This document shows positions 1 through 64,000 of a stretch of 64,000 nucleotides of DNA, piece after piece. The first letter of the stretch is position 1, and each line of letters opens with the position of its first letter. The stretch lies in the sequence record NZ_CP097382.1. One strand, given 5' to 3'. Position numbers and translations under genes: made by a program. Source of the DNA: a plasmid. The notes beneath the pieces are model-generated. The model searched no databases and was not told where the DNA came from. It worked only from the letters and a program-made list of their open reading frames with translations.

Positions 1-147
1 GCCATCTTGTTTTTTTGTATTAAAATCAGCCAAGGTATCATAGTTAATCTCATTAGCTCCCAAGCGGATGTTACATGTTCCGTGGCTATCCGATGCGAAT
101 GCACTAAAAGATAGGAAAGTAAGTAGTCCTGCAATTAATTTTATCAT
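1..147 (-). CDS. Fimbrial subunit/adhesin, N-terminal part only (the gene runs off the window start)
   Basis: Reverse-complement of 1..147 reads MIKLIAGLLTFLSFSAFASDSHGTCNIRLGANEINYD..., a signal peptide plus pilin-like start lying directly downstream of the usher on the minus strand. Confidence 0.5.
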   Translation of the reverse strand, partial: MIKLIAGLLTFLSFSAFASDSHGTCNIRLGANEINYDTLADFNTKKQDG

Positions 148-148
148 T

Positions 149-2524
149 CTAAATCCTTTGGTCAGTCACAAAACAAATGGGATTTATTATTGTAAATAGC
201 TCAGTTTTTGAAATGCTAATATCTTCGCTAAGATCAATAGTACATTTTTTATTATCATCTATTTCAACAAAGTAATTAGTCGGTAGGGATAAATTATCAA
301 TAATAATTCGTCCAGCATTGTCAGTTATTGTCAGTAAATTACCCATTTTATCATATACTCTTAAATTTTTTGAGAGTTTTTTCCCATTAAAAGATGGGAT
401 CAAAATAGCGCGGTTAACTTTATTAACGTAGAAATTAACTAAGGGAACACTTCCACTGGCAGGTTGAAATTCTATGATCCCATAAGGCGCATTCATATTT
501 TTAGGTAATTTTTGATAGTCTATCTTGGCATAATTAGTTCTATAACTATCTATGCTAGGGATTACCGCGTAACCTTTACTATTCGTCATCACGGTTCCTG
601 ATGACGATTGTATTGGAATATTTTCCTGATTTTCCGTTTTTGCTATAGCAAACGTGTTCGATATTCGTTTTGATGAAAAAATGAGTTCATTGTCAAAATA
701 AACCATCCCGCCTGATAGTGCCCCATAGTAACTGTTGGTATTATTACCTTTACTAACATTGCCCGAAAGTAAAGTCACTGGGGTCGTATAATTAACATTT
801 AATGAGGCGCTTTGATTGCTAGGATAAGTATTTTTAATTGTACTAACAGAATAACTTAAGTAATCATTATTATGATTACTATATCTTGTTCCGTAACTTT
901 TATTATCGCCGTAATGATTCATCCAACTTGATACGTTTTGCCTATTTCCTAACGAAATATCTACATTCAAATAAATAGTATTATCATTTGTGTTGTTATA
1001 TAACCTTCGCTCATAGCCTAAATAAACGTTGTATTTATCTGAAAATAAATTATTCCAAGTTGCACTATAATAATTTATTGTTCTATCACCAATAGAACGG
1101 TTCCAATTTAACGAAAACGACCCTAGATTATTGACGTGTGAGTTTGCACCAATACCATATTGAGTTTCACTACTTTTTACATTATTTGAATAAATATTTG
1201 TATCATAATTATTTAATGTTTCATTAAAGTCTTTATATTCTTTGCTCCGATATAACGAATTCGCCACTAAATTAGCGTTAGCAGCGATAGGGTAATTATA
1301 GCTTAATGTATAATATTCACCATATTTTTTATCTCTATCTTTAGATATGTTAGTTGTTATCGTCGCTAAGGATAAATTCGGAAACGAATAAGTATTACTT
1401 AACCCTAGTCCTTGATAATCTTTTGATGCAAGTCCTCCGACAAAAATCAGCATATCAGGACGTAAATTAAATCCTTTGCTTATATTCATAACATAGGGTT
1501 TTTTATCTACATTATTTTGATTAACCTTACCAAAACCAAAATTTATATCTTTATTCATATTATTTGTGGCTAATATAAATGAGCTGACAGGGACAATAAA
1601 TGTATTTTTTTTATTACTTTGATTTATTACTGTTACAGATAAATCTAATCTATTATTTAATAGCGGTAGGTTTTCCAATGTATAAGGTCCTTCCGGTACC
1701 GTTGTTGTATATATTAAAATCCCCGCCTGCCTGACTTCAATAATAGAGCGTTCATATGCGATGCCACTGACAATTCCACCGTCTTGAGATGAGTTATCTA
1801 ATGCCAATTCAGGAGATAACTGAAAACCAATAACTTGCCCAGAGCTAAAAAATGAATTAGGTAAACTAATCTGACCTATCTGCAAGTTTTTTTTCAAGGA
1901 TTCTAGTGTTTTTTCTGCATATAAGGTTTGATGATCGAAACTTGTTTTACCATTAAAATGGGTATATGTTTGATCGCTTCGTACAATCCAATTATATATA
2001 TTGAACCCTACTGTGAAATTTGAATTCAAGAATGATTGAGAATGAAAATCACTTTTAGAAGAAAAATATTTTATATCATAATTGAGAACACCGGATTTTC
2101 CTGTATGGATCCAATTATCATTTTTTTTATTTCTTAACAGTGATGGTGATGCATATATATTGACCCGTAAATCACCCGGTATGAGTTCTATCTCTAAGTT
2201 ATTGTACTCTTTTATTGTTGGACACGTTGATTTACTTTTGGATAGAGCAATATCTGTAGTGTCAATAAACTGAGTATTAAGACAAAGCTCTCCTTTAACA
2301 TTAAATAAAAAAGAGCTTTGACCAATATAATTATCATTCAAGAAAACACTAACAATACTTTCACCTTGAGGAAAATGCGCCTTTTCACTGTACAACTTCG
2401 CAACATCAGTTGGTATACCTTTATGTTTTAGAACATCTTGATCGAAAATGACTTCTTCTGCGTATGAATAAGTCGCTAGAAATAGTAAAATTGTAACAAT
2501 TTTAAGCTTCTTTTTTCTAATCAT
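149..2524 (-). CDS. Fimbrial outer-membrane usher (PapC/FimD family)
   Basis: 791-aa ORF with a signal peptide and usher-like Asn/Tyr-rich beta-barrel sequence. It sits between the chaperone and a pilin gene and overlaps the chaperone gene by 8 bp. Confidence 0.88.
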   Translation of the reverse strand: MIRKKKLKIVTILLFLATYSYAEEVIFDQDVLKHKGIPTDVAKLYSEKAHFPQGESIVSVFLNDNYIGQSSFLFNVKGELCLNTQFIDTTDIALSKSKSTCPTIKEYNNLEIELIPGDLRVNIYASPSLLRNKKNDNWIHTGKSGVLNYDIKYFSSKSDFHSQSFLNSNFTVGFNIYNWIVRSDQTYTHFNGKTSFDHQTLYAEKTLESLKKNLQIGQISLPNSFFSSGQVIGFQLSPELALDNSSQDGGIVSGIAYERSIIEVRQAGILIYTTTVPEGPYTLENLPLLNNRLDLSVTVINQSNKKNTFIVPVSSFILATNNMNKDINFGFGKVNQNNVDKKPYVMNISKGFNLRPDMLIFVGGLASKDYQGLGLSNTYSFPNLSLATITTNISKDRDKKYGEYYTLSYNYPIAANANLVANSLYRSKEYKDFNETLNNYDTNIYSNNVKSSETQYGIGANSHVNNLGSFSLNWNRSIGDRTINYYSATWNNLFSDKYNVYLGYERRLYNNTNDNTIYLNVDISLGNRQNVSSWMNHYGDNKSYGTRYSNHNNDYLSYSVSTIKNTYPSNQSASLNVNYTTPVTLLSGNVSKGNNTNSYYGALSGGMVYFDNELIFSSKRISNTFAIAKTENQENIPIQSSSGTVMTNSKGYAVIPSIDSYRTNYAKIDYQKLPKNMNAPYGIIEFQPASGSVPLVNFYVNKVNRAILIPSFNGKKLSKNLRVYDKMGNLLTITDNAGRIIIDNLSLPTNYFVEIDDNKKCTIDLSEDISISKTELFTIINPICFVTDQRI

Positions 2525-3224
2525 TTTGCTGGTTATTTATCTTTATAGTGTATTTTTGAGTGGTTGAATATCCCCACTGAGTAAACGGTTGTATCGTGAC
2601 TTCATCGATTAGTGTGGGAAGGTGTTGAGTTGTCGTTAACTCTATAGATTGATTAGGCAAAATATAATTGGATGGCAAGATCCACTGAATATTTCCAGGC
2701 AAACTCACAACACTATTGCTTAACCTGACGATATAAGGACTAGGGTTGGTTGCGATTAATACGTTTTTTTCATACTTCCACTTTAACAACTCCCAAGGCG
2801 TATCATTTTCTGGTAGATTTTTAGGTTTTATAATAAGAGGAAGGTTTTGGCGAATAGTAAACTTAACCTGATCGGCATCGGGATTTGCTTGAGGTGGAAT
2901 CCCTTCAAAAATAACTCTCATCAATACTTCATGTTTTAACTCTGAATTACTAGTGAGCATAAAGCGGATTAATTGTTTAGCTTTAGGCTCAACCCGGATA
3001 AGTTGCGGGGTCGCAATAATTAGATCTTGATATTCAGGATCGACATTTACTAATTCTGTTGTTAATAGGACAGGATAGTTATCTGTATTAGTCACTACTA
3101 TCTCACCATCTTGACTTTTTTCATTAACAATAGCAACGGATGTTGCAGGCAGTATACCTGAAGCGAATGATAGAAGAGGGGTTAATAATGAGCCTATTAG
3201 TAATAAGTATGTTTTTATTTTCAT
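2517..3224 (-). CDS. Periplasmic fimbrial chaperone (PapD family)
   Basis: 235 aa with a signal peptide and chaperone-like motifs (…VVTNTDNYPVLLTTELVN…, …RVIFEGIPP…), positioned between the major subunit and the usher. Confidence 0.88.
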   Translation of the reverse strand: MKIKTYLLLIGSLLTPLLSFASGILPATSVAIVNEKSQDGEIVVTNTDNYPVLLTTELVNVDPEYQDLIIATPQLIRVEPKAKQLIRFMLTSNSELKHEVLMRVIFEGIPPQANPDADQVKFTIRQNLPLIIKPKNLPENDTPWELLKWKYEKNVLIATNPSPYIVRLSNSVVSLPGNIQWILPSNYILPNQSIELTTTQHLPTLIDEVTIQPFTQWGYSTTQKYTIKINNQQND

Positions 3225-3283
3225 TTTAGCGGTATCATTTAAATAAGGTAACTAAATTAATTTAACTTAGTTACCTCTAAAAT

Positions 3284-4063
3284 TTAGATATAATTTAATT
3301 CAATTGTTGATAAGCCATTGAGTAATACTGGTTTATTTTTACCAAACTCTGCAGCTTCTTGACTTACATACGCTTGAACTTGTAAAATTCCGTCATAAAT
3401 GCTGGCTTCAATAGGAGTTGTTTCATTTGCTTTTGCAAAAGACGTTTCTAAATCCATACTGTTTGAAAATAGGTTCCCACCTGAAAGCAACCACATATTG
3501 CTTATTGTATTATAATAAATATTCTGAACTTTATTGCCTGAAAGCGTGGTTAGCGTATTATTTTCGCCCAAGGAACTAATGTTCAAGCTATTAGCTTTGT
3601 AACGGACAATATATCCACCAATATTTATGCCTGTTGAGGTTTTACCTAATCCAGCCACGCCATTTGAAGCATTTCCTGCGCCAATTCCTAATAATTTAAT
3701 AGGAAGAGCTGCAAATCCTCGAGAATTTTCAGTTGAACCAGCAACGGTACCTAAACGTTTACTCACGGCTGATAATTTAACGGGTGCATTAGCTGAGCAG
3801 CGAATTGTAAAACTAGCTTCTTGTATTGGTAATGCAGCAAATTTCCCGCCAAAAGCGCCGTCTTCAAATGATAATGTGTCAGGATCGATTAGGCCATAAT
3901 CGATATTCCCACCACCCGCAATATCTAATTCACAAGCTGCGGGGTCAATTCGACCTGTTACGCTAATATCAATAGAGCCAACATTTATGGCTGAAGCTGT
4001 AAATGATAAAGCCATTGTAGAAGAAATAAGGAGCGGTAATAATTTTTTCATATTTGTGTCCAA
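3284..4063 (-). CDS. Fimbrial major subunit (pilin)
   Basis: 259 aa with a signal peptide, a Gly/Ala/Ser-rich pilin-like sequence and a C-terminal …LNGLSTIELNYI donor-strand-like end. It is the first gene of the minus-strand operon, preceded by an AT-rich promoter region (4064–4250). Confidence 0.75.
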   Translation of the reverse strand: MDTNMKKLLPLLISSTMALSFTASAINVGSIDISVTGRIDPAACELDIAGGGNIDYGLIDPDTLSFEDGAFGGKFAALPIQEASFTIRCSANAPVKLSAVSKRLGTVAGSTENSRGFAALPIKLLGIGAGNASNGVAGLGKTSTGINIGGYIVRYKANSLNISSLGENNTLTTLSGNKVQNIYYNTISNMWLLSGGNLFSNSMDLETSFAKANETTPIEASIYDGILQVQAYVSQEAAEFGKNKPVLLNGLSTIELNYI

Positions 4064-4254
4064 GGTAATTGATTTATACTTATTATAAGTGTATTTGCGG
4101 ATAAAATATAATTAAAAACCATTTGCACTTGTAAGTTAATGTTAATAAATTTATTATTCTATTAATTATAGAATAATATACTTCCTGTTTTTCGTAAAAT
4201 GTATGTTCTATAATTGTATATTCCTGAGAGCTACTTAGAAAACAGAAAATATCC

Positions 4255-4662
4255 GGTTATGTATTCAATCTGGTGTGGAATCTGTAATATACGGTAATTT
4301 ATGGTGAGTATTTATAACCTAGGTCTATGTAAGGTGCCCATTTTGTCAACGAACTCCTTCAGTGAAAAAATATGGTGTAGGGAGAACACGACATCAACGT
4401 TATTGCTGCTAAAATTGATGCTGAAGCTTCCAAGCGGATTATGAATATCGAACCGGCCAACTCCCGGTACTAAAGATAAAATTATTTATCTTACGAAGAA
4501 TAATGCCAGTATTTGTGATACTGATAGAGCCCTTCATATCAGCATCAATTTGCTTGTTCGTCTGTTAAAATACTCTTGCCGAGGCGGATAACATCTTTGC
4601 CGCTTGATAATTTGCACCTTCATAGAGCGTTTATTGAAGTGATCTCCATATTGAATGCATGA
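4255..4662 (+). mobile_element. IS1-family remnant, internally deleted (about 0.4 kb, MITE-like)
   Basis: Terminal sequences ATGTATTCAATC…/…ATTGAATGCATGACC match the ends of the fuller IS1-like copy at 20898–21678. The interior retains InsA-like fragments (…CPFCQRTPSVKKYGVGRTRHQRYCC…) and the insB region is missing. Confidence 0.55.
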
Positions 4663-4806
4663 CCTCATTTTGTTGCGTAGAACAATCACTGATGTTGTAT
4701 AGCTTAACGGTGTAGTAGACTGGCACCTTAGATCTCCAGATAGTTGGAGTCACTTAAATTAGTGATAATCTTAATACTAGTTTTTAGACTAGTTCTTGGA
4801 GATAAC

Positions 4807-5145
4807 ATGATCGATATATTAGGTCCTGAAGGCAGAAAACGACGTTCCCCACAAGAAAAAATCGCATTTTTCAGCAAAGCTTTGAGTCGGGTATGAGTGT
4901 TTCCATGGTTGCTCGCCAACATGGTGTTGCTGCAAGCCAGCTTTTCCTTTGGCGTAAGCAGTATCAAGAAGTAAGCCTGACTGAGGTGACACACAGTGAC
5001 CGCAGGTGAACAAGTTGTTTCTGCCTCTGAGCTAGCCTCCGCAATAAAGCAAATTAAAGAGCTACAGCGTTTACTCGGCCAAAAAACAATGGAAAATGAA
5101 CTTCTTAAAGAAGCTGTCGAGTATGACCGCAAAAAAAGCGGACTG
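4807..5145 (+). pseudogene. IS3-family transposase OrfA (IS2 InsC-like), frameshifted
   Basis: [26 protein letters not shown]… followed by …[18 protein letters not shown]… and …[40 protein letters not shown] in three different frames. Confidence 0.8.
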
Positions 5146-6046
5146 CGCTCGCGCCCTTATTACCCAAGGATGGAAAATAAGTTTAGTGAGCCGAACGCTA
5201 CGAGTGTCACGAGCGCAGTTATACGTTCTAGTAAAACGAAAAAGCGATTGTAAAGATGGACGAGGACGGTACCCTCAAGGTGATAATGATGCCCTTGCAC
5301 GTATACACAATGTGATTGATAAGCTGCCAACGTATGGCTATCGCCGTGTCTGGGCAATACTTCGTCGGCAATCTGAAAATGAAGGTATCGCGATTATAAA
5401 TGCCAAACGCGTTTACCGAATTATGAAGCAATCCGCATTATTATTGGAACGTAAACCTGAAATCCCAGTCTCAACGCGAGCTCATACAGGAAAAGTGTCG
5501 GTGAGTGAAAGCAACCAACGTTGGTGTTCAGATGGTTTTGAGTTCCGATGTGATAATGGCAGAGAAACTGCGCGTTACGTTCGCTTTAGACTGTTTTGAT
5601 CGCGAAGCCCTTCATTGGGCAGCCAGCACGGGAGGCTTCGACAGTGAAACCGTGCAAAATGACATGTTAGGTGCAGTGGAGCATCGTTTCGGTAACGGGT
5701 TGCCTTCAAAGTCAGTTGAGTGGTTGACAGACAATGGCTCAGCGTATCGAGCCCATGAAACAAGGTGGTTCGCTAAACAAGTTGGTTTATCCCCTCTAGA
5801 CATACGGCGGTGCGGAGTTCACAAAGTAATGGAATAGCAGAAAGCTTTGTAAAAATCATGAAGCGTGATTACATAAGCCTCATGTCAAAACCTAACGGAT
5901 TAACGGCAGTAAAGAATCTTGCGGCAGCCTTCGAGAATTATAATGAATCGCATCCTCACAGTGCACTGAGTTATCGTTCTCCGCGAGAATATCTGCGGTG
6001 TCGAATTCATAATGAAATAAGTGATATAAAGTGTCTGGAAATATAG
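5096..6046 (+). pseudogene. IS3-family transposase OrfB (IS2 InsD-like), fragmented
   Basis: Three consecutive frames carry …[16 protein letters not shown]…NAKRVYRIM…[11 protein letters not shown], then …[17 protein letters not shown]…[15 protein letters not shown], then …[18 protein letters not shown]…[17 protein letters not shown]-type catalytic region is split across the frames. Confidence 0.8.
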
Positions 6047-6854
6047 GGTCAAATACATGTAAATCCATGTCTACGCAAAAACTGAGTGATGATAGTGGGT
6101 ATAAAATGTTTACAATTGAACTCGTTTAGTGACATGAATTTATCCTAATGAGGCAATTAATAACCTTATCATTTAGGTAATTTTTGGCGATAAGCCCCAC
6201 AAATTACCTAAAGCTGGTTCGCGCATTGGGGGAACTTAAATACATTTTTTGCTTATCCTAATGATATCTGCAAAGCTATTTATAGAACTAATACTATTGA
6301 ATCGCTCAACAGAGTCATTCGTTATTTAATTGAAAAAAGTAAGGTATTCCTCAACGAGGATTTGTGCAGATAGTAATTTATTTAGAGATTGAATCGGTGT
6401 CTGAAAAATGGAGTATGTCAATACAAAACTGGAAATAGGCAATCAGTCGTTTTATTATAACGTTTGGTGACCGCCTAGACGGTCACCTTTAAATGAAAGA
6501 TAAATGCAAAGAATTATTTACAGGGCTGTGTTCAGCAATGAGCTCTCTATGCCCCATGTCAATGTTCATAACAAGAATCACCTGTAAATAATACATGAGA
6601 AACTTACACTAAATTATCTGCAGGTTCAACTTAAGCACAAATAACAGTAAATCAAAACATTCTTTAAACCAATCATGTAAAATAGTTATTATTGTTTTTA
6701 ATTAATCTACTTTAAACAATAAATAGAGTTATATTGAATTATTAATTCATCATTCATCTATTTGATTTAAATTATGATACATATCGTATAGCCATAATGA
6801 AAAATCAATTATATTTTGTAAATCACTCGTATTTTACACATAGGCATATCATGA

Positions 6855-7160
6855 CTATGATTTTTTTATTATCGATGAACTTACATGGTGACATAAATAT
6901 TCAAAAGGCAGTTCTTCCTTATCTATAACCAATAAATCAAACAGTGTAACACCTAAAATTTCACTGATTTCAAATAAAAAATCAACTGTAATTTTGTTGA
7001 CCCCTCGCTCATAACGAGACACTTGTTGTTGGCTAATGTTTAACATTCTCGCTAGTTTCTCACCTGTGATGCCTTTTTCCTTCCGAATACAATGTATTTT
7101 TTTTCCAATTAATATACTCACCGGATAGCCTTTATTCTTCATCATAATATTATATTTCAC
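6855..7160 (-). CDS. MrpJ-like HTH (XRE-type) regulator of the kind found with fimbrial operons
   Basis: 101 aa carrying …GEKLARMLNISQQQVSRYERGVNKITVDFLFEISEILGV…. It is a paralog of the ORFs at 20075 and 23349 and is the last gene of the truncated minus-strand operon. Confidence 0.8.
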   Translation of the reverse strand: MKYNIMMKNKGYPVSILIGKKIHCIRKEKGITGEKLARMLNISQQQVSRYERGVNKITVDFLFEISEILGVTLFDLLVIDKEELPFEYLCHHVSSSIIKKS

Positions 7161-7220
7161 TCTTTATTGGTGTGATAATACTTAAAAATAACACTACGAA
7201 TTGTTAATATTGAATAACAA

Positions 7221-8348
7221 TCATCTCAATACAATAGATAGCTCAGCACTTCCTTTAATTTTACCGGTGATATCCGTTCCTCGTGAATAGAGATTATATG
7301 TAATCGGATAGCTAAAATTCGTATTTGATTGGTTTGCATTAATATTGCCGATATTAATGAATTCTCGATTAAACGGAATATTTGTTGGCCTACCATCAAT
7401 ATCAATGGACATCGTGACATAAGCTCCCGCTTTATTTTCACTGTTGAGTAAATTGACTTCATATTCATTGCCGGAATAATAAAGGACGTTAATACCGGCA
7501 GATAATGATAAGGTTGCCGATATAGGCTCCGTTTTTTGTTGACAATTTACTAATAAGTTGCCACCTGATTTCGTCGCTAATAATTGACCTGCACTTGAAT
7601 TTGCGGGTTGTGGGCCAAAGTCAATCGACGTAGGAACCATCAATGTGCACCCCAAATCACTAACATCAACATTATAGCGCCCCGCTGGCATTACCACTCC
7701 TGTTGGGAAGGGACCTGGACTACGAGGATCTCGAAGCAATAGTTGCAAAGGATTTGGTAAATTTATCCAACCTGACCGTTGCTCGCCTGTCCCATATATT
7801 AAGACACGCCCTGTAGCACTGACATTATGATAGACTGAAAAACCATCTTTCCCATTATTCGGAGTAGATTGATTGGGAAGCCAGATACATCCATTCGGAT
7901 TTCCTAAGTGTTGGCTGGTTGTAGACCCATAGCCATTAAATATCGCGGTCACCGTATCTTGGAAGCTATTACCCCTTATATTCCAACTGCGATTATCCGT
8001 ATATATAACCTCAGGGACTAACATCAGTGTTTTTTGAGAATTGAGCGGTACCCCCATAACTCCATCAATTTCCATTAAATCTGACTCACCGAGTCTGCAA
8101 GCAGTATTACCTCCATAAAAAGTCAATTGTACGTAGGCACTAGGAAGAAAACTAACCTCATTAAGCGTATTTCCATAGAGTCTGACTGAAAATGATTCCC
8201 TCATCACTCCCACTAAGCCTCGGCCATTTTGCACTACAAAAGAATCATAACTGTATGCATAAGGCAAATAGCCCATTAAAATTAATCCAGCCCAGCATAT
8301 TTTGATATAGTGGTGAAAACAAAATATCAACTGCAATAGTAATTTCAT
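7221..8348 (-). CDS. Putative fimbrial tip adhesin/large pilin-like protein (MrpH-like position)
   Basis: 375 aa with a hydrophobic N-terminus, lying between the usher remnant and the mrpJ-like gene. Homology was not established and the call rests on operon position alone. Confidence 0.4.
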   Translation of the reverse strand: MKLLLQLIFCFHHYIKICWAGLILMGYLPYAYSYDSFVVQNGRGLVGVMRESFSVRLYGNTLNEVSFLPSAYVQLTFYGGNTACRLGESDLMEIDGVMGVPLNSQKTLMLVPEVIYTDNRSWNIRGNSFQDTVTAIFNGYGSTTSQHLGNPNGCIWLPNQSTPNNGKDGFSVYHNVSATGRVLIYGTGEQRSGWINLPNPLQLLLRDPRSPGPFPTGVVMPAGRYNVDVSDLGCTLMVPTSIDFGPQPANSSAGQLLATKSGGNLLVNCQQKTEPISATLSLSAGINVLYYSGNEYEVNLLNSENKAGAYVTMSIDIDGRPTNIPFNREFINIGNINANQSNTNFSYPITYNLYSRGTDITGKIKGSAELSIVLR

Positions 8349-8359
8349 GGAATAACACC

Positions 8360-9171
8360 TTAACGTAATGAATTGGAATAAGTGGAGCCAGGAATGCTCA
8401 ATTGACGGAGTGACGAATACGGGTTCTCTGCAGCTTCTGCCAAATTAAATTCAGCCCGACAACGCTGAACATCAGTATTTCCCCATTTTACATCAAGGTA
8501 CCCTATCTCAGATAGACCGGATAAGTACACCTGACCACCATCCCCAACAATACTGGTGTTTTGTTCAGCAGAGTCGTTGTCACTATGGACAACCACTGTC
8601 GCTCCCAACGGTATCATGGCCTCACATTTTTAATGTCATTAAGGCTTAATACCCATTTTTCGTTTGAAAATGGGCTTTCACAATTGCTCCTTTAGTGGGG
8701 TAAAGATTGATGGAAGTCTCTTCCGTTGTGATATTTTCAAGAAGCGTATTCACGTCTAAATTCACGGTATTCTTACTGTAATCAATCAAATAAGGCACCA
8801 CCGTATACCCACCAGAGTCAACCGTCGCTATTCCTCCGTTTAATGTGCTTCCTACAGTATCAGGTGCTTCAACTACTGCCATTGAGGTCCCCATAAAGCG
8901 GCTAAATGTCACCCCGTGGGCATGAGCAATGAGTCCCCCATTCGCGTTGAGGTTCAAAGATTGACTTTCACTACCATAACTGTAGCCGCCCCCCCAAATA
9001 CACATTGTCACCTTGATAACCCAGATTTAGCGTGCTGTTGTGGTGTTGAGCCTGATTATCCCCACTCGCCGTTAATTGGTAGGTCAAAGCATTATCAAGT
9101 AATCGCCCAGTAATCCCTAATTGCTGATCCGCGCGCCCTTGATTATCGTGACTAATTTTTATTACAAACAA
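8360..9171 (-). pseudogene. Fimbrial usher, C-terminal remnant (frameshifted and 5'-truncated)
   Basis: Three ORF fragments (8971–9171, 8646–9011, 8360–8617) read as usher C-terminal segments. The segment …GDGGQVYLSGLSEIGYLDVKWGNTDVQRCRAEF… parallels …DDGSTYLTGLNPNDKLQVRWDDKAQCEIT… of the intact usher at 25002. No upstream usher, chaperone or major-subunit sequence is present. Confidence 0.7.
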
Positions 9172-11212
9172 ATAGATATTATATTTAATATATAAAATGA
9201 AGATTGAAAGTTATTATTTTCATTCATCAATAAATAATTAATCAAAATAATAACCTCTAATTCCGATTGCATCAAAAAGATAAATATTATGGTGATAATA
9301 ATTAAGGATTTGATTTAAGTAAAACTGTTAGTTCTGATCGAGATAGCCTATTGTGATAGGTTATCTCGATCAATCATCAGTTAATGATCGTCGATATCTG
9401 AGCTTTAATGTTGTAAATCAATGTAAATTATGAAATAAATCAAATTCACCCATAAAATCAACTTCAATCATAACAGTACTTGTTATATATTATATAAACA
9501 TTAGATGCAACTCGTTTAAAACTATTGATTATTTAATTTTAATCTAAAAATAATTTCATTCATTACTAGATTAGTATATGTAAAATGTAAACATTCAGAA
9601 AACAAATGACGCAAAATATGAGTACATTCTAACTAAATATATTTGTAAGCGTCAAATATAATATGAATTCCAATCATTTTTCTCTTATCTAGTTACATTT
9701 AGATAATAATTAAAAATTTTTTTTAATAAACAAATAATTGCACATAAAAATCACTATCGGATAATTAAATTAAGATGGCGATTAAATCTAATAAGAAACA
9801 AATAATGATTAAATTAAAGATATAAAGTCCAGTTTTGGAAAAGAAATAAAAAATAGTTACATTTTGTTACTTTTTGTCTATTTTAACATATTAATCATAA
9901 ATTATTTATTGGCAATAATTACATCAGTATTGTTTAACTCTACCATGTACATTCAATAAAAAACCGGCTGAACGTATAAAGTTCACCAAATTAATTTAAG
10001 TGAAATTAATTGATTTAATTGATAATTAATTATTTTGAAGCTCATGAAAATCGAGTAATCAAACAACTGTTAAGTGATTGAGTTATAAATTCTGTATTCA
10101 TTTTAATATATTGCTAGCACACTAAGCACACTAATCAATAAGAAAAATTTATGTTTTTTTTCGTGCTTCTGTCTACTTAAGCACTGTTGATATGTCATCG
10201 ATTTGAATTAGGGTGGTATATCAATTAGTGATTAATCTATCTAAATAATTATCGCCCCCAAAATATACAAATCATTCAATAATGATAGTGACTAGTTCTG
10301 GTGTGGTAAATAGACAGGCATTGGTATAATGACATTATAAAATGATAACCAAGACCGCAATTGCATAATTTTACATTATCAGCGTAAATTTATTACCTCA
10401 TTACGAATGAATTACTTACATAAGTACGAAAAAGTTCGATAAGACGGGAATATTGAGAGGGCTTTTAAAGTAGTGTCCTACTACGGCAAACAACCCCAAC
10501 AAATTTTGTAAGAAGCCACTTTTATGCTCTCAAGTTGCCTAAAATACGACTGCTCGTTAATGTTCTAAAAAGCACTGAGCTTGGTATGAAAGTTGAATTG
10601 CTAGAGGATAAATAAAGGATACAGCCTAGATATTGACAGCAATTTTTTGCTTTTGTTACGTATGTTCTCATATCCGGACGCCTTAAAAGATTGTTCATTT
10701 AGTTAAATCTTAATTGGCTGTGGCTACCGTCCTATTTTAGTCAGAATAATCTATATGCCTAAATCGGCATACAATCGATTTTAAGCATCTTTTTTATATA
10801 TTCATCCAATCACATTGCATACCCTAATAAAGTCACTCTAAATCAATTCTGCACAGCCTATTTTTTGATCAATTCTTTTTTTTATCATTATTGCGCTTTA
10901 CCGTCATTCTCCGCAAATGAGGCATTTCGCTTATTTTCCCTTATTTAGTGTGATCGTGATGAAGATCTTCACTATATCTTGTTTATTTGAATGATTAATA
11001 TTATCCGTGTTATGTAACTTATTGCGGTTTAAGGGAAAAAACGCAATAATACCTAAATTCAGCAGAGGTAAAAATCGGCCCTAAAAGGTGAAAGGATCCG
11101 ATGGTCGTCATGCGCGAGTGCGCGATTTTTTGTTACCGCGTTATATTTAGTTTTAGTCAATGATAATATTTAAAAGTAATTATTAGTATGGTGATTATTA
11201 AGGTGATGTATT

Positions 11213-11938
11213 ATGTCTACTTTTTTTCCTGTCAATCCTGAAAGTGGTAAATCAATTTTACAGCGACAATCTCAAGCTCTCTTACAAAATGGTCATTTAG
11301 AGCGTGCACGACAATTACGAAATTTGGCGATAGCGGCTGAATTAGATTGCCCAAAATATTTACTGGCACCAGAAGTAAACCAGCTTTTGCAATTTATTCC
11401 CGATCTGCATCAGCGAACGCTGATTGATACGTTATGGAATACGGGAGCCCGTATTCATGAAGCGTTGGCATTAACCAAAGGGGATTTTTATCTCGATGAA
11501 GAAACCCCATTTGTGGTGTTGCGAACACTTAAGCAACGAGAAATACAGACAAAGTCGAAGGAAATTAGAGTCAAGGCGCGTCCTAAACGGATTGTTGCAC
11601 TCTTCGATCCCCAGTATGTGCAATTGATGAAAAGTTACTTTGCGACGATGCGGCTGAAGAATCAAAGCCAGATTTGGCCAATCCAAAGTGATAATACGGT
11701 TAGAAATTGGTTACGCTCTGCGGTTGAACAAGCAGAAGCGAATGGTGTTTCCTATGTTGTTAACCCGATCACCTGTAAAACCTTCCGACACAGCTTTGCG
11801 ATGCACCTTATTTTTAATGGGGTGCCCATGAAAGTGATCCAAGCGTATCTAGGACACAAAAAATCAAGTTCAACCGACGTTTATACAAAAATTTTTACGC
11901 TTGATGCCATGTTACATTTTGATATTTCATTTCGCTAA
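11213..11938 (+). CDS. Tyrosine site-specific recombinase (phage-integrase family; plasmid resolvase-like or fimbrial-switch-like)
   Basis: 241 aa with the C-terminal catalytic region …TFRHSFAMHLIFNGVPMKVIQAYLGHKKSSSTDVYTKIF (R…H…R…Y pattern) and the N-terminal …ARIHEALALTKGDF…. It is followed by parAB. Confidence 0.85.
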   Translation: MSTFFPVNPESGKSILQRQSQALLQNGHLERARQLRNLAIAAELDCPKYLLAPEVNQLLQFIPDLHQRTLIDTLWNTGARIHEALALTKGDFYLDEETPFVVLRTLKQREIQTKSKEIRVKARPKRIVALFDPQYVQLMKSYFATMRLKNQSQIWPIQSDNTVRNWLRSAVEQAEANGVSYVVNPITCKTFRHSFAMHLIFNGVPMKVIQAYLGHKKSSSTDVYTKIFTLDAMLHFDISFR

Positions 11939-12393
11939 TGGGATTAAGTGTTCCCATTACTCTACCTGAATTATATTTCTTCCCCCTATATTTATTGAAA
12001 AATAGCAGGAAATTTACAGATAAAAGCGTTAATTATTTTCGAAATTGAATAAATTGCAATTTTATTCGTCTTTTTCTATTTGATAATGATATTCATTAAT
12101 GCTGTTTTTAGTACAAGATGAGTAAAAATACTAATTAAGGATAGGGCTGTGTCATTAGTATATTTAATAAAATTTAATTCTCACACTTTTAATTTCATTT
12201 GGAATTTAGAATTTAAATTGGTGATTTCAGATTGAAATCTTATTTTTATTTTATTTAATATTCTTTAATATCATGGGTTTATGCTATTTTAAAGCTGTGG
12301 GGGAAAATAATTAGCAAAAGATTGTTTACAATACTAAGCTTATGTAGGATTATGCATCCTAATTAAGAATGCTGCATAAGGAGATAAACTGGT

Positions 12394-13611
12394 ATGGTTA
12401 GAGCAAATAATCAGTTCAACAAAATTGCGAGTCGCTCTGTCAGATTATTGCAATCGTTGACTGAACAAGTTCAATCTCAAAAAGAGGAACTGAATGAAAC
12501 CGCTTATTACCAAGTTTACTCTAAAGCAGCCGTCGCTAAATTGCCTAAGCTGACTCGCGCTAGCGTCGATTATGCTGTTAATGAAATGGAAAATGCGGGA
12601 TACGTATTTGAGAAAAGGCAAGCAGGAACTGCATTAAAGTACGCGATGACAATCCAAAATATTGTCGATATTTATCATCATCGTGGTGTCCCTAAGTACC
12701 GTGATCGTTACCCTGATGCATTCACTTTTTTTGTTGGAAATTTGAAAGGGGGGGTCTCAAAAACGGTCAGTACAGTATCGTTGGCTCATGCATTGCGTAC
12801 GCATCCTCATCTCATATTTGAAGATCTTAGGATTTTAGTAATAGATCTTGACCCTCAATCATCAGCTACTATGTTTTTAGATCATATGCAATCAATCGGC
12901 GTGGTTGATACTACTGCAGCTCAAGCTATGCTACAGAATGTGACTCGAGAAGAATTGCTAAATGAATTTGTTTTACCTTCAGTGATTCAAGGCGTTGATG
13001 TGATCCCCGCATCTATTGAAGATGCATTTATTGCCTCTCAATGGGAATTATTGTGTGCAGAGCATTTACCAGGTCATAATATCTATACTGTTCTGCGAGA
13101 GAATATTATCAATAAAGTTAAAAAAGATTATGATTTTATCTTTATTGATAGTGGGCCTCACCTTGATGCATTTTTATCAAATGCAATTGCTGCGGCAGAT
13201 ATTTTAATGACGCCAGTTCCGCCTGCTCAAGTGGATTTTCATTCAACACTAAAATATTTAACACGGCTACCAGAGTTAATTGAATTGATAGAATCTACGG
13301 GAGCTAATGTTAACTTGATCAGCAACATCGGTTTCATGTCTAAATTGGTGAATAAGACGGATCATAAACTGTGTCATAGTTTAGCTAAAGAAATTTTTGG
13401 GGGGGATATGCTCGATGTTGCTTTACCTCGACTTGATGGTTTTGAACGCTGTGGTGAGTCCTTTGATACCGTTATTTCTGCCAATCCTGCAACGTATATA
13501 GGAAGTTCAGAAGCGTTAAAGAGTGCAAAGATTGCAGCAGAAGATTTTTCTAAAGCTGTTTTTGACCGAGTAGAATTTCTACGTGTGGATAGAGGTTACT
13601 ATGCAAACTAA
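12394..13611 (+). CDS. parA: Partition ATPase ParA, type Ia (SopA-like, with N-terminal HTH extension)
   Basis: 405 aa with the deviant Walker A motif FFVGNLKGGVSKTVSTVSLA and Walker B …FIFIDSGPHL…. The roughly 110-aa N-terminal extension is typical of SopA/P1-ParA. Confidence 0.9.
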   Translation: MVRANNQFNKIASRSVRLLQSLTEQVQSQKEELNETAYYQVYSKAAVAKLPKLTRASVDYAVNEMENAGYVFEKRQAGTALKYAMTIQNIVDIYHHRGVPKYRDRYPDAFTFFVGNLKGGVSKTVSTVSLAHALRTHPHLIFEDLRILVIDLDPQSSATMFLDHMQSIGVVDTTAAQAMLQNVTREELLNEFVLPSVIQGVDVIPASIEDAFIASQWELLCAEHLPGHNIYTVLRENIINKVKKDYDFIFIDSGPHLDAFLSNAIAAADILMTPVPPAQVDFHSTLKYLTRLPELIELIESTGANVNLISNIGFMSKLVNKTDHKLCHSLAKEIFGGDMLDVALPRLDGFERCGESFDTVISANPATYIGSSEALKSAKIAAEDFSKAVFDRVEFLRVDRGYYAN

Positions 13612-14584
13612 AAGAAAAACTATCGGAAGAACGTTAAGTGCATCAACATTAACGCATTTAACAACAGACCAAAAACATTCACAACGCTTTGTACTTAAAT
13701 CAGGCAAGTCAGCCATTTTTTATTTGACGGATATTCCAGCTGATGAATTAGCGGATAAAACGTTTGTTCGATTTCAAATGAATGGGCGTGACCAAAATGC
13801 GTTAACGCCAGAGTCACTTGTTGATATTACGCGTACAATTCGTCTGCAACAATTTTTCCCCGCGATTGGGCATCGAATAGATGGAAAAATTGAAATTTTG
13901 GATGGTTCAAGACGAAGAGCTGCAGCATTGCTGTGTAATGTTGGACTTTCGGTCTTAGTTACTGATATTGAAATCAGCAGTGATGATGCAAGACAATTGG
14001 CGATAGATATACAAACGGCTAAAGAGCATAACTTAAGAGAGATTGGGTTACGTTTATTAGAATTACGAGAAAATGGTATGTCACAAAAAGAAATTGCTCT
14101 TTTTGAAAACATGTCTGCAGCAAAAGTGACTCGGGCGATTCAAGCTGCTTCAGTACCCGATGATATTATTGCACTATTCCCTGTTCAATCTGAACTCGCC
14201 TACGGCGACTACAAATTATTACTGACAATTGAGCAGCTTATAGAATCAAAAGAACTCGTAAAACGGGATATTATTGATGAAGTTAATGAGAAGATTGCGC
14301 GATTAATCGATAACAAGAAAATCGCGTCAGATGAACTAAAAAAAGTCATATTAACAACATTAAAAAATATTACAGAGCAACTTGTATCTAAGAGTAAAAA
14401 AAAGGAAACGACGGTAAAACCTCTTTGGGAATTTGAGGATAAGAATACCTATGCGAGGAAACGAGTAAAAGACCGCGGGTTCAGCTACGAATTTAATCGT
14501 ATTCCCAAACAGGTACAAGATGAATTAGACCAATCTATTCAATCTATTATTAATGCATATTATTCAACAATGAAGGCAATGTAA
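13601..14584 (+). CDS. parB: Partition protein ParB (SopB-like)
   Basis: It contains the ParB-box …KIEILDGSRRRAAALL… and overlaps the parA stop codon. The ORF table gives 13583, but the ATG at 13601 (MQTKRK…) is the more likely start. Confidence 0.8.
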   Translation: MQTKRKTIGRTLSASTLTHLTTDQKHSQRFVLKSGKSAIFYLTDIPADELADKTFVRFQMNGRDQNALTPESLVDITRTIRLQQFFPAIGHRIDGKIEILDGSRRRAAALLCNVGLSVLVTDIEISSDDARQLAIDIQTAKEHNLREIGLRLLELRENGMSQKEIALFENMSAAKVTRAIQAASVPDDIIALFPVQSELAYGDYKLLLTIEQLIESKELVKRDIIDEVNEKIARLIDNKKIASDELKKVILTTLKNITEQLVSKSKKKETTVKPLWEFEDKNTYARKRVKDRGFSYEFNRIPKQVQDELDQSIQSIINAYYSTMKAM

Positions 14585-14808
14585 GAAGATATGTAAAAAA
14601 GTGGAGTTGCCACGCTATAAGGTGGTTATTGGAGAGTTTTATCTCTAGAAAGTAAAACCCCCAAAATCTTCTCTATCTTGGCGGACTGAGGAAAGATTTT
14701 GAGGGCTCAACGTAATTCTGTCAGGAAAAGGTTAGCTTCCTGATAGGGAGTATAGAATTATGCAAAACAAAATTCAACTCCTTATGTGCTACATAAGCGC
14801 AAAAAAGG

Positions 14809-15744
14809 ATGGATAATATAAAAAGGACGGTGATGACCAGTTCTATTGGTAAAATTCATCGACATTTTGCGCCAAGATTTTTAGGTCAATTACCGAAATT
14901 GGTGCCTGTGCGCCGCTTTGCGGCGGCGTTAAAGCGTCACGATTGGAACCGAAACCCCCATATTTATCAACTGCGATACAGTCGAAAGCAACGGATATCC
15001 GTGCGTTCAGAGCGTCGCGAAACCTTTGATGCGTTAGCAATGGCCATGATTGCCTATGCGGATTACAACCCTGAAAGTGATGCGCTCTTTGAAGTGATGT
15101 GTTCAGTGGAAAAATTGGCGGAGCTGTGTGGTCAGTTGTACCGTTATGACAGTGGTCGTAAAAGTTATGACCCCATACTCCATGCTTTGCGCGATTGGGA
15201 ACAAGCTAACCTGATTATCATTGATCGCGATTTTGATATCGAGGCCAAACAATACAAAGCGATGCGGATTTGGATACGTCCGGAGTTTTTCCACGGTTTA
15301 GGTTTTTCCAAACTGGAACTGAGAGAGATTGTAAATCGTTTTAGCCGTTGGATGGAAAAACAAGGATTAAAGGAGAGCTATCAAAAGCGGTACGCAAAGC
15401 ATGTATTGCGCCTCGCGCGTGCCAATGTCGCCTCCCTCGATAACAAACACAAACTCCGCAACTTGCTCAATAAACTTAAAACGTTGGTGATTGGGGAAGA
15501 TGAAGCCCTGAAACAAGAGAAGAAACATTTAGCTAAAGCGCTGAAGGAAAAGAAAGCCTTAGCCCAAAGTACGCGTGCACCTGAAAGTCCAGAGCATGCC
15601 GCCTGGCGTCGATTTGAAGCCTGGAAGGTGACGCAGCCTATCGCGGCCGTCATGGCCTTTGAGCGAAAAATGAAAGCCCTGTATCCGAGTGTTCAAGGGC
15701 AGGCTATTTACCTGCATTATCTGGAACACTTGCCCGACTCCTAA
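14809..15744 (+). CDS. repA: Replication initiator, IncFII RepA-family-like
   Basis: 311 aa whose motif pattern recalls RepA1 of IncFII/F plasmids: …CSVEKLAELCGQ…, …YDPILHALRDWEQANLIIIDRDFD… and a basic C-terminus. The placement after parAB and before a GC-rich non-coding region fits a replication gene. Confidence 0.55.
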   Translation: MDNIKRTVMTSSIGKIHRHFAPRFLGQLPKLVPVRRFAAALKRHDWNRNPHIYQLRYSRKQRISVRSERRETFDALAMAMIAYADYNPESDALFEVMCSVEKLAELCGQLYRYDSGRKSYDPILHALRDWEQANLIIIDRDFDIEAKQYKAMRIWIRPEFFHGLGFSKLELREIVNRFSRWMEKQGLKESYQKRYAKHVLRLARANVASLDNKHKLRNLLNKLKTLVIGEDEALKQEKKHLAKALKEKKALAQSTRAPESPEHAAWRRFEAWKVTQPIAAVMAFERKMKALYPSVQGQAIYLHYLEHLPDS

Positions 15745-16449
15745 TTCACCCCCCTAAATTAACCGCCTTGACTGGCGGTGGTTTCGTTTGCCCTAAATCT
15801 GGATAGCCTGTTTTTTAAACAGAAAATTCGTTAATCCAATCGATTTCTTCATCTCGGCGATGACACCGCGACTATTTTCGTTGGATATTTATCCTATTAA
15901 CTTCGAATGGCTTTATTATCTGCAATTAACTTCGAATCCGTTTAAGGTTTTAAGGTTAAATTCGTTTTTAGATTCTGAACTAAACGTCCTTTCTAATAAA
16001 AGGAGTTGCGGCTCTGCTTTTTCAAGCCGCACACTCTAAAGAGATAAACCCAATAAAGCCTTCGCTCACAAGCCATAAATGGCTGTCGCTCAGAAAACGG
16101 TGTTAAGTCCCGTAACCACGCTTCCCTAAGCACGGCATCCTGCCGCGCTAAGTCGCAGATACACGCGGCGGCGAGGCGTTGCCTCTGACCGCGTCACTGC
16201 GCTTAACTAGGAAGCTTACCAACCATCATACCGGTGTCATGTTCATTAGGCTCAACCAGGGCGGGGGGAGGTTCTAGGACATTCAACACATCGTAACCGC
16301 TTCGCGGGTCTCGACGGCCCTAACCACTATTCGTTCTTTGTGACTATTTTTGCCGTCTACAGCCCTACGGGCGGGTGATTTCGGTGAAATTTCATGATAA
16401 TCTACGATTAATACATTGATGATAAACACGATTTTGGTGTGAGATTGGA
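15745..16449. other. ORF-free, GC-rich structured region between repA and finO (candidate origin or non-coding RNA)
   Basis: There is no ORF of 60 aa or more. Two copies of ATTAACTTCGAAT lie 29 bp apart (15897–15909 and 15926–15938), there is a DnaA-box-like TTATCCTAT, and 15990–16400 shows GC-rich stem-loop potential. Confidence 0.3.
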
Positions 16450-17013
16450 ATGGAACGCAAAACACTGACGTTAAAACGTCCGGCGATAAAAAAAGACTCG
16501 GAAAGTACTGAACCGGTTATTCAACGTCGCCGTAAACAGGTGGTGGTTAATACACAGCGTAAACCCCATAAACCCGCCAAAACAGCGCCAGCTCAACCTA
16601 CTAAAAAAGTAACCCCTGCGAAAAAACAGAAAGCGGTGGTCATCCCATTAGAAAAAAAAGTTATTCCGCCAACGCCACCCAAAAAACATCTCCCCTTAGA
16701 GGACGCTATCGCGAATATCTCTGAATATTGGCCACAACTCTTTCCCAATGGACAACTTCGACCGATGGCGGTAGGCACACGTGAAGCCTTATTGGCGGAT
16801 AAAAAGGTGCGTGAATTGCCGATTTCATACAAAAAATTGAAACGCAGTCTGGCCGCTATTAGCCACAGTGTGAAATATCGCACGACGATTATGCCTGGTG
16901 CGGTACGCTATGATAAAGACGGTCAGCCGAATGGGACTGTCACGGAATCGGATGTCGCCGATACGTTAAAACGCATACAAAGACTCGCTAAACAACAATC
17001 ACGACCCGCATGA
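16450..17013 (+). CDS. finO: FinO/ProQ-family RNA chaperone (fertility inhibition protein FinO-like)
   Basis: The Lys-rich N-terminus MERKTLTLKRP… and …YWPQLFPNGQLRPMAVGTREALLADKKVRELPISYKKLKRSLAAISHSVKYRTTIMPGAVRYDKDGQP… parallel F FinO (…[24 protein letters not shown]…SHKKLRRALKAIT…AGACRYD…). Confidence 0.85.
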   Translation: MERKTLTLKRPAIKKDSESTEPVIQRRRKQVVVNTQRKPHKPAKTAPAQPTKKVTPAKKQKAVVIPLEKKVIPPTPPKKHLPLEDAIANISEYWPQLFPNGQLRPMAVGTREALLADKKVRELPISYKKLKRSLAAISHSVKYRTTIMPGAVRYDKDGQPNGTVTESDVADTLKRIQRLAKQQSRPA

Positions 17014-17458
17014 CAAAAGTAATAAATCCCCCGATTTCTATCCCCATGTTATCAGCCCATTTCAGCAGGGTGTTGGCAGCACAGGCAAACAACTGATTGA
17101 GTAACGGCCAGTTGAGATTAAAGGCAGGCCAGAGTTTATCAGGCATGGTGAAGGTGATGTGCTGCCATTCGCAGTCGGGCAGAATGTGTTGTTGCTCAGC
17201 TATCCACTGTTCGGTGGCTTTCATACCACAGGCACTGCAGCCTTTGCTTTTGCAGCTCTGGCAGAAATATTTTGAGTGAGTACAGTCGGGAGAGGCGCAG
17301 CAATAACGTCGGATCCCCATGGCACTGGTGCCGCAGGCGAGCATGCGCTCAATGACCAGTTTAGTCCATTCGGGAACAGTAGAGCCGTGTTTGATGAGTA
17401 GCCGGTTCCAGCCGTCATCAATCTGAAAGAGAAGTTTTGCTGGTCGGGGAATATACAT
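16988..17458 (-). pseudogene. IS91-family transposase, N-terminal 156-aa fragment (a divergent variant of the full copies)
   Basis: MYIPRPAKLLFQIDDGWNRL…CTHSKYFCQSCKSKGCSACG…DCEWQHITFTMP… is about 75% identical to the N-terminus of the 399-aa transposase at 17697. Its upstream end …GCAGGCGGCTATTGTTC (17537–17541) abuts IS91 copy 1, and the fragment overlaps the finO 3' end. Confidence 0.8.
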
Positions 17459-17541
17459 ACAGCGGATTATAACGGGAGACAGTGACTGAGGACAGCCATT
17501 GACTTGCAGAGTCTTAGCTCCGCCGCAGGCGGCTATTGTTC

Positions 17542-18983
17542 ATGGTTAGGAAACTGGATGAACAATTTAACGAGTCTATAAGGGTATGTTTGGTAGCAGA
17601 GTCTGTTAAAAGGTCTCTATCGTATTTAAACTTAACCATGATAACGCGTAATTGCGCTATTTTTAGCCAAAAACGGGGGTTTTAGATACACTGATCCTAG
17701 GCGGCTGTTTGCAGCCATCGTTTTTTGGCCATTTTATCCCGCCTTTCTGACAGTAAAGTGAGTGCGTGTATGCCTTTTTCCGCACTCATAAACCGCAGTC
17801 GGTTTCCACATAAAATACATTGATACGGATCTGTGTTTAAAAAACCTTTGATAAGGGCCGCAAAGCCGGGTTTTTCAGGTACGTTCGGATGTATCATGTC
17901 CAATGCGTCATACACTTTAGATAATAAACGCCCACGCTTGCGATTGGCTAAAAAACCATAATAGCGGATCATCTTAAAATGCCGCGCGGGGATATGACTG
18001 ACATAACGTCGTATCATTTCTTCTTGGGACAAGGTCTGTCGTCGATATTGTTGGCTATGGTGATCATAATAATGATGGATGACTGTGCCACCGCTGTAGT
18101 GTTTCAACTGAGACGCCGAGATAGGCGGACGTTTTAGGTATCGGCCCAGATATTTCACATTATGCCAAGCGCCTCGGGTCTTTTTGGCAAAATGGAGTTT
18201 CCAATAACGTTGAAACTGTGCATTGAGGTAACGACACCAGGTTGGGTAATCGCGAATATGCCCGAAGCCAGGCAATTTATTCGGTTGTAACTGAGCATAA
18301 TTGTCTCGAAGGAGCCGAATAACGGCGCTGCGCCAGACTTTCTCGACGTCTTTCTTTTTGAAAAAAATGGGTTTCCAGGTGTCATATTTTGTGAGACCGC
18401 CTCGGGTCACCGACAAATGAATATGCGGATGTTGATTAAGTTGGCGACCATAAGTATGCAAGGCACAAAAAATACCAATTTCGAGGCCATGACGTCTGGC
18501 GTGTTTGAGCATAGCTCGCGTGGCACAGCGAAATAGTTGATTAAGTAAGGTCCAGTTGTTGTTAAAAAAAGACCAAAGCAGGTGGGGCATCGTGAGGGTG
18601 ATGTGTTGCCATTCGCAGTCTGGCAAAATATGGCGCTGCTGTGCGATCCATTGTTCGGTGCCCTTGAGGCCACAGGCACTGCAGGCTTTGGATTTACAGG
18701 TTTGACAAAAGAATCGCGAATGCGTGCATTCAGGAGAAGAGCAGCAATAGCGGCGAACACCCATCGCGCAGGTGCTACAAGCGAGCATCTTTTCAACACA
18801 GAGGAGTTGCCATTCATCGACAGGGTTGTTATCAATGAAGCGGTTCCATCCGTCATCGTATTGAAATAGCAGTTTAGCGGGTCTGGGAATATACATAGAG
18901 CAGAGTATAAAAGACGAGAAGGGAGTTGCCTAGAAATAGAGCGGCTCAGCCGCGATGCTCACGCCACAGGCGTGCTTATGTTC
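17542..18983 (-). mobile_element. IS91-family (HUH Y2, rolling-circle) insertion sequence, copy 1
   Basis: Identical by eye (not recomputed) to 41496–42939. A GTTC tetranucleotide immediately flanks the transposase-downstream end (17538–17541), and the element ends …GTGCTTATGTTC at 18983. Confidence 0.85.
17697..18896 (-). CDS. tnpA: IS91-family transposase
   Basis: 399 aa with an N-terminal zinc-binding cluster (CxxC…CxxC), the HUH motif …HPHIHLSV… and C-terminal tyrosines …RYYGFLAN…. Confidence 0.9.
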   Translation of the reverse strand: MYIPRPAKLLFQYDDGWNRFIDNNPVDEWQLLCVEKMLACSTCAMGVRRYCCSSPECTHSRFFCQTCKSKACSACGLKGTEQWIAQQRHILPDCEWQHITLTMPHLLWSFFNNNWTLLNQLFRCATRAMLKHARRHGLEIGIFCALHTYGRQLNQHPHIHLSVTRGGLTKYDTWKPIFFKKKDVEKVWRSAVIRLLRDNYAQLQPNKLPGFGHIRDYPTWCRYLNAQFQRYWKLHFAKKTRGAWHNVKYLGRYLKRPPISASQLKHYSGGTVIHHYYDHHSQQYRRQTLSQEEMIRRYVSHIPARHFKMIRYYGFLANRKRGRLLSKVYDALDMIHPNVPEKPGFAALIKGFLNTDPYQCILCGNRLRFMSAEKGIHALTLLSERRDKMAKKRWLQTAA

Positions 18984-19426
18984 TTTCCATACGTAAACAA
19001 TCGATGAATTATTTCCTGTCATGCCATACTTTTTACAATCAAAAGTTCCTGATGTTGCTGATTTCGCTGAGGCATTTGGGATATACACTGTAGTCATAAT
19101 AGAGCGCCTATCCTTGACAACATTTTCGATATAACGTCGAGCAGTAGATTCATTGTCTAATAAATTACTACAATCTATCTGATCTATAGTAAAATATCTC
19201 ACATATTCTCCATTGGAGTATAAAATGGAAATATAAACCGAATCTTTTCTATGGCACCCACCGCACTTATCTCCAGGCCAATCTCCTTTATAATAAAAAA
19301 ACGTTACTTGGATCCCCTACATATATAGCAGAACCACTCTTTCCATCCGAAGATAAATCAACATTAAAACCCGCAAAACAAATAGAAGTATAAAATCCCA
19401 ACACAGAAAAGATCAAAATTTTAATC
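18930..19426 (-). pseudogene. Small secreted Cys-containing protein interrupted by a frameshift at a T7 tract
   Basis: The minus strand from 19426 reads MIKILIFSVLGFYTSICFAGFNVDLSSDGKSGSAIYVGDPSNVF, then a (T)7 run (plus-strand A7 at about 19296–19302) shifts the frame into …YYKGDWPGDKCGGCHRKDSVYISILYSNGEYVRYFTIDQ…EPLYF (ORF 18930–19202). A run of 6 T would give one ORF of about 164 aa. Confidence 0.5.
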
Positions 19427-19477
19427 ATATATAAAAACCTCTAATAAATATTTTTTTTTCTGGCTATTAAGCATTAA

Positions 19478-19968
19478 TTATTCGTACGACAGCGTAAAGC
19501 CAGCTACGGAGCTAATTTCACCGGCAGTGATAGTTTTAATATCACCACCACTACCCATTAAATACGCCGAGAAACGCAGGGTATTATTACCATCCTGAAT
19601 ATTTTGGAATGGAGTTAGTGTAGCTAACGTAATTACATTCCCGCCACCATTTGTAATTTGCACGCCTACTCCGCGCCAGTACCAACAATACCTAATGTTT
19701 TATTTGAATTATCAAATGAAGCTGCTGCACCACTAAATGTTAATTGAACGCCTTTCTTTACGTCAGTTACATCACAATTTTCTAAAGAGATGTCAAAAGT
19801 ACGTGGAGTAGATTTACCACCATTAACTAAAGCCATATTTGATATTTGTCCAAGCTCAACAGTTTGATCAATTGAATTTGGTGCAATAGAACATGGTACA
19901 TCAATAATAGAGCCTTTAAAATTCACTTTTCCATGGCCCATATCTGCTGCAAAAATAGAGGTGCTCAT
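19478..19968 (-). pseudogene. mrpA-like major fimbrial subunit paralog, frameshifted
   Basis: Fragments 19666–19968 and 19478–19663 together are about 93% identical to the intact subunit at 23764–24294. The frame changes near …GIVGTGAE*/VGVQITNGGG. Confidence 0.75.
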
Positions 19969-20074
19969 AGCACTAGAAACTAGTGCTAATAAAAAGATTT
20001 ATTCATATATTCCTAGATTATTTACAAAATTTTCAAAAGTTTTTATTTTTGTGAAAATGTTTAAATTACGATGG

Positions 20075-20404
20075 TTAATAAAAGTAGGTAGTATCGGAAG
20101 ATGCAATTATTGCTTTCAATAATATTGGGTTATCAGAATTCCCACCCTCCATTTCAACTAAAATATATTTAATTATTTTTTCAAGTGGAACATTTAAAAT
20201 AATTGATAAATTAAATAACGTACTCAAAGAAATTTTATTAACTCCACGTTCATATCGAGACATCTGTTGTTGTGATATATTTAATTTTCTTGCCAGTTCA
20301 TCTCCTGTCATTCCACGTTCTCTTCTAATTCTCTTAATAATTTTTCCGCAATAAGTGGAAATTTCATTTTCGTGACTAATAATTATATTTTTTTTAATTT
20401 GCAT
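20075..20404 (-). CDS. MrpJ-like HTH regulator
   Basis: …GDELARKLNISQQQMSRYERGVNKISLSTLFNLSIILNV…. It lies immediately upstream, on the same strand, of the mrpA-like pseudogene. The ORF table starts at a TTG (20422), but the ATG at 20404 is the probable start. Confidence 0.75.
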   Translation of the reverse strand: MQIKKNIIISHENEISTYCGKIIKRIRRERGMTGDELARKLNISQQQMSRYERGVNKISLSTLFNLSIILNVPLEKIIKYILVEMEGGNSDNPILLKAIIASSDTTYFY

Positions 20405-20956
20405 GTTTATTATTACTTCCAAAAAAATAAAAATGATTACCTATTATTAATTGTCCATAAATGATTGGCTGTTTTTTTAATTAACACAATTATAAAAAGT
20501 AAATAATTAAAAGTAAAACTCCTTTAATTGAACCGTATATTAAGTATCAAATTGTTACAACTTTTACTAAATAGTGATAAGACTTTAAATATCAATGAAT
20601 TATAAAAAAACATCAGTTTAATTGTTTTTTATCCACTCGAAAATGGATAAAAAAAAATCAATATTTTAATCTAAAAATAAACTAAAAATAGATATTTAAA
20701 GTTGAAATTTACGAAAATTAATAATTTGACTTAAATATTTGCAAAAAAAACAAAAAAGAAACACAATACGCATTTACTGGGTTTTTTATTTAATGAAAAA
20801 AGCTTAATAAAATAATAATAATCATTGTTTTTCAAATAATTACCTTCAAACTCTATTGGCGCGTTAATGGTTGGGTAAATGGATGAATTGTTTAACGGGT
20901 CATGTATTCAATCCGGTGTGTATCCTGTAATATAGGTAATTTACCGGAAAATAGTC

Positions 20957-21223
20957 ATGACTAAAGTCGATGTAAGGTGCGCATTTTGTCTACAAACTTC
21001 CTCAGTGAAAAAACATGGATTAGGGAGTACTGGCAACCAACATTATCGTTGCCAAGACTGCAGCCGAAGCTTCCAACTCGATTATGAATATCGAGCCTGC
21101 CAACCCGGAACTCAAGATAAAATTATCGACCTAACGATGAATAATGCAGGTATTCGTGATACTGTCAGGGCTCTTCATATCAGCATTAATGCTGTTGTTC
21201 GTACTTTAAAAACTCTCGCCTAA
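20957..21223 (+). CDS. insA: IS1 InsA-like protein
   Basis: 88 aa whose zinc-finger N-terminus and HTH C-terminus resemble IS1 InsA. Confidence 0.8.
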   Translation: MTKVDVRCAFCLQTSSVKKHGLGSTGNQHYRCQDCSRSFQLDYEYRACQPGTQDKIIDLTMNNAGIRDTVRALHISINAVVRTLKTLA

Positions 21224-21279
21224 TCAGGTAACTTCTTTACCCCTTGATAATTTGCACATTGAACTCCTTTGCAAGGTTG

Positions 21280-21656
21280 ATGAATAGTAGTCTTTTGTCG
21301 CTAATAAGAGGCAACAACGCTGGCTCTTATATGCTTGGGAGCCCCGTCTAAAACGGATTATTGCTCATATATTTGGTCGTCGAAACAAGAGCCCCCTTCG
21401 TCAGTTACTGGCTTTACTATCGAGGTTTAATGTGGCTTTTTGGTGCGCGGATAAGTTCAGTGCTTATGAGATATTGTCCAAACAAAAATATGTGGTAAGT
21501 AAGTTTTATACACAACGAATAGAAAGAGAGAATTTGAACTTGAGAAACCGTTTAAAGCGACTTAACCGTAAGACTTTAGGTTACTCAAAGTCACCAGAAA
21601 TGCATGACAAAATCATCGGCACATTCATAGAGCGTGAATACTATCTATTATTATGA
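21280..21656 (+). pseudogene. insB: IS1 InsB-like region, frameshifted/fragmented
   Basis: InsB-like peptide segments lie in different frames and no continuous insB ORF exists. Confidence 0.55.
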
Positions 21657-21763
21657 TGATCTCTATATTGAATACACGCCCCCTTTTTCTGTACTCATAA
21701 ACCGCGGTCGGTTCCCATATATGTTAATGATGATAAACTTCATTTCTCAATAACACATTAATT

Positions 21764-22036
21764 TTATTTGGTTTTTAAAGACCAACAACTTCCACCATAC
21801 AATGTAGAGCCAACGATTTCTTCCCATATACCATGTTCGATGAGTAAGTGTTTAACCGATTGAAATTCGATAGCGCTTAAAACGCATTCCTCTTCTCCTT
21901 TTGGTGAGATCAGAAGATAACCTTCAGGTATGCGAACAGAGGATTGAAACACAGATTTCGTGGATAAACGATAAAATGTAGTGATTGTGTACGCTCGGCG
22001 TAATAGGATGAGCAGCTGTTCTGTTGATACCGCCAT
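21764..22036 (-). CDS. Hypothetical protein (about 90 aa)
   Basis: An ATG at 22036 is preceded by AGGAGGA. No recognisable domain was found and the longer ORF-table version (to 22114) probably over-extends. Confidence 0.35.
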   Translation of the reverse strand: MAVSTEQLLILLRRAYTITTFYRLSTKSVFQSSVRIPEGYLLISPKGEEECVLSAIEFQSVKHLLIEHGIWEEIVGSTLYGGSCWSLKTK

Positions 22037-22068
22037 ATATTTATCCTCCTTTATAAATAGAAAATAGG

Positions 22069-22317
22069 TTATTTTTTCTGATAACGCAGCTGAATTCGAC
22101 AGACTTGTGAACAACTATAGCCTGTGGCATCGGCGGTTTCACGAATACTCAGCTCTTTGTCTTTTCGGTAATAAATCACTTTCTCATGGCGCTCTTTATC
22201 TGCCTGCTTTCCTTTGTATTTACCTAAATTTTGGGCACGTTCGATACCTTGTTTTTGTCGTTCAAGGCGACTGATCCAATCTTTGTGTGACATGGCCGTC
22301 ATCAAATCAATCAACAT
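22069..22317 (-). pseudogene. Serine recombinase/resolvase, C-terminal fragment (5' part lost to insertion)
   Basis: …ISRLERQKQGIERAQNLGKYKGKQ…ELSIRETADATGYSCSQVCRI resembles the resolvase/invertase C-terminal linker plus HTH. The upstream portion is replaced by the IS6 remnant beginning at 22326. Confidence 0.5.
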
Positions 22318-22325
22318 GGTATTAA

Positions 22326-22794
22326 TGGGCTTGTTGCAAATAATAAATTAGCGTATTTTTTGCCCATGCCCCATGCCCCATGCCCCATGCCCCATGCCCC
22401 ATGCCCCATGCCCCATGCCCAATGGCATGTTTCACGCTAAAACCGTCTCCACATTGAATAAGCGATTCATAAAGGCAGAGCGCTCCCGTACACGAAACTC
22501 GGGTTCATCACGACGTAGCCATTCATCAAATTGACCCTTATTCAGTTTCCGCAAAGTTTCAATGCCTTGGATTGTTGCCCAGGCCCGCTTAGAGATTTTG
22601 AACCCCTCGTTCAGCCAGCATATCACTGACGTTGGCATAACTGAGTGGTGTTGAGCCATACTAACGTAAACACCAAAGGATAATCGTGGAGGCAAAATGT
22701 TTCCATTTGAACTCATTCGCTGACATGGCTTTTCCTAAAGAGAGCATCGACAGTATGAGTGTTTATCAATTAGGTAATTTTTGCAACAAGCCCC
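22326..22794 (-). mobile_element. IS6-family (IS26-like) internally deleted remnant, MITE-like, copy 1
   Basis: Terminal inverted repeats GGGGCTTGTTGCAAA… sit at both ends (IS26 IR-like GGCACTGTTGCAAA). The interior encodes the N- and C-terminal pieces of an IS6 transposase (…FKWKHFASTIILWCLR…, …KRAWATIQGIETLRKLNKGQFDEWL…) with the catalytic core deleted. It is about 95% identical to copy 2 apart from a heptamer repeat expansion. Confidence 0.7.
22362..22424. repeat. Heptanucleotide tandem repeat (CCCCATG)x9 with imperfect end units
   Basis: Direct reading gives gcccatg, then ccccatg seven times, then cccaatg. The IS6-remnant copy at 33154–33583 carries a single unit at the equivalent place. 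Confidence 0.9.
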
Positions 22795-22796
22795 CA

Positions 22797-22813
22797 GATT
22801 GAATACATGACCC
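22797..22813. mobile_element. Solo IS1-type terminal inverted repeat fragment
   Basis: GATTGAATACATGACCC matches the reverse-complement of the IS1-like left end GGGTCATGTATTCAATC and lies immediately next to the IS6 remnant terminus. Confidence 0.4.
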
Positions 22814-23348
22814 TTATTTTCAAACGCTAGGCGAGTTAATATATAAATCAATTTATTATAATATTTCATGGTGTTTTTATAAAATTAGCTTTTCATTATA
22901 AAAGCAGTCACAGTAAGGCCTAATAGGGTACTTGAGAACAAATAGGAGCATGGCCAAATAACCCAAAATAAGCGTATTTACTTGTTTTTATTTGTGCGTA
23001 TATTACAAAATAATACAAATTATAAATATGTGTTTATCCTAGATTAATGTTTTGTTTTTTAATTGTTTATGATTTATTATTCTGCGTTTGGCTTGTCAAT
23101 TTTTGACTAATTAAAATTTAAAAAAATTAACTAACCTAACTTACCTAATGATATGTAGGTAAAATTAAAGGGTATTAAAAATTGTAACATGAGAGTAATT
23201 AAGTAAAAGTTCGATAGGAGACGGTTTGATCTTTAAGTTTTACACCTTATAATTGTACCCGCTTGCTTAAACCCGTTATGAATTTTATATTTATTTAATT
23301 ACTAATTTTAAATTAGTAATTGTTTTCAATTACTGGAAAGATTACTAA

Positions 23349-23682
23349 TATGAAATTTGAAAAGAATAGCATTAATAGTCAGTGCGATAATCTATTTTCA
23401 ATTTACTGTGGAGCTGTTATTAAAAAGATCAGAAAAGAGTGTGGGATGACTGGCACTGAACTGGCAAGAAAATTAAATGTTTCACAGCAACAGATGTCTC
23501 GGTATGAACGAGGTATTAATAAGATTTCAATAGATATGTTATTTAATTTATCAATGGCATTGAATGTCCCATGTGAAAAAGTAATTAAAAATGCTTTACT
23601 TGAAATGGAAAAATCAAATTGTGATGACGAGTTAATATTGAAAAAATTATTAATAGCTTCTAATACCGTCCACTTTTATTAA
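23349..23682 (+). CDS. MrpJ-like HTH regulator located upstream of the major pilin gene
   Basis: …GTELARKLNVSQQQMSRYERGINKISIDMLFNLSMALNV…, about 60% identical to the ORF at 20075. The ORF table starts at a TTG (23320), but the ATG at 23349 is the likely start. A 23-bp perfect palindrome ATTACTAATTTTAAATTAGTAAT lies at 23298–23320. Confidence 0.75.
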
Positions 23683-23763
23683 TCATAGTTAAATAAATAT
23701 TTTTTAGTAATAGTAGTAATAGAAGTAAATCAAGTTGTTTGTTTATAAATCATTGAGGAATAT

Positions 23764-24294
23764 ATGAAGAAAATATTATTATTAGCACTAGTTTCTAGTG
23801 CTATGAGCACTTCTGTACTTGCTGCAGATATGGGCCATGGAAAAGTGAATTTTAAAGGCTCTATTATTGATGCACCATGTTCTATTTCACCAAATTCAAT
23901 TGATCAAACTGTTGAGCTTGGACAAATATCAAATATGGCTTTAGTTAATGGTGGTAAATCTACTCCACGTAATTTTGACATCTCTTTAGAAAATTGTGAT
24001 TTAACTGACGTAGAGAAAGGTGTTCAATTAACATTTAGTGGTGCAGCGGCTTCATTTGATAATTCAAACAAAACGTTAGGTATCGTTGGTACTGGTGCAG
24101 GAGCAGGCATACAAATTACAAATGGTGGCGGGAATGTAATTACGTTAGGTACACCAATACCATTCCAAAATATTCAAGATGGGAATAATACCCTGCGTTT
24201 CTCGGCGTATTTAATGGGTAATGGTGGTGATATTAAAACTATTACTGCCGGTGAATTTAGCTCCGTAGCTGACTTTACGCTGTCATACGAATAA
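23764..24294 (+). CDS. mrpA: Major fimbrial subunit, MrpA-like (MR/P-type)
   Basis: 176 aa with a signal peptide, …GSIIDAPCSISPN…NCD… and a C-terminal …FTLSYE. AGGAA lies 6 bp upstream of the ATG. I recognise an MrpA-like pattern but cannot verify it. Confidence 0.85.
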   Translation: MKKILLLALVSSAMSTSVLAADMGHGKVNFKGSIIDAPCSISPNSIDQTVELGQISNMALVNGGKSTPRNFDISLENCDLTDVEKGVQLTFSGAAASFDNSNKTLGIVGTGAGAGIQITNGGGNVITLGTPIPFQNIQDGNNTLRFSAYLMGNGGDIKTITAGEFSSVADFTLSYE

Positions 24295-24370
24295 TCAATA
24301 TTTAGTAGCTAGCAAAAAAGGATATTTTGCTGGCTTATTTCAAATGGAAGCCAGCGTAGGAGAGGAAGCA

Positions 24371-24907
24371 ATGAAATATTTAATGATCAGTAAACTGCTT
24401 TCGTTGAGTCTTAGTATGTATTCTCTCATAAATATTTCCCCTGCCAATGCGCTAGGTTTGGTAAAGATGAGTGGCAGTATCATTGAAACAGCCTGTGCTA
24501 TTGATGTTGGTAGCCGTGATCAAACTATTAATATGGGAAGCCTCTCTCTGAGTGATATCCGTCGAGATGGTCAAGGCCCAGTACATCCGTTTGTTATTAA
24601 GTTAGTTAATTGTGTTCTTGAACGTCAAAACCCGAATAAACCTAATTGGCAATACTTTCGAGTCACCTTTGATGGTGCACATCAACACGGATTATTTAGT
24701 GTGAATGGTCAAGCCAAAGGTGTTGGACTACAAATTCAACGTAATGATGGCAGAGAAATTATTGTTCCAGGACAAGCTCTATCTGCTCAAACTTTGACGC
24801 AAGGCTCCCGTGATTTAGCTTACGAATTAAGGTTGGTAGCTAATCATACTCCATTAGTATCAGGGCAGTACTACAGCCAATTAAGCTTTAAATTGGATTA
24901 TGAATAA
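24371..24907 (+). CDS. Fimbrial subunit, MrpB-like
   Basis: Pilin-like sequence ending …LSFKLDYE, with conserved Cys residues and the second operon position. Confidence 0.7.
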   Translation: MKYLMISKLLSLSLSMYSLINISPANALGLVKMSGSIIETACAIDVGSRDQTINMGSLSLSDIRRDGQGPVHPFVIKLVNCVLERQNPNKPNWQYFRVTFDGAHQHGLFSVNGQAKGVGLQIQRNDGREIIVPGQALSAQTLTQGSRDLAYELRLVANHTPLVSGQYYSQLSFKLDYE

Positions 24908-25001
24908 TTCAATTATTAATTTTATATGTCAAAACCAAGTATTGATTTTGAATAAAAAAGCTAAATGGTTTTATTAATAAAAAAGAAATAAGAAGGTCGA
25001 G

Positions 25002-27662
25002 ATGATGGCCCTAGGTTTTATTCATATGCCGTTGTTACGGGTAAGCCGTCCTCGGTTGATGGGACTACTTATTGCTTTATCCCTAAGTTGTAATAGCTAC
25101 GCTGAGCAGATTGAATTTAATACGGATATTTTAGATGTCAATGACCGCGCAAATATTAATTTAGCTCAGTTTTCACGTCCAGGCTTTTTAATGCCAGGAG
25201 AATATCGTTTTTCTATTTTTATAAATAAGCATCAACTACCTGAACAAACCGTATTTTATTATGTACCCGATGGTCAGCCAGATGAGAGCGTGGCCTGTTT
25301 AAGCCCTACATTAGTTGAGCAACTCGCGCTTAAACCTGATTTATTGCCAACCCTAAAATGGTGGCATGATGGGCAGTGTTTATCACTAGAAAGCTTACCG
25401 GGCACTGAAGTTAAAGGGGATTTAGCTGCTTCCGCTTTATATGTCAGTTTACCACAAGCATATTTGGAATATACAGCCGAAAACTGGGATCCACCTGCTC
25501 GTTGGGAAGATGGATTACCTGGCGCTCTTTTTGATTATAACCTCAATGCACAGGTTGGTCAGCAAACTCGAGGCGGACAACGAACAAATGTCAGTACCAG
25601 CGGTAATGGTGTTGCGGGTGTTAACTTAGGTGTATGGCGTATGCGTGCTGATTGGCAAATGCGTTTAGACAAACAGCAAGGACAAGATACTTCTAGTTCA
25701 TTAGATTGGACTCGATACTATGTCTATCGTGCAATTAAATCTCTCGGGGCAAAACTCACTTTAGGTGAAGATTATTTAGCCTCAGATATTTTTGACAGTT
25801 TTCGATTTACGGGACTCAGTCTGATCACCGACATCAATATGTTACCACCTAATTTACGGGGATATGCCCCCGAAATAACAGGTGTAGCTAAAAGTAATGC
25901 TACCGTTATTGTGAGTCAGCAAGGCCGTATTATTTATCAAACACAAGTTGCCGCTGGCCCTTTTCGTATTCAAGACTTAAATGATGCACTATCCGGTGAG
26001 ATTAATGTTGAAGTTAAAGAACAAGATGGCTCAATTCAAACGTTTACGGTGAATACAGCCAGTGTTCCTTATCTCACTCGCCCAGGCCAAGTACGTTATA
26101 AGCTTGCCGCTGGACGTCCAACTGATTGGCGCCACCATGTGAGCGGTGAAACGTTTGCCAGCAGCGAGTTTTCGTGGGGAGTAAATAACGGTTGGTCATT
26201 ATATGGTGGCGGCGTTGCAGCGGAGAATTACACTTCCGTTGCGGTTGGTATCGGTCGAGATCTGATGACGTTTGGCGCGCTGTCTTTTGATATCACCCAT
26301 GCGCGTTCACGGTTAAAAGGGTTAACTGAAGTCGGCGATAAAACGTATCACGGTAATTCATATCGTTTGAGCTATTCAAAACGATTTGATGCCTACAATA
26401 GCCAAGTGACATTTGCGGGATATCGTTTTGCTGAGCAAGGTTTTATGAGTATGTCTGAGTACTTAAATGCCCAGTCTACGGGTGTCCGCCAGTATAGCAG
26501 TAAGGAAATGTATACGGTTTCCTATAACCAACAATTTCCGGAGTTGGGGCTCAGTGCTTATATAAATTATTACCATCAAACCTACTGGGATCAGCCTGAT
26601 AATGACCGTTATAGTCTGTCTTTAGCACGTTATTTTGATATCGGGAAATGGAAAAATTTAAGTGTTAACTTGACGGCTTATCGAAATCGTTATCGGCAGA
26701 CTAATGATGATGGGGCCTACCTTTCCTTTTCATTGCCTTGGGGGGAGAGTGGCTCGCTTAGCATGAACAGCAGTTGGGATGAGAGTGATAATTCTCAACG
26801 AGTCAGTTATTACGATCGATTAGATGAACGTACTAATTACCAATTAAGTACCGGATGGTCTCGTTCTGGTGGGTTAGTGAGTGGTTATTACACACATCAA
26901 GCTGATTTGGCTCAAATCAATGCAAATGCCACTTATCAGCAAGATAGATATCGTTCTGCTGGCTTATCACTTCAAGGTGGTTTTACGGCGATTAAGCAAG
27001 GTGTGGTGATGCATCGTGGTAATCAGCTTGGGGGGACTCGAATTTTTGTTGATACGGATGGTGTTCCGAATATCCCATTACGAGGTTATGGCTCAACTAT
27101 TCGAACAAACTATTTTGGTCAGGCTGTATTAACAGATGTGAACAGTTATTACCGTAATCAGGTCAGTGTCGATTTAAATACATTACCTGAAGATGCTCAG
27201 GTATCACAATCGATTAAGCAAGGTACCTTAACAGAAGGTGCTATTGGTTACCGCCAGTTTGATGTTGTCGCTGGACACAGTGCAATGGCCTTATTGCGTT
27301 TATCTGATAATAGGTTCCCCCCATTTGGAGCACAAGTTTTCAATATAAAAGGCCAACAAGTGGGAATGGTGGGGGATGATGGGAGTACGTATTTAACGGG
27401 GCTCAACCCTAACGATAAATTACAAGTTCGTTGGGATGACAAAGCACAATGTGAAATCACCTTACCTAAAATATTACCGAAGAGCGACACGTTGTTAACG
27501 AATTGGTTATTACCGTGCGATGCGACTGGCATCTTACCCATAGAGCAGACACAGATAGTTGTTGAATCGAATACAGCCAGTTTACCGTCGCCTCATTCAT
27601 TAATTTCTGAGGCATCAGATAAACCGGGTTTGGCCAGCTCAGCGAGCTGGTTAAGAAAATAA
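25002..27662 (+). CDS. Fimbrial usher, MrpC-like
   Basis: 886 aa with a signal peptide and usher domains. The C-terminal …GDDGSTYLTGLNPNDKLQVRWDDKAQCEITLP… is present. Confidence 0.9.
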   Translation: MMALGFIHMPLLRVSRPRLMGLLIALSLSCNSYAEQIEFNTDILDVNDRANINLAQFSRPGFLMPGEYRFSIFINKHQLPEQTVFYYVPDGQPDESVACLSPTLVEQLALKPDLLPTLKWWHDGQCLSLESLPGTEVKGDLAASALYVSLPQAYLEYTAENWDPPARWEDGLPGALFDYNLNAQVGQQTRGGQRTNVSTSGNGVAGVNLGVWRMRADWQMRLDKQQGQDTSSSLDWTRYYVYRAIKSLGAKLTLGEDYLASDIFDSFRFTGLSLITDINMLPPNLRGYAPEITGVAKSNATVIVSQQGRIIYQTQVAAGPFRIQDLNDALSGEINVEVKEQDGSIQTFTVNTASVPYLTRPGQVRYKLAAGRPTDWRHHVSGETFASSEFSWGVNNGWSLYGGGVAAENYTSVAVGIGRDLMTFGALSFDITHARSRLKGLTEVGDKTYHGNSYRLSYSKRFDAYNSQVTFAGYRFAEQGFMSMSEYLNAQSTGVRQYSSKEMYTVSYNQQFPELGLSAYINYYHQTYWDQPDNDRYSLSLARYFDIGKWKNLSVNLTAYRNRYRQTNDDGAYLSFSLPWGESGSLSMNSSWDESDNSQRVSYYDRLDERTNYQLSTGWSRSGGLVSGYYTHQADLAQINANATYQQDRYRSAGLSLQGGFTAIKQGVVMHRGNQLGGTRIFVDTDGVPNIPLRGYGSTIRTNYFGQAVLTDVNSYYRNQVSVDLNTLPEDAQVSQSIKQGTLTEGAIGYRQFDVVAGHSAMALLRLSDNRFPPFGAQVFNIKGQQVGMVGDDGSTYLTGLNPNDKLQVRWDDKAQCEITLPKILPKSDTLLTNWLLPCDATGILPIEQTQIVVESNTASLPSPHSLISEASDKPGLASSASWLRK

Positions 27663-27714
27663 AAAATAACATGATTGAAGAAGGTTATCCCTCCTTCATA
27701 CTAAGGTAAAAAAT

Positions 27715-28491
27715 ATGTTACAGAGTAATAAAACCAATAAAAAAAATCATCATCTAATTGCCATTTTTTTGGTTGGAGCAGTGTTGATATCCGGGACACT
27801 GTCTTCCGCGCAAGCTGCAATCGCTTTAGATCGCACACGTGCAATTATGACGGGTGAAGATAAATCTATTAGCTTAAATATCAGTAATGAAAATAAACAA
27901 TTACCTTATTTAGCGCAAGGCTGGATTGAAAATGCCCAAGGTGAAAAAATCACGGAACCTTTTACAGTATTACCTCCCGTTCAGCGTGTTGAACCTGGTG
28001 CTAAAAGCCAAGTAAAAATTCAAGCACTACCGAGTGTTGCGTCACTGCCGCAAGACAGGGAATCCGTTTATTATTTCAATTTACGTGAAATCCCACCTAA
28101 AAGTGATAAACCGAACACACTTCAGCTGGCATTACAAACGCGAATTAAGTTGTTTTATCGCCCAAAGGCGATTATTCCAACTCGCCAACAAATGGAGAAT
28201 CCATGGCAAGAAAAAATCACCCTCATTCGTCAAGGTGACCAATACAGTGTGGAGAATCCAACGCCGTATTTTGTAACGCTTGTTGATGCTGCTTCAGTGA
28301 AAGATGGAAAAACAGTCGCGGGGTTTGAACCGTTGATGGTTGCACCTAAAAGCAGTTTGCTTATGGGGGGGAGTACTAAAGCCTTAGGAAGTAAGCCTGT
28401 ACTCACTTATATCAATGATTATGGTGGGCGACCAACGTTGATGTTTACTTGTCAAGATAATCGCTGTCATGTGGTATCAGATAAACAGTAG
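27715..28491 (+). CDS. Fimbrial periplasmic chaperone, MrpD-like
   Basis: 258 aa with a signal peptide and PapD-like motifs (…ISNENKQLPYLAQGWIEN…, …YYFNLREIPP…). Confidence 0.9.
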   Translation: MLQSNKTNKKNHHLIAIFLVGAVLISGTLSSAQAAIALDRTRAIMTGEDKSISLNISNENKQLPYLAQGWIENAQGEKITEPFTVLPPVQRVEPGAKSQVKIQALPSVASLPQDRESVYYFNLREIPPKSDKPNTLQLALQTRIKLFYRPKAIIPTRQQMENPWQEKITLIRQGDQYSVENPTPYFVTLVDAASVKDGKTVAGFEPLMVAPKSSLLMGGSTKALGSKPVLTYINDYGGRPTLMFTCQDNRCHVVSDKQ

Positions 28492-28502
28492 CTTAGAACA
28501 AG

Positions 28503-29147
28503 ATGACGTTAAAGCAGATTTCAACGCAGGAGAGCCTCATGAAAGAAGCAAATAAGATCCCTCATTGTATGATGGCGTGCGGTTTAGGATTGTCCTTACT
28601 CAGTAGCACAGCACTCAGTACTGAACTCGATAAAGTGGATAACTGGGATGTCGATGGTGCTAATGGCACATTATATGTACACGGAGCTTTAACGGAAAGT
28701 GCTTGTCGATTAGCGATGTCGTCAGCATATCAAACAGTTGAACTGGGGATATTAGGCACAGGGCAATTACAGAAAGTTGGTCAAACAGGTACCCCTATCG
28801 CGGTACAACTGCGTTTAGAAGATTGTTTAAGTGGTGAAAGTCGTAATCGTAATAAACTCGGAAACTTATTGTGGAGTCCTGATATGCCTGCAATGAAAAT
28901 TCGTTTTTTGGCAGAGGCGGACAATCAAAGCCCACAATTAGCTGCCGTTACGGGGGCGCAAGGAATCGCATTACAATTGAGTAATGCTTCTTATCATCCT
29001 ATTGCAATAGGGGAATACAGTACTCCTGAGCTAGTTTCTCCAGGGCAGAATCAATTGACCTATTATATTACCCCGATCCGTACTACAGCAGGATTAAGTT
29101 CGGGAGCTTATCAGGCAATTATTCGCTTTCAGGTCAGTTATGATTAG
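28503..29147 (+). CDS. Fimbrial minor subunit
   Basis: 214 aa with a signal peptide, a pilin Cys pair and a C-terminal …RFQVSYD. Confidence 0.7.
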   Translation: MTLKQISTQESLMKEANKIPHCMMACGLGLSLLSSTALSTELDKVDNWDVDGANGTLYVHGALTESACRLAMSSAYQTVELGILGTGQLQKVGQTGTPIAVQLRLEDCLSGESRNRNKLGNLLWSPDMPAMKIRFLAEADNQSPQLAAVTGAQGIALQLSNASYHPIAIGEYSTPELVSPGQNQLTYYITPIRTTAGLSSGAYQAIIRFQVSYD

Positions 29148-29156
29148 GAGTTAACG

Positions 29157-29693
29157 ATGTTATTGATACAGCATGCGACCATAGGGATTAAAGGCTTTAT
29201 TACGCTCAGCTTTCTTTTTTTTAGCTCGCTATTATTTGAAAGTCTATTTCATGTCGTACGTGCGGACACTGCAAATCTGAATTTAACGTTGACCATTACG
29301 ATGCCTCCACAGTGTACGTTTGGTGGTGGTAGTTCAATACAAATTGTACGTTTTGAAGAGGTACAACAAGGATTAATTGATGGAGTGAGTTATAAGCGAA
29401 CCCCTATTGATACCGGATTATCTTGCCGTGCATTAGAAAAAAATGCGTTGAATATGGCGTTGTCATGGGATCCGGTAACCTTTAATGGCGTTTCTGCTAT
29501 CAGTACAAGCCGAACAAATTTGGGTATTGCCATTTATCGGGATTCGACTCGCTTAAGTAACGGCGCATCAATTAACTTTACTTACGGTAATCCTCCGAAC
29601 TTGTACGCAGTACCGATAAAACCTAGCGGTATGATGCTTAGTGATGCGGGATCTTTTACTGGCACAATGACAGTGACGTTAAATTATCAATAA
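29157..29693 (+). CDS. Fimbrial minor subunit, tandem paralog 1 of 4
   Basis: …PPQCTFGGGSSIQIVRFEEVQQGLIDGVSYKRTPID…NLGIAIYRDSTRLSNGASINFTYGNPPNLYAVPIKPSG…TLNYQ. Confidence 0.75.
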   Translation: MLLIQHATIGIKGFITLSFLFFSSLLFESLFHVVRADTANLNLTLTITMPPQCTFGGGSSIQIVRFEEVQQGLIDGVSYKRTPIDTGLSCRALEKNALNMALSWDPVTFNGVSAISTSRTNLGIAIYRDSTRLSNGASINFTYGNPPNLYAVPIKPSGMMLSDAGSFTGTMTVTLNYQ

Positions 29694-30206
29694 ATGTGGG
29701 ACTATCTCATGAATAATACTCTCTTTGTTCGGTGTTTTATCGGCCTGCTTTGTTTATTAAGTCCGATATTATCACGAGCATTGGATGTCTATTTTACAGG
29801 AACATTGGTTGTCACGCCGCCAGAATGTACCGTGAATAGTGGTACTGTGGCAGATGTCAATTTTGGCGATATCCATGAAACACTGATTGACAATAGCAGT
29901 TATAAACGCACACGTATTGATTACACGTTAAATTGTACGAATGTCTATAGCAATGCATTAAAGATGACGGTCAGCTGGAACCCGATTACGCTCAATGGGC
30001 AAAATGTTATTCGTACTGGTCGGACGAATCTCGGGATAGCGGTTTATCAGAATTCGACTCGATTAAGTAATGGTGATGTTGTGAATTTCACTTATGGTAG
30101 CAATCAACCTGCACTTTATGCAGTACCAGTAAAACCCTCGGGAACGGTATTAACTGATGGCGGAAATTTTAATGGGACATTAACTTTTGTGGTGGATTAC
30201 CGTTAA
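29694..30206 (+). CDS. Fimbrial minor subunit, tandem paralog 2 of 4
   Basis: …PPECTVNSGTVADVNFGDIHETLIDNSSYKRTRID…NLGIAVYQNSTRLSNGDVVNFTYGS…LYAVPVKPSG…VVDYR, about 60% identical to paralog 1. Confidence 0.75.
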   Translation: MWDYLMNNTLFVRCFIGLLCLLSPILSRALDVYFTGTLVVTPPECTVNSGTVADVNFGDIHETLIDNSSYKRTRIDYTLNCTNVYSNALKMTVSWNPITLNGQNVIRTGRTNLGIAVYQNSTRLSNGDVVNFTYGSNQPALYAVPVKPSGTVLTDGGNFNGTLTFVVDYR

Positions 30207-30216
30207 GGAGAACAAG

Positions 30217-30714
30217 ATGAAATTTATTCACCGACAACAAGTAGCTCTCTGCTTTTTTTGTGTAATAAGCTCTCCATTTGCATTGGGGTTAGGGGCAAAT
30301 CTTTACGGTAATTTAATCGTGACGCCACCTGAATGTATTCTAAATAACAATAATCAAGCGGAGATTCATTTTGGTGATATTTTATTAACGCGCATTGACG
30401 GTAATAACTACTTACAAACATTGCCATTGAGTCTATCGTGTACAGGATTAGCAAAAAATAATCTGACATTGATCTTAGAAGGCGACCCTACATTGTTTAA
30501 TAGCAATGGCGCATTAAAAACAAGCAATGATAAATTAGGCGTTATTTTTTATGTTAACAATATCAGGCAAGCAATTAACCAGCCGGTGAATATTAATTAT
30601 ACTTCTTTGCCTTCTTTAAAAGCTGCGCCGATTAAAAATATGACTGCAAGCTTTAATGATACAGATGGTGGTAGTTTTACTGCATTGGCGACATTAAAGG
30701 TGGACTATCAATGA
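30217..30714 (+). CDS. Fimbrial minor subunit, tandem paralog 3 of 4
   Basis: …PPECILNNNNQAEIHFGDILLTRIDGNNY…KLGVIFYVNN…LKAAPIKN…LKVDYQ. It uses the ATG at 30217 and overlaps the previous gene end. Confidence 0.7.
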   Translation: MKFIHRQQVALCFFCVISSPFALGLGANLYGNLIVTPPECILNNNNQAEIHFGDILLTRIDGNNYLQTLPLSLSCTGLAKNNLTLILEGDPTLFNSNGALKTSNDKLGVIFYVNNIRQAINQPVNINYTSLPSLKAAPIKNMTASFNDTDGGSFTALATLKVDYQ

Positions 30715-31235
30715 AAAAGTCACTGATAAGCACAAGTCAACGTTATTGTTATTTATGCAGTTTAGGAGGGCTCTTCATGATGATGTCCTCTGCAGTGGAA
30801 GCCAATTGGTTTTTTGATGGTACGCTAATACTGCCCCCCGCCTGTGAATTAGGACAAAAAAATCCTATACGTGTTTCTTTTGGAAAGGTGGGGGTGCGTA
30901 AAGTGGATGGGAATTTATTTAAACAAGACATACCGTATCAATTGAATTGCCAAGGTGACTTAAAGCAACCGTGGAATGTGACATTGACGTTCAGTGGAAC
31001 ACTCGCGGGTACGGGATTTGATAATGCGACATTACAAACAAGCAGCCCTATGAATAACGGAAAATTAGGCATTCAAATTCAAAAGGACGGGATACCGTTA
31101 GAACTGAACAAGGCGTTTGCAATTAATAGTTCAAATCTACCAAAATTATCGGCGGTTCCGATTAAGCGTGCAGGATCGGAACTGGTTGGTGATAATTTTT
31201 CTGCGACAGGGACATTGACCATCGATTTTCAATGA
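30711..31235 (+). CDS. Fimbrial minor subunit, tandem paralog 4 of 4
   Basis: …PPACELGQKNPIRVSFGKVGVRKVDGNLF…KLGIQIQKDG…LSAVPIKRAG…LTIDFQ. It overlaps the previous stop (ATGA). Confidence 0.7.
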   Translation: MKKSLISTSQRYCYLCSLGGLFMMMSSAVEANWFFDGTLILPPACELGQKNPIRVSFGKVGVRKVDGNLFKQDIPYQLNCQGDLKQPWNVTLTFSGTLAGTGFDNATLQTSSPMNNGKLGIQIQKDGIPLELNKAFAINSSNLPKLSAVPIKRAGSELVGDNFSATGTLTIDFQ

Positions 31236-31258
31236 CACGATAAAAGGAAATGAGAAAA

Positions 31259-31801
31259 ATGCAAATACCATTACGTCAATTATGGCCTTTAGTCTTGTCA
31301 CTAAGTTTAGTTGGAGGCCCGCTTTGTGCGCGGTCGGAAACCGTACAATTTGATGGAACATTGGTTGAGGACGCCTGCGAAATATATCCTGGCGATGAAA
31401 ATATCGAATTGGATTTTGGCACTATTGTAGACAAATATTTGTATTTGAATACACGAACACACAGCCAGCTATTTACAATTAGGTTAATTAATTGTGATTT
31501 AGTGTTGGGTAAAGAAGTTCAAGTAACCTTTATGGGAACTGAAAGTGCAGCATTACCCGGATTATTAGCACTTAATGCAGGGAGCAAAGCAAATGGGATC
31601 GCTATTGGTTTTGAAACTCAAAGTGGTGAACCTATCTCGTTAAATAGATCAAAAGACTACACTCAACAGCTCCAAGCCAGTGGCACCAATAACATCAATT
31701 TGAAAGCTTATGTTCGAGGCGAACCTATCGCCCTTCGCGATAAATCAATTACACGCGGAACTTTCGAGGCTACTACCACTTTTATTCTTGAATATGAATA
31801 A
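31259..31801 (+). CDS. Fimbrial minor subunit (MrpG-like position)
   Basis: Signal peptide, …DACEIYPGDENIELDFG… and a C-terminal …FILEYE. Confidence 0.7.
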   Translation: MQIPLRQLWPLVLSLSLVGGPLCARSETVQFDGTLVEDACEIYPGDENIELDFGTIVDKYLYLNTRTHSQLFTIRLINCDLVLGKEVQVTFMGTESAALPGLLALNAGSKANGIAIGFETQSGEPISLNRSKDYTQQLQASGTNNINLKAYVRGEPIALRDKSITRGTFEATTTFILEYE

Positions 31802-32325
31802 CTCTAAAGAAATGACTAATTTTTGTTAATTATTCAAAATCACAATACCACATAAATATAACAGGAGTTATATATGTCAAAATATAGAATGAAGACAATC
31901 TTATATAGTATTTCCATTAATCATCAATTTTAATAATTCAGCTAATTCAACTGTAGGTTTTGGTCATAGGCCTTACATGAACGCAGCTGTCAGTAACTGT
32001 GGTATAGGACAGATGATAGGAATAGGATACAACGCACAGGGAAGTGGCGAAATTATATCAGAATTGGGTTGGGAGCATTTGAGGCGACGACAGCTTTTAT
32101 GTTGGAGTAAGAGTGATTGGGGTACCATTAGGAAAAATATATGAAATATTAGTATTGTGGTTAAAATAGATTTCATACAAAAATAGGTTGTGTATTTTTG
32201 TATGATTATTTTAATCATTTTTATATATAGTGAAGATAGTGATATGAAATAATGAAATTAACTCATCATCACCTATTATATATTATTTAAATAACCGGTC
32301 ATAATGATTTTAAAAAAGGACGTAG

Positions 32326-33153
32326 ATGAAAATTTATTCTGTATTATTAATTTTTATTTCTTTTTACTCTTCAGCTACACTCACTATAACAGCGGAGAGT
32401 AACACAATACCAATAAATTCCATATTGGCACAGGGGCCATTAGATAATACAAATGGTGCCCCTACATGGGCACCTTGTGCGAAAATCATTTGCGCCGATG
32501 ACATTATGAATGGCGATAATTTACTTACTATTCAAATGTCATCTGAGGGTAGAGAATTTACAATCTATAAAATCCCCATTAATTGTGATGGTGCTTTTAC
32601 AAATAGAGAAGCAGCTATGATTTTCTCCCGCGATATATTACTCGTACAAAAAAGACTATATTTTTATCGACAATCGGGTTTATGGGAACCGTGGGTTTCA
32701 GCCGCAGCTTCCGTAGAATGTTATGATAAACAAAATAAAAATTTTATTCTTTATAACTCACATCCGCCGAGCAATATAATTGGAGGTCCTGAGTCTTTAA
32801 GTGTTTGTAATTTAAATAGTCAAAACTTATTGCTTAATTTTTCATCAGAAAGCCTCATGGTTGCAGGTCTGAGTAAAAATACAAATTTAACTATTACCTG
32901 CACTGCAGGTAATGCTAGGGATTATAAATTAAGGTTAACGGGAACAAATGTCACAAATGGGAAATTGGATTTCAAAAATGGAGTTTATGCTCAAATATCA
33001 CTCGATGGTATACATATTAATGCTAATGGTGATGGAATTAATTTAAATGGATTAGTTAGTCGCGAAATTCAAGTAAAGGCAACATTATCGGGTTCAGCTT
33101 CTACTTCAGGCATAACAACGAGTAACGGAATTTTAATTCTTGAAGCGCTATAA
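32326..33153 (+). CDS. Fimbrial tip adhesin, MrpH-like (two-domain)
   Basis: 275 aa with a signal peptide and multiple Cys residues in the N-terminal half. It is the last gene of the operon and is preceded by an AT-rich spacer. Confidence 0.55.
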   Translation: MKIYSVLLIFISFYSSATLTITAESNTIPINSILAQGPLDNTNGAPTWAPCAKIICADDIMNGDNLLTIQMSSEGREFTIYKIPINCDGAFTNREAAMIFSRDILLVQKRLYFYRQSGLWEPWVSAAASVECYDKQNKNFILYNSHPPSNIIGGPESLSVCNLNSQNLLLNFSSESLMVAGLSKNTNLTITCTAGNARDYKLRLTGTNVTNGKLDFKNGVYAQISLDGIHINANGDGINLNGLVSREIQVKATLSGSASTSGITTSNGILILEAL

Positions 33154-33583
33154 AGGGGCTTGTTGCAAAAATTACCTAAATGAGAAACACTCACGATATT
33201 GATTATGTCTTATTAGGAATAGGCCATGCCATCGAATGAGTTTAAATGGAAACATTTTGCCCCCACGATTATCCTTTGGTGTTTACGTTGGTATGGCTCA
33301 ACACCATTCAGTTATGCCAACGTCAGTGATATGCTGGCTGAACGGGGGGGGAGGGCAAAGTCGCTAAGCGGGCCTGGGCGACAATCCAAGGCTTTGAAAC
33401 TTTGCGAAAACTGAATAAGGGTAAATTTGATGAATGGCTACGTCGTGATGAACTCGAGTTTCGTGTACGGGAGCGCTCCGCTTTATGAATCGCTTATTCA
33501 ATGTGGAGACGGTTTTAGCGTGAAAGATGCCATGGGGCAAAAAATACGCTAATTTATTATTTGCAACAAGCCCCAAAAAACAG
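33154..33583 (+). mobile_element. IS6-family (IS26-like) internally deleted remnant, MITE-like, copy 2
   Basis: It begins GGGGCTTGTTGCAAAAATTACCTAA directly after the mrpH-like stop codon and ends …TTTGCAACAAGCCCC. It encodes the transposase N-terminal 62 aa (MPSNEFKWKHFAPTIILWCLRWYG…AERG) and a C-terminal piece (…LNKGKFDEWLRRDELEFRVRERS…). It lies in inverted orientation relative to copy 1. Confidence 0.7.
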
Positions 33584-33656
33584 TTCAGCTTAAGTATGCC
33601 TATAAGCTATAATCCTAATTGACTCGATTTTATCAAATAGGCTAACTAAAATTACT

Positions 33657-33929
33657 GTGTTAATAATTAACACACAAGGTGATCCTATAGCTCGTACAAC
33701 AAGTGTAACTATCGGGGCTCAATTGGATGAGTTTGTAAATCAACTCATATCGTCTGGAAGATATGGTTCAACAAGTGAAGTTGTTCGCTCTGCTCTACGT
33801 CTACTTGAGGTTCAAGAAAAACAAACGGCAGCATTGAAAATTTTAATTGATGCAGGTGAACAAAGTGGTGAGTCGTCGTTAACACTACATGATATCGCTA
33901 AAAAAGTGAAGAATGCTCATAATGTATAA
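33657..33929 (+). CDS. parD: ParD-family antitoxin (RHH)
   Basis: …TSVTIGAQLDEFVNQLISSGRYGSTSEVVRSALRLLEVQEKQTAALKILIDAGEQSGES… is classic COG3609/ParD. Confidence 0.75.
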   Translation: MLIINTQGDPIARTTSVTIGAQLDEFVNQLISSGRYGSTSEVVRSALRLLEVQEKQTAALKILIDAGEQSGESSLTLHDIAKKVKNAHNV

Positions 33930-33981
33930 ACTTTCCAATCTAGTGGCTAAAGACTTTGATGGGATATTTGAGTATACCTAA
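33922..33981 (+). pseudogene. parE: parE toxin gene, truncated after 19 codons
   Basis: MYKLSNLVAKDFDGIFEYT* matches a ParE N-terminus (M.YKLS..A..DL..I..YT). It overlaps the parD stop (ATGTATAA). The rest of the gene is absent and an IS30-family element follows. Confidence 0.55.
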
Positions 33982-34019
33982 ATGACATGGGGGTTTGTAA
34001 TATAAAAATCGCGAATTCA

Positions 34020-35078
34020 GATAATAAGTGCAACGCTCGGTCATGTTAGATGGAAGGACGGTTAGCTACTGATAAGCTATCCTGCTCTTCCGACCAAAGA
34101 TGAGCGAGTAAGTATGAAGTATCAGCAACTAACCGAAGGACAACGATACCAGATATCGATACTGCGTGAGGATAATTTATCCTGCCATGAGATAGGTATC
34201 CGTATCGGTGTAAGCAAGTCCACGGTCTCCCGTGAACTGAGGCGTAACACTTCAGATACTGGTTATAACCCACAACAGGCACACCAGAAGTGCTGTGATA
34301 GGCGGCTGTCATCTGCCAAAAGGACAATTCCTCAGCAGACCATAGATTTCGTGATATTTGCTCTGGAGTGGAAGTGGAGTCCTGAGCAAATAAGTGCAAT
34401 TGGCAGCATTATTGGTCTTAGCGTCAGCCATGAATGGATTTACCAGTATATCTATGCGGATAAGCGTAGCGGTGGCGAGTTGTACAGGCATCTTAGGCAG
34501 GGCAAACGGCGATATCGTAAGGGCTACGGGCAGAAACGAGGGCGCATCCCTGATGCGGTATCCATTGAGCTACGGCCGTCAGTCGTCGATGACCGTAGCC
34601 GTCTGGGGGACTGGGAGGCCGATTTGGTGCAGGGTAAACAGGGCACTGGTGCTATCGTGACACTGGCAGAACGCAAAAGCCGTATTTACCTGACAAAAAA
34701 GGTGTTTTCAAAGGATGCGGTGGAAGTCAGTAAGGCCATTATCTCACTGCTGAGTGAGTATCAGGATGTATGTCACACAATAACGTTCGATAACGGTCTA
34801 GAGTTTAGTGAGCACAAGGCGATAGCAGAAGCACTGAACGCAGATACGTACTTTGCCCATCCGTATGCCTCGCATGAGCGTGGGCTGAACGAGAATACGA
34901 ATGGGTTGTTAAGACAGTTTATCCCGAAAGGAACAGACCTGCGGACAGTGACAGAAGAAGACTTACAACGCTATCAGGGAGCGTTGAACAGCAGGCCACG
35001 CAAGTGTCTGGGGTTCAGACAACCTTCGGTGGTGTTTGCGGAGCTAAGAAAGGCGGCTTAGCGTTGCACTTCGGACTT
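34020..35078 (+). mobile_element. IS30-family insertion sequence (about 1.06 kb, ISApl1-size class)
   Basis: Candidate terminal inverted repeats carry AGTGCAACGCT at 34027 and AGCGTTGCACT at 35060–35070, and a 315-aa transposase lies inside. The boundaries are approximate. Confidence 0.65.
34114..35061 (+). CDS. IS30-family transposase
   Basis: An N-terminal HTH (…GQRYQISILREDNLSCHEIGIRIGVSKSTVSRELRRN…) and a DDE region (…DWEADLV…TFDNGLEF…NENTNGLLRQFIPKG…) are present. Confidence 0.9.
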   Translation: MKYQQLTEGQRYQISILREDNLSCHEIGIRIGVSKSTVSRELRRNTSDTGYNPQQAHQKCCDRRLSSAKRTIPQQTIDFVIFALEWKWSPEQISAIGSIIGLSVSHEWIYQYIYADKRSGGELYRHLRQGKRRYRKGYGQKRGRIPDAVSIELRPSVVDDRSRLGDWEADLVQGKQGTGAIVTLAERKSRIYLTKKVFSKDAVEVSKAIISLLSEYQDVCHTITFDNGLEFSEHKAIAEALNADTYFAHPYASHERGLNENTNGLLRQFIPKGTDLRTVTEEDLQRYQGALNSRPRKCLGFRQPSVVFAELRKAA

Positions 35079-35195
35079 GAATCCGCCAATCGAAGAAATA
35101 ATAATAGAGTGACAAATTATCACTCTATTATTGGGGGTGATGCAAATAATGAATTAGTGTGTTTTTTGCTCGAGCATAATAATTGAAATATTTGG

Positions 35196-36173
35196 CTAAC
35201 TTCCTGTAAACCAAATAAAGCCTCCCATTGTTATTACAGACAAAATCGTACTCCAAAATAGGGTTGATGCCATTTCTTGTTCACCTGTTTTATATTCCAC
35301 CGCAAAAATAACAGCAATGGATGCTGTAGGAATAGCTAAGGTAACCGAAACTAAACCACGTTCAACATGAGGTATAGATAAGGCGATCATTATCACTAGA
35401 ATAATTAATGGCAATAAAATATTCTTGCTAAGTACGTTTATGATTACTGGAATAGAAAAACTGACTTTTTGTGCGTAAAGAACAGCTCCGACGGCAAATA
35501 ATGCAACCCCGCCTGTTGCTTGACCTAATAAAATAAATGAGCCTTTTAAGAACTTCGGCATATCTAAGCCAATTAATAACAAAATAAAAGCAAGGATTGG
35601 TGCCCATACAACAGGTTGTATAATTGCATTTTTTATACTGCTAGCAATAACTGAAAAAGCACCTTGCTTACTTGTTGAAGTATCATTGGTATCGGCCCCC
35701 ACTAAAAAGATTAAGGCTAATGGAACCTGAATTAAATTCATTAATAAGCTGCCAACGGCAATTGCAATGTCTGCATCAATAGGAAATAACACACCTAATA
35801 CGGGAGTTCCAACAAAAGGTACAGCGGGACCGGCAATGGCAATAGCGCGCAATGCAGCTAAACGCGCACTAGATTTGAAAATAAAACGGGAGATAAGAAA
35901 AACAGTAATAAATCCCACAACCATACCAACGAAGATCCACAAGAAAACATCAACATTACTGATTATTTCAGTGAGTGGAGTACTCAGAATTCCCGCAAAT
36001 AGTAATAGTGGTAATGCATATAACATCACCATTTTATTTAATACAGTAGCTTGATCTTTATTGAAATCATGCCTACACCCTGCAAAATATCCAAGTAAAA
36101 GCGTTACCACGATCGGTAATAATGCTGTAATAATTGTATCTAACATCAGATAGCCTCTTACTATTCGAAACAA
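35196..36173 (-). CDS. AEC-family (auxin-efflux-carrier / MleP-type) membrane transporter
   Basis: 325 aa with about 10 transmembrane segments and a start (…TIITALLPIVVTLLLGYFAG…) and overall pattern typical of malate/malonate permease-type AEC proteins. It is co-directional with the decarboxylase gene. Confidence 0.75.
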   Translation of the reverse strand: MFRIVRGYLMLDTIITALLPIVVTLLLGYFAGCRHDFNKDQATVLNKMVMLYALPLLLFAGILSTPLTEIISNVDVFLWIFVGMVVGFITVFLISRFIFKSSARLAALRAIAIAGPAVPFVGTPVLGVLFPIDADIAIAVGSLLMNLIQVPLALIFLVGADTNDTSTSKQGAFSVIASSIKNAIIQPVVWAPILAFILLLIGLDMPKFLKGSFILLGQATGGVALFAVGAVLYAQKVSFSIPVIINVLSKNILLPLIILVIMIALSIPHVERGLVSVTLAIPTASIAVIFAVEYKTGEQEMASTLFWSTILSVITMGGFIWFTGS

Positions 36174-36214
36174 TAGGGCGCAATAATATTTATTGCACCT
36201 TTTAGTTTATTTAA

Positions 36215-37840
36215 TTACAACAAAGGCGGGGTTGTTGGAATAATAGGAACTTCAATGACAGTAGGAACTGAACGAGAAAATGCTTCCTTACAGATTTGGT
36301 TGATTTCATCTAATGTTTCAGCTCGTACACCAACACAGCCGTAACCTTTTGCCAAAGAAACAATATCTAAATCAGGTAAATCTAGACCCGGAACGCCAGG
36401 TGAATTTTCTAATTTTGCAAAAGATTTCAAAATTGCATATTCACCATTACGTGGCACAACAAACAATATTGGTAATTTAAGCTGAGCAGCTGTCCATAAA
36501 CCTTGAATTGAATATTGCAAAGAACCATCACCAATAATGGCAAGAACCGGACGATTTTTACCGCTATCTCTTTCAGCTAATGCAATACCAATACTCGCGG
36601 GTAAATTCCAGCCAAGGCTTCCACTGGCAAAAGTATAAAAAGAATCGGGTTTATCAATTGACCATGCGGTATGTAACTCGCCAAGGTTAGAGGGTGATTC
36701 TTCAACTAATATTGTATTTTCAGGTGTAAACTCACGCAAACCTTTAAAGAGTTCTAATGCTGAAAGTTGTTCACCTTCTTGCTGTTCTGCCGCAGGGTGG
36801 GGAGACATTCTGTGTGATTGTTGTGGTATTTTAGGAGGTGTTGCTGTACGTTTTTGTACTCGGTTGAGTAATGCTTCTAGTGCTAATACTGGGCTAGATA
36901 ATAGGCTGTCACCAACAGGTGCTTTTCCTGATTCATTAGGATCATCTGTAATATGCAATAACTGCAATCCTTCTGGAATGTACTCACCCGCTACATAGGG
37001 ATAATAACGGAATATTGGTGCTCCAATGACAATAGCAACATCATAACCTGCTAATTGTTTTGATAATGGCTCAATAGCAAAAGGCAAGCCACCTGCATAC
37101 AGTGGATGAGTTTCAGGGAATGATGGCACTTCAGAAGCCGGTGCGCTGAATACATGGCAATTCAATTTCTCGGCTAATTGAATACCGATATCCCAACCTT
37201 GTCCACGAGCAATCCCAGCGCCATAAATAAGAGCCGGATTTTTAGCTGTTGAAAGAAGATCAGCAAATTGAGAAATGAGAATAGGATCTGGAGCATATCG
37301 TGATGCTACGCTCCGCACAACGGCATCTCCTAGCGCAGGTTTATCCCAATCATCTAATGGAATAGATAAAAAGACAGGACCAGCAGGTGGCTGTAATGCC
37401 ATCGCGTAAGCTCGCATAAATGCAGCAGGTACATCTTCAGCTCTGACTGGTTCATAGCTCCATTTTATCCAGGGTTTAGGCAATTCTGTAGGTGAAACGT
37501 TAGTTAACCATGGTTCCATAAGTAACATTTCTCGCGTTTGGTTTCCAGCGGTAATAATTAATGGTGTTTTATTTTGTGCCGCTGTCATGATGTTACTCAT
37601 TGAGTTACTTAAACCTGCAGAAGTATGGACGTTAACAATCGCGGGTTTACGAGTTGCTTGTGCATAGCCATCAGCAGCACCAACTGCGGATGATTCGTGT
37701 AATGTTTGCACGTAACGGAAATCTTCAGGAAAATCCTTTAAAAAAGTTTCCTCAGTTGAGCCTGGATTACCAAATAAAGTAGTTAATTCAAGTTTGCGTA
37801 GTAAATTAAAAGTGACATCACGAATAGTTTTTACCTTCAT
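36215..37840 (-). CDS. Thiamine-pyrophosphate-dependent decarboxylase, benzoylformate decarboxylase (MdlC)-like
   Basis: 541 aa that aligns along its length with benzoylformate decarboxylase: …LTTLFGNPGSTEETFLKDFPEDFRYVQTLHESSAVGAADGYAQATRKPA…, …WSYEP…, the TPP motif …IIGDGSLQYSIQGLWTAAQ… and …VPRNGEYAIL…. Confidence 0.8.
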   Translation of the reverse strand: MKVKTIRDVTFNLLRKLELTTLFGNPGSTEETFLKDFPEDFRYVQTLHESSAVGAADGYAQATRKPAIVNVHTSAGLSNSMSNIMTAAQNKTPLIITAGNQTREMLLMEPWLTNVSPTELPKPWIKWSYEPVRAEDVPAAFMRAYAMALQPPAGPVFLSIPLDDWDKPALGDAVVRSVASRYAPDPILISQFADLLSTAKNPALIYGAGIARGQGWDIGIQLAEKLNCHVFSAPASEVPSFPETHPLYAGGLPFAIEPLSKQLAGYDVAIVIGAPIFRYYPYVAGEYIPEGLQLLHITDDPNESGKAPVGDSLLSSPVLALEALLNRVQKRTATPPKIPQQSHRMSPHPAAEQQEGEQLSALELFKGLREFTPENTILVEESPSNLGELHTAWSIDKPDSFYTFASGSLGWNLPASIGIALAERDSGKNRPVLAIIGDGSLQYSIQGLWTAAQLKLPILFVVPRNGEYAILKSFAKLENSPGVPGLDLPDLDIVSLAKGYGCVGVRAETLDEINQICKEAFSRSVPTVIEVPIIPTTPPLL

Positions 37841-38183
37841 ACTGTACTTTCCTTAAATCAAAAAAGTTAATAGTGGTCATGCAGGTGTTATAATAATAAA
37901 AGATAAGGTGTATAGATTATTGTTAATTATTTAATTTAATTGAGGGTAAAGAGTTTGCATATTATAGCATTCAACATAGAAAAAATAATGAAATTATCCT
38001 GATTGAATATTGATATTAATAGTGTTTGTTAATATTTAATTATTCATTATTTGACTTAATTTAGTTCGAATTACTATTTACTACGGGCTTTTTGAAAAAA
38101 CTGCCTAAGCGAACTGATCCTACCCGCGTAATGTGGACACAGTCCATGGCTAGGAAGCTGGATAAATAGTTTAATGAACTTGT

Positions 38184-39220
38184 GTCACTCAGAACCTCGG
38201 CTGACGTTTGGTCTTAAAGACCAAGCTTATTTTTTAACACTTCATACGGTGTTTTACCAGCATGAGCTGAGTGGGGGCGATGACAATTATAAAATGCCTC
38301 CCATTCAGCTAATTTTTCATGTAAATCGACATCATCCTTATAATCGATTAATTGATAAAATTCCTGTTTATCTGTTAAATGAGAACGCTCTACTTTCCCA
38401 TTCAATCTGGGGGTAGCTGGCTTAATATAGACATGCTCCATCCCTAGATCATGAATATGCCAATTAAATTTAGACTGGAATTCGTGCCCATTATCCGTTC
38501 TAATCGTTTTGATTCTAAAGGGAAATTTATTTACAACATAATTAATAAAATCAATAGCATTAGCCTGATTGTGCCTTTCATAAATTTTAAGTGCTCTGAT
38601 CCGTGTCGCATCATCAATTGCTGTATATTGAAAACGTTTAATTCGTTGTCCATCAGGCGTATTAAAAAATAAAAACTTCACATCGACCTGAACATGGTGC
38701 CCTGGCACTTGTTTCTGATAACGTTTAAATAGTGGTTTAGAGCGACTTCGCTGATTTTGGGGAAGTTGGTTTAATTTGTTTCTGAGCAATACATAATAGC
38801 AGCCAGAGCGTGATATTTTGATGTTATGAAACCGTAGAAGATACCAAGCGATACGTTGGGGACCAAAATGGTAAGTCGTACGCAGATAAATAACCAGCTC
38901 TTCGATGTGTTTTGCAACTCTTCTGGTTGGATTTTCAGGGCAGGGTTTATTGTTGATTAATCCTTTCTCGCCATCTCGTTCATAAGCTCTTTTCCAAGTA
39001 TAAAAAGTTTCTCTACTGATCCCAAAATGACGACAAGTTTTAGCAATATTTTTGCTCTCACGGGCATGATTTAAGATTTTTGTTTTATGTGCAATATCTC
39101 GTTTAGCTTTAATGTTCATCATATCTGACCTCCGGCTACAATTAGAAAAAACTAATTGTCAACCGAAGTCCAGACTTTCATAGGCATCTGATATCGTACG
39201 ATGAGACGGTGACAGAGCCT
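38184..39220 (-). mobile_element. IS481-family insertion sequence
   Basis: A 302-aa DDE transposase sits between TGTCAC-type ends (38184 TGTCACTCAGAACC… and …CGGTGACA at 39220). The boundaries are approximate. Confidence 0.55.
38214..39122 (-). CDS. IS481-family transposase
   Basis: An N-terminal HTH (…CRHFGISRETFYTWKRAYERDGEKGL…) and a DDE core (…VQVDVKF…TDNGHEF…VERSH…). Confidence 0.85.
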   Translation of the reverse strand: MMNIKAKRDIAHKTKILNHARESKNIAKTCRHFGISRETFYTWKRAYERDGEKGLINNKPCPENPTRRVAKHIEELVIYLRTTYHFGPQRIAWYLLRFHNIKISRSGCYYVLLRNKLNQLPQNQRSRSKPLFKRYQKQVPGHHVQVDVKFLFFNTPDGQRIKRFQYTAIDDATRIRALKIYERHNQANAIDFINYVVNKFPFRIKTIRTDNGHEFQSKFNWHIHDLGMEHVYIKPATPRLNGKVERSHLTDKQEFYQLIDYKDDVDLHEKLAEWEAFYNCHRPHSAHAGKTPYEVLKNKLGL

Positions 39221-39379
39221 ACTTGTCGCTGTAGGGGCGGTATCAGGGGTTTGACGCTCAATGGAACGGTTTCATACGTTAAGGATTTTTTGTCTGATAA
39301 ATCATAACATATAAGACACTGCTTATATTGACAATATAACCTATAGGTTATATCATTCATTATAATTAGGAGGTTATAT

Positions 39380-39736
39380 TTGTTTATGTGGGAAATATTA
39401 ACGAGAGATCTCTTTGATTCTTGGTTTGAAGAACAAAACGAGGAAACTCAGATTGAAGTGTTGGCGGTGTTAATGATTTTGCGCGAGGATGGTCCAAACC
39501 TTGGCCGGCCCCAAGTCGATACACTGAAAGGCTCACAGTTTCCCAACATGAAGGAACTGCGAATCCAGGTTGGCGGTCATCCAATTAGAGCGTGTTTTGC
39601 ATTTGACCCTATACGCCGTGGTATTGTGTTATGCGCGGGTGATAAAAAAGGAAAAGACGAAACCCGTTTCTATAAGAAATTGATCAAGATGGCTGATGCT
39701 GAATATGCAGCGCATCTATTAGAGCAGGAGAAATAA
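39380..39736 (+). CDS. Type II toxin, RelE/ParE-superfamily HigB-like (Gp49/DUF891-like)
   Basis: A 118-aa toxin-first arrangement whose stop overlaps the start of an XRE-HTH gene (…AAHLLEQEK*/ATG). Its size and arrangement fit HigB-2-type toxins. Confidence 0.55.
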   Translation: MFMWEILTRDLFDSWFEEQNEETQIEVLAVLMILREDGPNLGRPQVDTLKGSQFPNMKELRIQVGGHPIRACFAFDPIRRGIVLCAGDKKGKDETRFYKKLIKMADAEYAAHLLEQEK

Positions 39737-39737
39737 C

Positions 39738-40037
39738 ATGTCCACTTTAGATAAACTACTTGCAAAACAATCCCCTGAAGCACGGGCACAAATCGAAGCA
39801 AGAGCTGAAGAAATTCGGCGTGAAATAACGCTGGCAAAAATTCGTGAGGAACTTAATCTTTCTCAAACGGAGCTGGCTCAATCACTGGGCGTTTCACAAC
39901 CTTCTATTGCTAAGCTTGAGAAGGTTGATAACGATCCTAAGCTTTCAACTCTAAAGCGCTATATTAAAGCTTTAGGTGGTGAACTTTCTATAGATGTCAC
40001 GCTACCTAATGGTAAGCGGATAGGATTGAGTTTATAA
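39738..40037 (+). CDS. HigA-like antitoxin (HTH_XRE)
   Basis: …LAKIREELNLSQTELAQSLGVSQPSIAKLEKVDNDPKLSTLKRYIKALGGEL…. Confidence 0.65.
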   Translation: MSTLDKLLAKQSPEARAQIEARAEEIRREITLAKIREELNLSQTELAQSLGVSQPSIAKLEKVDNDPKLSTLKRYIKALGGELSIDVTLPNGKRIGLSL

Positions 40038-40219
40038 AAACACCCTCCTAGGGGCAGTTTGGATATCGAAAATTATTGTACGGTAAGCCTGTTTTTTGAA
40101 CCGGCTTACCTATAGCAATCGGGTATACTCAAGGTGAACCGATTAATCATTGTGCTTTGATATCTATTATGAAAGAAGCAGATATTAAAGTTTCTTTAAA
40201 TGATTAGAATTTGACTATG

Positions 40220-41491
40220 TTAATTAAATCCATATTTTTCTCTTCGACGATTGAATGCGTCTTTACCGCCTTCGAGTATTTTTGCGGCTAATGACTGTAT
40301 TGATTTTTGATCTATCGAGCCTTGATTATTTTTTGGTAGTGCCGCGCTGTCTGCTGTTGCTTCAAGAACACCAATCCATTCAGCATCACCAAATACTGGA
40401 ATATTTGCATTATGTGTAGCGAAAATGAATTGTCGTGTTAATTTGGCACTTCTCACCTGAGACACTATTCTGTCGGCAATAAATGCGTTGTCTAGGTTAT
40501 CTTCGGGTTGGTCTAGTAACAGAGGATCTTTGTTATCTAGAAGCAACAAATGTAGTAAGGCTGTACATTGTTGACCCGTTGATAATGAGTTGAGAACTTT
40601 ATAAATAGGTGTAGGTGTCTCGCTGCTGGAAACATTGAGTTCAATACTTACTAAGTCTTCAACGATAAATTCTTCAATCTCCATGATTTGAGATTCTGAA
40701 ATTTTAGTTAGCTGCTCCGCAACAGATTCTGTACAGCCCCAATTTTGTGTGAGGATTGCGTCTTTACCTTCAATAATTTTTTCTGCTAATAGCATTGGAG
40801 AGAAATGCTCTGCGGTACTAATCCACTGAAGCTTTTTGTTAGCAACGTTTGGCATTCTGAAGGATACGAGTTTGTCAATTAAAGAATTGCGATTCCCCTC
40901 TGGAGTATAGTTTACTTTTATGTTGCCTTTCAGCTTTCGATTTAGTTTTTTCACACCTTGTTCAAATTGACTACTTCGCTGAGACATTTTGTTCGAGAGC
41001 GAAGACAGTAATATTTTCCTCATAGCTACCATTTGAGCGAGTTTAGTTTTTGACTCGATTAATTTTGTTTTGCTCGATTTCAACAGCGCAATGTCTTTCA
41101 CTAACTGGTTATATTCATCACCAATCTGAGAGCCTGTTTTTCCAGCTATAGGGCTAATCTTCTTAAACTCTTTTTCTATTGTAGCCTCATTGGCTTGAAT
41201 ACTTGTATCAAGGCGCTTTTCTAGTTCAACTATCGCGATATTGTCGCTAGCAAGTCTAGTCATTGCTTGCCCTAGCATAGTACCTAAATCTTTGTTCAAA
41301 TTTGTGATGATGTTTCTAAGTTCTCTAAAGATTAATATATCGGGAAAATCCTTGATATCTTCTTCCAAAATGTAGTCTGTTGAGGGAATACCTTCTACCA
41401 TCTCACCTAATGCGGTGGAAAAATCAAAAAGCATTTCACTTACGGTTCTAAATAGCGTTTTCTCTGATGCGAGCAACGGCAAAATTTTTAG
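40220..41491 (-). pseudogene. SMC/RecF-like ABC ATPase, C-terminal half (gene interrupted by IS91 copy 2)
   Basis: The coiled-coil region is followed by the ABC signature …LSTGQQCTALLHLLLL…, Walker B/D-loop …LLLDQPEDNLD… and H-loop …IFATHNANI…. The first 10 codons of the ORF-table version lie inside IS91 sequence, so the true fragment ends at the IS boundary. Confidence 0.7.
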
Positions 41492-41495
41492 TTGT

Positions 41496-42939
41496 TCATG
41501 GTTAGGAAACTGGATGAACAATTTAACGAGTCTATAAGGGTATGTTTGGTAGCAGAGTCTGTTAAAAGGTCTCTATCGTATTTAAACTTAACCATGATAA
41601 CGCGTAATTGCGCTATTTTTAGCCAAAAACGGGGGTTTTAGATACACTGATCCTAGGCGGCTGTTTGCAGCCATCGTTTTTTGGCCATTTTATCCCGCCT
41701 TTCTGACAGTAAAGTGAGTGCGTGTATGCCTTTTTCCGCACTCATAAACCGCAGTCGGTTTCCACATAAAATACATTGATACGGATCTGTGTTTAAAAAA
41801 CCTTTGATAAGGGCCGCAAAGCCGGGTTTTTCAGGTACGTTCGGATGTATCATGTCCAATGCGTCATACACTTTAGATAATAAACGCCCACGCTTGCGAT
41901 TGGCTAAAAAACCATAATAGCGGATCATCTTAAAATGCCGCGCGGGGATATGACTGACATAACGTCGTATCATTTCTTCTTGGGACAAGGTCTGTCGTCG
42001 ATATTGTTGGCTATGGTGATCATAATAATGATGGATGACTGTGCCACCGCTGTAGTGTTTCAACTGAGACGCCGAGATAGGCGGACGTTTTAGGTATCGG
42101 CCCAGATATTTCACATTATGCCAAGCGCCTCGGGTCTTTTTGGCAAAATGGAGTTTCCAATAACGTTGAAACTGTGCATTGAGGTAACGACACCAGGTTG
42201 GGTAATCGCGAATATGCCCGAAGCCAGGCAATTTATTCGGTTGTAACTGAGCATAATTGTCTCGAAGGAGCCGAATAACGGCGCTGCGCCAGACTTTCTC
42301 GACGTCTTTCTTTTTGAAAAAAATGGGTTTCCAGGTGTCATATTTTGTGAGACCGCCTCGGGTCACCGACAAATGAATATGCGGATGTTGATTAAGTTGG
42401 CGACCATAAGTATGCAAGGCACAAAAAATACCAATTTCGAGGCCATGACGTCTGGCGTGTTTGAGCATAGCTCGCGTGGCACAGCGAAATAGTTGATTAA
42501 GTAAGGTCCAGTTGTTGTTAAAAAAAGACCAAAGCAGGTGGGGCATCGTGAGGGTGATGTGTTGCCATTCGCAGTCTGGCAAAATATGGCGCTGCTGTGC
42601 GATCCATTGTTCGGTGCCCTTGAGGCCACAGGCACTGCAGGCTTTGGATTTACAGGTTTGACAAAAGAATCGCGAATGCGTGCATTCAGGAGAAGAGCAG
42701 CAATAGCGGCGAACACCCATCGCGCAGGTGCTACAAGCGAGCATCTTTTCAACACAGAGGAGTTGCCATTCATCGACAGGGTTGTTATCAATGAAGCGGT
42801 TCCATCCGTCATCGTATTGAAATAGCAGTTTAGCGGGTCTGGGAATATACATAGAGCAGAGTATAAAAGACGAGAAGGGAGTTGCCTAGAAATAGAGCGG
42901 CTCAGCCGCGATGCTCACGCCACAGGCGTGCTTATGTTC
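41496..42939 (-). mobile_element. IS91-family insertion sequence, copy 2 (identical to copy 1)
   Basis: Identical by eye (not recomputed) to 17542–18983, with a flanking GTTC at 41492–41495. Confidence 0.85.
41653..42852 (-). CDS. tnpA: IS91-family transposase
   Basis: 399 aa identical to the product of 17697–18896. Confidence 0.9.
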   Translation of the reverse strand: MYIPRPAKLLFQYDDGWNRFIDNNPVDEWQLLCVEKMLACSTCAMGVRRYCCSSPECTHSRFFCQTCKSKACSACGLKGTEQWIAQQRHILPDCEWQHITLTMPHLLWSFFNNNWTLLNQLFRCATRAMLKHARRHGLEIGIFCALHTYGRQLNQHPHIHLSVTRGGLTKYDTWKPIFFKKKDVEKVWRSAVIRLLRDNYAQLQPNKLPGFGHIRDYPTWCRYLNAQFQRYWKLHFAKKTRGAWHNVKYLGRYLKRPPISASQLKHYSGGTVIHHYYDHHSQQYRRQTLSQEEMIRRYVSHIPARHFKMIRYYGFLANRKRGRLLSKVYDALDMIHPNVPEKPGFAALIKGFLNTDPYQCILCGNRLRFMSAEKGIHALTLLSERRDKMAKKRWLQTAA

Positions 42940-42954
42940 ATCAATTCCCAATTC

Positions 42955-44303
42955 CTAAAAGCGTTTAGCATCCTCTTCCAGTTGTTCAAGCCGTTTAACA
43001 TCGGACTCAAGATCTGATGACTGGACTGTTAAATCTACTATTTTCTGCCTGACCTGAGCTAAATCGTCTACAATTTTGACAACGCCAAACTCTTGCTCAA
43101 TCTTGCCCCTGTTCAAGAATCTATCGACGACTTTTAACTGTTCACTAGAATCTTTATCAATTTCATGAATTTCATTCTGTCCAAATATTTCGATTTCTGG
43201 CAATAAATCACTAGGTACGAAGCTTGATATTTGCCCTGACATTTCTGTAATAATAGGAGATTGTCCATACCTCCTTGTAATCTGATAGTTATTACCATGC
43301 TTAGTTGTCGACTTTATCGAAAGTTTGATTTGTCCAGTGCTTAAGTTCGATTTGACTATTTTCTCGTGTTGTTCACTGGCTTGCTTGCCGATTGGAGTAA
43401 TATCGAGCGCGTAACGAATACATTCAAACCCGTACCTCTACCTCCAATAACGGTATTTAGGTGTTCGGAAAAGTCTATTTCGACGCCGCCTAAGTACCCG
43501 CCAATAAAAACAACAGACTCCAACCTAGAGTAATACTGTTCGCTGATGTCTGAGTTTAATCTGACCCTTGATTCTGGATCATTAAATGCTTGCTTAAATG
43601 CTGAAAAACTGGGTATTGTCATTTTGATTAAACACGACGCGTTGTCTTTCCTTAAAGTTTCAGGCTCTTCAATATCCTTTGCGTTAATTAACGCCATAGG
43701 AACATTTCGATGATACGCCATGTCTTTGTTTGTCAGAATTTGAAAGTTTGCTTGGTCACCTTGTTCTTTTATTGCTTGAAGTGTTGTCGGGATTTGAGCT
43801 GCAACTAATAACTCATTTTTCCAAATATTGTTCAGTTTTTGTTTGAGTACCCCATTGTCGTCTGTGCAATGGGCTGCATATATGAATCCTCCTTTATCAC
43901 GCACTTTATTTAAAATATAGTCTGCACTATGTGGTGAAGGCAATGTGCCTTGGTTAGGATCAATATTTAGTTCGTAAAGATAGTGCTCAAGATTTTTAAC
44001 TGTTTCGTCTTCATGAAAAAGACAAACTAAATGCACCTTTTCACTCGACGCAATTTCAAACCCTGGAAAAACAACAATGCCATGCTTGGACATTAAGGCT
44101 CGAATTTTGTTTACTTAGCCAACATTTCCGTGGTCTGCAAGGCCAACAACTTTGATGTTTTCTTCAAGGCAAACTTCTAGAAGTTTTTGGTTGTATTCAT
44201 CCCCAGTCAACCCTTGTTGTTTCCCTCTATAACTAATGTAGTTCGAGGGATTAACTTGAAGTGCACATTTCCAAAATTTTGCTTTAGTGAACGTTGGAAT
44301 CAT
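42955..44303 (-). pseudogene. N-terminal part of the interrupted ATPase gene, with a PHP-like phosphoesterase domain followed by the ATPase head; carries an in-frame stop and a frameshift
   Basis: Fragment 44115–44303 ends in the PHP-like motif …VVGLADHGNVG (compare AITDHGN of PHP domains) and an in-frame TAA sits at about 44113. Fragment 43356–44093 continues to …NTVIGGRGTG… (Walker-A-like, then out of frame). Fragment 42955–43242 is coiled-coil sequence running into the IS91 insertion. Confidence 0.55.
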
Positions 44304-44679
44304 AAATATCCCTTTGCATTTTTGACTAAATTAAGCTTAAGTTTTCATCAATGTTAATTCATTTTAAGGTTTAAACTGTATCTTTTTCAGAATATTGCTG
44401 ATCATTATTGTGCGATCTATGCTTTGCTTCATCTTTTTGCTCAAAGCTGACTATCAGTGTTGATTATAATCTACGAGATAAATATTTAATCGCGCCAAAC
44501 TCCATTCGCCACTCCATTCAAGAACCTTCCATTGTGATTTAAATGACAGTGTATCGTTTAAATCAAAAATATAACTCCAATGATATGAAAATTGATAACT
44601 AAAATATACTTATTATATAGTTATACTTAAATGGTATGTTGAAGGTTCTTAATGTAAGAATAAGATAATCTTTTAGAAA

Positions 44680-44695
44680 ATTTCGCATGCGAAAT
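44680..44695. promoter_or_regulatory. 16-bp perfect palindrome ATTTCGCATGCGAAAT, copy 1 (candidate ParB-binding parS/operator site)
   Basis: Exact palindrome that recurs at 44884, 46576 and 47564. Confidence 0.5.
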
Positions 44696-44696
44696 T

Positions 44697-44739
44697 CATT
44701 GCATATCAATATTGATATGCAATGAATTTATGATATAAT
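44697..44739 (+). promoter_or_regulatory. 28-bp perfect palindrome CATTGCATATCAATATTGATATGCAATG followed by TGATATAAT (-10-like); candidate operator/promoter of parAB-2
   Basis: Palindrome at 44697–44724 and TATAAT at 44734–44739, about 175 bp upstream of the parA start. Confidence 0.45.
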
Positions 44740-44883
44740 CCCCTCAAGATATGAATTTAGATTCATAGCTTTCAAAGATACATGAAGTTGTGTCTTTTTA
44801 GGCGAAACGCCTGACTCATAGGAGTGGATATGAAAATTGATATTAATATAAGTATATTCTTGTCACACCACACCTTTCTCAAC

Positions 44884-44899
44884 ATTTCGCATGCGAAAT
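44884..44899. promoter_or_regulatory. ATTTCGCATGCGAAAT palindrome, copy 2
   Basis: It lies 16 bp upstream of the parA ATG at 44915. Confidence 0.5.
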
Positions 44900-44914
44900 A
44901 CTAAGGATTCTAAT

Positions 44915-45778
44915 ATGGAACTCAAAACAGGAAAAAAACTTGGCAAGCTAATAGTAGTGTGCAGCCAGAAAGGTGGTGTAGTTAAGTCTCAATCTACTAA
45001 TGAAATATCTTTCAACTTGCAAAAAATGGGGTATTCAGTTCTAGAAATTGATGCGGATTGGACTACAGGGTTAACAGAACGCACCTTTCCGAATGAACTT
45101 CCATTGGAAATTGAAAAAGAACCATTAAAGCATGAGTTCACCCCTGGTGAGGCTAATACCTATCAATTGTTTTTTTCTAATACTGACATTAAACCGATAA
45201 CTCTAGATGATGGACGTGACTTCATAGGCACAACGAGTGAACTTAATGAGGTTAACTATAGACACTCTGATTGTATGTTTGATTTCCGAGATCGTATATT
45301 AGAATTGAAGGAAAAATATGATTTTATTTTTATAGACTCAGCCCCTTCATATTCTAATGTAATGGTAGCAAGTCATATGGCTGCTGATTATTTATTAATT
45401 CCAACCTTACTAGAAAAACAATCAAGGAATGCTGTAGCTAAACAATTAACTTACATGCAAAAAATAAAGAAAAACTATAATCCATCGTTACAATTTTTGG
45501 GAACCTATGTGACTCAAGCTACAGTTGCGAACTATTCAAAACCACTTTTTGATGGTTATTTGGGGGCTGTGGATACTCATAACCTTAATATGCTAGTCGA
45601 AATACTTGAAGATAAAGGTTATACCCAAGATTATATCTTAGCTTATATTTCGTTTGCTCAAGCAACAGCAAAAGAAGCTATAGAATTAGGTATGACATTT
45701 AAAGAATATGAGCCTAAATCTAAACCAGCAATTCAATATGAAGAATTAGCAAAACGAATTGTGAAACAGGTAGGATAA
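44915..45778 (+). CDS. parA: Partition ATPase ParA (second partition system)
   Basis: Walker A …IVVCSQKGGVVKSQST… and …FIFIDSAPS…. AAGGA lies 8 bp upstream. The ORF-table start at 44891 lies inside the palindrome and probably over-extends. Confidence 0.85.
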   Translation: MELKTGKKLGKLIVVCSQKGGVVKSQSTNEISFNLQKMGYSVLEIDADWTTGLTERTFPNELPLEIEKEPLKHEFTPGEANTYQLFFSNTDIKPITLDDGRDFIGTTSELNEVNYRHSDCMFDFRDRILELKEKYDFIFIDSAPSYSNVMVASHMAADYLLIPTLLEKQSRNAVAKQLTYMQKIKKNYNPSLQFLGTYVTQATVANYSKPLFDGYLGAVDTHNLNMLVEILEDKGYTQDYILAYISFAQATAKEAIELGMTFKEYEPKSKPAIQYEELAKRIVKQVG

Positions 45779-45783
45779 ATTAA

Positions 45784-46794
45784 ATGGCTAAAAAACAATT
45801 TTTGAGTCGACTACGTGATCAAAATCGTAAATCGGCAACCGAAGCAATTAACAAAGTTATTGAAACTAAGTCACCTAATGAGGAAATCAGAGATATTGCT
45901 GCTCACCAAATTATGACTGATATTGCCCGCCCTGAATTAGAAACGGAAGGGCAAATAATTAGAGTTTCAATAGATGAAGTTTATGCAGAGAGTCAAGTTC
46001 GTCCAGAGGAAGATTTTGATGACTCCATAATAGAGGGAATGGCTGATACGTTTAACACTGTAGGGATATTAACACCACCGCGTTGTTATCCAAAAGATAG
46101 GACTGGTTATAGAATTTGGATGGGTGAAACTCGTTGGCGAACAGCAAAAAAAAGAGGAGATACCTTTATTGATATTTATGTCGGTTCTCCACCCAAAAAC
46201 GATAAATTTCGAATTATTGGTCAGTTGATAGAAAACCTACAACAATCCGGCCTTAAACCTTTAGCAACAGCAATAGCATTTAATGAGCTTAAAACAGTTC
46301 ATGGAATGACTGGAGAAGAAATAGCAAAAACTGTAGGTAAACCTACATCATTTGTGAGTAAACATTTAAAATTAATAAGTGCTCCTGAAAGTGTTACCAC
46401 ATTACTAAAAGATAAAGTAACTTTAGATGTAGACTTAGCATATACACTTACTCAGATAAATGAAATTAACCCCAAAATTGCTGAAAAACTTGTTGAAAAA
46501 GCAAGAAAAAATGGTGTTTCTCGTAATGAAGCAAAAGATGAATTAAGTAAAATAAAAAATAGAGATAAAGAAAAAATTTCGCATGCGAAATCAAAACAAG
46601 TTTCTCATTCAAAATCTCAAGTTAATACAAATGATGTGTGGCATGTTCAGGTGGAGTTTGATAACAAGATAGGTATTATTCTCACGGATAAAAAGCCTGA
46701 AAGTGACGGGGTTGTATGGGTAAAGCTTGAAAATAGCATCAACTCTGTCAATGTTGATAAATTAATAGTAAAAGGGTTAGTACAGATCAAATGA
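45784..46794 (+). CDS. parB: ParB-family partition protein (KorB/ParB-like)
   Basis: 336 aa with …RIWMGETRWRTAKKRGDTFIDIYV… and an HTH …TGEEIAKTVGKPTSFVSKHLKLI…. It lies directly downstream of parA. Confidence 0.7.
   Translation: MAKKQFLSRLRDQNRKSATEAINKVIETKSPNEEIRDIAAHQIMTDIARPELETEGQIIRVSIDEVYAESQVRPEEDFDDSIIEGMADTFNTVGILTPPRCYPKDRTGYRIWMGETRWRTAKKRGDTFIDIYVGSPPKNDKFRIIGQLIENLQQSGLKPLATAIAFNELKTVHGMTGEEIAKTVGKPTSFVSKHLKLISAPESVTTLLKDKVTLDVDLAYTLTQINEINPKIAEKLVEKARKNGVSRNEAKDELSKIKNRDKEKISHAKSKQVSHSKSQVNTNDVWHVQVEFDNKIGIILTDKKPESDGVVWVKLENSINSVNVDKLIVKGLVQIK
46576..46591. promoter_or_regulatory. ATTTCGCATGCGAAAT palindrome, copy 3 (inside the parB 3' coding region)
   Basis: Exact match to the other three copies. 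Confidence 0.5.
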
Positions 46795-47231
46795 TAGGTA
46801 CGCCATTTTCAACTATGGCCACAGAGTTTCGTGGCCAGATTATTAAAACATGGTTATTGCAAATATCTGGTACAGCAACAGAAAAATCAAAAATATTATG
46901 TCAAACAGCAATTGAGCTCGGTCTTACTGAAAGGTCTAAATCAATTCCAGGTTCTGCATTAATCCAATGGACAAAAACAACACCGACAAACACGCCACTT
47001 TGGGCTGCACAAAGCGCTCTTCTATTATTATTTGCTAATGAATGGAAACCAAGCACACATGTAGAATGGTGCGGAATGGCATCGCTATTGCAACGGTTAT
47101 ATAAGAAAAATAGTATAGCTGAGATGTTAAGTTATCTACCTAAACATATAAATAAAGATATTGCAGCAGGCTGGGTTACTGCAGCCATAGAGGAAGATGC
47201 AAATTTTAGAAGGCATAAAAAAAGAAAATGA
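46791..47231 (+). CDS. Hypothetical protein (146 aa) in the parAB-2 operon
   Basis: The start overlaps the parB stop (ATGA). No recognisable domain was found. Confidence 0.45.
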   Translation: MIGTPFSTMATEFRGQIIKTWLLQISGTATEKSKILCQTAIELGLTERSKSIPGSALIQWTKTTPTNTPLWAAQSALLLLFANEWKPSTHVEWCGMASLLQRLYKKNSIAEMLSYLPKHINKDIAAGWVTAAIEEDANFRRHKKRK

Positions 47232-47557
47232 CTTTTTCGGGACTAGAAAAAATAATTACATCTTCAGGACGTCGTTCAATATCATCATCCTTGCTAGCAT
47301 ATTTACTTGATGCTTTTGATAACGGATTCGATGGTATTGATCTGGATTTGTTCCAATCAAATACTGGTTATGTAAGGACAAATATAACTCAAGTTGCAAA
47401 CTATCTAAAAGATAAAGGAATCATTTTAATATACTACTATAGAGATCAAGGTGACAAAAATAATCGAAATTATATTGAGGAGAACATTTTTGGACGGTGG
47501 GGTAAGCAACATTATAAATTAACATCTGATGTATTACGTTTGTATAGAAGGAATTAG
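47228..47557 (+). CDS. Hypothetical protein (109 aa)
   Basis: It overlaps the previous stop and is followed by palindrome copy 4. Confidence 0.45.
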   Translation: MTFSGLEKIITSSGRRSISSSLLAYLLDAFDNGFDGIDLDLFQSNTGYVRTNITQVANYLKDKGIILIYYYRDQGDKNNRNYIEENIFGRWGKQHYKLTSDVLRLYRRN

Positions 47558-47563
47558 AAAACC

Positions 47564-47579
47564 ATTTCGCATGCGAAAT
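47564..47579. promoter_or_regulatory. ATTTCGCATGCGAAAT palindrome, copy 4
   Basis: It lies immediately after the stop of the 109-aa ORF. Confidence 0.5.
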
Positions 47580-47668
47580 AGTAGATGTGAGTTATAAATT
47601 CACATGTTTGTTTTTTAAAATGGAGTAAAGTATACTTATACTGTGTATTTATACAGTGTTGGTGTGCT

Positions 47669-48052
47669 ATGCAAATTCCCATTTTCGAAAGTCTAATTGC
47701 CTGTGGTTTTCCCAGTCCAGCTCAAGACCACGTTGAGCGTCGTTTATCGCTTGATGCCGAACTTATTCGTTATCCTGAAAGTACCTATTTTCTTCGCGCC
47801 TCTGGCGATTCTATGAAGGATGCGGGGATTTTTGACGGTGACTTATTAGTCGTTGAAAGTCACCTGACTGCCCGTCATGGGGAAATAGTGGTTGCTGAAT
47901 ACGATGGCGAATTCACCTGCAAGTACCTGCAAATCACACCGACTAAAGCGCTTATTCCTGCTAACAGTCAATTTCCCGCTATCCCCATCAATGACGATAC
48001 GGACGTGAAAATTTTCGGCGTTGTTCGTTATGCCGTGCATACCTGTCGGTAA
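47669..48052 (+). CDS. umuD: UmuD/MucA/RumA-like SOS mutagenesis protein (LexA-type self-cleaving peptidase fold)
   Basis: …[19 protein letters not shown]…[22 protein letters not shown]… carries the Ser-Lys dyad region (GDSM…K). Confidence 0.85.
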
Positions 48053-48057
48053 ATAAC

Positions 48058-49326
48058 ATGTTTGCGCTCATCGATGTCAATTCTATGTATACCTCCTGTG
48101 AATCCGTTTTCCGCCCCGATTTAAAAGGAAAGCCGATTATTTGCCTTTCGAATAATGATGGCTGTGTGATTGCGCGTTCGGCGGAGGCGAAGCCCTATAT
48201 CCGTATGGGAGCCCCTTATTTTGAAATTAAGCAGATAATCAAACAAAGGCAAGTGGCTGTATTTTCTTCAAATTATCCATTGTATGCCGATTTCAGTAAT
48301 CGATTTATGGCGGTGGTTGCTCAAATCGTGCCTCAAATTGAGGTTTACAGTATTGACGAGAGCTTTTGTAACCTGACGGGCATGAATACATTGTATTCAT
48401 GGCATGAACTTGGCCATAAATTAAAAGAGGATGTATTCCGGTGTGCACATTTGCCTGTCGGCGTGGGAATTTCCAGTACCAAAACGTTAGCTAAGCTAGC
48501 GAACCACGCCGCCAAAACGTGGAAGAATACAGGTGGTGTCGTCGATTTAAGTTCACCCAATCGTCAGAAAAAACTCATGGCACTCGTCCCGGTTGGGGAC
48601 GTTTGGGGAATAGGGCGTAAACTGGCAAAACGCCTGAATCAAAGCGGAATTGAAACTGCCTTGGATTTAAGTCGGTTGTCAACGACCCAGGCACGCCAAA
48701 TGTACTCAGTGGTATTAGAGCGAACCGTGCGCGAACTGAACGGTGAATCGTGTCTTCAGCTGGAAGAAATTGCGCCCGCTAAGCAGCAAATTATTTGCTC
48801 CCGTTCATTCGGCCATAAAGTGATGGATTATGAGTTAGTTCGCCAATCGGTGTGTGCCTTTGCTGAACGTGCAGCAGAAAAATTGAGTGAAGAAAAACAG
48901 TATTGTCGATTAGTCACATTGTGGGTGCAGAGTAGCCATTTTTCTCATCATGAGCCGCACTATTATCGACAAGAAACCCAAGCGCTCATTTATCCGACCC
49001 AAGATACACGCGAGATTATTCAGGCAGCCGTGGGGTTATTTGACAGACTTTGGCTTCCGAATGTGAAATACAGCAAAAGTGGCATATTACTCAGTGAATT
49101 TTCCCCTTCAGGGCAAGTGCAGCTGAATTTGTTTGAAAGTGGCCATGCTTTTCGCAAAAGTGGTGAACTGATGCAGACGATTGACCAGATTAATCGCGGA
49201 AAAGGGGCTATCTGGTTTGCAGGTCAGGGTGTTCAATCGCAATCGGCTTTATGGAAAATGAAGCAGCAATTTCTCTCGCCTCGCTGGACAACGCAATTCT
49301 CGGATATTCCTATCGTAAAATGCTAA
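48058..49326 (+). CDS. umuC: UmuC/MucB/RumB-like Y-family DNA polymerase (Pol V catalytic subunit)
   Basis: [18 protein letters not shown]…YSIDESF…[21 protein letters not shown]…, 422 aa, 5 bp after umuD. Confidence 0.9.
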
Positions 49327-49439
49327 TCATTGGGCGGTGATTTTTTGAGCAGAGTTGGTGTTCATTCATTAATCAGGCTATTAACCTTTTTATTAACAGG
49401 GCTATTTCAAGTTATCCACTGATTTTGTGGATACGCTTT

Positions 49440-50045
49440 TTTTGCGTTTCGGGGCAACGGCTTCATGCTGGCATTGAGCCAGGCTTAAGCCGAATGCCGG
49501 ATTGACCCCATTTACACACAGTTGGCGCAGGTTCCCCGTACACTTCCGTTCACGCGCCTGTTTGGGGCGCGTTCACTGGCTCGCCAAATGTGGAAAATGG
49601 GGACAACCGGCTTGAAAGGTCAACCGCTGCGCCTTTTTCCGTTTTCAACGTGGCGCAAAGGGCAGGGGTGCAGCTCCCTGCGGGACCGCCCCTGGTTCAC
49701 CGCTTAGCTACGCTAAGCGTTAATGGCGACTTGCCGTTCGCTTCTCTCGCTGCAAGTCGGGTGCTGTCATTTTCATCACCTGTGTGATTAATCTTTCATC
49801 GAGCACCTCCGCTTGGCCTAAAACATAGCCTCATCTCGTCATACAGCAAGCGTAAAGTGCACTCCACCAAAATTCTTGTCGCTGCGCTTTCCAACAATTT
49901 TGTCTCCGCCCTTGCTTCCTTCCTCGTCTCGGCTATGTACGGCCTTTGCAGCGGAGGAACTCAACGAAAGAAATCATTAACACGGTGGAGGATTCAAAAA
50001 TGTCATCACATCAAAACCTTGCAGCTCCAGAATCTAACGAAAGAA
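49440..50045 (+). repeat. Leading-region structured repeat, copy A (ssi/Frpo-like single-strand promoter candidate), extending into the first about 16 codons of the downstream ORF
   Basis: About 75–85% identical to 56385–56835 over roughly 450 bp. It contains nested inverted repeats (CAGGGG…TCCC-NNN-GGGA…CCCCTG and GCTTAGC-tac-GCTAAGC) and the block …AAACATAGCCTCA.CTCGTCAT.CAGCAAGCGTAAAGTGCACTCCA.CAAAATTCTTGTCGCTGCGCTTTCCAACAATTTTG.CTCCGCCCTTGCTTCCTTCCTC…. Confidence 0.7.
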
Positions 50046-50290
50046 GGGTTAAAAACCCACTGACGGATAGTCAGAAAGCCGATTTATTGCATTACATTGC
50101 GCCATTAACACGGTTATTGGATTTATTCGAGGGGGATATCTCACCTGAGTTGTACGACGAAGAAATCACGCTGCACAGTGATGCATACGATTCCAACAGT
50201 ATTTTTATGAAAGACGGTTATCCGATTGGCTTTAGTGACAATTTAAACAACATGTTCTATCTGCGTCCTGAACTGATTCAGGCATCTTAG
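50000..50290 (+). CDS. Small hypothetical protein (96 aa) whose start is supplied by repeat copy A
   Basis: MSSHQNLAAPESNERR…, whose N-terminus matches that of KlcA (MTQQQSLAAQESNER…) only because both lie inside the repeat. The remainder is unrelated. AGGATTCAAAAATG provides an RBS. Confidence 0.4.
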   Translation: MSSHQNLAAPESNERRVKNPLTDSQKADLLHYIAPLTRLLDLFEGDISPELYDEEITLHSDAYDSNSIFMKDGYPIGFSDNLNNMFYLRPELIQAS

Positions 50291-50353
50291 GTGCTAAGAG
50301 AGCCTTGTCACTCTCTTAGCAAAGACACATTAAAAACAATAGAGGTATCAATT

Positions 50354-52357
50354 ATGTCTACATTAGAAACTATCATTAACCCAAAACAACGTAAAGCAAA
50401 AAAAGGCACAAAATCCGCACAAACCGACGCGATTTATCAGGCATTGGACAGTATGGAAGCGCATGTATTGCCGTTATCGGCATTGGTACAGAGTGAACTC
50501 AATGTCCGTAAACGTCCAATCGACGAAAAAGCCTTGTCCGAACTGGCAGACAGTATTCAAGCGGTCGGGGTATTACAAAACTTGGTGGTTTACCCGATGG
50601 ACAATGACGTCTACGGGGTTGCTGCGGGTCAACGTCGTTTACTGGCGTTACAACAATTGGTGACAAAAGGGCATTTAGCGTCGAGTTTCCCTGTGCCTGT
50701 CAAAGTGGTTTCAGAGTCCGATGCGCTGATTGTTTCCCTGACGGAAAATAGCCAACGTGAAGCTATGCACCCAGCCGACCAACTTCATGCTTTTATCGAG
50801 CTACAAAAAACAGGCAAAAATGCGGCTGAAATCGGTGACTTATTAGGGGTCAGCACTCATCACGTTAAAAAATGTCTGCGTTTAGCAAACATGGCGCCTG
50901 AGCTGTTAGCCGAATTGGATGCGGATAATATTACCCTAGACCAACTGCAAGCGTTAGCCGGAACCCCTGACCATGACCGTCAAGTGATGGTGTGGAACAA
51001 TGCAATGGGTTGGAAAAAAGAGCCACCTTACTTACGTGAAGCGATTGAAGAAACCAAAACCCCCGTCGAAAATAATCGACTGGTGAAGTTTGTGGGGTTG
51101 GATGCCTACGAGCAAGCAGGGGGAACCCTTGAAATTGACCTATTTACCGAAGCAGGATTTATTGAAAACGCCCCGCTATTAGAAAAAATGGCACTAGATA
51201 AACTCAGTGCGTGTGCGGAACTGTTAGCGGATATTGAGGGTTGGCAGTTCGGTACTGCCCGTTTAGAGCGTCCGAGCTTTTACGGTAATGGTGGGGAAAC
51301 CTTGTCTCTCAGTCATGCGCCCGAGGCGGTCATTCCCCCTGAATTTGCGGATTTACTGGCTGAATTGCGTGCTCGTGAAGCGGATTTACGGGAACAAGCA
51401 TTAAATGCAGAGGAATATCATGAACAAATCGACCTTTGGCAAGCCGTGAATGATTGCGAAAATCAAATCGAGGGCATTGAAAGTCGGACTAAAAATCAAG
51501 CGTGGACAGCCGATGGAAAAGCCACAAAAGGCGTTGTTGTCTACCTTGACCGTGATGGAGAACCGTGTGTCATCCGTGGCGTCATTGACTTAGCACAGCA
51601 AGAGTCACCGTGCAGTGAAGCGGAAAGCGAAACGGAAAGTAGTGAAAGTGAGCAATCAACGACTCAAGTTGAGACGGTTTCTACCTACAGCGCAGCCTTG
51701 TGCAAAAGTCTTTCTTCGGAGCGCACATTAGCGGTTCAAGCGGCATTAACACAACATCCAAACGTGGCACTGGCGATTTTGGTTCATGATGCATGCATTC
51801 AAGTGTTTGGTTCACCGTATGCCAAAACTGCATTTAACATTAAGTTTTCGCTTTCTCAGGAAGAGTTACTCAAAAATGCCCCGACCGCCCAAGACAGTGA
51901 AGCATTGCAATTACTCAATACGCAATTTGAGTCGTGGTCAGCGCGTCTCCCTGACGCATGGCAAGCCGATTTTTCTTGGTTGTTGTCATGGGAGCAAGCG
52001 GATTTAGTCGCGTTACTGGCGTTTTGCTCTGCGCAAACGTTGAGTGAAGTCAATCATTATGCTCCGCACGATAACACGTTAGCCGAAGCCCTGCGCCCAA
52101 TTGAACAGGCAATTGCCTTTGATTTTCGTCAGTGGTGGCAGCCAACAAAAGCCAATTTCTTTGGGCGTATCAGTAAAGACCAAATCAGCGATTGTTTAGT
52201 GGATGCAGAGGCAGCAGATAAAGCCCTTGAAGCTGTCAAAATGAAGAAAGGGGATGCTGCGGAGTTGGCTGAAAATACCCTCAAAGATACCCATTGGTTG
52301 CCGAGCTGTTTTCTGAATGTAAACGCTGACACTCACCACACCGATAACGCGCAATAA
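50354..52357 (+). CDS. ParB-like nuclease-domain protein (large, about 668 aa; leading-region ParB homolog)
   Basis: An N-terminal ParB/Srx domain (…LSALVQSELNVRKRPIDEKALSELADSIQAVGVLQNLVVYP…GQRRLLALQQL…) plus an HTH (…GKNAAEIGDLLGVSTHHVKKCLRLA…) and a long acidic C-terminal region. The ATG at 50354 is preceded by AGAGGT. Confidence 0.75.
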   Translation: MSTLETIINPKQRKAKKGTKSAQTDAIYQALDSMEAHVLPLSALVQSELNVRKRPIDEKALSELADSIQAVGVLQNLVVYPMDNDVYGVAAGQRRLLALQQLVTKGHLASSFPVPVKVVSESDALIVSLTENSQREAMHPADQLHAFIELQKTGKNAAEIGDLLGVSTHHVKKCLRLANMAPELLAELDADNITLDQLQALAGTPDHDRQVMVWNNAMGWKKEPPYLREAIEETKTPVENNRLVKFVGLDAYEQAGGTLEIDLFTEAGFIENAPLLEKMALDKLSACAELLADIEGWQFGTARLERPSFYGNGGETLSLSHAPEAVIPPEFADLLAELRAREADLREQALNAEEYHEQIDLWQAVNDCENQIEGIESRTKNQAWTADGKATKGVVVYLDRDGEPCVIRGVIDLAQQESPCSEAESETESSESEQSTTQVETVSTYSAALCKSLSSERTLAVQAALTQHPNVALAILVHDACIQVFGSPYAKTAFNIKFSLSQEELLKNAPTAQDSEALQLLNTQFESWSARLPDAWQADFSWLLSWEQADLVALLAFCSAQTLSEVNHYAPHDNTLAEALRPIEQAIAFDFRQWWQPTKANFFGRISKDQISDCLVDAEAADKALEAVKMKKGDAAELAENTLKDTHWLPSCFLNVNADTHHTDNAQ

Positions 52358-52398
52358 TCAGACTGGAGACACTGCCCGAAAGGGCAGTGTGAATAATC

Positions 52399-52998
52399 AT
52401 GACAACGATTCCAAACCATTTAGCCCTTGTGCCGTTTAATGACCGTCAATATGCCGCAGCAAAAGCCATCCTTTTTGTCGAAGATAAAATGCAAAAAGGG
52501 CAATACCAAAAAAGCTATCCCTATGCGAGTGCGTTAATTCGATTTTTTACAGGGAATAAAGGGGCAATAACCGCAAAAGATTTGCACTCTACGTTGGTGT
52601 TATCTTTTGATGATAAACGTGAAATGCCGTCAAAAAATCGCTATCTTTCGGCTCTAGATACGTTTATTCAGTCCCGTGGTTATATTTGTCCATTGCCGTT
52701 ATGCGATCATCATGTGCGTGATTTTTTTCCTGAGCTGGATTACCGCGACCGTGAACGGCAGGGGCGAAAAATTCATTCTCAAGTACAGGTAGTGAGCCGT
52801 GCCCGACAAAAAGCCCAAATTAAAGCGCAGCAACAGTATCAAAATCGATTAGCCCAAGCCGAAATTGAGTTAGCCTTTATTACCCCCAGTGAGTTTAAAT
52901 CGTGGTACAACCGGTTTAATCATGATGGGATTGAAGAGTATGATTTGATTGAATTGCTTGTAAACTGGACGACGCGATTTAACAATTTAAACTTGTGA
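52399..52998 (+). CDS. Hypothetical protein (199 aa)
   Basis: Intact ORF co-directional with its neighbours. No recognised domain. Confidence 0.45.
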   Translation: MTTIPNHLALVPFNDRQYAAAKAILFVEDKMQKGQYQKSYPYASALIRFFTGNKGAITAKDLHSTLVLSFDDKREMPSKNRYLSALDTFIQSRGYICPLPLCDHHVRDFFPELDYRDRERQGRKIHSQVQVVSRARQKAQIKAQQQYQNRLAQAEIELAFITPSEFKSWYNRFNHDGIEEYDLIELLVNWTTRFNNLNL

Positions 52999-53128
52999 AA
53001 ATACCTTGATTTTGCCCCGTTGTGGTCGGCTCTCTTGGATTTCAATGAGGATATCGATACCCGATCATACGGTGAGCAATTACTGGATAATTATACCATT
53101 CCTAATAAATTAATCGGTAAAAAGGGCG

Positions 53129-53401
53129 TTGACCATGAATGAATGGAATGTGGTTTTACTCGAAACTGAAGACAGTTTGGTGCTAATGATGCGCGGTGAG
53201 CACACAAAAGAAACGGTCATTAACTCAGCAATTGCCGCGAATGAAATTTCACAGAGTGATCGAGAAACGTGGTTAGCCTGTGAAGATATCAATGTGGGTT
53301 ATTACAAGGCAGTGCCTAGAGAAGGGCATGTGACCTATTATTACCCCTCGAGTCAGGACGTTAAAGGCGCATTTTTGGCAACCAGTCTTGTGCTATTTTA
53401 A
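53129..53401 (+). CDS. Hypothetical small acidic protein (90 aa)
   Basis: Intact ORF. No recognised domain. Confidence 0.4.
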   Translation: MTMNEWNVVLLETEDSLVLMMRGEHTKETVINSAIAANEISQSDRETWLACEDINVGYYKAVPREGHVTYYYPSSQDVKGAFLATSLVLF

Positions 53402-53412
53402 GGATGAGATAA

Positions 53413-53799
53413 GTGAAAAATATCGAAAATGATGTTACTGAAATCACCGAACAGCAGCGGTTTGAGTTTGCCTATCAGGATTTATGCAAAATAAAACACG
53501 GCGTAAGAACACGCTATTTCGCTGAAAAAATGGGACTTTTCGTTTGGTTTTTGACGTTAACTGTCGGGTCTGTATGGCTGATCTTGGCGAATTTACCGAT
53601 TGTGGGCTTAGTTGTTCCCGTAGTACTGGTCTATTGGTGCTTGAGTATCACTCTTTTCATTAAATTAAAGTTATTTCTCATTTTAAATAGTGAATGGAAA
53701 CTTAATGCATTTATTACATCAATATACCCCAATGAATGTCGAATTATACCGCGCATTGCAAGAAAATGTTCGGTATACACCCGAACATTTTCTTGTTGA
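53413..53799 (+). CDS. Hypothetical membrane protein (128 aa, 2 predicted TM helices)
   Basis: Hydrophobic stretches …FVWFLTLTVGSVWLILANLPIVGLVVPVVLVYWCLSITLFI…. A second ORF (53690–53899) overlaps the 3' end in another frame. Confidence 0.35.
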   Translation: MKNIENDVTEITEQQRFEFAYQDLCKIKHGVRTRYFAEKMGLFVWFLTLTVGSVWLILANLPIVGLVVPVVLVYWCLSITLFIKLKLFLILNSEWKLNAFITSIYPNECRIIPRIARKCSVYTRTFSC

Positions 53800-54194
53800 G
53801 CTTAAGATCTGGTTAGCAAAAGAAAGTCAGTATTTCGGTGTAAAACCAGTCTATACGGTTAAAAAGAGATTGAGTTTTACTGAGCGAGTGATTAAGTAAG
53901 TTACAGCTTTAATTTTAATAACAATGAGTTAAGAAATTTTTATCATAAACATAAAATAACCCCTTATGGGTTCCTACGGCAGCTCGACGTTATCGAGCTG
54001 TCGCCTACACTCCAACTCCATTCGTTTTAGGAATGGGTTTCCGCAGAGCCGCAAGCGTCTCTGTCCTTCGGATAGCAAGCGAAACCTAACTGCACGGCAT
54101 TTCGTGCTTCGCACGGCCGTTAAAGACGCCACGCGTTGCGTGTCGGCCGATTGCCTCCTCACCCGACGGTTATTTTCTTACTATCAGCCCATTC

Positions 54195-54340
54195 GCTAGG
54201 GCTTAAACATAGCCTCAACTCGTCATCCAGCAAGCGTAAAGTGCACTCCAGCAAAATTCTTGTCGCTGCGCTTTCCAACAATTTTGCTTCCGCCCTTGCT
54301 TCCTTCCTCGTCTCAGCTATGCACGCCCTTGCCGCGACTG
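54195..54340 (+). repeat. Leading-region structured repeat, partial copy B
   Basis: It shares the conserved core …GGGCTTAAACATAGCCTCAACTCGTCATCCAGCAAGCGTAAAGTGCACTCCAGCAAAATTCTTGTCGCTGCGCTTTCCAACAATTTTGCTTCCGCCCTTGCTTCCTTCCTCGTCTCAGCTATG… with copies A and C and diverges on both sides. Confidence 0.7.
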
Positions 54341-54462
54341 AACTGACAGTAAGATGAATTAACACTTTCAAAGAGAACTACGAGGCCATCGGTGAACGTC
54401 AACACCGCCACGCCAAAACCTCCAGAAAGATGAGTTAAAAGCCAAAAACAAGGAGTATCAAC

Positions 54463-54714
54463 ATGAATTATCAAATTTTTATTGCGGAAACCCATAAGAA
54501 AAATGTGACAGGGCAAACGGATGACGTTTATCACTTCAATTCCATTGCGGAATTCTTCACTTTTCTGAAAAAAACGAAATTCGCGGAAAAAATGAACATG
54601 AATTACCAATATGCCTTAACCGATGGAACAAAAAACACCGATTTAACTTACTGCGAAATTGAAAACGCCAACCACCTTAAACCGTTTAAAAAACAGGTTC
54701 GCCAATACCGTTAA
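54463..54714 (+). CDS. Hypothetical protein (83 aa)
   Basis: It is preceded by GGAG. No recognised domain. Confidence 0.4.
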   Translation: MNYQIFIAETHKKNVTGQTDDVYHFNSIAEFFTFLKKTKFAEKMNMNYQYALTDGTKNTDLTYCEIENANHLKPFKKQVRQYR

Positions 54715-54809
54715 AGCGACCTATTGAATAGCGCGAAATCGTAACGCGCTATTCAATATCGAGCCAGTTCGATATTGACCCACCACTAAATCATAAAAGG
54801 AGAAAGAGT

Positions 54810-55148
54810 ATGTATCACGCATTAGAGCAGTACGAAACAGACAGTTACTCAGAAACCCAAAGCGCGGAATTGATGTATTGGATAGGACGTGAACAAGCGG
54901 CTAAAACTGCCCCGACAGAGATTACCTTAATGCAATTTATGGATGCGTTATCCGTTATGCCCCCGCTGGATTGGCAAGGCAATAACAATACGGAGTCCTT
55001 TAAATTGCAAGAGATGGTTTTAGGGAACGTGACTGACATTTTTGTCAAAGAGGACGAACGTTATTTTACGTTTCGGGATGTATTAACGTTATCCCATGCG
55101 CAAATTATTTCGCGTGTGCGTTGTGCTGGATTGCTGGCACAACAATGA
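54810..55148 (+). CDS. Hypothetical acidic protein (112 aa)
   Basis: It is preceded by AAAGGAG. No recognised domain. Confidence 0.45.
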   Translation: MYHALEQYETDSYSETQSAELMYWIGREQAAKTAPTEITLMQFMDALSVMPPLDWQGNNNTESFKLQEMVLGNVTDIFVKEDERYFTFRDVLTLSHAQIISRVRCAGLLAQQ

Positions 55149-55237
55149 AAAAAGCAGGCTTGCGCCTGCTTAATCCGTGCCTTGAATGACTTTAGCGAGG
55201 AACTCAAGGCATCAACTCACTCAAAGGAGTAGCTCCT

Positions 55238-55480
55238 ATGAACTCAACAATCATGGCATACGCTGCCAACCCTGTAAAGCCCCAAATGCCCGCCCTGTCA
55301 AAACGTCGGGTCGTGCGTCACGATATGACAATAAGTGAAATTGAGCCGTGTTATCGGTCAATGGCGCGGCATATCGACAAACAACTTAAACGAAAACAGC
55401 CCGTTCGCATCCCTGCAATGAATAACCAGTGTTTGGGGCAACTTTTGCGTTGTTTAGAACTGCGTAAATCGTGGATTTAA
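55238..55480 (+). CDS. Hypothetical protein (80 aa)
   Basis: It is preceded by AAAGGAG and is basic. Confidence 0.35.
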   Translation: MNSTIMAYAANPVKPQMPALSKRRVVRHDMTISEIEPCYRSMARHIDKQLKRKQPVRIPAMNNQCLGQLLRCLELRKSWI

Positions 55481-55531
55481 GTTAAATCACTGCCCCTGTT
55501 TTTGTTTCAGGGGCAGTTCTGGAGCGTCGAT

Positions 55532-56341
55532 ATGTCACAATTGAGTTTTTTTGATGTGGATTTAAGCCAACCCGCGAAAGGAGCCAGCCCTATTATCTCA
55601 GGTTTGCCCAGTAAGATAGACACAAAGACAGACAAAATAGTCGAGAAAGCAAACCTAACCACGGTTAACGCCAAATCAAAGCGCGATTTTCACAAGGAAT
55701 TTATTCAATTATTTAATCAAACGGCACGTTATCACAGTCGCTTAGACGTATTTCGAGATTTTATTCATGTTGCCGCGATTTCATTAGAAAACAGCGTAAA
55801 ACAGTGTCCTGAGTTGGAACAAACTTACTTTAACGTGATTGCGCGTTATGAAAGAGCCGATTTAGATGTATTCGCCAAATTAATGGCAATTTGTGTTAAT
55901 GCCTTAGACAGTCAAGCGACTGATTTTTTAGGGGAACTCTTTATGTCATTAGAACTTGGCGAAGGGGCATGGGGGCAGTTTTTCACCCCATTTCATATCA
56001 GCCAGCTAATGGCAAATTTTATCATTGGTGATTGCAGCAAGATAATTGAAAAAAATGGCTATATCAGTGTGTGCGAGCCTACGTGCGGGGCGGGCGGAAT
56101 GGTGATTGCCTGTGCAAATTCTGTTTTACAACAAGGCTATAACTCACAAACGCAAATGATTGCGGTGTGTACGGATATTGATGAAGTTGCCGCCCGAATG
56201 TGTTACGTCCAACTGGCATTATTGGGGATACCTGCGATTGTGAATATCGGCAACAGCTTGACCTTGGAAGTTCGCCAAACACTGTATACCCCGATGTTAA
56301 TGTTAAACTCATTCCGCTTTAAATCCTTTCTTACAGCCTAA
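55532..56341 (+). CDS. Orphan N6-adenine DNA methyltransferase-like protein (N6_Mtase fold, possibly truncated/atypical)
   Basis: …WGQFFTPFHISQLMANFII… (the FxTP target-recognition lead-in of HsdM/gamma-class MTases) and motif I …VCEPTCGAGGMVIAC…. No NPPF/Y motif IV is visible before the ORF ends, where repeat copy C begins. There is no adjacent restriction or specificity gene. Confidence 0.55.
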   Translation: MSQLSFFDVDLSQPAKGASPIISGLPSKIDTKTDKIVEKANLTTVNAKSKRDFHKEFIQLFNQTARYHSRLDVFRDFIHVAAISLENSVKQCPELEQTYFNVIARYERADLDVFAKLMAICVNALDSQATDFLGELFMSLELGEGAWGQFFTPFHISQLMANFIIGDCSKIIEKNGYISVCEPTCGAGGMVIACANSVLQQGYNSQTQMIAVCTDIDEVAARMCYVQLALLGIPAIVNIGNSLTLEVRQTLYTPMLMLNSFRFKSFLTA

Positions 56342-56384
56342 TTCACGTTATTTTCAAGGGGATTTATTCCCCTATTTGCGCATC

Positions 56385-56835
56385 GGCTTAATCCTGGCAT
56401 CGAGCCAGGCTCAATCCGACAAAGACAACCCCTGCGCCTTTTAACGCTGACGCGTGGCGCAAAGGACAGGGGTGCAAGCTCCCTAAGGGAGCCGCCCCTG
56501 ATAAACCGCTTAACGTTGTTAAGCTCAAAGGACGCCTTGCGGTTCGATTCTCTCGCCGCAAGTCGGGTTGCGTCATTTTCAGCCACTGTGTTGTTAATCT
56601 TTCGCCAAGCCCCTCCGCTCGGGCTTAAACATAGACTCAATTCGTCATCCAGCAAGCGTAAAGTGCACTCCAGCAAAATTCTTGTCGCTGCGCTTTCCAA
56701 CAATTTTGCCTCCGCCCTTGCTTCCTTCCTCATTTCGTCTATGTACGCCCTTTGCAGCGAAGGAACTCAACGAAAGAAATCATTAACCCAAAGGAGACAC
56801 TAAAATGACTCAACAACAAAGCCTTGCAGCTCAAG
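56385..56835 (+). repeat. Leading-region structured repeat, copy C (ssi/Frpo-like), extending into the klcA start
   Basis: It is homologous to copy A and includes compensatory stem changes (GCTTAAC-gttg-GTTAAGC versus GCTTAGC-tac-GCTAAGC in copy A). It ends in …AAGGAGACACTAAAATGACTCAACAACAAAGCCTTGCAGCTCAAGAATCTAACGAAAGAA. Confidence 0.7.
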
Positions 56836-57284
56836 AATCTAACGAAAGAAATGGAAAAGACGAAACTGTAATCACTGCTATTGAGGTGAAGAACGAGCGA
56901 GCCCGTTTAAAATTTTTACCTTCAAAATTAGGGCGGTATTGCATTGCATTTGAAAATGCAATCTATAACTGGATGACTCGGAATGCTGTAGCCTATAACG
57001 GCGGGTATTGGGATTTTTATACGTTGTCGAATAACGGTTTTTATTTGCAACCGACAAAAGGCTATATGCTCACCTCACCAAACGGCTTTATGGACGATGT
57101 TAGCGCCCAAGAAGCGGGGATCATTGTGACCTTAATGATGTTAAGTCATTTCTCATTCGTCACTGATGAAAAAGGGCACACAGAAGAATGTGAGCGTATT
57201 TCTGCTTATTTTCATCAACTACGGGATTTTATTTTCACATTACCCCCTGAATCACAAACAAAGATATTGAATGCCATTGATTAA
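56805..57284 (+). CDS. klcA: ArdB/KlcA-family anti-restriction protein
   Basis: …RLKFLPSKLGRYCIAFENAIYNWMTRNAVAYNGGYWDFYTLSNNGFYLQP…QEAGIIVTLMMLSHF…YFHQLRDFIFTLPPESQTKILNAID aligns with RK2 KlcA (…RLDFLPTYFG…YNGAYWHYYALSDGGFYMAP…AAGIVATLFALGQL…YHFLRGFAAGHPEAAAIYRAID). Confidence 0.85.
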   Translation: MTQQQSLAAQESNERNGKDETVITAIEVKNERARLKFLPSKLGRYCIAFENAIYNWMTRNAVAYNGGYWDFYTLSNNGFYLQPTKGYMLTSPNGFMDDVSAQEAGIIVTLMMLSHFSFVTDEKGHTEECERISAYFHQLRDFIFTLPPESQTKILNAID

Positions 57285-57350
57285 TTAAATCCTGCGCAAG
57301 TCTCGGGCTTGCGATTAATCAAACTTCATTAATTAAAGAGAGAAAAAATT

Positions 57351-58220
57351 ATGGAACAGCAAACATTATTATCGGTTGGTCAGGTTGTTTATACAAATTT
57401 ATATAATCATGGCTTGGGAGTGATCACTCAAATCCATGGAGAACAAAAACCAGATACAGTGACGAATCTATGTAATGTCATTGTAAGTGGAGGCAACGCA
57501 GAATTTGATATTGTATTTTACAATGGTGATAAATCAAATCGCTTACCAGAATCTGTTTTAAGAGGGGGGATTCAGTGGGAAGTTAAAAATGAAATTGTTG
57601 ATAATGAAACAATTGAATCATTAATTAAACAATCAGAAGAATTCGAACAAACGGAAAAATCTGAGGAAGAAAAAAAACAAATCGAATTTAATCAAGGTGT
57701 CGAATTTCAAAAAAATAATAATCAATATTCACACTTAACCCAGATAACCGCTAATTCAGACAATAAAGTAAAAATAGTGGGTAAAAATATTCGTGCAGAG
57801 TTAAAAAAACATTTTCCAAAAACTAAATTTTCAGTTCGTAAACAATATTACAGTTCTTATTATGTATCATGGACAGATGGCCCGACAGTGGATGAAGTCG
57901 ACTCGATTGTCAAAAAATATAAAACGTCACGCTTCGATTGCTATACTGATTACTCTTACAATGAAAGCTCACCATTTAATATGGTTTATGGTGGTGCTGA
58001 TTATGTTTTTACAAATCGTCATTACAGTGATGAAATAATCGCGTTGGCAATCAAATCACTTATTGATAAATATGGCGAGTCTTATGAGTTTGATACGACG
58101 TTAATGACCGTTGAAAATTATCATCAAGGTAAGTTATACAAAATTGGACGAGAACAAATTATTGGAAATGATGGGATAGGTGGGGAAATTGGTCGAGAAT
58201 TAAGAAAAACCAGTTATTAA
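57351..58220 (+). CDS. Hypothetical protein (289 aa)
   Basis: It is the last leading-region ORF before the oriT-proximal genes. It contains …YYVSWTDGPTVDEVDSIVKKYKTSRFDCYTDYSYNESSPFNMVYGGADYVFTNRHYSDEII…. No confident family assignment. Confidence 0.45.
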   Translation: MEQQTLLSVGQVVYTNLYNHGLGVITQIHGEQKPDTVTNLCNVIVSGGNAEFDIVFYNGDKSNRLPESVLRGGIQWEVKNEIVDNETIESLIKQSEEFEQTEKSEEEKKQIEFNQGVEFQKNNNQYSHLTQITANSDNKVKIVGKNIRAELKKHFPKTKFSVRKQYYSSYYVSWTDGPTVDEVDSIVKKYKTSRFDCYTDYSYNESSPFNMVYGGADYVFTNRHYSDEIIALAIKSLIDKYGESYEFDTTLMTVENYHQGKLYKIGREQIIGNDGIGGEIGRELRKTSY

Positions 58221-58328
58221 AGAAAACGCGCCATAAAGGCGCGTTTCTCGTTTTAATACTAAGCCACATGCATTACTTAATATTAAACGTGATTATAGCG
58301 TTAAAAATAGAAAGTAAAAGGAGTAAGT

Positions 58329-58787
58329 TTAGTTATTTTTTTTAATGTTAAGATAAATGTGATAGACCTCAAGCGCATATTGATTTCTTTTTTGTTCTTG
58401 AGCCTCGGATTTTTTCAACCCTGCATTATAAGCCCCTACGCCTTTCCAGATATCCCCTTGTATACGAATAAATTTAGCGAGATAAAACGCGCCCGTATAA
58501 ATATTCATACACGGATCTAACCTTAATTGATTTTCGGTAATGCCATGCTGTGCTAATTCGTTAAAGTTTTGCGAATGAATTTGCATTAAGCCAATAGCGT
58601 ATCGCGTCGGTGAAGCTTGGTTAATCGCATTTGGTTGGAATGAGCTTTCACGAAAGGCAACTGCGCGTAATAAATCAGGGTCAATTTGATAATCATTTCC
58701 TGCTTTATCATAGCAATCAAACGAAAATGAAAAAGGCGAAAAAAATAACGCAATGAGAATACAGATCATTCGCATATAAAACCCCAT
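58329..58787 (-). CDS. Lytic transglycosylase (SLT domain), conjugation-associated (F orf169/geneX, P19-like)
   Basis: 152 aa with a signal peptide and the SLT catalytic region …AVAFRESSFQPNAINQASPTRYAIGLMQIHSQN…YNAG…. It lies adjacent to the oriT-like region, as in F-like plasmids. Confidence 0.8.
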   Translation of the reverse strand: MGFYMRMICILIALFFSPFSFSFDCYDKAGNDYQIDPDLLRAVAFRESSFQPNAINQASPTRYAIGLMQIHSQNFNELAQHGITENQLRLDPCMNIYTGAFYLAKFIRIQGDIWKGVGAYNAGLKKSEAQEQKRNQYALEVYHIYLNIKKNN

Positions 58788-59249
58788 TTAATAATAAGTT
58801 CTCTTAGCTCAGAATCGCCCATTTTAATAAAAAAATAAAGCACTATTTAAATGCAAGCCAAAAGAAAGGAGGAGCAATAAATATGCTCCTCTGAAAGAAA
58901 GAACTCACACACTACGCAAAATTTCATTTCGCAAGAATTTATCATAAAATCAGTGTGTTAATTAAAAATAAATGGGTGAAAAATTTATAATTTGTAGTGC
59001 TAAGCCCATTGCTAGCCCAATGATAGCGTCTATGTGTGGGCTAAATAGATGCACTTTGTGTGTATTGTGAATAATATCAAATAAATAAAATTTCTTACTA
59101 AATTTAGTGGTCTAATGGTGGTCTATTGTAATATACTGTTTATATGTTATTTATTTTTTATGATTGTATTTGATGGGCTAGTTGTGGGCTGTATGAGATT
59201 GCATCACAGCCCACAACTAGCGGCTAGTGAAAACAAAGGAAATAAAAGA
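58788..59249. other. Candidate oriT / traM promoter region
   Basis: An AT-rich, ORF-free interval between the lytic transglycosylase gene and traM. It carries direct repeats TGCTAAGCCCA/TGCTAGCCCA (about 59010–59035) and an inverted repeat at 59177–59221. Confidence 0.5.
59177..59221. promoter_or_regulatory. Perfect 16-bp inverted repeat GCTAGTTGTGGGCTGT-N13-ACAGCCCACAACTAGC upstream of traM
   Basis: Read directly from the sequence. It ends 28 bp before the traM ATG, and TraM-type proteins autoregulate through inverted-repeat sites in this position. Confidence 0.5.
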
Positions 59250-59624
59250 ATGCCTCGTCAACATATATATATGAAGCAAAAAACATTAGATGGTATCCGT
59301 AATTTAGTGGATAAACGGAAAGCCGATGGCGCAGACGCAAACATTTCAAGTGTTGGGTCTGAGTTATTGGATATAGGATTGCGTGTTATTGAGAATTTAG
59401 AAAAAGAAAAAGAAGGGGATGATGGGTTATCTTTAGAGGAGCGTTATAAAAAACAATTATTGGAAGAAGTGACTAAATCACGTCAATGTATTCAAATTTT
59501 ATTCAAAATGATGTTTGATTTAACAGAAATCAAAGAAGACAATCGGTATAATTATCGAGAGTACGTTGAGGATTTTAAAAACAGAACTCAATCTATACTA
59601 GATGAATTTTTTCCAGAAAGCTAG
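59250..59624 (+). CDS. traM: TraM relaxosome accessory protein
   Basis: MPRQHIYMKQKTLDGIRNLVDKRKADGADANISSVGSELLDIGLRVIENLEKEKEG…EFFPES parallels F TraM (…VNLYISNDAYEKINAIIEKRRQEGAREKDVSFSATASMLLELGLRVHEAQ…ERFFPKNDDE). AAGGA lies upstream. The ORF-table version (59115) over-extends. Confidence 0.8.
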   Translation: MPRQHIYMKQKTLDGIRNLVDKRKADGADANISSVGSELLDIGLRVIENLEKEKEGDDGLSLEERYKKQLLEEVTKSRQCIQILFKMMFDLTEIKEDNRYNYREYVEDFKNRTQSILDEFFPES

Positions 59625-59632
59625 GAGTACAT

Positions 59633-59950
59633 ATGGGATTATTTGATTCAAAATTAAAATTAAGTTGTAATTTTGATAATAGAGTATTTACAACGTCTAA
59701 TATAAGTAATGCTAAATCAATAAAAAATTTAGGGCTTGTGAAGGTCTCCATGACTATTGATGCAGGGAAATACTCACATGAAGATGAGCAACTTAAAGAT
59801 AAGTTAATGAGTATATCAGTAGAAAATGGAGGGAATGCTATAATTAATTTTAGGTTGGAAACAGGAACCATGCAAACAATAGGGAGTCGTTGGATTACTA
59901 GTTATATTATTGCATATGGAGATGCTGTTTTTATTGAATATAACGATTGA
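59633..59950 (+). CDS. Small YbjQ/DUF74-like protein inserted between traM and traJ
   Basis: 105 aa whose …VKVSMTIDAG…GGNAIINFRLETG…SYIIAYGDAVFIE pattern resembles the YbjQ-family (DUF74) fold. This is an unusual position within a tra regulatory region. Confidence 0.4.
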   Translation: MGLFDSKLKLSCNFDNRVFTTSNISNAKSIKNLGLVKVSMTIDAGKYSHEDEQLKDKLMSISVENGGNAIINFRLETGTMQTIGSRWITSYIIAYGDAVFIEYND

Positions 59951-60088
59951 TTTAATCTGTAAATATAGGTATATTTATCTTAAGTAATTAATATTACTTA
60001 AGTCAATAAATTTAAGAATCGCCCAATAAAGGAGTCCTACCTCCCTTATTGAGCTAAACACATAACCGAAGCCTGAGAGGATGGTTAC

Positions 60089-60760
60089 ATGTCTATTCAT
60101 GATCCTATTGATCTCGATGCGATAAAACAAGCTGTTTTTCGCAAAAACCTGCCTGATTTTTTAAAACATGCTTATTTTTGGATGATAACTGACCTAAATA
60201 ACCATGTTTTATCCTGTAGCTCACCTGAAAATGTTAACTCAATTTTAAACTCCCAAAAAATTCAGCAAGCCAATAATGGTTTTACTCTTTCATCCATTGA
60301 ATTAGTTATCCCTACACATGGGCATATTGCAATAGCATTAGAGGTCATTTCTTATCAAATGTTCATAAATAACCAATTAGTCATCTTGAAAATATACAAT
60401 ATGCTGAAAAATACGAATGTCAAATTTAGAATATTTCATGCTGATTTTTTTATAAGAAATGATCGATTTGATAATAAATTAGACTTTATTAATTCGATTA
60501 ATCGATTGAAATATAAAAAACCATGGGAAAGTCTAACCGATCACGAATGGGCTGTTGCATGGTTAGTTATTCATCGTTTAACAAACCCTGAGATATCTAA
60601 TGTTATGGATAAAAGTATTAATACTATTAAATCTACAGTTAGTCGTATTTTAGGTATTTACAAACTAGAACTTTATGATCGAAATTTATTATCTGATGTT
60701 GGATTATATTTAAATTGGGATTGTTATGTTCCATTATCTCTTATAAAAAATACTGTATAA
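60089..60760 (+). CDS. traJ: TraJ-like transfer activator (LuxR/GerE-type C-terminal HTH)
   Basis: 223 aa located between traM and traY. The C-terminal …LTDHEWAVAWLVIHRLTNPEISNVMDKSINTIKSTVSRILGIYKL… is a LuxR-type HTH. F-family TraJ proteins are very divergent, so the call rests on position and size. Confidence 0.55.
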   Translation: MSIHDPIDLDAIKQAVFRKNLPDFLKHAYFWMITDLNNHVLSCSSPENVNSILNSQKIQQANNGFTLSSIELVIPTHGHIAIALEVISYQMFINNQLVILKIYNMLKNTNVKFRIFHADFFIRNDRFDNKLDFINSINRLKYKKPWESLTDHEWAVAWLVIHRLTNPEISNVMDKSINTIKSTVSRILGIYKLELYDRNLLSDVGLYLNWDCYVPLSLIKNTV

Positions 60761-60843
60761 ATTTACACGCCCAGCTCGGGTGTTTACAGGGGTATTTTTT
60801 TTTATATATGATAATTTCATGGTTAATGAATATGAGATTTCCA

Positions 60844-61034
60844 TGAAAGAAAAAGAATATAAGTCGGTCACAATAAGTGTACCGATTAGTGCTGAAACAA
60901 ATCGTTTATTAACAGAATCCGCCAAACGAGCACGACGCTCTAAAAAAGTCGAAGCCGTTTTACGATTATCTGATCATCTACGACTTGTTGATCATATTGA
61001 AGGGAATTACCAAGAGTTGTTAATTAAATATTAA
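60844..61034 (+). CDS. traY: TraY relaxosome accessory protein (ribbon-helix-helix)
   Basis: …KSVTISVPISAETNRLLTESAKRARRSKKVEAVLRLSDHL… resembles F TraY …LKLPVDVESLLIEASNRSGRSRSFEAVIRLKDHL…. It lies immediately upstream of traA. An alternative upstream start is at 60780. Confidence 0.7.
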
Positions 61035-61307
61035 TTTACGCTATTACTGGGTTTATTCCATTTTGGTTTTTATTTTTGTTGATTACACACAGCAACAGGA
61101 TCGCTTTACCTAAAAAAAGGTAATGCACACCTGGGGCGGTAGCTTTACCCAGAGCCAGGGAAAATTATCGCGTTTTATTTCTTTATTGGGTTAAGTGTTA
61201 TTTATTTTAAGACTTTTCTGGATAAGGGAATAAAGCGAGCTAATTAGCTCAGTCGTTTAGGTTCTTATTTATTTTACTTCATAGGGCATTTAATAAGAGA
61301 ATATATT

Positions 61308-61676
61308 ATGAGTCAAATTGCTATTAATTCACCAGTAACAAAAAGAAAAGGGTTATTTGCACGTGCTTGGAATTCACTGAATTCTAAAGTGGCTAAATCG
61401 CTGTATAAAAATGTCGCAACACCATTACTCTTATGGATGGCGGCACGTGGTTTTGCGCAAGCGGCAGACTTAGCGGCGGCGGGAGCGGAAGATGCAGGCG
61501 ATACCTTCGGTGAAGGGTCATCCGTGATGTATTACATCATGCTAGGTGAAGCTGTACTTGTTTTATTAGCTTTTATGCGAGCACAAAACCCCGCGTTACT
61601 CCTGCTCATTCCTGTCTTTATTGTGGGAACCAAAATCGTCTTTGGTTTAATTGAAGCACCATCCACAGGCGGTTAA
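61308..61676 (+). CDS. traA: F-type propilin TraA
   Basis: 122 aa with a long leader peptide followed by …AQAADLAAAGAEDAGDTFGEGSSVMYYIMLGEAVLVLLAFMRAQN…IVFGLI…, the hydrophobic-pilin layout of F TraA. Confidence 0.8.
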   Translation: MSQIAINSPVTKRKGLFARAWNSLNSKVAKSLYKNVATPLLLWMAARGFAQAADLAAAGAEDAGDTFGEGSSVMYYIMLGEAVLVLLAFMRAQNPALLLLIPVFIVGTKIVFGLIEAPSTGG

Positions 61677-61691
61677 TGGATAAGGAGTTGG

Positions 61692-62000
61692 ATGATGGAA
61701 AACGAACGTGCCCAGCGTTTCATTTTCCCTCAGACATTAACCGAGCAAGGCGGTATTCTTCCATTACCCAATGATGAAACCGCCGTTCTACTAGGCCCCA
61801 TGACATGGGGCTTTTATGACGGACATTACATGACTGGCCTTGTGGTTGGTACGTTGCTCTGGTATGCACTGAGGTACTTCAAAAAAGGGCGGGGAAGTCA
61901 GTGGTTACTCAATGCCTGTTATTGGTACTTACCCGCCTACTGCTTCAAAAGTATTTATAAAACTCTCCCTGACTCTGCGTTCAGACTTTATTTAAAATAG
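61692..62000 (+). CDS. traL: TraL (F-type T4SS pilus assembly)
   Basis: …RFIFPQTLTEQ…YALRYFKKGRGSQWLLNACYWYLP…LPDSAFRLYLK parallels F TraL …YRFPKTLNEQ…[20 protein letters not shown]…VPDSCFRQWIK. Confidence 0.85.
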   Translation: MMENERAQRFIFPQTLTEQGGILPLPNDETAVLLGPMTWGFYDGHYMTGLVVGTLLWYALRYFKKGRGSQWLLNACYWYLPAYCFKSIYKTLPDSAFRLYLK

Positions 62001-62013
62001 GAAGGAGGCTGCC

Positions 62014-62583
62014 ATGAAACTGAGCGCAGCTAAATCCGCCACGAAATACACCTCGTTACTGTTTATTACACTGACCTTTATGTTAGGCCTCAGTTTGACA
62101 GGTAATATTTTCGCGTGGCTGAGATTAGATGATTTACTCAATAGCCGACAAGAAACGTATATCCCGATGTTTTTTGATACCCCATTTACCTTAACGCGCT
62201 CCCATGCGGATGCGAACTATCTTGAGTCCGTCGCGCAGTCGTTACTTTTTCTACGCTATAACATCAGTCCCGAATCGGTCAAAGCAAACCATCAATCCTT
62301 ATTACGGTATGTGGCCAAAGAGGCGCGTCCAGAAATGCAAGATGTGTTGGCGGTCGAAGCGAAAGAAATCATCAATAACAACGTCACCTCGGCATTTTAT
62401 ATGACCAAAATGGAAGTCTATCCCGCTGATGGCATTATTGATATTCAAGGTGATCTGAAAACGTGGATAGGTAAGCGTGAATCGTTACCTGAACATAAAA
62501 AATTGCGGCTGCATATGAAGTATGCCAATGGAATTAGTGAAGTGATCAGCTTTGAGGACATTATTGATGAAGAAAAAAAGTAA
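62014..62583 (+). CDS. traE: TraE (F-type T4SS)
   Basis: An N-terminal TM helix with …PMFFDTPFTLTRSHADANYLESVAQSLLFLRYNISPESVKANHQSLLRYV…LKTWIG…EEKK, resembling F TraE …PMAFNAPFAVSQNSADASYLQQMALSFIALRLNVSSETVDASHQALLQYI…LKTWIG…DDEKK. Confidence 0.85.
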   Translation: MKLSAAKSATKYTSLLFITLTFMLGLSLTGNIFAWLRLDDLLNSRQETYIPMFFDTPFTLTRSHADANYLESVAQSLLFLRYNISPESVKANHQSLLRYVAKEARPEMQDVLAVEAKEIINNNVTSAFYMTKMEVYPADGIIDIQGDLKTWIGKRESLPEHKKLRLHMKYANGISEVISFEDIIDEEKK

Positions 62584-63340
62584 TCCGATAAAGCTTCTCT
62601 GTTTAGCGCTCGCATTTTGTGGTTTTGTCTCGACAGTACGTGCTGAGCCAATGGCACAGTTGCCAACCCAAATACCGGTATCTCCGGACTCACAAGTGAA
62701 AGTGGAGCTGAGTAACAGTGAACCGAATATGTTGGTTGTGCCAGGTGACAGAATTGTGGCCATCGACAGTGCTCAAGGCATGTTTATCAATGGCAATCAA
62801 AAAGGGGCAACAGGTGTTGCGAATGGGGGCGTGGTATTGATGACCGCACAAACCAAACCCTTTACCTTTTACGTCAGAACAGCAGGGGGCTTAACGGTAT
62901 CCGTTGTAGCAGTTCCGCAAAAGCGTGATGGTCGCGTGTTGCAGTTCATTTCCAATCAACCAGCACAAAGTGCTGTCGCTAAACGTTGGGAGCGCGCTTT
63001 ACCGTATCCACGTGTCTTAGTTGAAATTCACAAAGCGTTACTGAATCAACAAACACCAAATGGGTTTATTACCGCACCCGTGACGGCTTTACCGTCATTC
63101 ACATTACCGTCAGCCTATCGTGTGACGGCAAACAAAATGTGGAATGGCGGTGAGTTGCGAGTCTACCAACTGGATGTGATGAACACCAGTGCCGTCTCAC
63201 AGCCCCTAAGTGAGCGATTGTTCAATCAACACGCGGTGCGCTCTGTCGTTATCTATCCGTATAGCGATACCGTGTTGGCAGGCGCCACGGCAACGGTCTG
63301 GTTAACCGTCAGTAATGAGGTTGAAAATGGCAAATATTAA
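62567..63340 (+). CDS. traK: TraK (F-type T4SS secretin-like component)
   Basis: It carries a signal peptide and follows traE (overlapping its end) in the conserved traA-L-E-K-B order. Confidence 0.75.
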   Translation: MKKKSNPIKLLCLALAFCGFVSTVRAEPMAQLPTQIPVSPDSQVKVELSNSEPNMLVVPGDRIVAIDSAQGMFINGNQKGATGVANGGVVLMTAQTKPFTFYVRTAGGLTVSVVAVPQKRDGRVLQFISNQPAQSAVAKRWERALPYPRVLVEIHKALLNQQTPNGFITAPVTALPSFTLPSAYRVTANKMWNGGELRVYQLDVMNTSAVSQPLSERLFNQHAVRSVVIYPYSDTVLAGATATVWLTVSNEVENGKY

Positions 63341-64000
63341 TGTTCGCGCAAAGCGAAAACAAACGGCGTTGTTTGTGTTATTGGTCTTGGGATTTACAGG
63401 GATCGGTACAGCGGCTTGGTACATGAGTTTACCCGCGAAGCCAAAAGCGGCCACAAAGCAATCACGACCCGCTCCCAACATGACAGGCGTAGTGACATCC
63501 TCATTTGATAAGAATGTGGGAAAATCAGCGATGGCAGATTTGCAATCCACGGCGTCTCAAATGGATAAGCAAATGAAGCAAGTGAACGCGCGTATTGCGA
63601 AACTGGAACAAGAGAACCGCGCGTATCGCGATAAAATTGCTGAGCAGGATAAAGAATTAACTGCCTTAGGTGAAGAACTCACGAAAATGGGAAATAATTT
63701 CATACACGGTGATAGCAATAACGGTTTGCCTCAACCACAGCAACTGCCCGTAGGAACACTACCCACACCAAATGCACAAGCTAGTCAGCCAATCATTCCG
63801 CCGCCAACGGCATTTTATCAAGGGGGGCAATATCCTGTCGGGCAGCCGCAAATCAATGTGAATCCCGTATTAAAGCAAGGCTTGTCCTCGATGACGATTG
63901 AGTATGAGGATGAGCAGGAAAATACCGATTTACCGGATTTACCCTACATCCCATCAGGCAGTTTTGCCAAAGCGATGGTGATTGAAGGGGCTGATGCCAA
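63327..64000 (+). CDS. traB: TraB (VirB10-like), N-terminal part only (runs off the window end)
   Basis: It starts MANINVRAKRKQTALFVLLVLGF… (TM anchor), followed by a coiled-coil and a Pro/Gln-rich linker, as in TraB/VirB10. It overlaps the traK end. No stop codon is reached before 64000. Confidence 0.75.
   Translation, partial: MANINVRAKRKQTALFVLLVLGFTGIGTAAWYMSLPAKPKAATKQSRPAPNMTGVVTSSFDKNVGKSAMADLQSTASQMDKQMKQVNARIAKLEQENRAYRDKIAEQDKELTALGEELTKMGNNFIHGDSNNGLPQPQQLPVGTLPTPNAQASQPIIPPPTAFYQGGQYPVGQPQINVNPVLKQGLSSMTIEYEDEQENTDLPDLPYIPSGSFAKAMVIEGADA

Follow-up and report, generated by a model that had tools for sequence, protein, structure and literature searches.

Two genes with unrelated protein bodies, orf96 and klcA, begin with nearly the same amino acids in the leading region of a Providencia F-type conjugative plasmid, and the question raised by this locus is how they came to share this start and what keeps it conserved. 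The window (the whole stretch analyzed, 64,000 nucleotides of sequence record NZ_CP097382.1) presents the same gene order as F and its annotated relatives: umuDC, then the leading-region genes, all on the plus strand, then SLT on the minus strand, then traM/J/Y/A/L/E/K. The oriT was placed between SLT and traM. Three copies of a repeat (A, B, C) precede orf96-parB-psiA, orf83 and klcA, respectively. Each repeat is probably an Frpo-type single-stranded-DNA promoter hairpin whose downstream arm encodes the leader, which we consider the best explanation overall. The genes concerned are:

50000-50290, plus strand: orf96, 96 aa (leader and body)
50354-52357: ParB-like gene, downstream of orf96
52399-52998: PsiA gene, after the ParB-like gene
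54450-54714, plus strand: orf83, with its own SD AAGGAG (54450-54455) and ATG (54463)
56805-57284, plus strand: klcA, antirestriction protein, 159 aa (Pfam PF03230, E = 4.9e-19; PDB 2kmg, E = 1.7e-17)
58329-58787, minus strand: SLT

A Common Leader on Unrelated Genes

An earlier note on this DNA had claimed that the repeat carries a ribosome-binding site, a start codon and about 16 codons, giving unrelated genes the same N-terminus. The two sequences that it quoted are found in the window exactly as given, and the claim was borne out: orf96 and KlcA share the 5' UTR, SD, ATG and 16 codons (N-termini MSSHQNLAAPESNER and MTQQQSLAAQESNER), whereas their bodies, with the leader removed, show no similarity (BLASTP E = 6.2; hhalign probability 0.6%). 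Aligned in register, copies A and C are identical at 10/15 positions over the ATG and codons 2-5 and at 29/33 over codons 6-16 (segment R1, see below); identity then drops to 25% from nt +48 (15/60 up to +107) and is 57/180 from +108 to +287. Therefore, the conserved block extends about 48 nt into either ORF, as had been proposed. In some related plasmids the shared stretch continues to codon 19, and the elements of other genera end 56-64 nt into the coding sequence. The core is a 29-mer, CCTTGCAGCTC(C/A)AGAATCTAACGAAAGAA, at 50017-50045 and 56822-56850 with one mismatch between the two; a search allowing up to 3 mismatches gave no further site in the window, where chance alone should produce no match at all.

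The reading frames agree with the proposed starts. The shared N-terminus would have vanished if klcA started behind the repeat, but klcA has no alternative start. Codons 17-27 of klcA vary among eight orthologues mainly at third positions, a sign that they are translated, and ATG 56805 is the only in-frame start 5' of them because a TAA shuts the frame right before the SD. Residue 20 of this KlcA aligns with residue 5 of the solved structure 2kmg; thus, the leader is a 15-residue extension, and the alignment describes a 15-16-residue leader followed by a complete KlcA fold. The gene orf96 is confined to Providencia, and its diversity at third codon positions (0.153) exceeds that at first (0.063) and second (0.073) positions, which indicates real coding.

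In copy B, the homologue of the A and C leaders is degenerate and forms a stand-alone ORF, which has lost the ATG but starts with a GTG, with GAGG 6 nt upstream (54382-54385). ATG-started versions of 16 codons, M(P/S)SENVKTAAPESSER*, occur in plasmids L010, L011 and L013.

The Leader as One Arm of a Hairpin

On the minus (transferred) strand, each repeat forms a hairpin of about 310 nt (fold z between -4.7 and -6.1). The features of copy A are the following:

49616-49733, plus strand: upstream flank (alignment, repeat family D3), about 82% identical to the flank of repeat C, with short G+C-rich hairpins in folds
49734-50045: copy A
49734-49756, minus strand: L1, outermost upstream arm (MFE fold, helices 1-3 of the pair count), pairing with the leader codons (R1) in the transferred strand
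49766-49773, minus strand: GTCATTTT in the upstream arm (helix 4), partner of AAAATG, the start codon plus the preceding A's
49822-49849, minus strand: predicted promoter boxes on the non-template arm, read from the sequence; -35-like TTGCTG (49849-49844), 16-nt spacer, -10-like TATGTT (49827-49822), both within paired stem regions of the fold
49868-49902, minus strand: apex (helices 10-11), the same sequence in A, B and C (CAAAATTCTTGTCGCTGCGCTTTCCAACAATTTTG)
49912-49939, plus strand: template-arm copy of the predicted boxes, read from the sequence; TTGCTT, 16 nt, TATGTA, the final -10 base opposite a T-T mismatch
49943-49972, plus strand: R2, first 30 nt of the predicted 5' UTR (sequence, helix 5), a direct repeat of R1 at 22/29 bases, with L2 as its partner in the hairpin
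49987-50002, plus strand: SD GGAGGA (49987-49992) and ATG (50000-50002) of orf96, downstream arm
50017-50045, plus strand: R1, leader codons 6/7 to 16 (NLAAPESNER; repeat family D9), outermost downstream arm, at whose 3' end the A/C similarity stops

Copy C has the same layout:

56430-56539, plus strand: upstream flank, homologous to that of repeat A
56540-56850, minus strand: hairpin C (fold z = -6.1)
56540-56562: L1
56572-56579: GTCATTTT
56628-56633 and 56650-56655: complements of the predicted -10 and -35
56674-56708: apex
56718-56723 and 56740-56745: TTGCTT and TATGTA
56748-56778: R2
56791-56796: SD AAGGAG
56805: ATG
56822-56850: R1

For copy B, the features are:

54120-54433, minus strand: hairpin B (fold z = -4.7)
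54186-54345: core
54206-54211: predicted -10 complement AACATA
54228-54233: predicted -35 complement CAGCAA
54252-54286: apex
54296-54301 and 54318-54323: TTGCTT and TATGCA of the template arm
54392-54433, plus strand: stand-alone leader ORF, 13 codons (VNVNTATPKPPER), GTG start, TGA stop

Transcription from copy A is predicted to start at about 49946-49950. The boxes are weak compared with the consensus (3/6 matches at -35, 4/6 at -10), and no double-strand sigma-70 consensus promoter was found at any of the repeats.

In the consensus hairpin of 20 copies, 96.4% of cells are paired, vs. 39-43% after the partners are shifted along by 1-3 columns, a comparison biased by the structure having been derived from the very sequences compared. 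Changes on both sides affect 18 pairs, against 1-5 in the slid controls, and 18 was reached by none of 500 shuffles. The transferred strand is stabler than the plus strand in all 20 copies, by 10.9 kcal/mol on average. Helix 5, which involves R2, is 98% paired with both-sided changes at 7 pairs. The start-codon helix (helix 4) is paired in 97.5% of cells, with both-sided changes at three pairs, and covaries from AAAATG:CATTTT in A and C to GGATG:CATCC in B-type copies.

The L1:R1 duplex is more stable than composition-matched shuffles in 14/17 copies (z from -2 to -6.3), with -17.2 vs. -10.1 kcal/mol in copy A and -16.1 vs. -9.3 in copy C; the MFE fold of copy C places L1 in a local hairpin and leaves R1 without it. 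At codon 10, the natural variants GAG and AAA restore pairing via G-T wobble, on the minus strand only. In the recombinant klcA copies of plasmids L010-L012 the duplex is no better than shuffles, so the outermost helix is not strictly required. The ribosome-binding site, ATG and leader codons do not follow the predicted promoter as an appended module; they make up one arm, the downstream one, of its hairpin, which explains both the conservation at the nucleotide level and the location of the block end.

Comparison with Known Single-Stranded-DNA Promoters

Judged by homology, the repeats appear to be Frpo/ssi-type single-stranded-DNA promoters of the conjugative leading region, an already known kind. 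A profile of the Providencia elements finds Frpo1 and Frpo2 of plasmid F near full length (nhmmer, E = 1.3e-9 and 2.6e-7), two promoters active on single-stranded DNA (Masai and Arai 1997; Couturier et al. 2023, PMC9849209). As in the window, these are dispersed leading-region repeats with a long imperfect transferred-strand hairpin that rebuilds -35 and -10 boxes, a basal stem, the same R2/R1 duplication, and genes directed towards oriT. In contrast, the F element is G+C-rich, with a repeat unit of about 530 nt, and a gap of 22 nt separates the repeat from the start codon of ssb or ygeA, both of which use an SD of their own past the hairpin; the leader-homologous segment of F has no start codon in that frame.

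The elements ssi1-3 of ColIb-P9, R64 and pESBL are class 1 promoters with starts mapped by 5' RACE, and their operons are induced early in transconjugants (Bates et al. 1999; PMC12672017). Like the window, these plasmids place several Frpo-like hairpins before different leading-region operons. However, the Frpo match of the R64 elements is limited to the apex region, a homologue of the leader is missing from their downstream arms, and ssb as well as the next ORF begin beyond the hairpin. In pESBL and F, klcA and ardA are preceded by the class 2 promoter Frpo3/ssp2 (PMC12672017; bioRxiv 2025.04.03.647016; 10.64898/2026.01.09.698686). Its transferred-strand hairpin drives klcA early, and the order methylase, hairpin, klcA, SLT is that of the window, but it is another sequence class: a class 1 (Frpo-like) copy lies ahead of the klcA of the window, which carries the class 1 leader as a fusion. 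We found no description of the leader-in-hairpin arrangement in the literature that could be searched.

During transfer, the minus strand would enter the recipient first, from oriT, and each repeat on it would form an imperfect hairpin of about 310 nt whose stem rebuilds the two boxes (on the non-template arm, TTGCTG, 16 nt, TATGTT). The plus-strand genes could then be transcribed by the RNA polymerase of the host ahead of complementary-strand synthesis. In this subfamily, the downstream arm would be more than a 5' UTR: the SD lies about 40 nt and the ATG about 53 nt past the predicted start, followed by 16 codons presumably translated from this ATG; the ATG would pair with CAT of the upstream arm and codons 6-16 (R1) with L1. 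The arm may be constrained as DNA structure, and moved or homogenised with the promoter through recombination between copies. As it travels with the promoter, a gene joined in frame would receive the same N-terminus, as orf96 and klcA do, while in copy B a TGA closes the frame and the leader would stay a mini-ORF before a gene with its own RBS.

DNA Structure, Translation or Peptide

Conservation appears to act on the DNA structure rather than on the peptide. Third codon positions of R1 are as well conserved as first and second ones (third-position diversity 0.07-0.09, vs. 0.15-0.28 in downstream codons), and the leader peptide is most likely a by-product. This by-product reading does not explain why an SD and a start codon occupy the homologous site in 13/13 of the non-F, non-IncI1 elements inspected, from nine genera including Providencia, even where the leader is a mini-ORF only; such conservation hints that initiation of translation there is itself selected. 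The embedded SD, ATG and leader could thus be kept for the effect of their translation besides the DNA structure: a leader ORF would load ribosomes at the 5' end of the transcript, with translational coupling, protection from Rho or RNase, or removal of RNA from the single-stranded template as possible gains, and in-frame gene fusions would be secondary. Consistent with this, copy B has lost its ATG yet has the GTG with GAGG, in three plasmids the 16-codon stand-alone leaders stop exactly at the TGA that follows R1, with two different genes coming next, and leader types differ by indels of multiples of 3 or 6 nt. Also, the predicted mRNA leader has no unusual structure (z between -0.5 and +1.4), which favours initiation. 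Nevertheless, Frpo1/2 of F and the ssi elements of R64 work without such a leader (PMC9849209), and the GGAGG and ATG both occupy paired positions of the stem, so that structure alone could conserve them. We therefore regard selection on translation as unlikely, and retain the promoter hairpin as the preferred reading.

Recombination between copies is clear. Among related Providencia plasmids, L010-L012 carry an A-type leader on klcA and P0011 carries a C-like leader on orf96; a decayed copy has a deletion between R2 and R1, and end points vary over codons 16-19. The same layout of hairpin with leader is present in hundreds of other enterobacterial plasmids, and the same SD-ATG-leader lies within homologous hairpins of eight other genera (nhmmer E-values 1e-14 to 1e-36), including Klebsiella, Citrobacter, Enterobacter, Lelliottia, Serratia, Yersinia and Rahnella. 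The leader is fused to at least 8 unrelated protein bodies, those of the window included. Both the leader swaps and the occurrence in other genera support the earlier suggestion of a modular cassette that puts a structured promoter, a translation-initiation region and leader codons in front of a variety of early genes. Recombination of this kind would also be expected from a plain segmental duplication of promoter and gene 5' end with gene conversion, the leader codons having no structural role. We consider this very unlikely, since conservation is mosaic (R1 at 29/33 against 10/15 over the start and about 60% in the SD spacer), R1 has homologues in the arms of F and Klebsiella-type elements, across genera, and the R1/L1 complementarity comes with covariation and a strand-biased fold.

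It seems still less probable that the 15-16 shared residues act as a functional tag at the peptide level, directing, for instance, passage through the conjugation channel, turnover or partner binding. The motif AA-x-ES-x-ER does recur on many leading-region proteins, and one study reports translocation of some leading-region proteins of an F-like plasmid (PMC8406263). However, R1 has no excess of third-position change, codon 10 encodes P, Q, R or K, a Yersinia copy carries a compensated frameshift (NVNTAAP to TSRPPLP), and the copies of L021 and L023 read the 3' end of R1 in a different frame. Also, the F version of this DNA is untranslated, that of copy B is truncated by a stop codon, and KlcA has a complete fold with the leader left aside. 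Finally, R1 and its direct repeat R2 could be DNA or RNA binding sites for a small RNA or a protein (the ParB-like protein or PsiA encoded downstream, ProQ/FinO, CsrA), as both fall within 100 nt of the 5' end predicted for the transcript and their 22/29 repetition is kept in Providencia, Klebsiella-type and F elements, but this is highly improbable as pairing with the upstream arm and covariation already explain the conservation, and no Rfam match was found.

The stand-alone leaders of copy B, L010, L011 and L013 resemble operon leader peptides or uORFs, with an ORF of 13-16 codons and an SD in the 5' leader. Neither a terminator nor alternative RNA structures are evident, however; unlike in operon leader peptides, most copies fuse the ORF to the main gene, and the conserved structure is DNA, not RNA. 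The distance from mini-ORF to main gene start is 30 nt in copy B, measured from the stop codon to orf83, and about 25 nt in L013.

Three copies of a repeat and the N-terminus shared by orf96 and klcA

Repeat finding and alignment over positions 49500-57400 revealed three copies of one element (A, B and C). They are listed below with the translation starts found inside the similarity between copies A and C.

Copies of the repeat and associated translation starts (from the repeat alignment)
about 49616-50045: copy A, similar to copy C over about 430 nt, flank included
54186-54345: central 160 nt of copy B, 88-91% identity, with weaker homology on either side
about 56430-56850: copy C, similar to copy A over about 430 nt, flank included
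49987-49992, + strand: Shine-Dalgarno sequence GGAGGA of copy A, with ATG at 50000
56791-56796, + strand: Shine-Dalgarno sequence AAGGAG of copy C, with ATG at 56805

The terminal sequences of copies A and C quoted in the earlier note were both recovered in the window by sequence reading and from the ORF list. Set in register, the two copies were identical at 10 of 15 positions over the ATG and codons 2-5 and at 29 of 33 over codons 6-16; past the leader, identity fell to 15/60 and then to 57/180. This confirmed that the conserved block ends about 48 nt into both ORFs, as the note had stated. A 29-mer covering codons 6-16 occurred at only two sites within the window, with 0 expected by chance. 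The two proteins had also been described as unrelated downstream of the leader, which BLASTP (E = 6.2) and hhalign (probability 0.6%) bore out. The same two values ruled out orf96 and KlcA being distant relatives, as their common NNxFYLxP stretch could have suggested. This stretch lies in orf96 within …SDNLNNMFYLRP… (window 50180-50275) and in KlcA within …LSNNGFYLQP… (56990-57060), and profile comparison attributed it to chance.

A start of klcA downstream of the repeat would remove the shared N-terminus. The 159-aa protein of the window is a KlcA antirestriction protein (Pfam PF03230, E = 4.9e-19). Its residues 20-147 aligned with residues 5-132 of the solved 142-aa KlcA structure 2kmg (E = 1.7e-17), the first 15 residues falling outside the KlcA fold, and the KlcA of plasmid F aligned in the same way. 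As residue 5 of 2kmg corresponds to residue 20 of the window protein, the klcA leader appears as a 15-residue extension. Among eight orthologues, codons 17-27 differed mainly at third positions (GTA/GTC/GTT, ATC/ATA, ACT/ACG, GCT/GCA), which indicates that they are translated. Since the frame is closed by a TAA immediately ahead of the Shine-Dalgarno sequence, ATG 56805 is the sole in-frame start upstream of these codons, and the shared N-terminus holds. The only later in-frame candidate, a GTG at codon 28, was rejected, having no usable Shine-Dalgarno sequence and entailing the loss of conserved residues. For orf96, diversity was 0.153 at third codon positions vs 0.063 and 0.073 at first and second positions, the pattern of a real gene. 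Its occurrence is restricted to Providencia, and the leader is present in all full-length members.

Leading-region context and hairpin structure

Conjugative plasmids rely on single-stranded-DNA promoters to activate their establishment genes, those for anti-restriction and anti-SOS functions among them, within minutes after entry into a new host. To our knowledge, nearly all that is known of them comes from F and IncI1 plasmids, in which the genes start after the hairpin. Elements of the Frpo/ssi type cause leading-region genes to be expressed early and transiently in these plasmids, and several such elements per plasmid are normal (PMC9849209, PMC11541004, PMC12672017).

In the window, two chaperone-usher clusters, two IS91-family transposase genes, parAB and umuDC precede the studied block, of which all genes are on the + strand (orf96, a ParB-like gene, psiA, small ORFs, an N6-methylase gene, klcA and a gene for an LPD29/LPD30 protein). 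The window ends with an SLT transglycosylase gene (- strand), then traM, a LuxR-type regulator gene, traY, traA, traL, traE and traK. A megablast search recovered the block (88-92% identity) from 58 Providencia plasmids whose F-type transfer regions are complete. The gene order is that of the F leading region and of annotated Providencia plasmids. Based on this synteny with F, oriT would lie between the SLT gene and traM, and the - strand would be both the transferred strand and the template of the block genes. The repeats thus have the position expected of class 1 Frpo/ssi elements, in the leading region and upstream of genes templated by the transferred strand.

For each window copy, a single long hairpin with imperfect pairing was predicted on the - strand (z = -6.1, -5.5 and -4.7). 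An nhmmer profile built from 20 Providencia copies matched Frpo1 (E = 1.3e-9) and Frpo2 (E = 2.6e-7) of F, the match spanning positions 12-331 of the 346 in the profile. In the consensus fold of these 20 copies, 16 of the 73 pairs showed compensatory changes. With the outermost helices included, 96.4% of cells were paired, vs 39-43% when partners were slid by 1-3 columns; changes on both sides affected 18 pairs, vs 1-5 in the slid controls, and none of 500 shuffles reached 18. The - strand was more stable than the + strand in all 20 copies, by 10.9 kcal/mol on average, as expected if the transferred strand is the folding strand. This comparison rests on the minimum free energies of both strands; the excess of G-T over A-C pairs (144 vs 13) was set aside because it is biased by structure prediction.

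The non-template arm carries candidate -35 and -10 boxes, TTGCTG and TATGTT, spaced by 16 nt and weak, with 3/6 and 4/6 matches to the consensus. Opposite them, the template arm has TTGCTT and TATGTA, and the last base of the putative -10 box forms a T-T mismatch. A scan of the double strand for the sigma-70 consensus gave no promoter at the repeats, and its total number of sites did not exceed chance. Frpo-like copies number three in the window and two to four in each related plasmid, each ahead of a different leading-region operon. By their sequence and predicted fold, the repeats belong to a known kind of element, the class 1 Frpo/ssi single-stranded-DNA promoters.

Copies A and C are also alike over about 110-120 nt upstream of the hairpin (49616-49733 and 56430-56539), where short G+C-rich stem-loops are present. 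The Frpo repeats of F likewise reach about 250 nt upstream of the hairpin. This flank could be the terminator of the preceding operon or a priming site.

The leader is part of the hairpin arm

In the F and IncI1 prototypes the genes start after the hairpin, whereas in the inspected copies of the present group a translation start lies inside its arm. This coding downstream arm is a variant absent from both experimentally studied prototypes. In the modeled structure the Shine-Dalgarno sequence, the ATG and the leader codons make up the downstream hairpin arm, which explains why the conserved block extends 48 nt into the ORFs. The start codon and its A-run (AAAATG) pair with CATTTT of the upstream arm in a helix that is 97.5% paired, and B-type copies have GGATG facing CATCC. 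Codons 6-16 form R1, the outermost part of the downstream arm, which pairs with the outermost upstream segment L1 (49734-56 and 56540-62) at 17 of 22 possible pairs, in one register common to A and C copies. The L1:R1 duplex was better than composition-matched shuffles in 14/17 copies (z from -2 to -6.3). At codon 10, naturally occurring variants (TCC/TCA to GAG or AAA) restore pairing, AAA only through G-T wobble on the - strand. R1 repeats 22 of the 29 bases of R2, located after the -10 box, and this duplication also exists in F and in Klebsiella-type elements. In F, the segment homologous to the leader forms the base of the predicted Frpo hairpin.

Comparison of the sequences indicates that the constraint acts on the DNA and not on the peptide. 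In R1, variability at third codon positions did not exceed that at first and second positions (0.07-0.09) and was far below that of downstream third positions (0.15-0.28). The DNA homologous to the leader is untranslated in F, where the Frpo repeat stops 22 nt before the ATG of ssb and of ygeA. The DNA is still conserved in Yersinia, where the deletion of one base and the insertion of another change NVNTAAP to TSRPPLP, and two Klebsiella/Enterobacter copies have an extra base that shifts the reading at the end of R1 from ERW to RKMG. An explanation through RNA structure was dropped, as the predicted mRNA leaders folded no better than shuffles (z = +0.07, +1.40 and -0.48). Also, a search of Rfam gave no match anywhere in the window.

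We ruled out the presence of the same leader ORF in F, since its homologous frame lacks a start codon; another frame holds a 28-codon ORF. This ORF (MVNTGGNKRQVPAKRQNRGSRNSKDDGG*, out of the Providencia leader frame) is found in the downstream arms of Frpo1 and Frpo2 (plasmid F, 10530-10616 and 15920-16006), which are 100% identical. The N-terminus of F YgeA, MSTRNIHVNTA, resembles the leader, and the sequence suggests a partial duplication of the segment holding the Shine-Dalgarno sequence, ATG and leader in F.

Distribution and exchange of the leader arm

By blastn, the B-type downstream arm matched 917 PLSDB plasmids, mainly of Klebsiella (345), Enterobacter (312), Citrobacter (72) and Providencia (47), with others from Raoultella, Escherichia, Serratia, Pantoea, Yersinia and Rahnella. 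An annotated CDS covered the match in 57 of 60 sampled rows. Nine of the PLSDB matches and one E. coli plasmid from a separate search were inspected, and in all ten loci the homologous site carried both a Shine-Dalgarno sequence and an ATG, with a leader that reads M-(N/H/K)-T-(Q/R/N/I)-N-V-(N-V)-K-T-A-A-x-E-S-x-x-R. One leader carried by Klebsiella or Enterobacter IncFII plasmids is MHTRNVNVKTAA. The Providencia profile matched the nine PLSDB loci at E = 1e-14 to 1e-36, and in the folds of two of them the ATG fell within a perfectly paired stem of 14 bp or more. The protein bodies fused to the leader fell into at least eight unrelated groups.

Protein bodies fused to the leader (L, plasmid loci; P, proteins)
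orf96, with a distant relative in L022
KlcA
124-aa protein: L015, L020
70-80-aa family: L016, L017, P0036, P0040
130-140-aa family: L018, L019
YgeA-like: L021
DUF905-like: L023
72-aa family: P0025, P0046, P0053

Protein searches with concatenated leaders gave 3 and 31 matches, which are not a census since the word index favours short proteins; they added two more fused families. This type of leader is rare in complete E. coli genomes (39/5426) and was absent from the ssi elements of R64. A pattern scan of the genome contigs with the hairpin core gave no match, the only species-representative copy (L014) differing in the core, and a scan of metagenome contigs with the leader pattern also gave none. 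A translated leader within Frpo elements is not mentioned in the searchable papers.

A 132-aa leading-region protein fused to the leader, in Lelliottia (L019:870-1268) and in E. coli NZ_CP101706.1, is annotated as "ammonia monooxygenase". It has no Pfam match, and this label is almost certainly a propagated misannotation. In the E. coli plasmid pEc4097 (L024:560-760), the leader MHTINVKTATRESAEQ occurs on a KlcA-like gene that is annotated as frameshifted, behind a hairpin whose apex is unlike that of class 1 elements, so the leader arm may combine with other hairpin cores.

The earlier note had read the repeat as a modular cassette placed before different genes. Our data support this reading and extend it, as the same Shine-Dalgarno sequence, ATG and leader precede different genes either in frame or as a mini-ORF. 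The leader of copy B is a 13-codon ORF (54392-54433) with a GTG start, GAGG 6 nt upstream and a TGA (54431-54433) directly after R1; orf83 follows with its own Shine-Dalgarno sequence and ATG (54463). In other plasmids, a 16-codon version starting with ATG, M(P/S)SENVKTAAPESSER*, lies ahead of two different genes. In the window, only copy B has the layout of a leader peptide, in which a short ORF with a separate ribosome-binding site ends before the main ORF, and a scan of the + strand gave no terminator-like site after the leader, which speaks against leader-peptide control through RNA structure or a terminator.

The klcA genes of three plasmids (L010-L012) bear an A-type arm and leader, and one orf96 protein (P0011) has a C-like leader. 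The expectation that the block always ends about 48 nt into an ORF held for copies A and C; elsewhere the shared stretch ended anywhere from codon 16 to codon 19, and in 7/9 PLSDB loci the element ended 56-64 nt into the ORF. The plasmid NZ_CP086258.1 (L007:9414-9960) contains a decayed fourth copy in which the segment between R2 and R1, Shine-Dalgarno sequence and ATG included, is precisely deleted, ahead of an orf96 remnant truncated by an insertion. This deletion is direct evidence that R2 and R1 recombine. Together with the exchanged leaders, the varying ends and the mini-ORFs, this loss points to recombination between copies that moves the arm as a unit.

Possible role of the embedded translation start

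The Shine-Dalgarno sequence and ATG were kept in every inspected element outside F and IncI1. This is compatible with conservation of the structure as well as with selection for early loading of ribosomes. We consider it rather unlikely that the embedded initiation site and leader are a functional requirement for expression from a single-stranded template. Under such a requirement, only the RNA copied from the stem would be displaced from the template, as the hairpin arms re-anneal behind the polymerase, and a ribosome-binding site and start codon in the stem would guarantee a free 5' end for ribosome loading. The translating ribosome would then strip the remaining transcript from the single-stranded DNA, a step that would determine if the transcript ends up as mRNA or, as an RNA-DNA hybrid, primes synthesis of the complementary strand. 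If this were true, the mechanism would have left the shared N-terminus as its visible trace in hundreds of enterobacterial plasmids, F and IncI1 using a variant solution.

Whatever this role, the 917 PLSDB records point to a large group of related elements with the ribosome-binding site, start codon and initial 16-20 codons located in the hairpin arm. In the inspected copies, promoter and translation start thus form a single unit, and in-frame fusion can put this unit before any gene; structural and coding constraints act on the same stretch of DNA. The leader may serve as a marker of early-expressed genes and, judged from sequence, flags at least 8 families as likely candidates for establishment or anti-defence functions. 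It also explains odd N-terminal extensions and misannotations such as that of the Lelliottia protein. If the modeled fold is correct, the arm could be a compact natural part for the expression of payloads from incoming single-stranded DNA.

Other features of the window and of related plasmids

The genes of the two IS91-family transposases (17697-18896 and 41653-42852) have identical Pfam scores (Y2_Tnp and zinc-binding domain), and the 300 nt over their 3' ends are 100% identical (17536-17835 vs 41492-41791). A third segment related to these ends (73-81% identity) lies at 17079-17472. The two genes bracket about 24 kb including one chaperone-usher cluster. Outer-membrane usher genes at 149-2524 and 25002-27662 indicate two chaperone-usher fimbrial clusters on the plasmid, which also share related segments (4250-4620 and 20893-21260).

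The leading region of plasmid NZ_CP082354.1 contains a group II intron reverse transcriptase/maturase gene (L008:16792-18144), which lies in opposite orientation and has inserted between the methylase gene and the operon of copy B. This plasmid and L006 are among the 55 of the 58 matching Providencia plasmids that MOB-suite (PLSDB typing) calls "non-mobilizable", although their F-type transfer region is complete and they encode a TraI relaxase; the typing apparently has a gap where this family is concerned.

Follow-up and report, generated by a model that had tools for sequence, protein, structure and literature searches.

Single-strand DNA promoters of the Frpo/ssi type were reportedly described by Masai and Arai in 1997. 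Three classes (1–3) are now distinguished, and zygotic induction from such promoters has been characterized, including transcription start-site mapping (PMC12672017). In conjugative elements, leading-region anti-defence islands bounded by oriT and umuDC have been described (Samuel et al., Nature 2024, PMC11541004). Leading regions may also encode proteins that act on the host, as HerB/YfjB (ParB2) of the F plasmid is a CTP clamp that transiently reprograms host transcription (PMC13370423). A layout in which Frpo-like hairpins precede known and uncharacterized leading-region genes is already described for many plasmids, and the general idea that the uncharacterized ORFs are anti-defence candidates is published and not new. 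Here we describe a block of this kind in a Providencia plasmid, within a 64-kb stretch of DNA that we refer to as the window.

A probable leading-region island between umuDC and the presumed oriT

We consider it probable that 47.7–59.2 kb of the window, spanning umuDC at one side and the SLT gene with oriT at the other, represents the leading region of a conjugative Providencia plasmid of the F-like (MPF-F) type, an establishment and anti-defence island comprising three operons with Frpo-like hairpins (Table 1). The island is bordered by umuDC at one end, an earlier assignment that the annotation of orthologues bears out, and by the SLT gene, the oriT gap and traM at the other. As far as the SLT gene, traM, traJ/FinP, traY and traA, the genes follow in the same order and orientation as in F and in a Klebsiella IncFII plasmid, which upholds the original prediction of a leading region. 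Based on this synteny, the gap of about 460 nt between the SLT gene and traM is presumed to contain oriT, and the – strand would be the one transferred. A search of the window for the oriT nick site did not find the F nic sequence. The block is carried by 56 Providencia plasmids at ~90% identity, and MOB-suite typed most of the related plasmids as non-mobilizable. Many of these plasmids come from clinical isolates, with two named for NDM and one for CTX-M.

Table 1. Features of the leading-region block, in window coordinates
Feature	Coordinates	Strand	Description
umuD	47669–48052	+	ORF; orthologues annotated umuD
umuC	48058–49326	+	ORF; orthologues annotated umuC; umuDC is the distal island boundary
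Frpo-like repeat, copy 1	49437–49994; main hairpin 49784–49994	–	Hexamers 49849–49822 (non-template arm) paired with template arm 49912–49939; predicted transcription start near 49946
orfA	50000–50290	+	96 aa, acidic, pI 4.5; pN/pS 0.10–0.39
herB/yfjB homologue	50354–52357	+	ParB-like CTP-binding clamp, 667 aa; ParB_N and HTH_ParB
psiA	52399–52998	+	PF06952, 3.7e-20; NCBIfam NF010258, 1.6e-46
Small acidic ORF (53135 ORF)	53135–53401	+	88 aa from ATG (90 aa from TTG 53129); pN/pS 0.06–0.14
Frameshifted membrane-protein gene	53413–53899	+	Reads as two ORFs, 53413–53799 and 53690–53899
Frpo-like repeat, copy 2	Main hairpin 54168–54377	–	Hexamers 54233–54206 paired with 54296–54323; predicted transcription start near 54330
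Small basic ORF (83-aa ORF)	54463–54714	+	83 aa, pI 9.0
Small acidic ORF (112-aa ORF)	54810–55148	+	112 aa; widespread leading-region family; pN/pS 0.12–0.17
Possible antisense RNA	55149–55243	–	Rfam AS-pc01-related; terminator-like hairpin 55171–55152
Small basic ORF (80-aa ORF)	55238–55480	+	80 aa, pI 10.4; very widespread family
Half-methyltransferase	55532–56341	+	269 aa; HsdM-type N-terminal helical domain and strands 1–4 of SAM-binding fold
Frpo-like repeat, copy 3	56363–56800; main hairpin 56590–56800	–	Hexamers 56655–56628 paired with 56718–56745; predicted transcription start near 56752
ardB/klcA	56805–57284	+	159 aa; PF03230, E 4.9e-19, profile positions 3–92 of 92
LPD30-LPD29 gene	57351–58220	+	289 aa; PF18850 at residues 7–94, PF18847 at residues 145–226
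SLT lytic transglycosylase	58329–58787	–	Counterpart of F gene X/orf169; final gene before oriT gap
Presumed oriT region	58788–59249	.	Gap between SLT gene and traM; synteny with F

Each of the three co-directional operons is preceded by one copy of a structured repeat. Operon 1 consists of orfA, herB, psiA, the 53135 ORF and the membrane-protein gene, operon 2 of the 83-, 112- and 80-aa ORFs and the half-methyltransferase, and operon 3 of ardB/klcA and the LPD30-LPD29 gene. The three repeats occupy the only large intergenic gaps (460–660 nt), and the uniformly tight gene spacing noted at the outset breaks down at exactly these gaps of 620, 663 and 463 nt, whose structured repeats were not part of the original prediction.

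The block closely resembles the islands of Samuel et al. It adjoins the presumed oriT opposite the tra operon with umuDC distal, its known anti-defence genes klcA/ardB and psiA and its orphan methyltransferase-like gene are interleaved with uncharacterized ORFs and, with the polarity taken from synteny, co-oriented for transcription from the transferred strand, and Frpo-type hairpins lie ahead of its operons. It differs in that the block has no anti-CRISPR, toxin-antitoxin, ssb or psiB genes, the last two of which are the usual partners of Frpo and are absent from the whole window. Also, umuDC is co-oriented with the island, as in only ~10% of the published cases (PMC11541004). Providencia was not found as a host genus in the part of the PMC11541004 supplementary files that was covered.

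In F (NC_002483, about 53–66 kb), a small ORF, HerB/YfjB, psiA, Frpo, a 95-aa ORF homologue, the SLT gene on the opposite strand, oriT and traM follow in the same order and orientation, and F has an ArdB/KlcA homologue too. However, F carries ssb, yfjA (DUF905), psiB, hok/sok, DUF932 (ygeA), DUF1380 and a ParB-methylase, none of which is in the window. Conversely, orfA, the 112-aa ORF, the 80-aa ORF, the half-methyltransferase and the LPD30-LPD29 gene had no match in 20.5 kb of F (48.0–68.5 kb; tblastn, E-value limit 10).

The repeats are candidate single-strand DNA promoters

On the – strand, the repeat folds into an imperfect hairpin of ~190 nt, with z-scores of –4 to –7 in single-strand DNA folding. 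When this strand was scanned in 300-nt windows from 44.5 to 61.3 kb, the three repeats were the only regions below –55 kcal/mol. The 53-pair hairpin is 96% paired among 17 distinct copies, and compensatory changes occur at 12 of its pairs, compared with 5.1 ± 1.5 in shuffles (0 of 500 reach 12) and 0–5 in slid controls. All three copies carry TTGCTG-N16-TATGTT at the same stem position, a weak pair of hexamers with only 3/6 and 4/6 consensus matches.

We compared the repeat with published Frpo sequences (PMC11541004, Supplementary file 4). In the orientation of the transferred strand it is 69% identical over 153 nt to the Salmonella enterica candidate 'Frpo* 5' (E 1e-15), which belongs to a type that is unproven and flagged as low certainty by Samuel et al. 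themselves (PMC11541004). The repeat is marginally similar to F ssiD, an element proven by experiment (60% over 176 nt; 32.6 bits, a score that the best of 200 shuffles also reached against 39 kb), and in F the matching segment sits immediately upstream of the 83-aa ORF homologue. A blastn search of PLSDB returned no match to the repeat outside Providencia. The repeats share with Frpo/ssi elements a long imperfect hairpin on the presumed transferred strand with an A/T-rich apical stem, and weak –35/–10-like hexamers may likewise be rebuilt in their stems, ahead of leading-region operons. Copy 3 lies directly 5′ of klcA, as do the class 2 promoters of pESBL (PMC12672017). The repeats resemble single-strand DNA promoters and, with this structural support, we regard them as candidates.

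The repeats could instead be structured elements of another kind, such as REP-like elements, terminators or insulators, signals for priming (ssi) alone, recombination hotspots or the junctions of cassettes. The repeat reaches through the RBS and first ~19 codons of two unrelated genes, orfA and ardB/klcA, a pattern expected from cassette exchange by recombination between repeats. The hexamers are weak, as described above, and the F Frpo also primes DNA synthesis (PMC12672017). However, the strand of the repeats, their place just upstream of each operon and their likeness to published Frpo-type candidates all argue for promoters, as does a single –35/–10 pair kept at one place in the stem. Priming and promoter activity are also compatible with each other, and we consider a role other than that of promoter to be very unlikely.

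Taking the repeats as promoters, we propose a mechanism for early expression modeled on the F and IncI1 paradigm. The – strand, in single-stranded form, would be the first DNA to enter the recipient. The hairpins would then rebuild a double-stranded promoter usable by host RNA polymerase, and therefore the three operons would be transcribed in a burst ahead of complementary-strand synthesis. Once the DNA turns duplex and the hairpin disappears, the operons would be silenced. Among the likely products of this burst are a type I restriction inhibitor of the ArdB/KlcA type, a ParB/CTP clamp of the HerB type that would bind the host chromosome, PsiA (defective in this copy), a SAM-binding half-methyltransferase and five small conserved proteins, with the biochemical role of every island product being one that we infer.

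The small ORFs are conserved genes

The original prediction listed eight unassigned ORFs, all of which are present on the + strand at the positions it gave, and an RBS-like sequence (GGAG/AAGGAG-like) precedes seven of them, the eighth being the exception to what had been claimed for all. Conservation in related plasmids had been named as a check on these ORFs. We found every ORF to be open in 5–7 related Providencia plasmids that differ at 5–13% of bases and to be under purifying selection, with pN/pS of 0.06–0.47. Since this constraint far exceeds that of chance ORFs, the small ORFs are real genes. It might be argued from their shortness, and from five of them having no match in any family library, that they are chance open frames in non-coding DNA. 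This is extremely improbable, as the excess of synonymous over non-synonymous changes effectively refutes it and the frames stay open across diverged plasmids. In addition, three of the five intact small ORFs have protein-level homologues in other genera, in families of ~1,100 to >5,000 plasmids; the other two are essentially confined to Providencia.

Profile HMM searches, which had been proposed for each small ORF, reduced the list of eight. The ORF at 52399–52998 is psiA, and that at 57351–58220 encodes LPD30 and LPD29 domains. Comparison with relatives showed that at 53413–53799 to be a frameshifted remnant, leaving five intact ORFs without a family name.

Operon 1 encodes a HerB homologue and a damaged psiA

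The first ~19 codons of orfA lie inside repeat copy 1, and the gene takes the position of yfjA (DUF905) in F. It is lineage-restricted, occurring in 41 Providencia plasmids only and in 4 clusters among 1.84 billion representatives. The following gene had been described as a 668-aa ParB-like nuclease-domain protein and counted among known anti-defence genes. The ParB_N and HTH_ParB domains were confirmed, in a protein of 667 aa when read from the ATG at 50354. It aligns with F YfjB over its full length at 38% identity (BLASTP residues 1–665 versus 1–647, E 2e-122) and covers all four domains D1–D4, the published criterion for HerB being ≥80% coverage of each domain (PMC13370423). The CTP-binding motifs are kept, with GQRRLLA corresponding to GGRRLAA (Box II, GxRRLxA) and LTENS to MTENG (Box III glutamate). 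Two of three DNA-contact basic residues are conservatively kept, whereas the third, R168, is His in the Providencia protein, and the acidic linker differs. By sequence, then, this is a HerB/YfjB homologue, for which host-chromosome binding is predicted. The nuclease or anti-defence assignment is not supported, as the published role of HerB is host transcription reprogramming.

The psiA match to NF010258 is under the curated cut-off of that model. The gene is cut short by a premature TGA at codon 200 of ~245 (52996–52998), where relatives have CGA or CGG and run to 240–248 aa, and the ancestral frame goes on to about 53140; a full-length PsiA next to psiB was not found in the window. The next ORF more likely starts at ATG 53135 than at TTG 53129, as annotated in relatives, where its start overlaps the psiA stop codon. 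Its family comprises 39 Providencia plasmids and one of Serratia, with a match to phrog_28696 (E 5e-4). The membrane-protein gene is broken by one additional T relative to plasmids L001, L005 and L008; 53413–53799 is its 5′ portion, and the product of the intact gene in relatives is 160–161 aa. It is also interrupted in L008, and is absent from L006 and L007. Because both psiA and this gene are damaged, part of the island may be decaying in this copy.

Operon 2 contains widespread small ORFs and a half-methyltransferase

The 83-aa ORF belongs to a family found in 1,133 plasmids and is homologous to the 95-aa ORF that follows Frpo/ssiD in F (L010:16066–16290, E 3e-9). The 112-aa ORF family occurs in 1,713 plasmids, 1,323 of them typed as conjugative, and has a member in Serratia at 55% identity. 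The order of the 83-aa ORF, the 112-aa ORF and the half-methyltransferase is conserved in Serratia. The 80-aa ORF has the largest family, with members in at least 5,000 plasmids, and its RBS and start codon are overlapped by a possible antisense RNA. The AS-pc01 match reaches 34.9 bits where the gathering score is 79, with the whole model aligned and the terminator stem well matched. Some Klebsiella homologues of the 80-aa ORF are annotated by PGAP as HU-domain proteins.

The original prediction of an N6-methyltransferase-like protein without motif IV was correct, as the protein matches N6_Mtase and lacks NPPY. Motifs X (GQFFTP) and I (EPTCGAGG) align to M.BseCI and EcoR124 HsdM and are near-invariant in the family, and the acidic residue of motif II is kept. 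Together with the HsdM-like N-terminal helical domain, these motifs relate the protein to type I HsdM and gamma-class N6-adenine methyltransferases. It differs from them at catalytic motif IV, (D/N)PP(Y/F), which is replaced after strand 4 by the family consensus Y-T-P-x-x-Y with an invariant T253 and no NPP, and motifs V–VIII and the target-recognition domain are absent. The AF2 model (pLDDT 84.5) has four strands and ends ~16 residues past strand 4, short of the complete seven-stranded class I fold. Its best structural matches (2f8l, M.BseCI and HsdM chains) cover 97–190 residues of targets that are 323–916 residues long. Members of the whole family are 220–290 aa long, so the shortness does not reflect a local truncation. 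YdiA/DUF4942 holds the equivalent place in the Klebsiella IncFII plasmid, where it too directly follows a gene of the 80-aa ORF family, but the half-methyltransferase has no profile similarity to DUF4942.

We speculate that operon 2, with its hairpin, is a previously unrecognized anti-restriction module, in which a catalytically dead, SAM-binding HsdM-like half-domain would target methyltransferase-restriction complexes of type I (or BREX/type IIG) as a decoy or a poison subunit, or sequester SAM locally, with assistance from the small partners. Such a module is unlikely in our estimation. The conserved Serratia order and the company of ArdB, ArdC and umuDC kept by the half-methyltransferase in other conjugative elements fit with it.

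Operon 3 encodes ArdB/KlcA

The assignment of ArdB/KlcA was confirmed, with the PF03230 domain aligned end to end at residues 64–159. Like other ardB/klcA genes, it is located in a leading region, with the LPD30-LPD29 gene between it and the SLT gene at the edge of the oriT gap. The Providencia protein differs in its N terminus, which is extended by 63 residues; the first ~19 codons of this extension fall within the repeat and are therefore common to orfA. Alleviation of type I restriction by this protein is predicted. The association of LPD30 with LPD29, encoded by the following gene, has been described in polyvalent proteins (PMC5512222), and a terminator-like hairpin (58224–58246) lies just after this gene.

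Anti-defence or establishment roles for the small ORFs

The five small ORFs (50000, 53135, 54463, 54810 and 55238), possibly together with the LPD protein and the half-methyltransferase, could be undescribed anti-defence proteins that directly inhibit restriction-modification, CRISPR-Cas or other defences. They share an island with ArdB/KlcA behind Frpo-like promoters, and anti-defence genes are statistically enriched in leading regions (PMC11541004). Three are small and acidic (pI ~4.5), like many anti-restriction and anti-CRISPR proteins. A Salmonella ICE carries a member of the half-methyltransferase family next to ArdB and ArdC, a Yersinia plasmid carries one next to umuDC and HigBA, and the gene order kept in Serratia points the same way. 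However, the small ORFs have no similarity to known anti-defence proteins in Pfam, NCBIfam, PHROGs or PDB sequences, and the single small-ORF structure model, an AF2 model of the 112-aa ORF, is unusable (pLDDT 55). HerB, from the same operon set, demonstrates that leading-region genes can serve host reprogramming instead, and a natural 57-kb relative does without the entire 53.2–57.7 kb segment. We therefore hold direct inhibition of defences to be possible but rather doubtful.

Alternatively, the ORFs may serve establishment in other ways, by binding or chaperoning the incoming strand, regulating the early burst, reprogramming the host with HerB, or helping complementary-strand synthesis. HerB is a precedent (PMC13370423), two of the small ORFs encode strongly basic proteins (pI 9.0 and 10.4), the possible antisense RNA over the start of the 80-aa ORF suggests tight regulation, and the F homologue of the 83-aa ORF lies within the Frpo-driven ygeA operon. 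Two Klebsiella paralogues of the 80-aa ORF match HU-CCDC81_euk_1 below the gathering score (5.7e-5 and 7e-4), in line with the PGAP annotation. Against this, the HU profile had no match in the window protein or in any of the 10 Providencia homologues scanned, and a DNA-binding domain was detected in none of the ORFs. We view roles in establishment as a reasonable possibility that falls short of probable. Anti-defence roles for the ORFs are plausible only by association, through location and early-promoter context, and that context agrees just as well with roles in establishment, DNA binding or regulation.

With this block, the published leading-region islands gain an example from Providencia/Morganellaceae. 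The block offers three candidate single-strand promoters with predicted start sites that are directly testable, along with a testable short list of five intact, constrained small genes, three of which are common to thousands of Klebsiella and E. coli plasmids. It also brings to light a conserved family of half-methyltransferases, devoid of the catalytic motif, which recurs beside anti-restriction genes. A phenotype for any of the widespread families would reach well beyond this plasmid.

Gene order of the leading region

The block studied here is matched in 56 plasmids of PLSDB, every one of them from Providencia. Most matches have 80-95% identity, with about 90% in the best full-length ones, and at least 80% of the block is covered in 31 of the 56. 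The block has its genes in the same order and orientation as the leading regions of F and a Klebsiella IncFII plasmid, where the leading genes are directed to oriT in the same orientation as traM. With umuDC on one side and the SLT transglycosylase gene and oriT on the other, the layout matches the 'anti-defence island' described by Samuel et al. 2024 (PMC11541004). The umuDC genes had been recognised in the original prediction, and annotated orthologues confirm their presence. About 90% of leading-region umu operons are oppositely oriented (Samuel et al., PMC11541004), whereas umuDC in the window is co-oriented with the island genes. Past the gap that follows the SLT gene, the order is traM, a traJ-like gene, traY, traA, traL, traE and traK. 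The F nic-site pattern is absent from the window, and we did not find a nick site.

Features of the leading region, 47.7-59.6 kb
Feature	Position	Strand	Remark
umuD and umuC	47669-49326	+	same orientation as leading-region genes
orfA, 96 aa	50000-50290	+
ParB-like gene, 667 aa	50354-52357	+
199-aa ORF (psiA)	52399-52998	+	damaged
88-aa ORF	53129/53135-53401	+
ORF	53413-53799	+	front part of broken membrane-protein gene
83-aa ORF	54463-54714	+
112-aa ORF	54810-55148	+
80-aa ORF	55238-55480	+
N6_Mtase-like gene	55532-56341	+	start is the ATG used in relatives
ardB/klcA, 159 aa	56805-57284	+
LPD30-LPD29 gene, 289 aa	57351-58220	+
SLT transglycosylase gene	after the 57351-58220 gene	-	followed by a gap of ~460 nt

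Several observations concern the surroundings of the block. At 59982-60095, just 5′ of the traJ-like gene, there are sub-threshold matches to the traJ 5′ UTR (+ strand, 36.1 bits) and FinP (- strand, 32 bits), which would be consistent with an F-type FinOP fertility-inhibition circuit. MOB-suite types 53 of the 56 related Providencia plasmids as non-mobilizable, yet they carry traM, traY, traA, traL, traE, traK and traB; probably the typing scheme fails to recognise their relaxase or oriT. Further away, the window holds a chaperone-usher fimbrial operon (usher, PapD-like chaperone and fimbrial subunit; 24344-29147). It also holds an IS91-family transposase gene (41653-42852, within 40220-44303 on the - strand) flanked by an AAA_21-type ATPase ORF (40220-41521) and two collinear ORFs without family assignment (43356-44093 and 44115-44303). 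The IS91-family element may interrupt one larger gene at 40220-44303.

The small ORFs are genes

Eight ORFs of the block had been listed as unassigned, with coordinates that proved correct and all on the + strand. We compared each with its orthologues in 5-7 Providencia plasmids differing at 5-13% of bases. The ORFs are open in these plasmids with pN/pS values of 0.06-0.47, bearing out their conservation, and they are genes. A GGAG-type ribosome-binding site precedes seven of the eight. The ORFs had also been called tightly spaced; their spacing is uneven, with three gaps of 620, 663 and 463 nt.

Two of the eight can be assigned after all. The 199-aa ORF is PsiA (Pfam 3.7e-20, NCBIfam 1.6e-46), and the 289-aa protein carries LPD30 and LPD29 domains. 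For five intact small ORFs (orfA and those of 88, 83, 112 and 80 aa), Pfam, NCBIfam and PHROGs gave nothing usable, the sole match being a weak one of the 88-aa ORF to phrog_28696, a PHROG without annotated function. None of the five has a sequence match to a known anti-defence protein, and a PDB sequence search returned nothing significant for orfA, the 112-aa ORF profile or the 80-aa ORF.

Three repeats fold into Frpo-like hairpins

Each of the three gaps contains one copy of a repeat, and the copies share a core of some 145 nt at 90-92% identity. As single-stranded DNA, the - strand of each repeat region folds into a long imperfect hairpin (z-scores of -4 to -7 against shuffles), and in a 300-nt folding scan of 44.5-61.3 kb (mean -30.9, sd 10.3) only the three repeat regions fall below -55 kcal/mol. 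For the window and eight relatives together, an alignment of 17 distinct repeat copies yields a consensus hairpin of 53 pairs, with 96% of cells paired. Both partners have changed in twelve of the pairs; shuffles give 5.1 ± 1.5 such pairs, none of 500 attaining 12, and slid partners give 0-5. The structure, conservation and placement of the repeats are direct observations.

Searching PLSDB with the repeats by blastn returned Providencia plasmids only. The closest likeness is to 'Frpo* 5' of S. enterica, a candidate single-strand promoter from Samuel et al. 2024 (PMC11541004), to which the repeats are 68-69% identical over ~150 nt in the same strand orientation (E 1e-13 to 1e-15, in a small database). 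Their resemblance to F ssiD is weak: searched against the whole F and Klebsiella loci, the repeats gave only a marginal hit, at F ssiD, scoring no higher than the best of 200 shuffles. The ssiD match lies just 5′ of the F homologue of the 83-aa ORF, and the second repeat copy is placed identically in the window. From these sequence comparisons, homology to the proven Frpo is no more than suggestive. The motif TTGCTG-N16-TATGTT is kept in all three copies on the putative non-template arm, with predicted start sites near 49946, 54330 and 56752.

The first and third copies extend through the ribosome-binding site and first ~19 codons of orfA and ardB (49997-50056 and 56802-56861). As a result, these otherwise unrelated proteins share an N-terminal leader (MSSHQNLAAPESNER versus MTQQQSLAAQESNER), which suggests that gene cassettes have been swapped by recombination within the repeats. 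Open frames also occur inside the repeats, at 56338-56733 (-), 54136-54357 (+) and 49857-50063 (+), and frames like these are annotated as hypothetical proteins in some related records (L004, L006, L008); they are probably not genes.

In F and IncI1, leading genes are expressed from single-strand promoters in a transient burst that precedes synthesis of the complementary strand, and transcription starts have been mapped inside the hairpins (PMC12672017). By analogy, the three hairpins would most likely fire three operons in a new host. Operon 1 would comprise orfA, herB (the ParB-like gene), psiA, the 88-aa ORF and the membrane-protein gene; operon 2 the 83-, 112- and 80-aa ORFs and then the N6_Mtase-like gene; and operon 3, which would end at a terminator-like hairpin (58224-58246), ardB and the LPD30-LPD29 gene. 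Transfer polarity, promoter activity and expression timing are all inferred.

A 57-kb plasmid of P. alcalifaciens (NZ_OU659128.1, L003) has a deletion with its junction at 8243-8444: the beginning of the 88-aa ORF is followed directly by mid-LPD-gene sequence, and putative operon 2, the second and third repeat copies and ardB are gone. Since this plasmid lacks everything from just after psiA to mid-LPD, the middle of the island is dispensable for maintenance, at least of that plasmid.

Putative operons 1 and 3

The ParB-like protein is present as originally predicted, but its known anti-defence role did not hold up: it is a full-length homologue of F YfjB (38% identity, E 2e-122) and keeps the CTP-binding Box II arginines and Box III glutamate. 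YfjB is HerB, a zygotically induced ParB/CTP clamp that binds to the chromosome of the recipient and reprograms transcription (PMC13370423), and the protein does not belong among the known anti-defence nucleases. In F and in the Klebsiella and Serratia relatives, herB lies between ssb and psiB; the window has psiA and herB without either. A search for psiB or ssb elsewhere found no homologue of either in all 64 kb.

Upstream of herB, orfA (pI 4.5) occupies the position of yfjA/DUF905 in F. It occurs in 41 plasmids, all from Providencia, and a full HMMER search recovered only 4 clusters in 1.84 billion representative proteins, the one distant relative lying on a 921-nt contig that offers no useful context. 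The 88-aa ORF (pI 4.5) is found in 39 Providencia plasmids and one from Serratia.

Two genes of operon 1 are damaged in the window. psiA has TGA at codon 200 (52996-52998), where relatives have CGA or CGG and run on to 240-248 aa. In relatives the psiA stop codon and the beginning of the 88-aa ORF overlap, so the nonsense codon may uncouple translation of that ORF. In addition, a +1 T insertion near 53711 breaks a membrane-protein gene of 160-161 aa, the remainder of which is ORF 53690-53899; another plasmid also has this gene interrupted, and two further ones lack it. Operon 1 may be decaying in this plasmid; the alternative is that the two lesions are sequencing errors.

As for operon 3, the ArdB/KlcA call is confirmed (PF03230, 4.9e-19). 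LPD30 and LPD29 are known to co-occur in polyvalent-protein systems, both in phages and on conjugative elements, with no function assigned (PMC5512222), and a PDB sequence search with the LPD protein gave nothing significant.

Putative operon 2 ends in a half-methyltransferase

The orphan methyltransferase-like protein indeed lacks motif IV, as had been noticed: a conserved Y-T-P replaces NPPY after strand 4, and the protein ends 16 residues later. Local truncation was rejected, because the whole family is short (220-290 aa throughout; 298 matches, widespread in Enterobacterales). It matches the unannotated phage family phrog_5696 end to end (5e-77), and comparison with the Klebsiella DUF4942/YdiA protein by hhalign found no relation. 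The AF2 model, confident from residue 48 on (pLDDT 84.5 overall), shows a helical domain like that of HsdM and, after it, just four strands of the SAM-binding fold. Motif X (GQFFTP), motif I (EPTCGAGG) and the aspartate of motif II hardly vary across the family. We infer that this half-methyltransferase would bind SAM but could not methylate DNA on its own.

Its small neighbours are widely distributed. The 83-aa ORF (pI 9.0) has homologues in 1,133 plasmids, F included; the 112-aa ORF (pI 4.5) in 1,713, mostly conjugative (Klebsiella, Enterobacter, Serratia, Pseudomonas and others); and the 80-aa ORF (pI 10.4) in at least 5,000. Homologues of the latter two are adjacent in the Klebsiella IncFII plasmid, just 5′ of the antirestriction gene. 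A separate protein search with both (find_homologous_proteins) returned Providencia sequences only, giving shallow alignments, and the AF2 model of the 112-aa protein, the sole structure prediction among the five small ORFs, is too uncertain to use (pLDDT 55). An HU fold for the 80-aa protein, raised by a sub-threshold Pfam match in two Klebsiella paralogues and by some PGAP names, finds no support in the Providencia proteins, which lack the match. On the opposite strand, 55149-55243 is a full-length sub-threshold match to Rfam AS-pc01 (34.9 bits, gathering score 79), an antisense RNA of the IncFII plasmid pHK01. The match overlaps the 80-aa ORF's ribosome-binding site and start codon, has a good terminator hairpin at its end and may be an antisense regulator of that gene.

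The half-methyltransferase keeps similar company elsewhere. On a Serratia F-like contig, a repeat fragment precedes a preserved run of the 83-aa ORF, the 112-aa ORF, a short ORF and the half-methyltransferase, located 3′ of ssb, herB, psiB and psiA. On a Yersinia plasmid (L014, 3946-7591) the gene lies between umuDC and higBA, and on a Salmonella ICE (L016, 4052-6660) it comes after ArdB and ArdC, with a TraI_2 relaxase alongside. The last two neighbourhoods show that the association spans different conjugative backbones. This is consistent, purely through guilt by association, with a protein that counters restriction. We think it improbable that operon 2 forms a new anti-restriction module with a dead HsdM-like decoy at its centre.

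Discussion

Single-strand promoters were reportedly described by Masai and Arai in 1997. They are also treated elsewhere (PMC12672017), and the island concept and its umuDC boundary come from Samuel et al. 2024 (PMC11541004). A published counterpart exists for every architectural element of the region, including HerB, PsiA, ArdB/KlcA and the LPD domains. Of the most abundant leading-region families, one third lack characterisation and have already been proposed as anti-defence candidates (Samuel et al., PMC11541004). What is specific here is the Providencia lineage; the absence of ssb and psiB; a repeat family whose covariation support is good but whose resemblance to proven Frpo is no more than distant; two small acidic genes restricted to the lineage; and a conserved operon ending in a half-methyltransferase.
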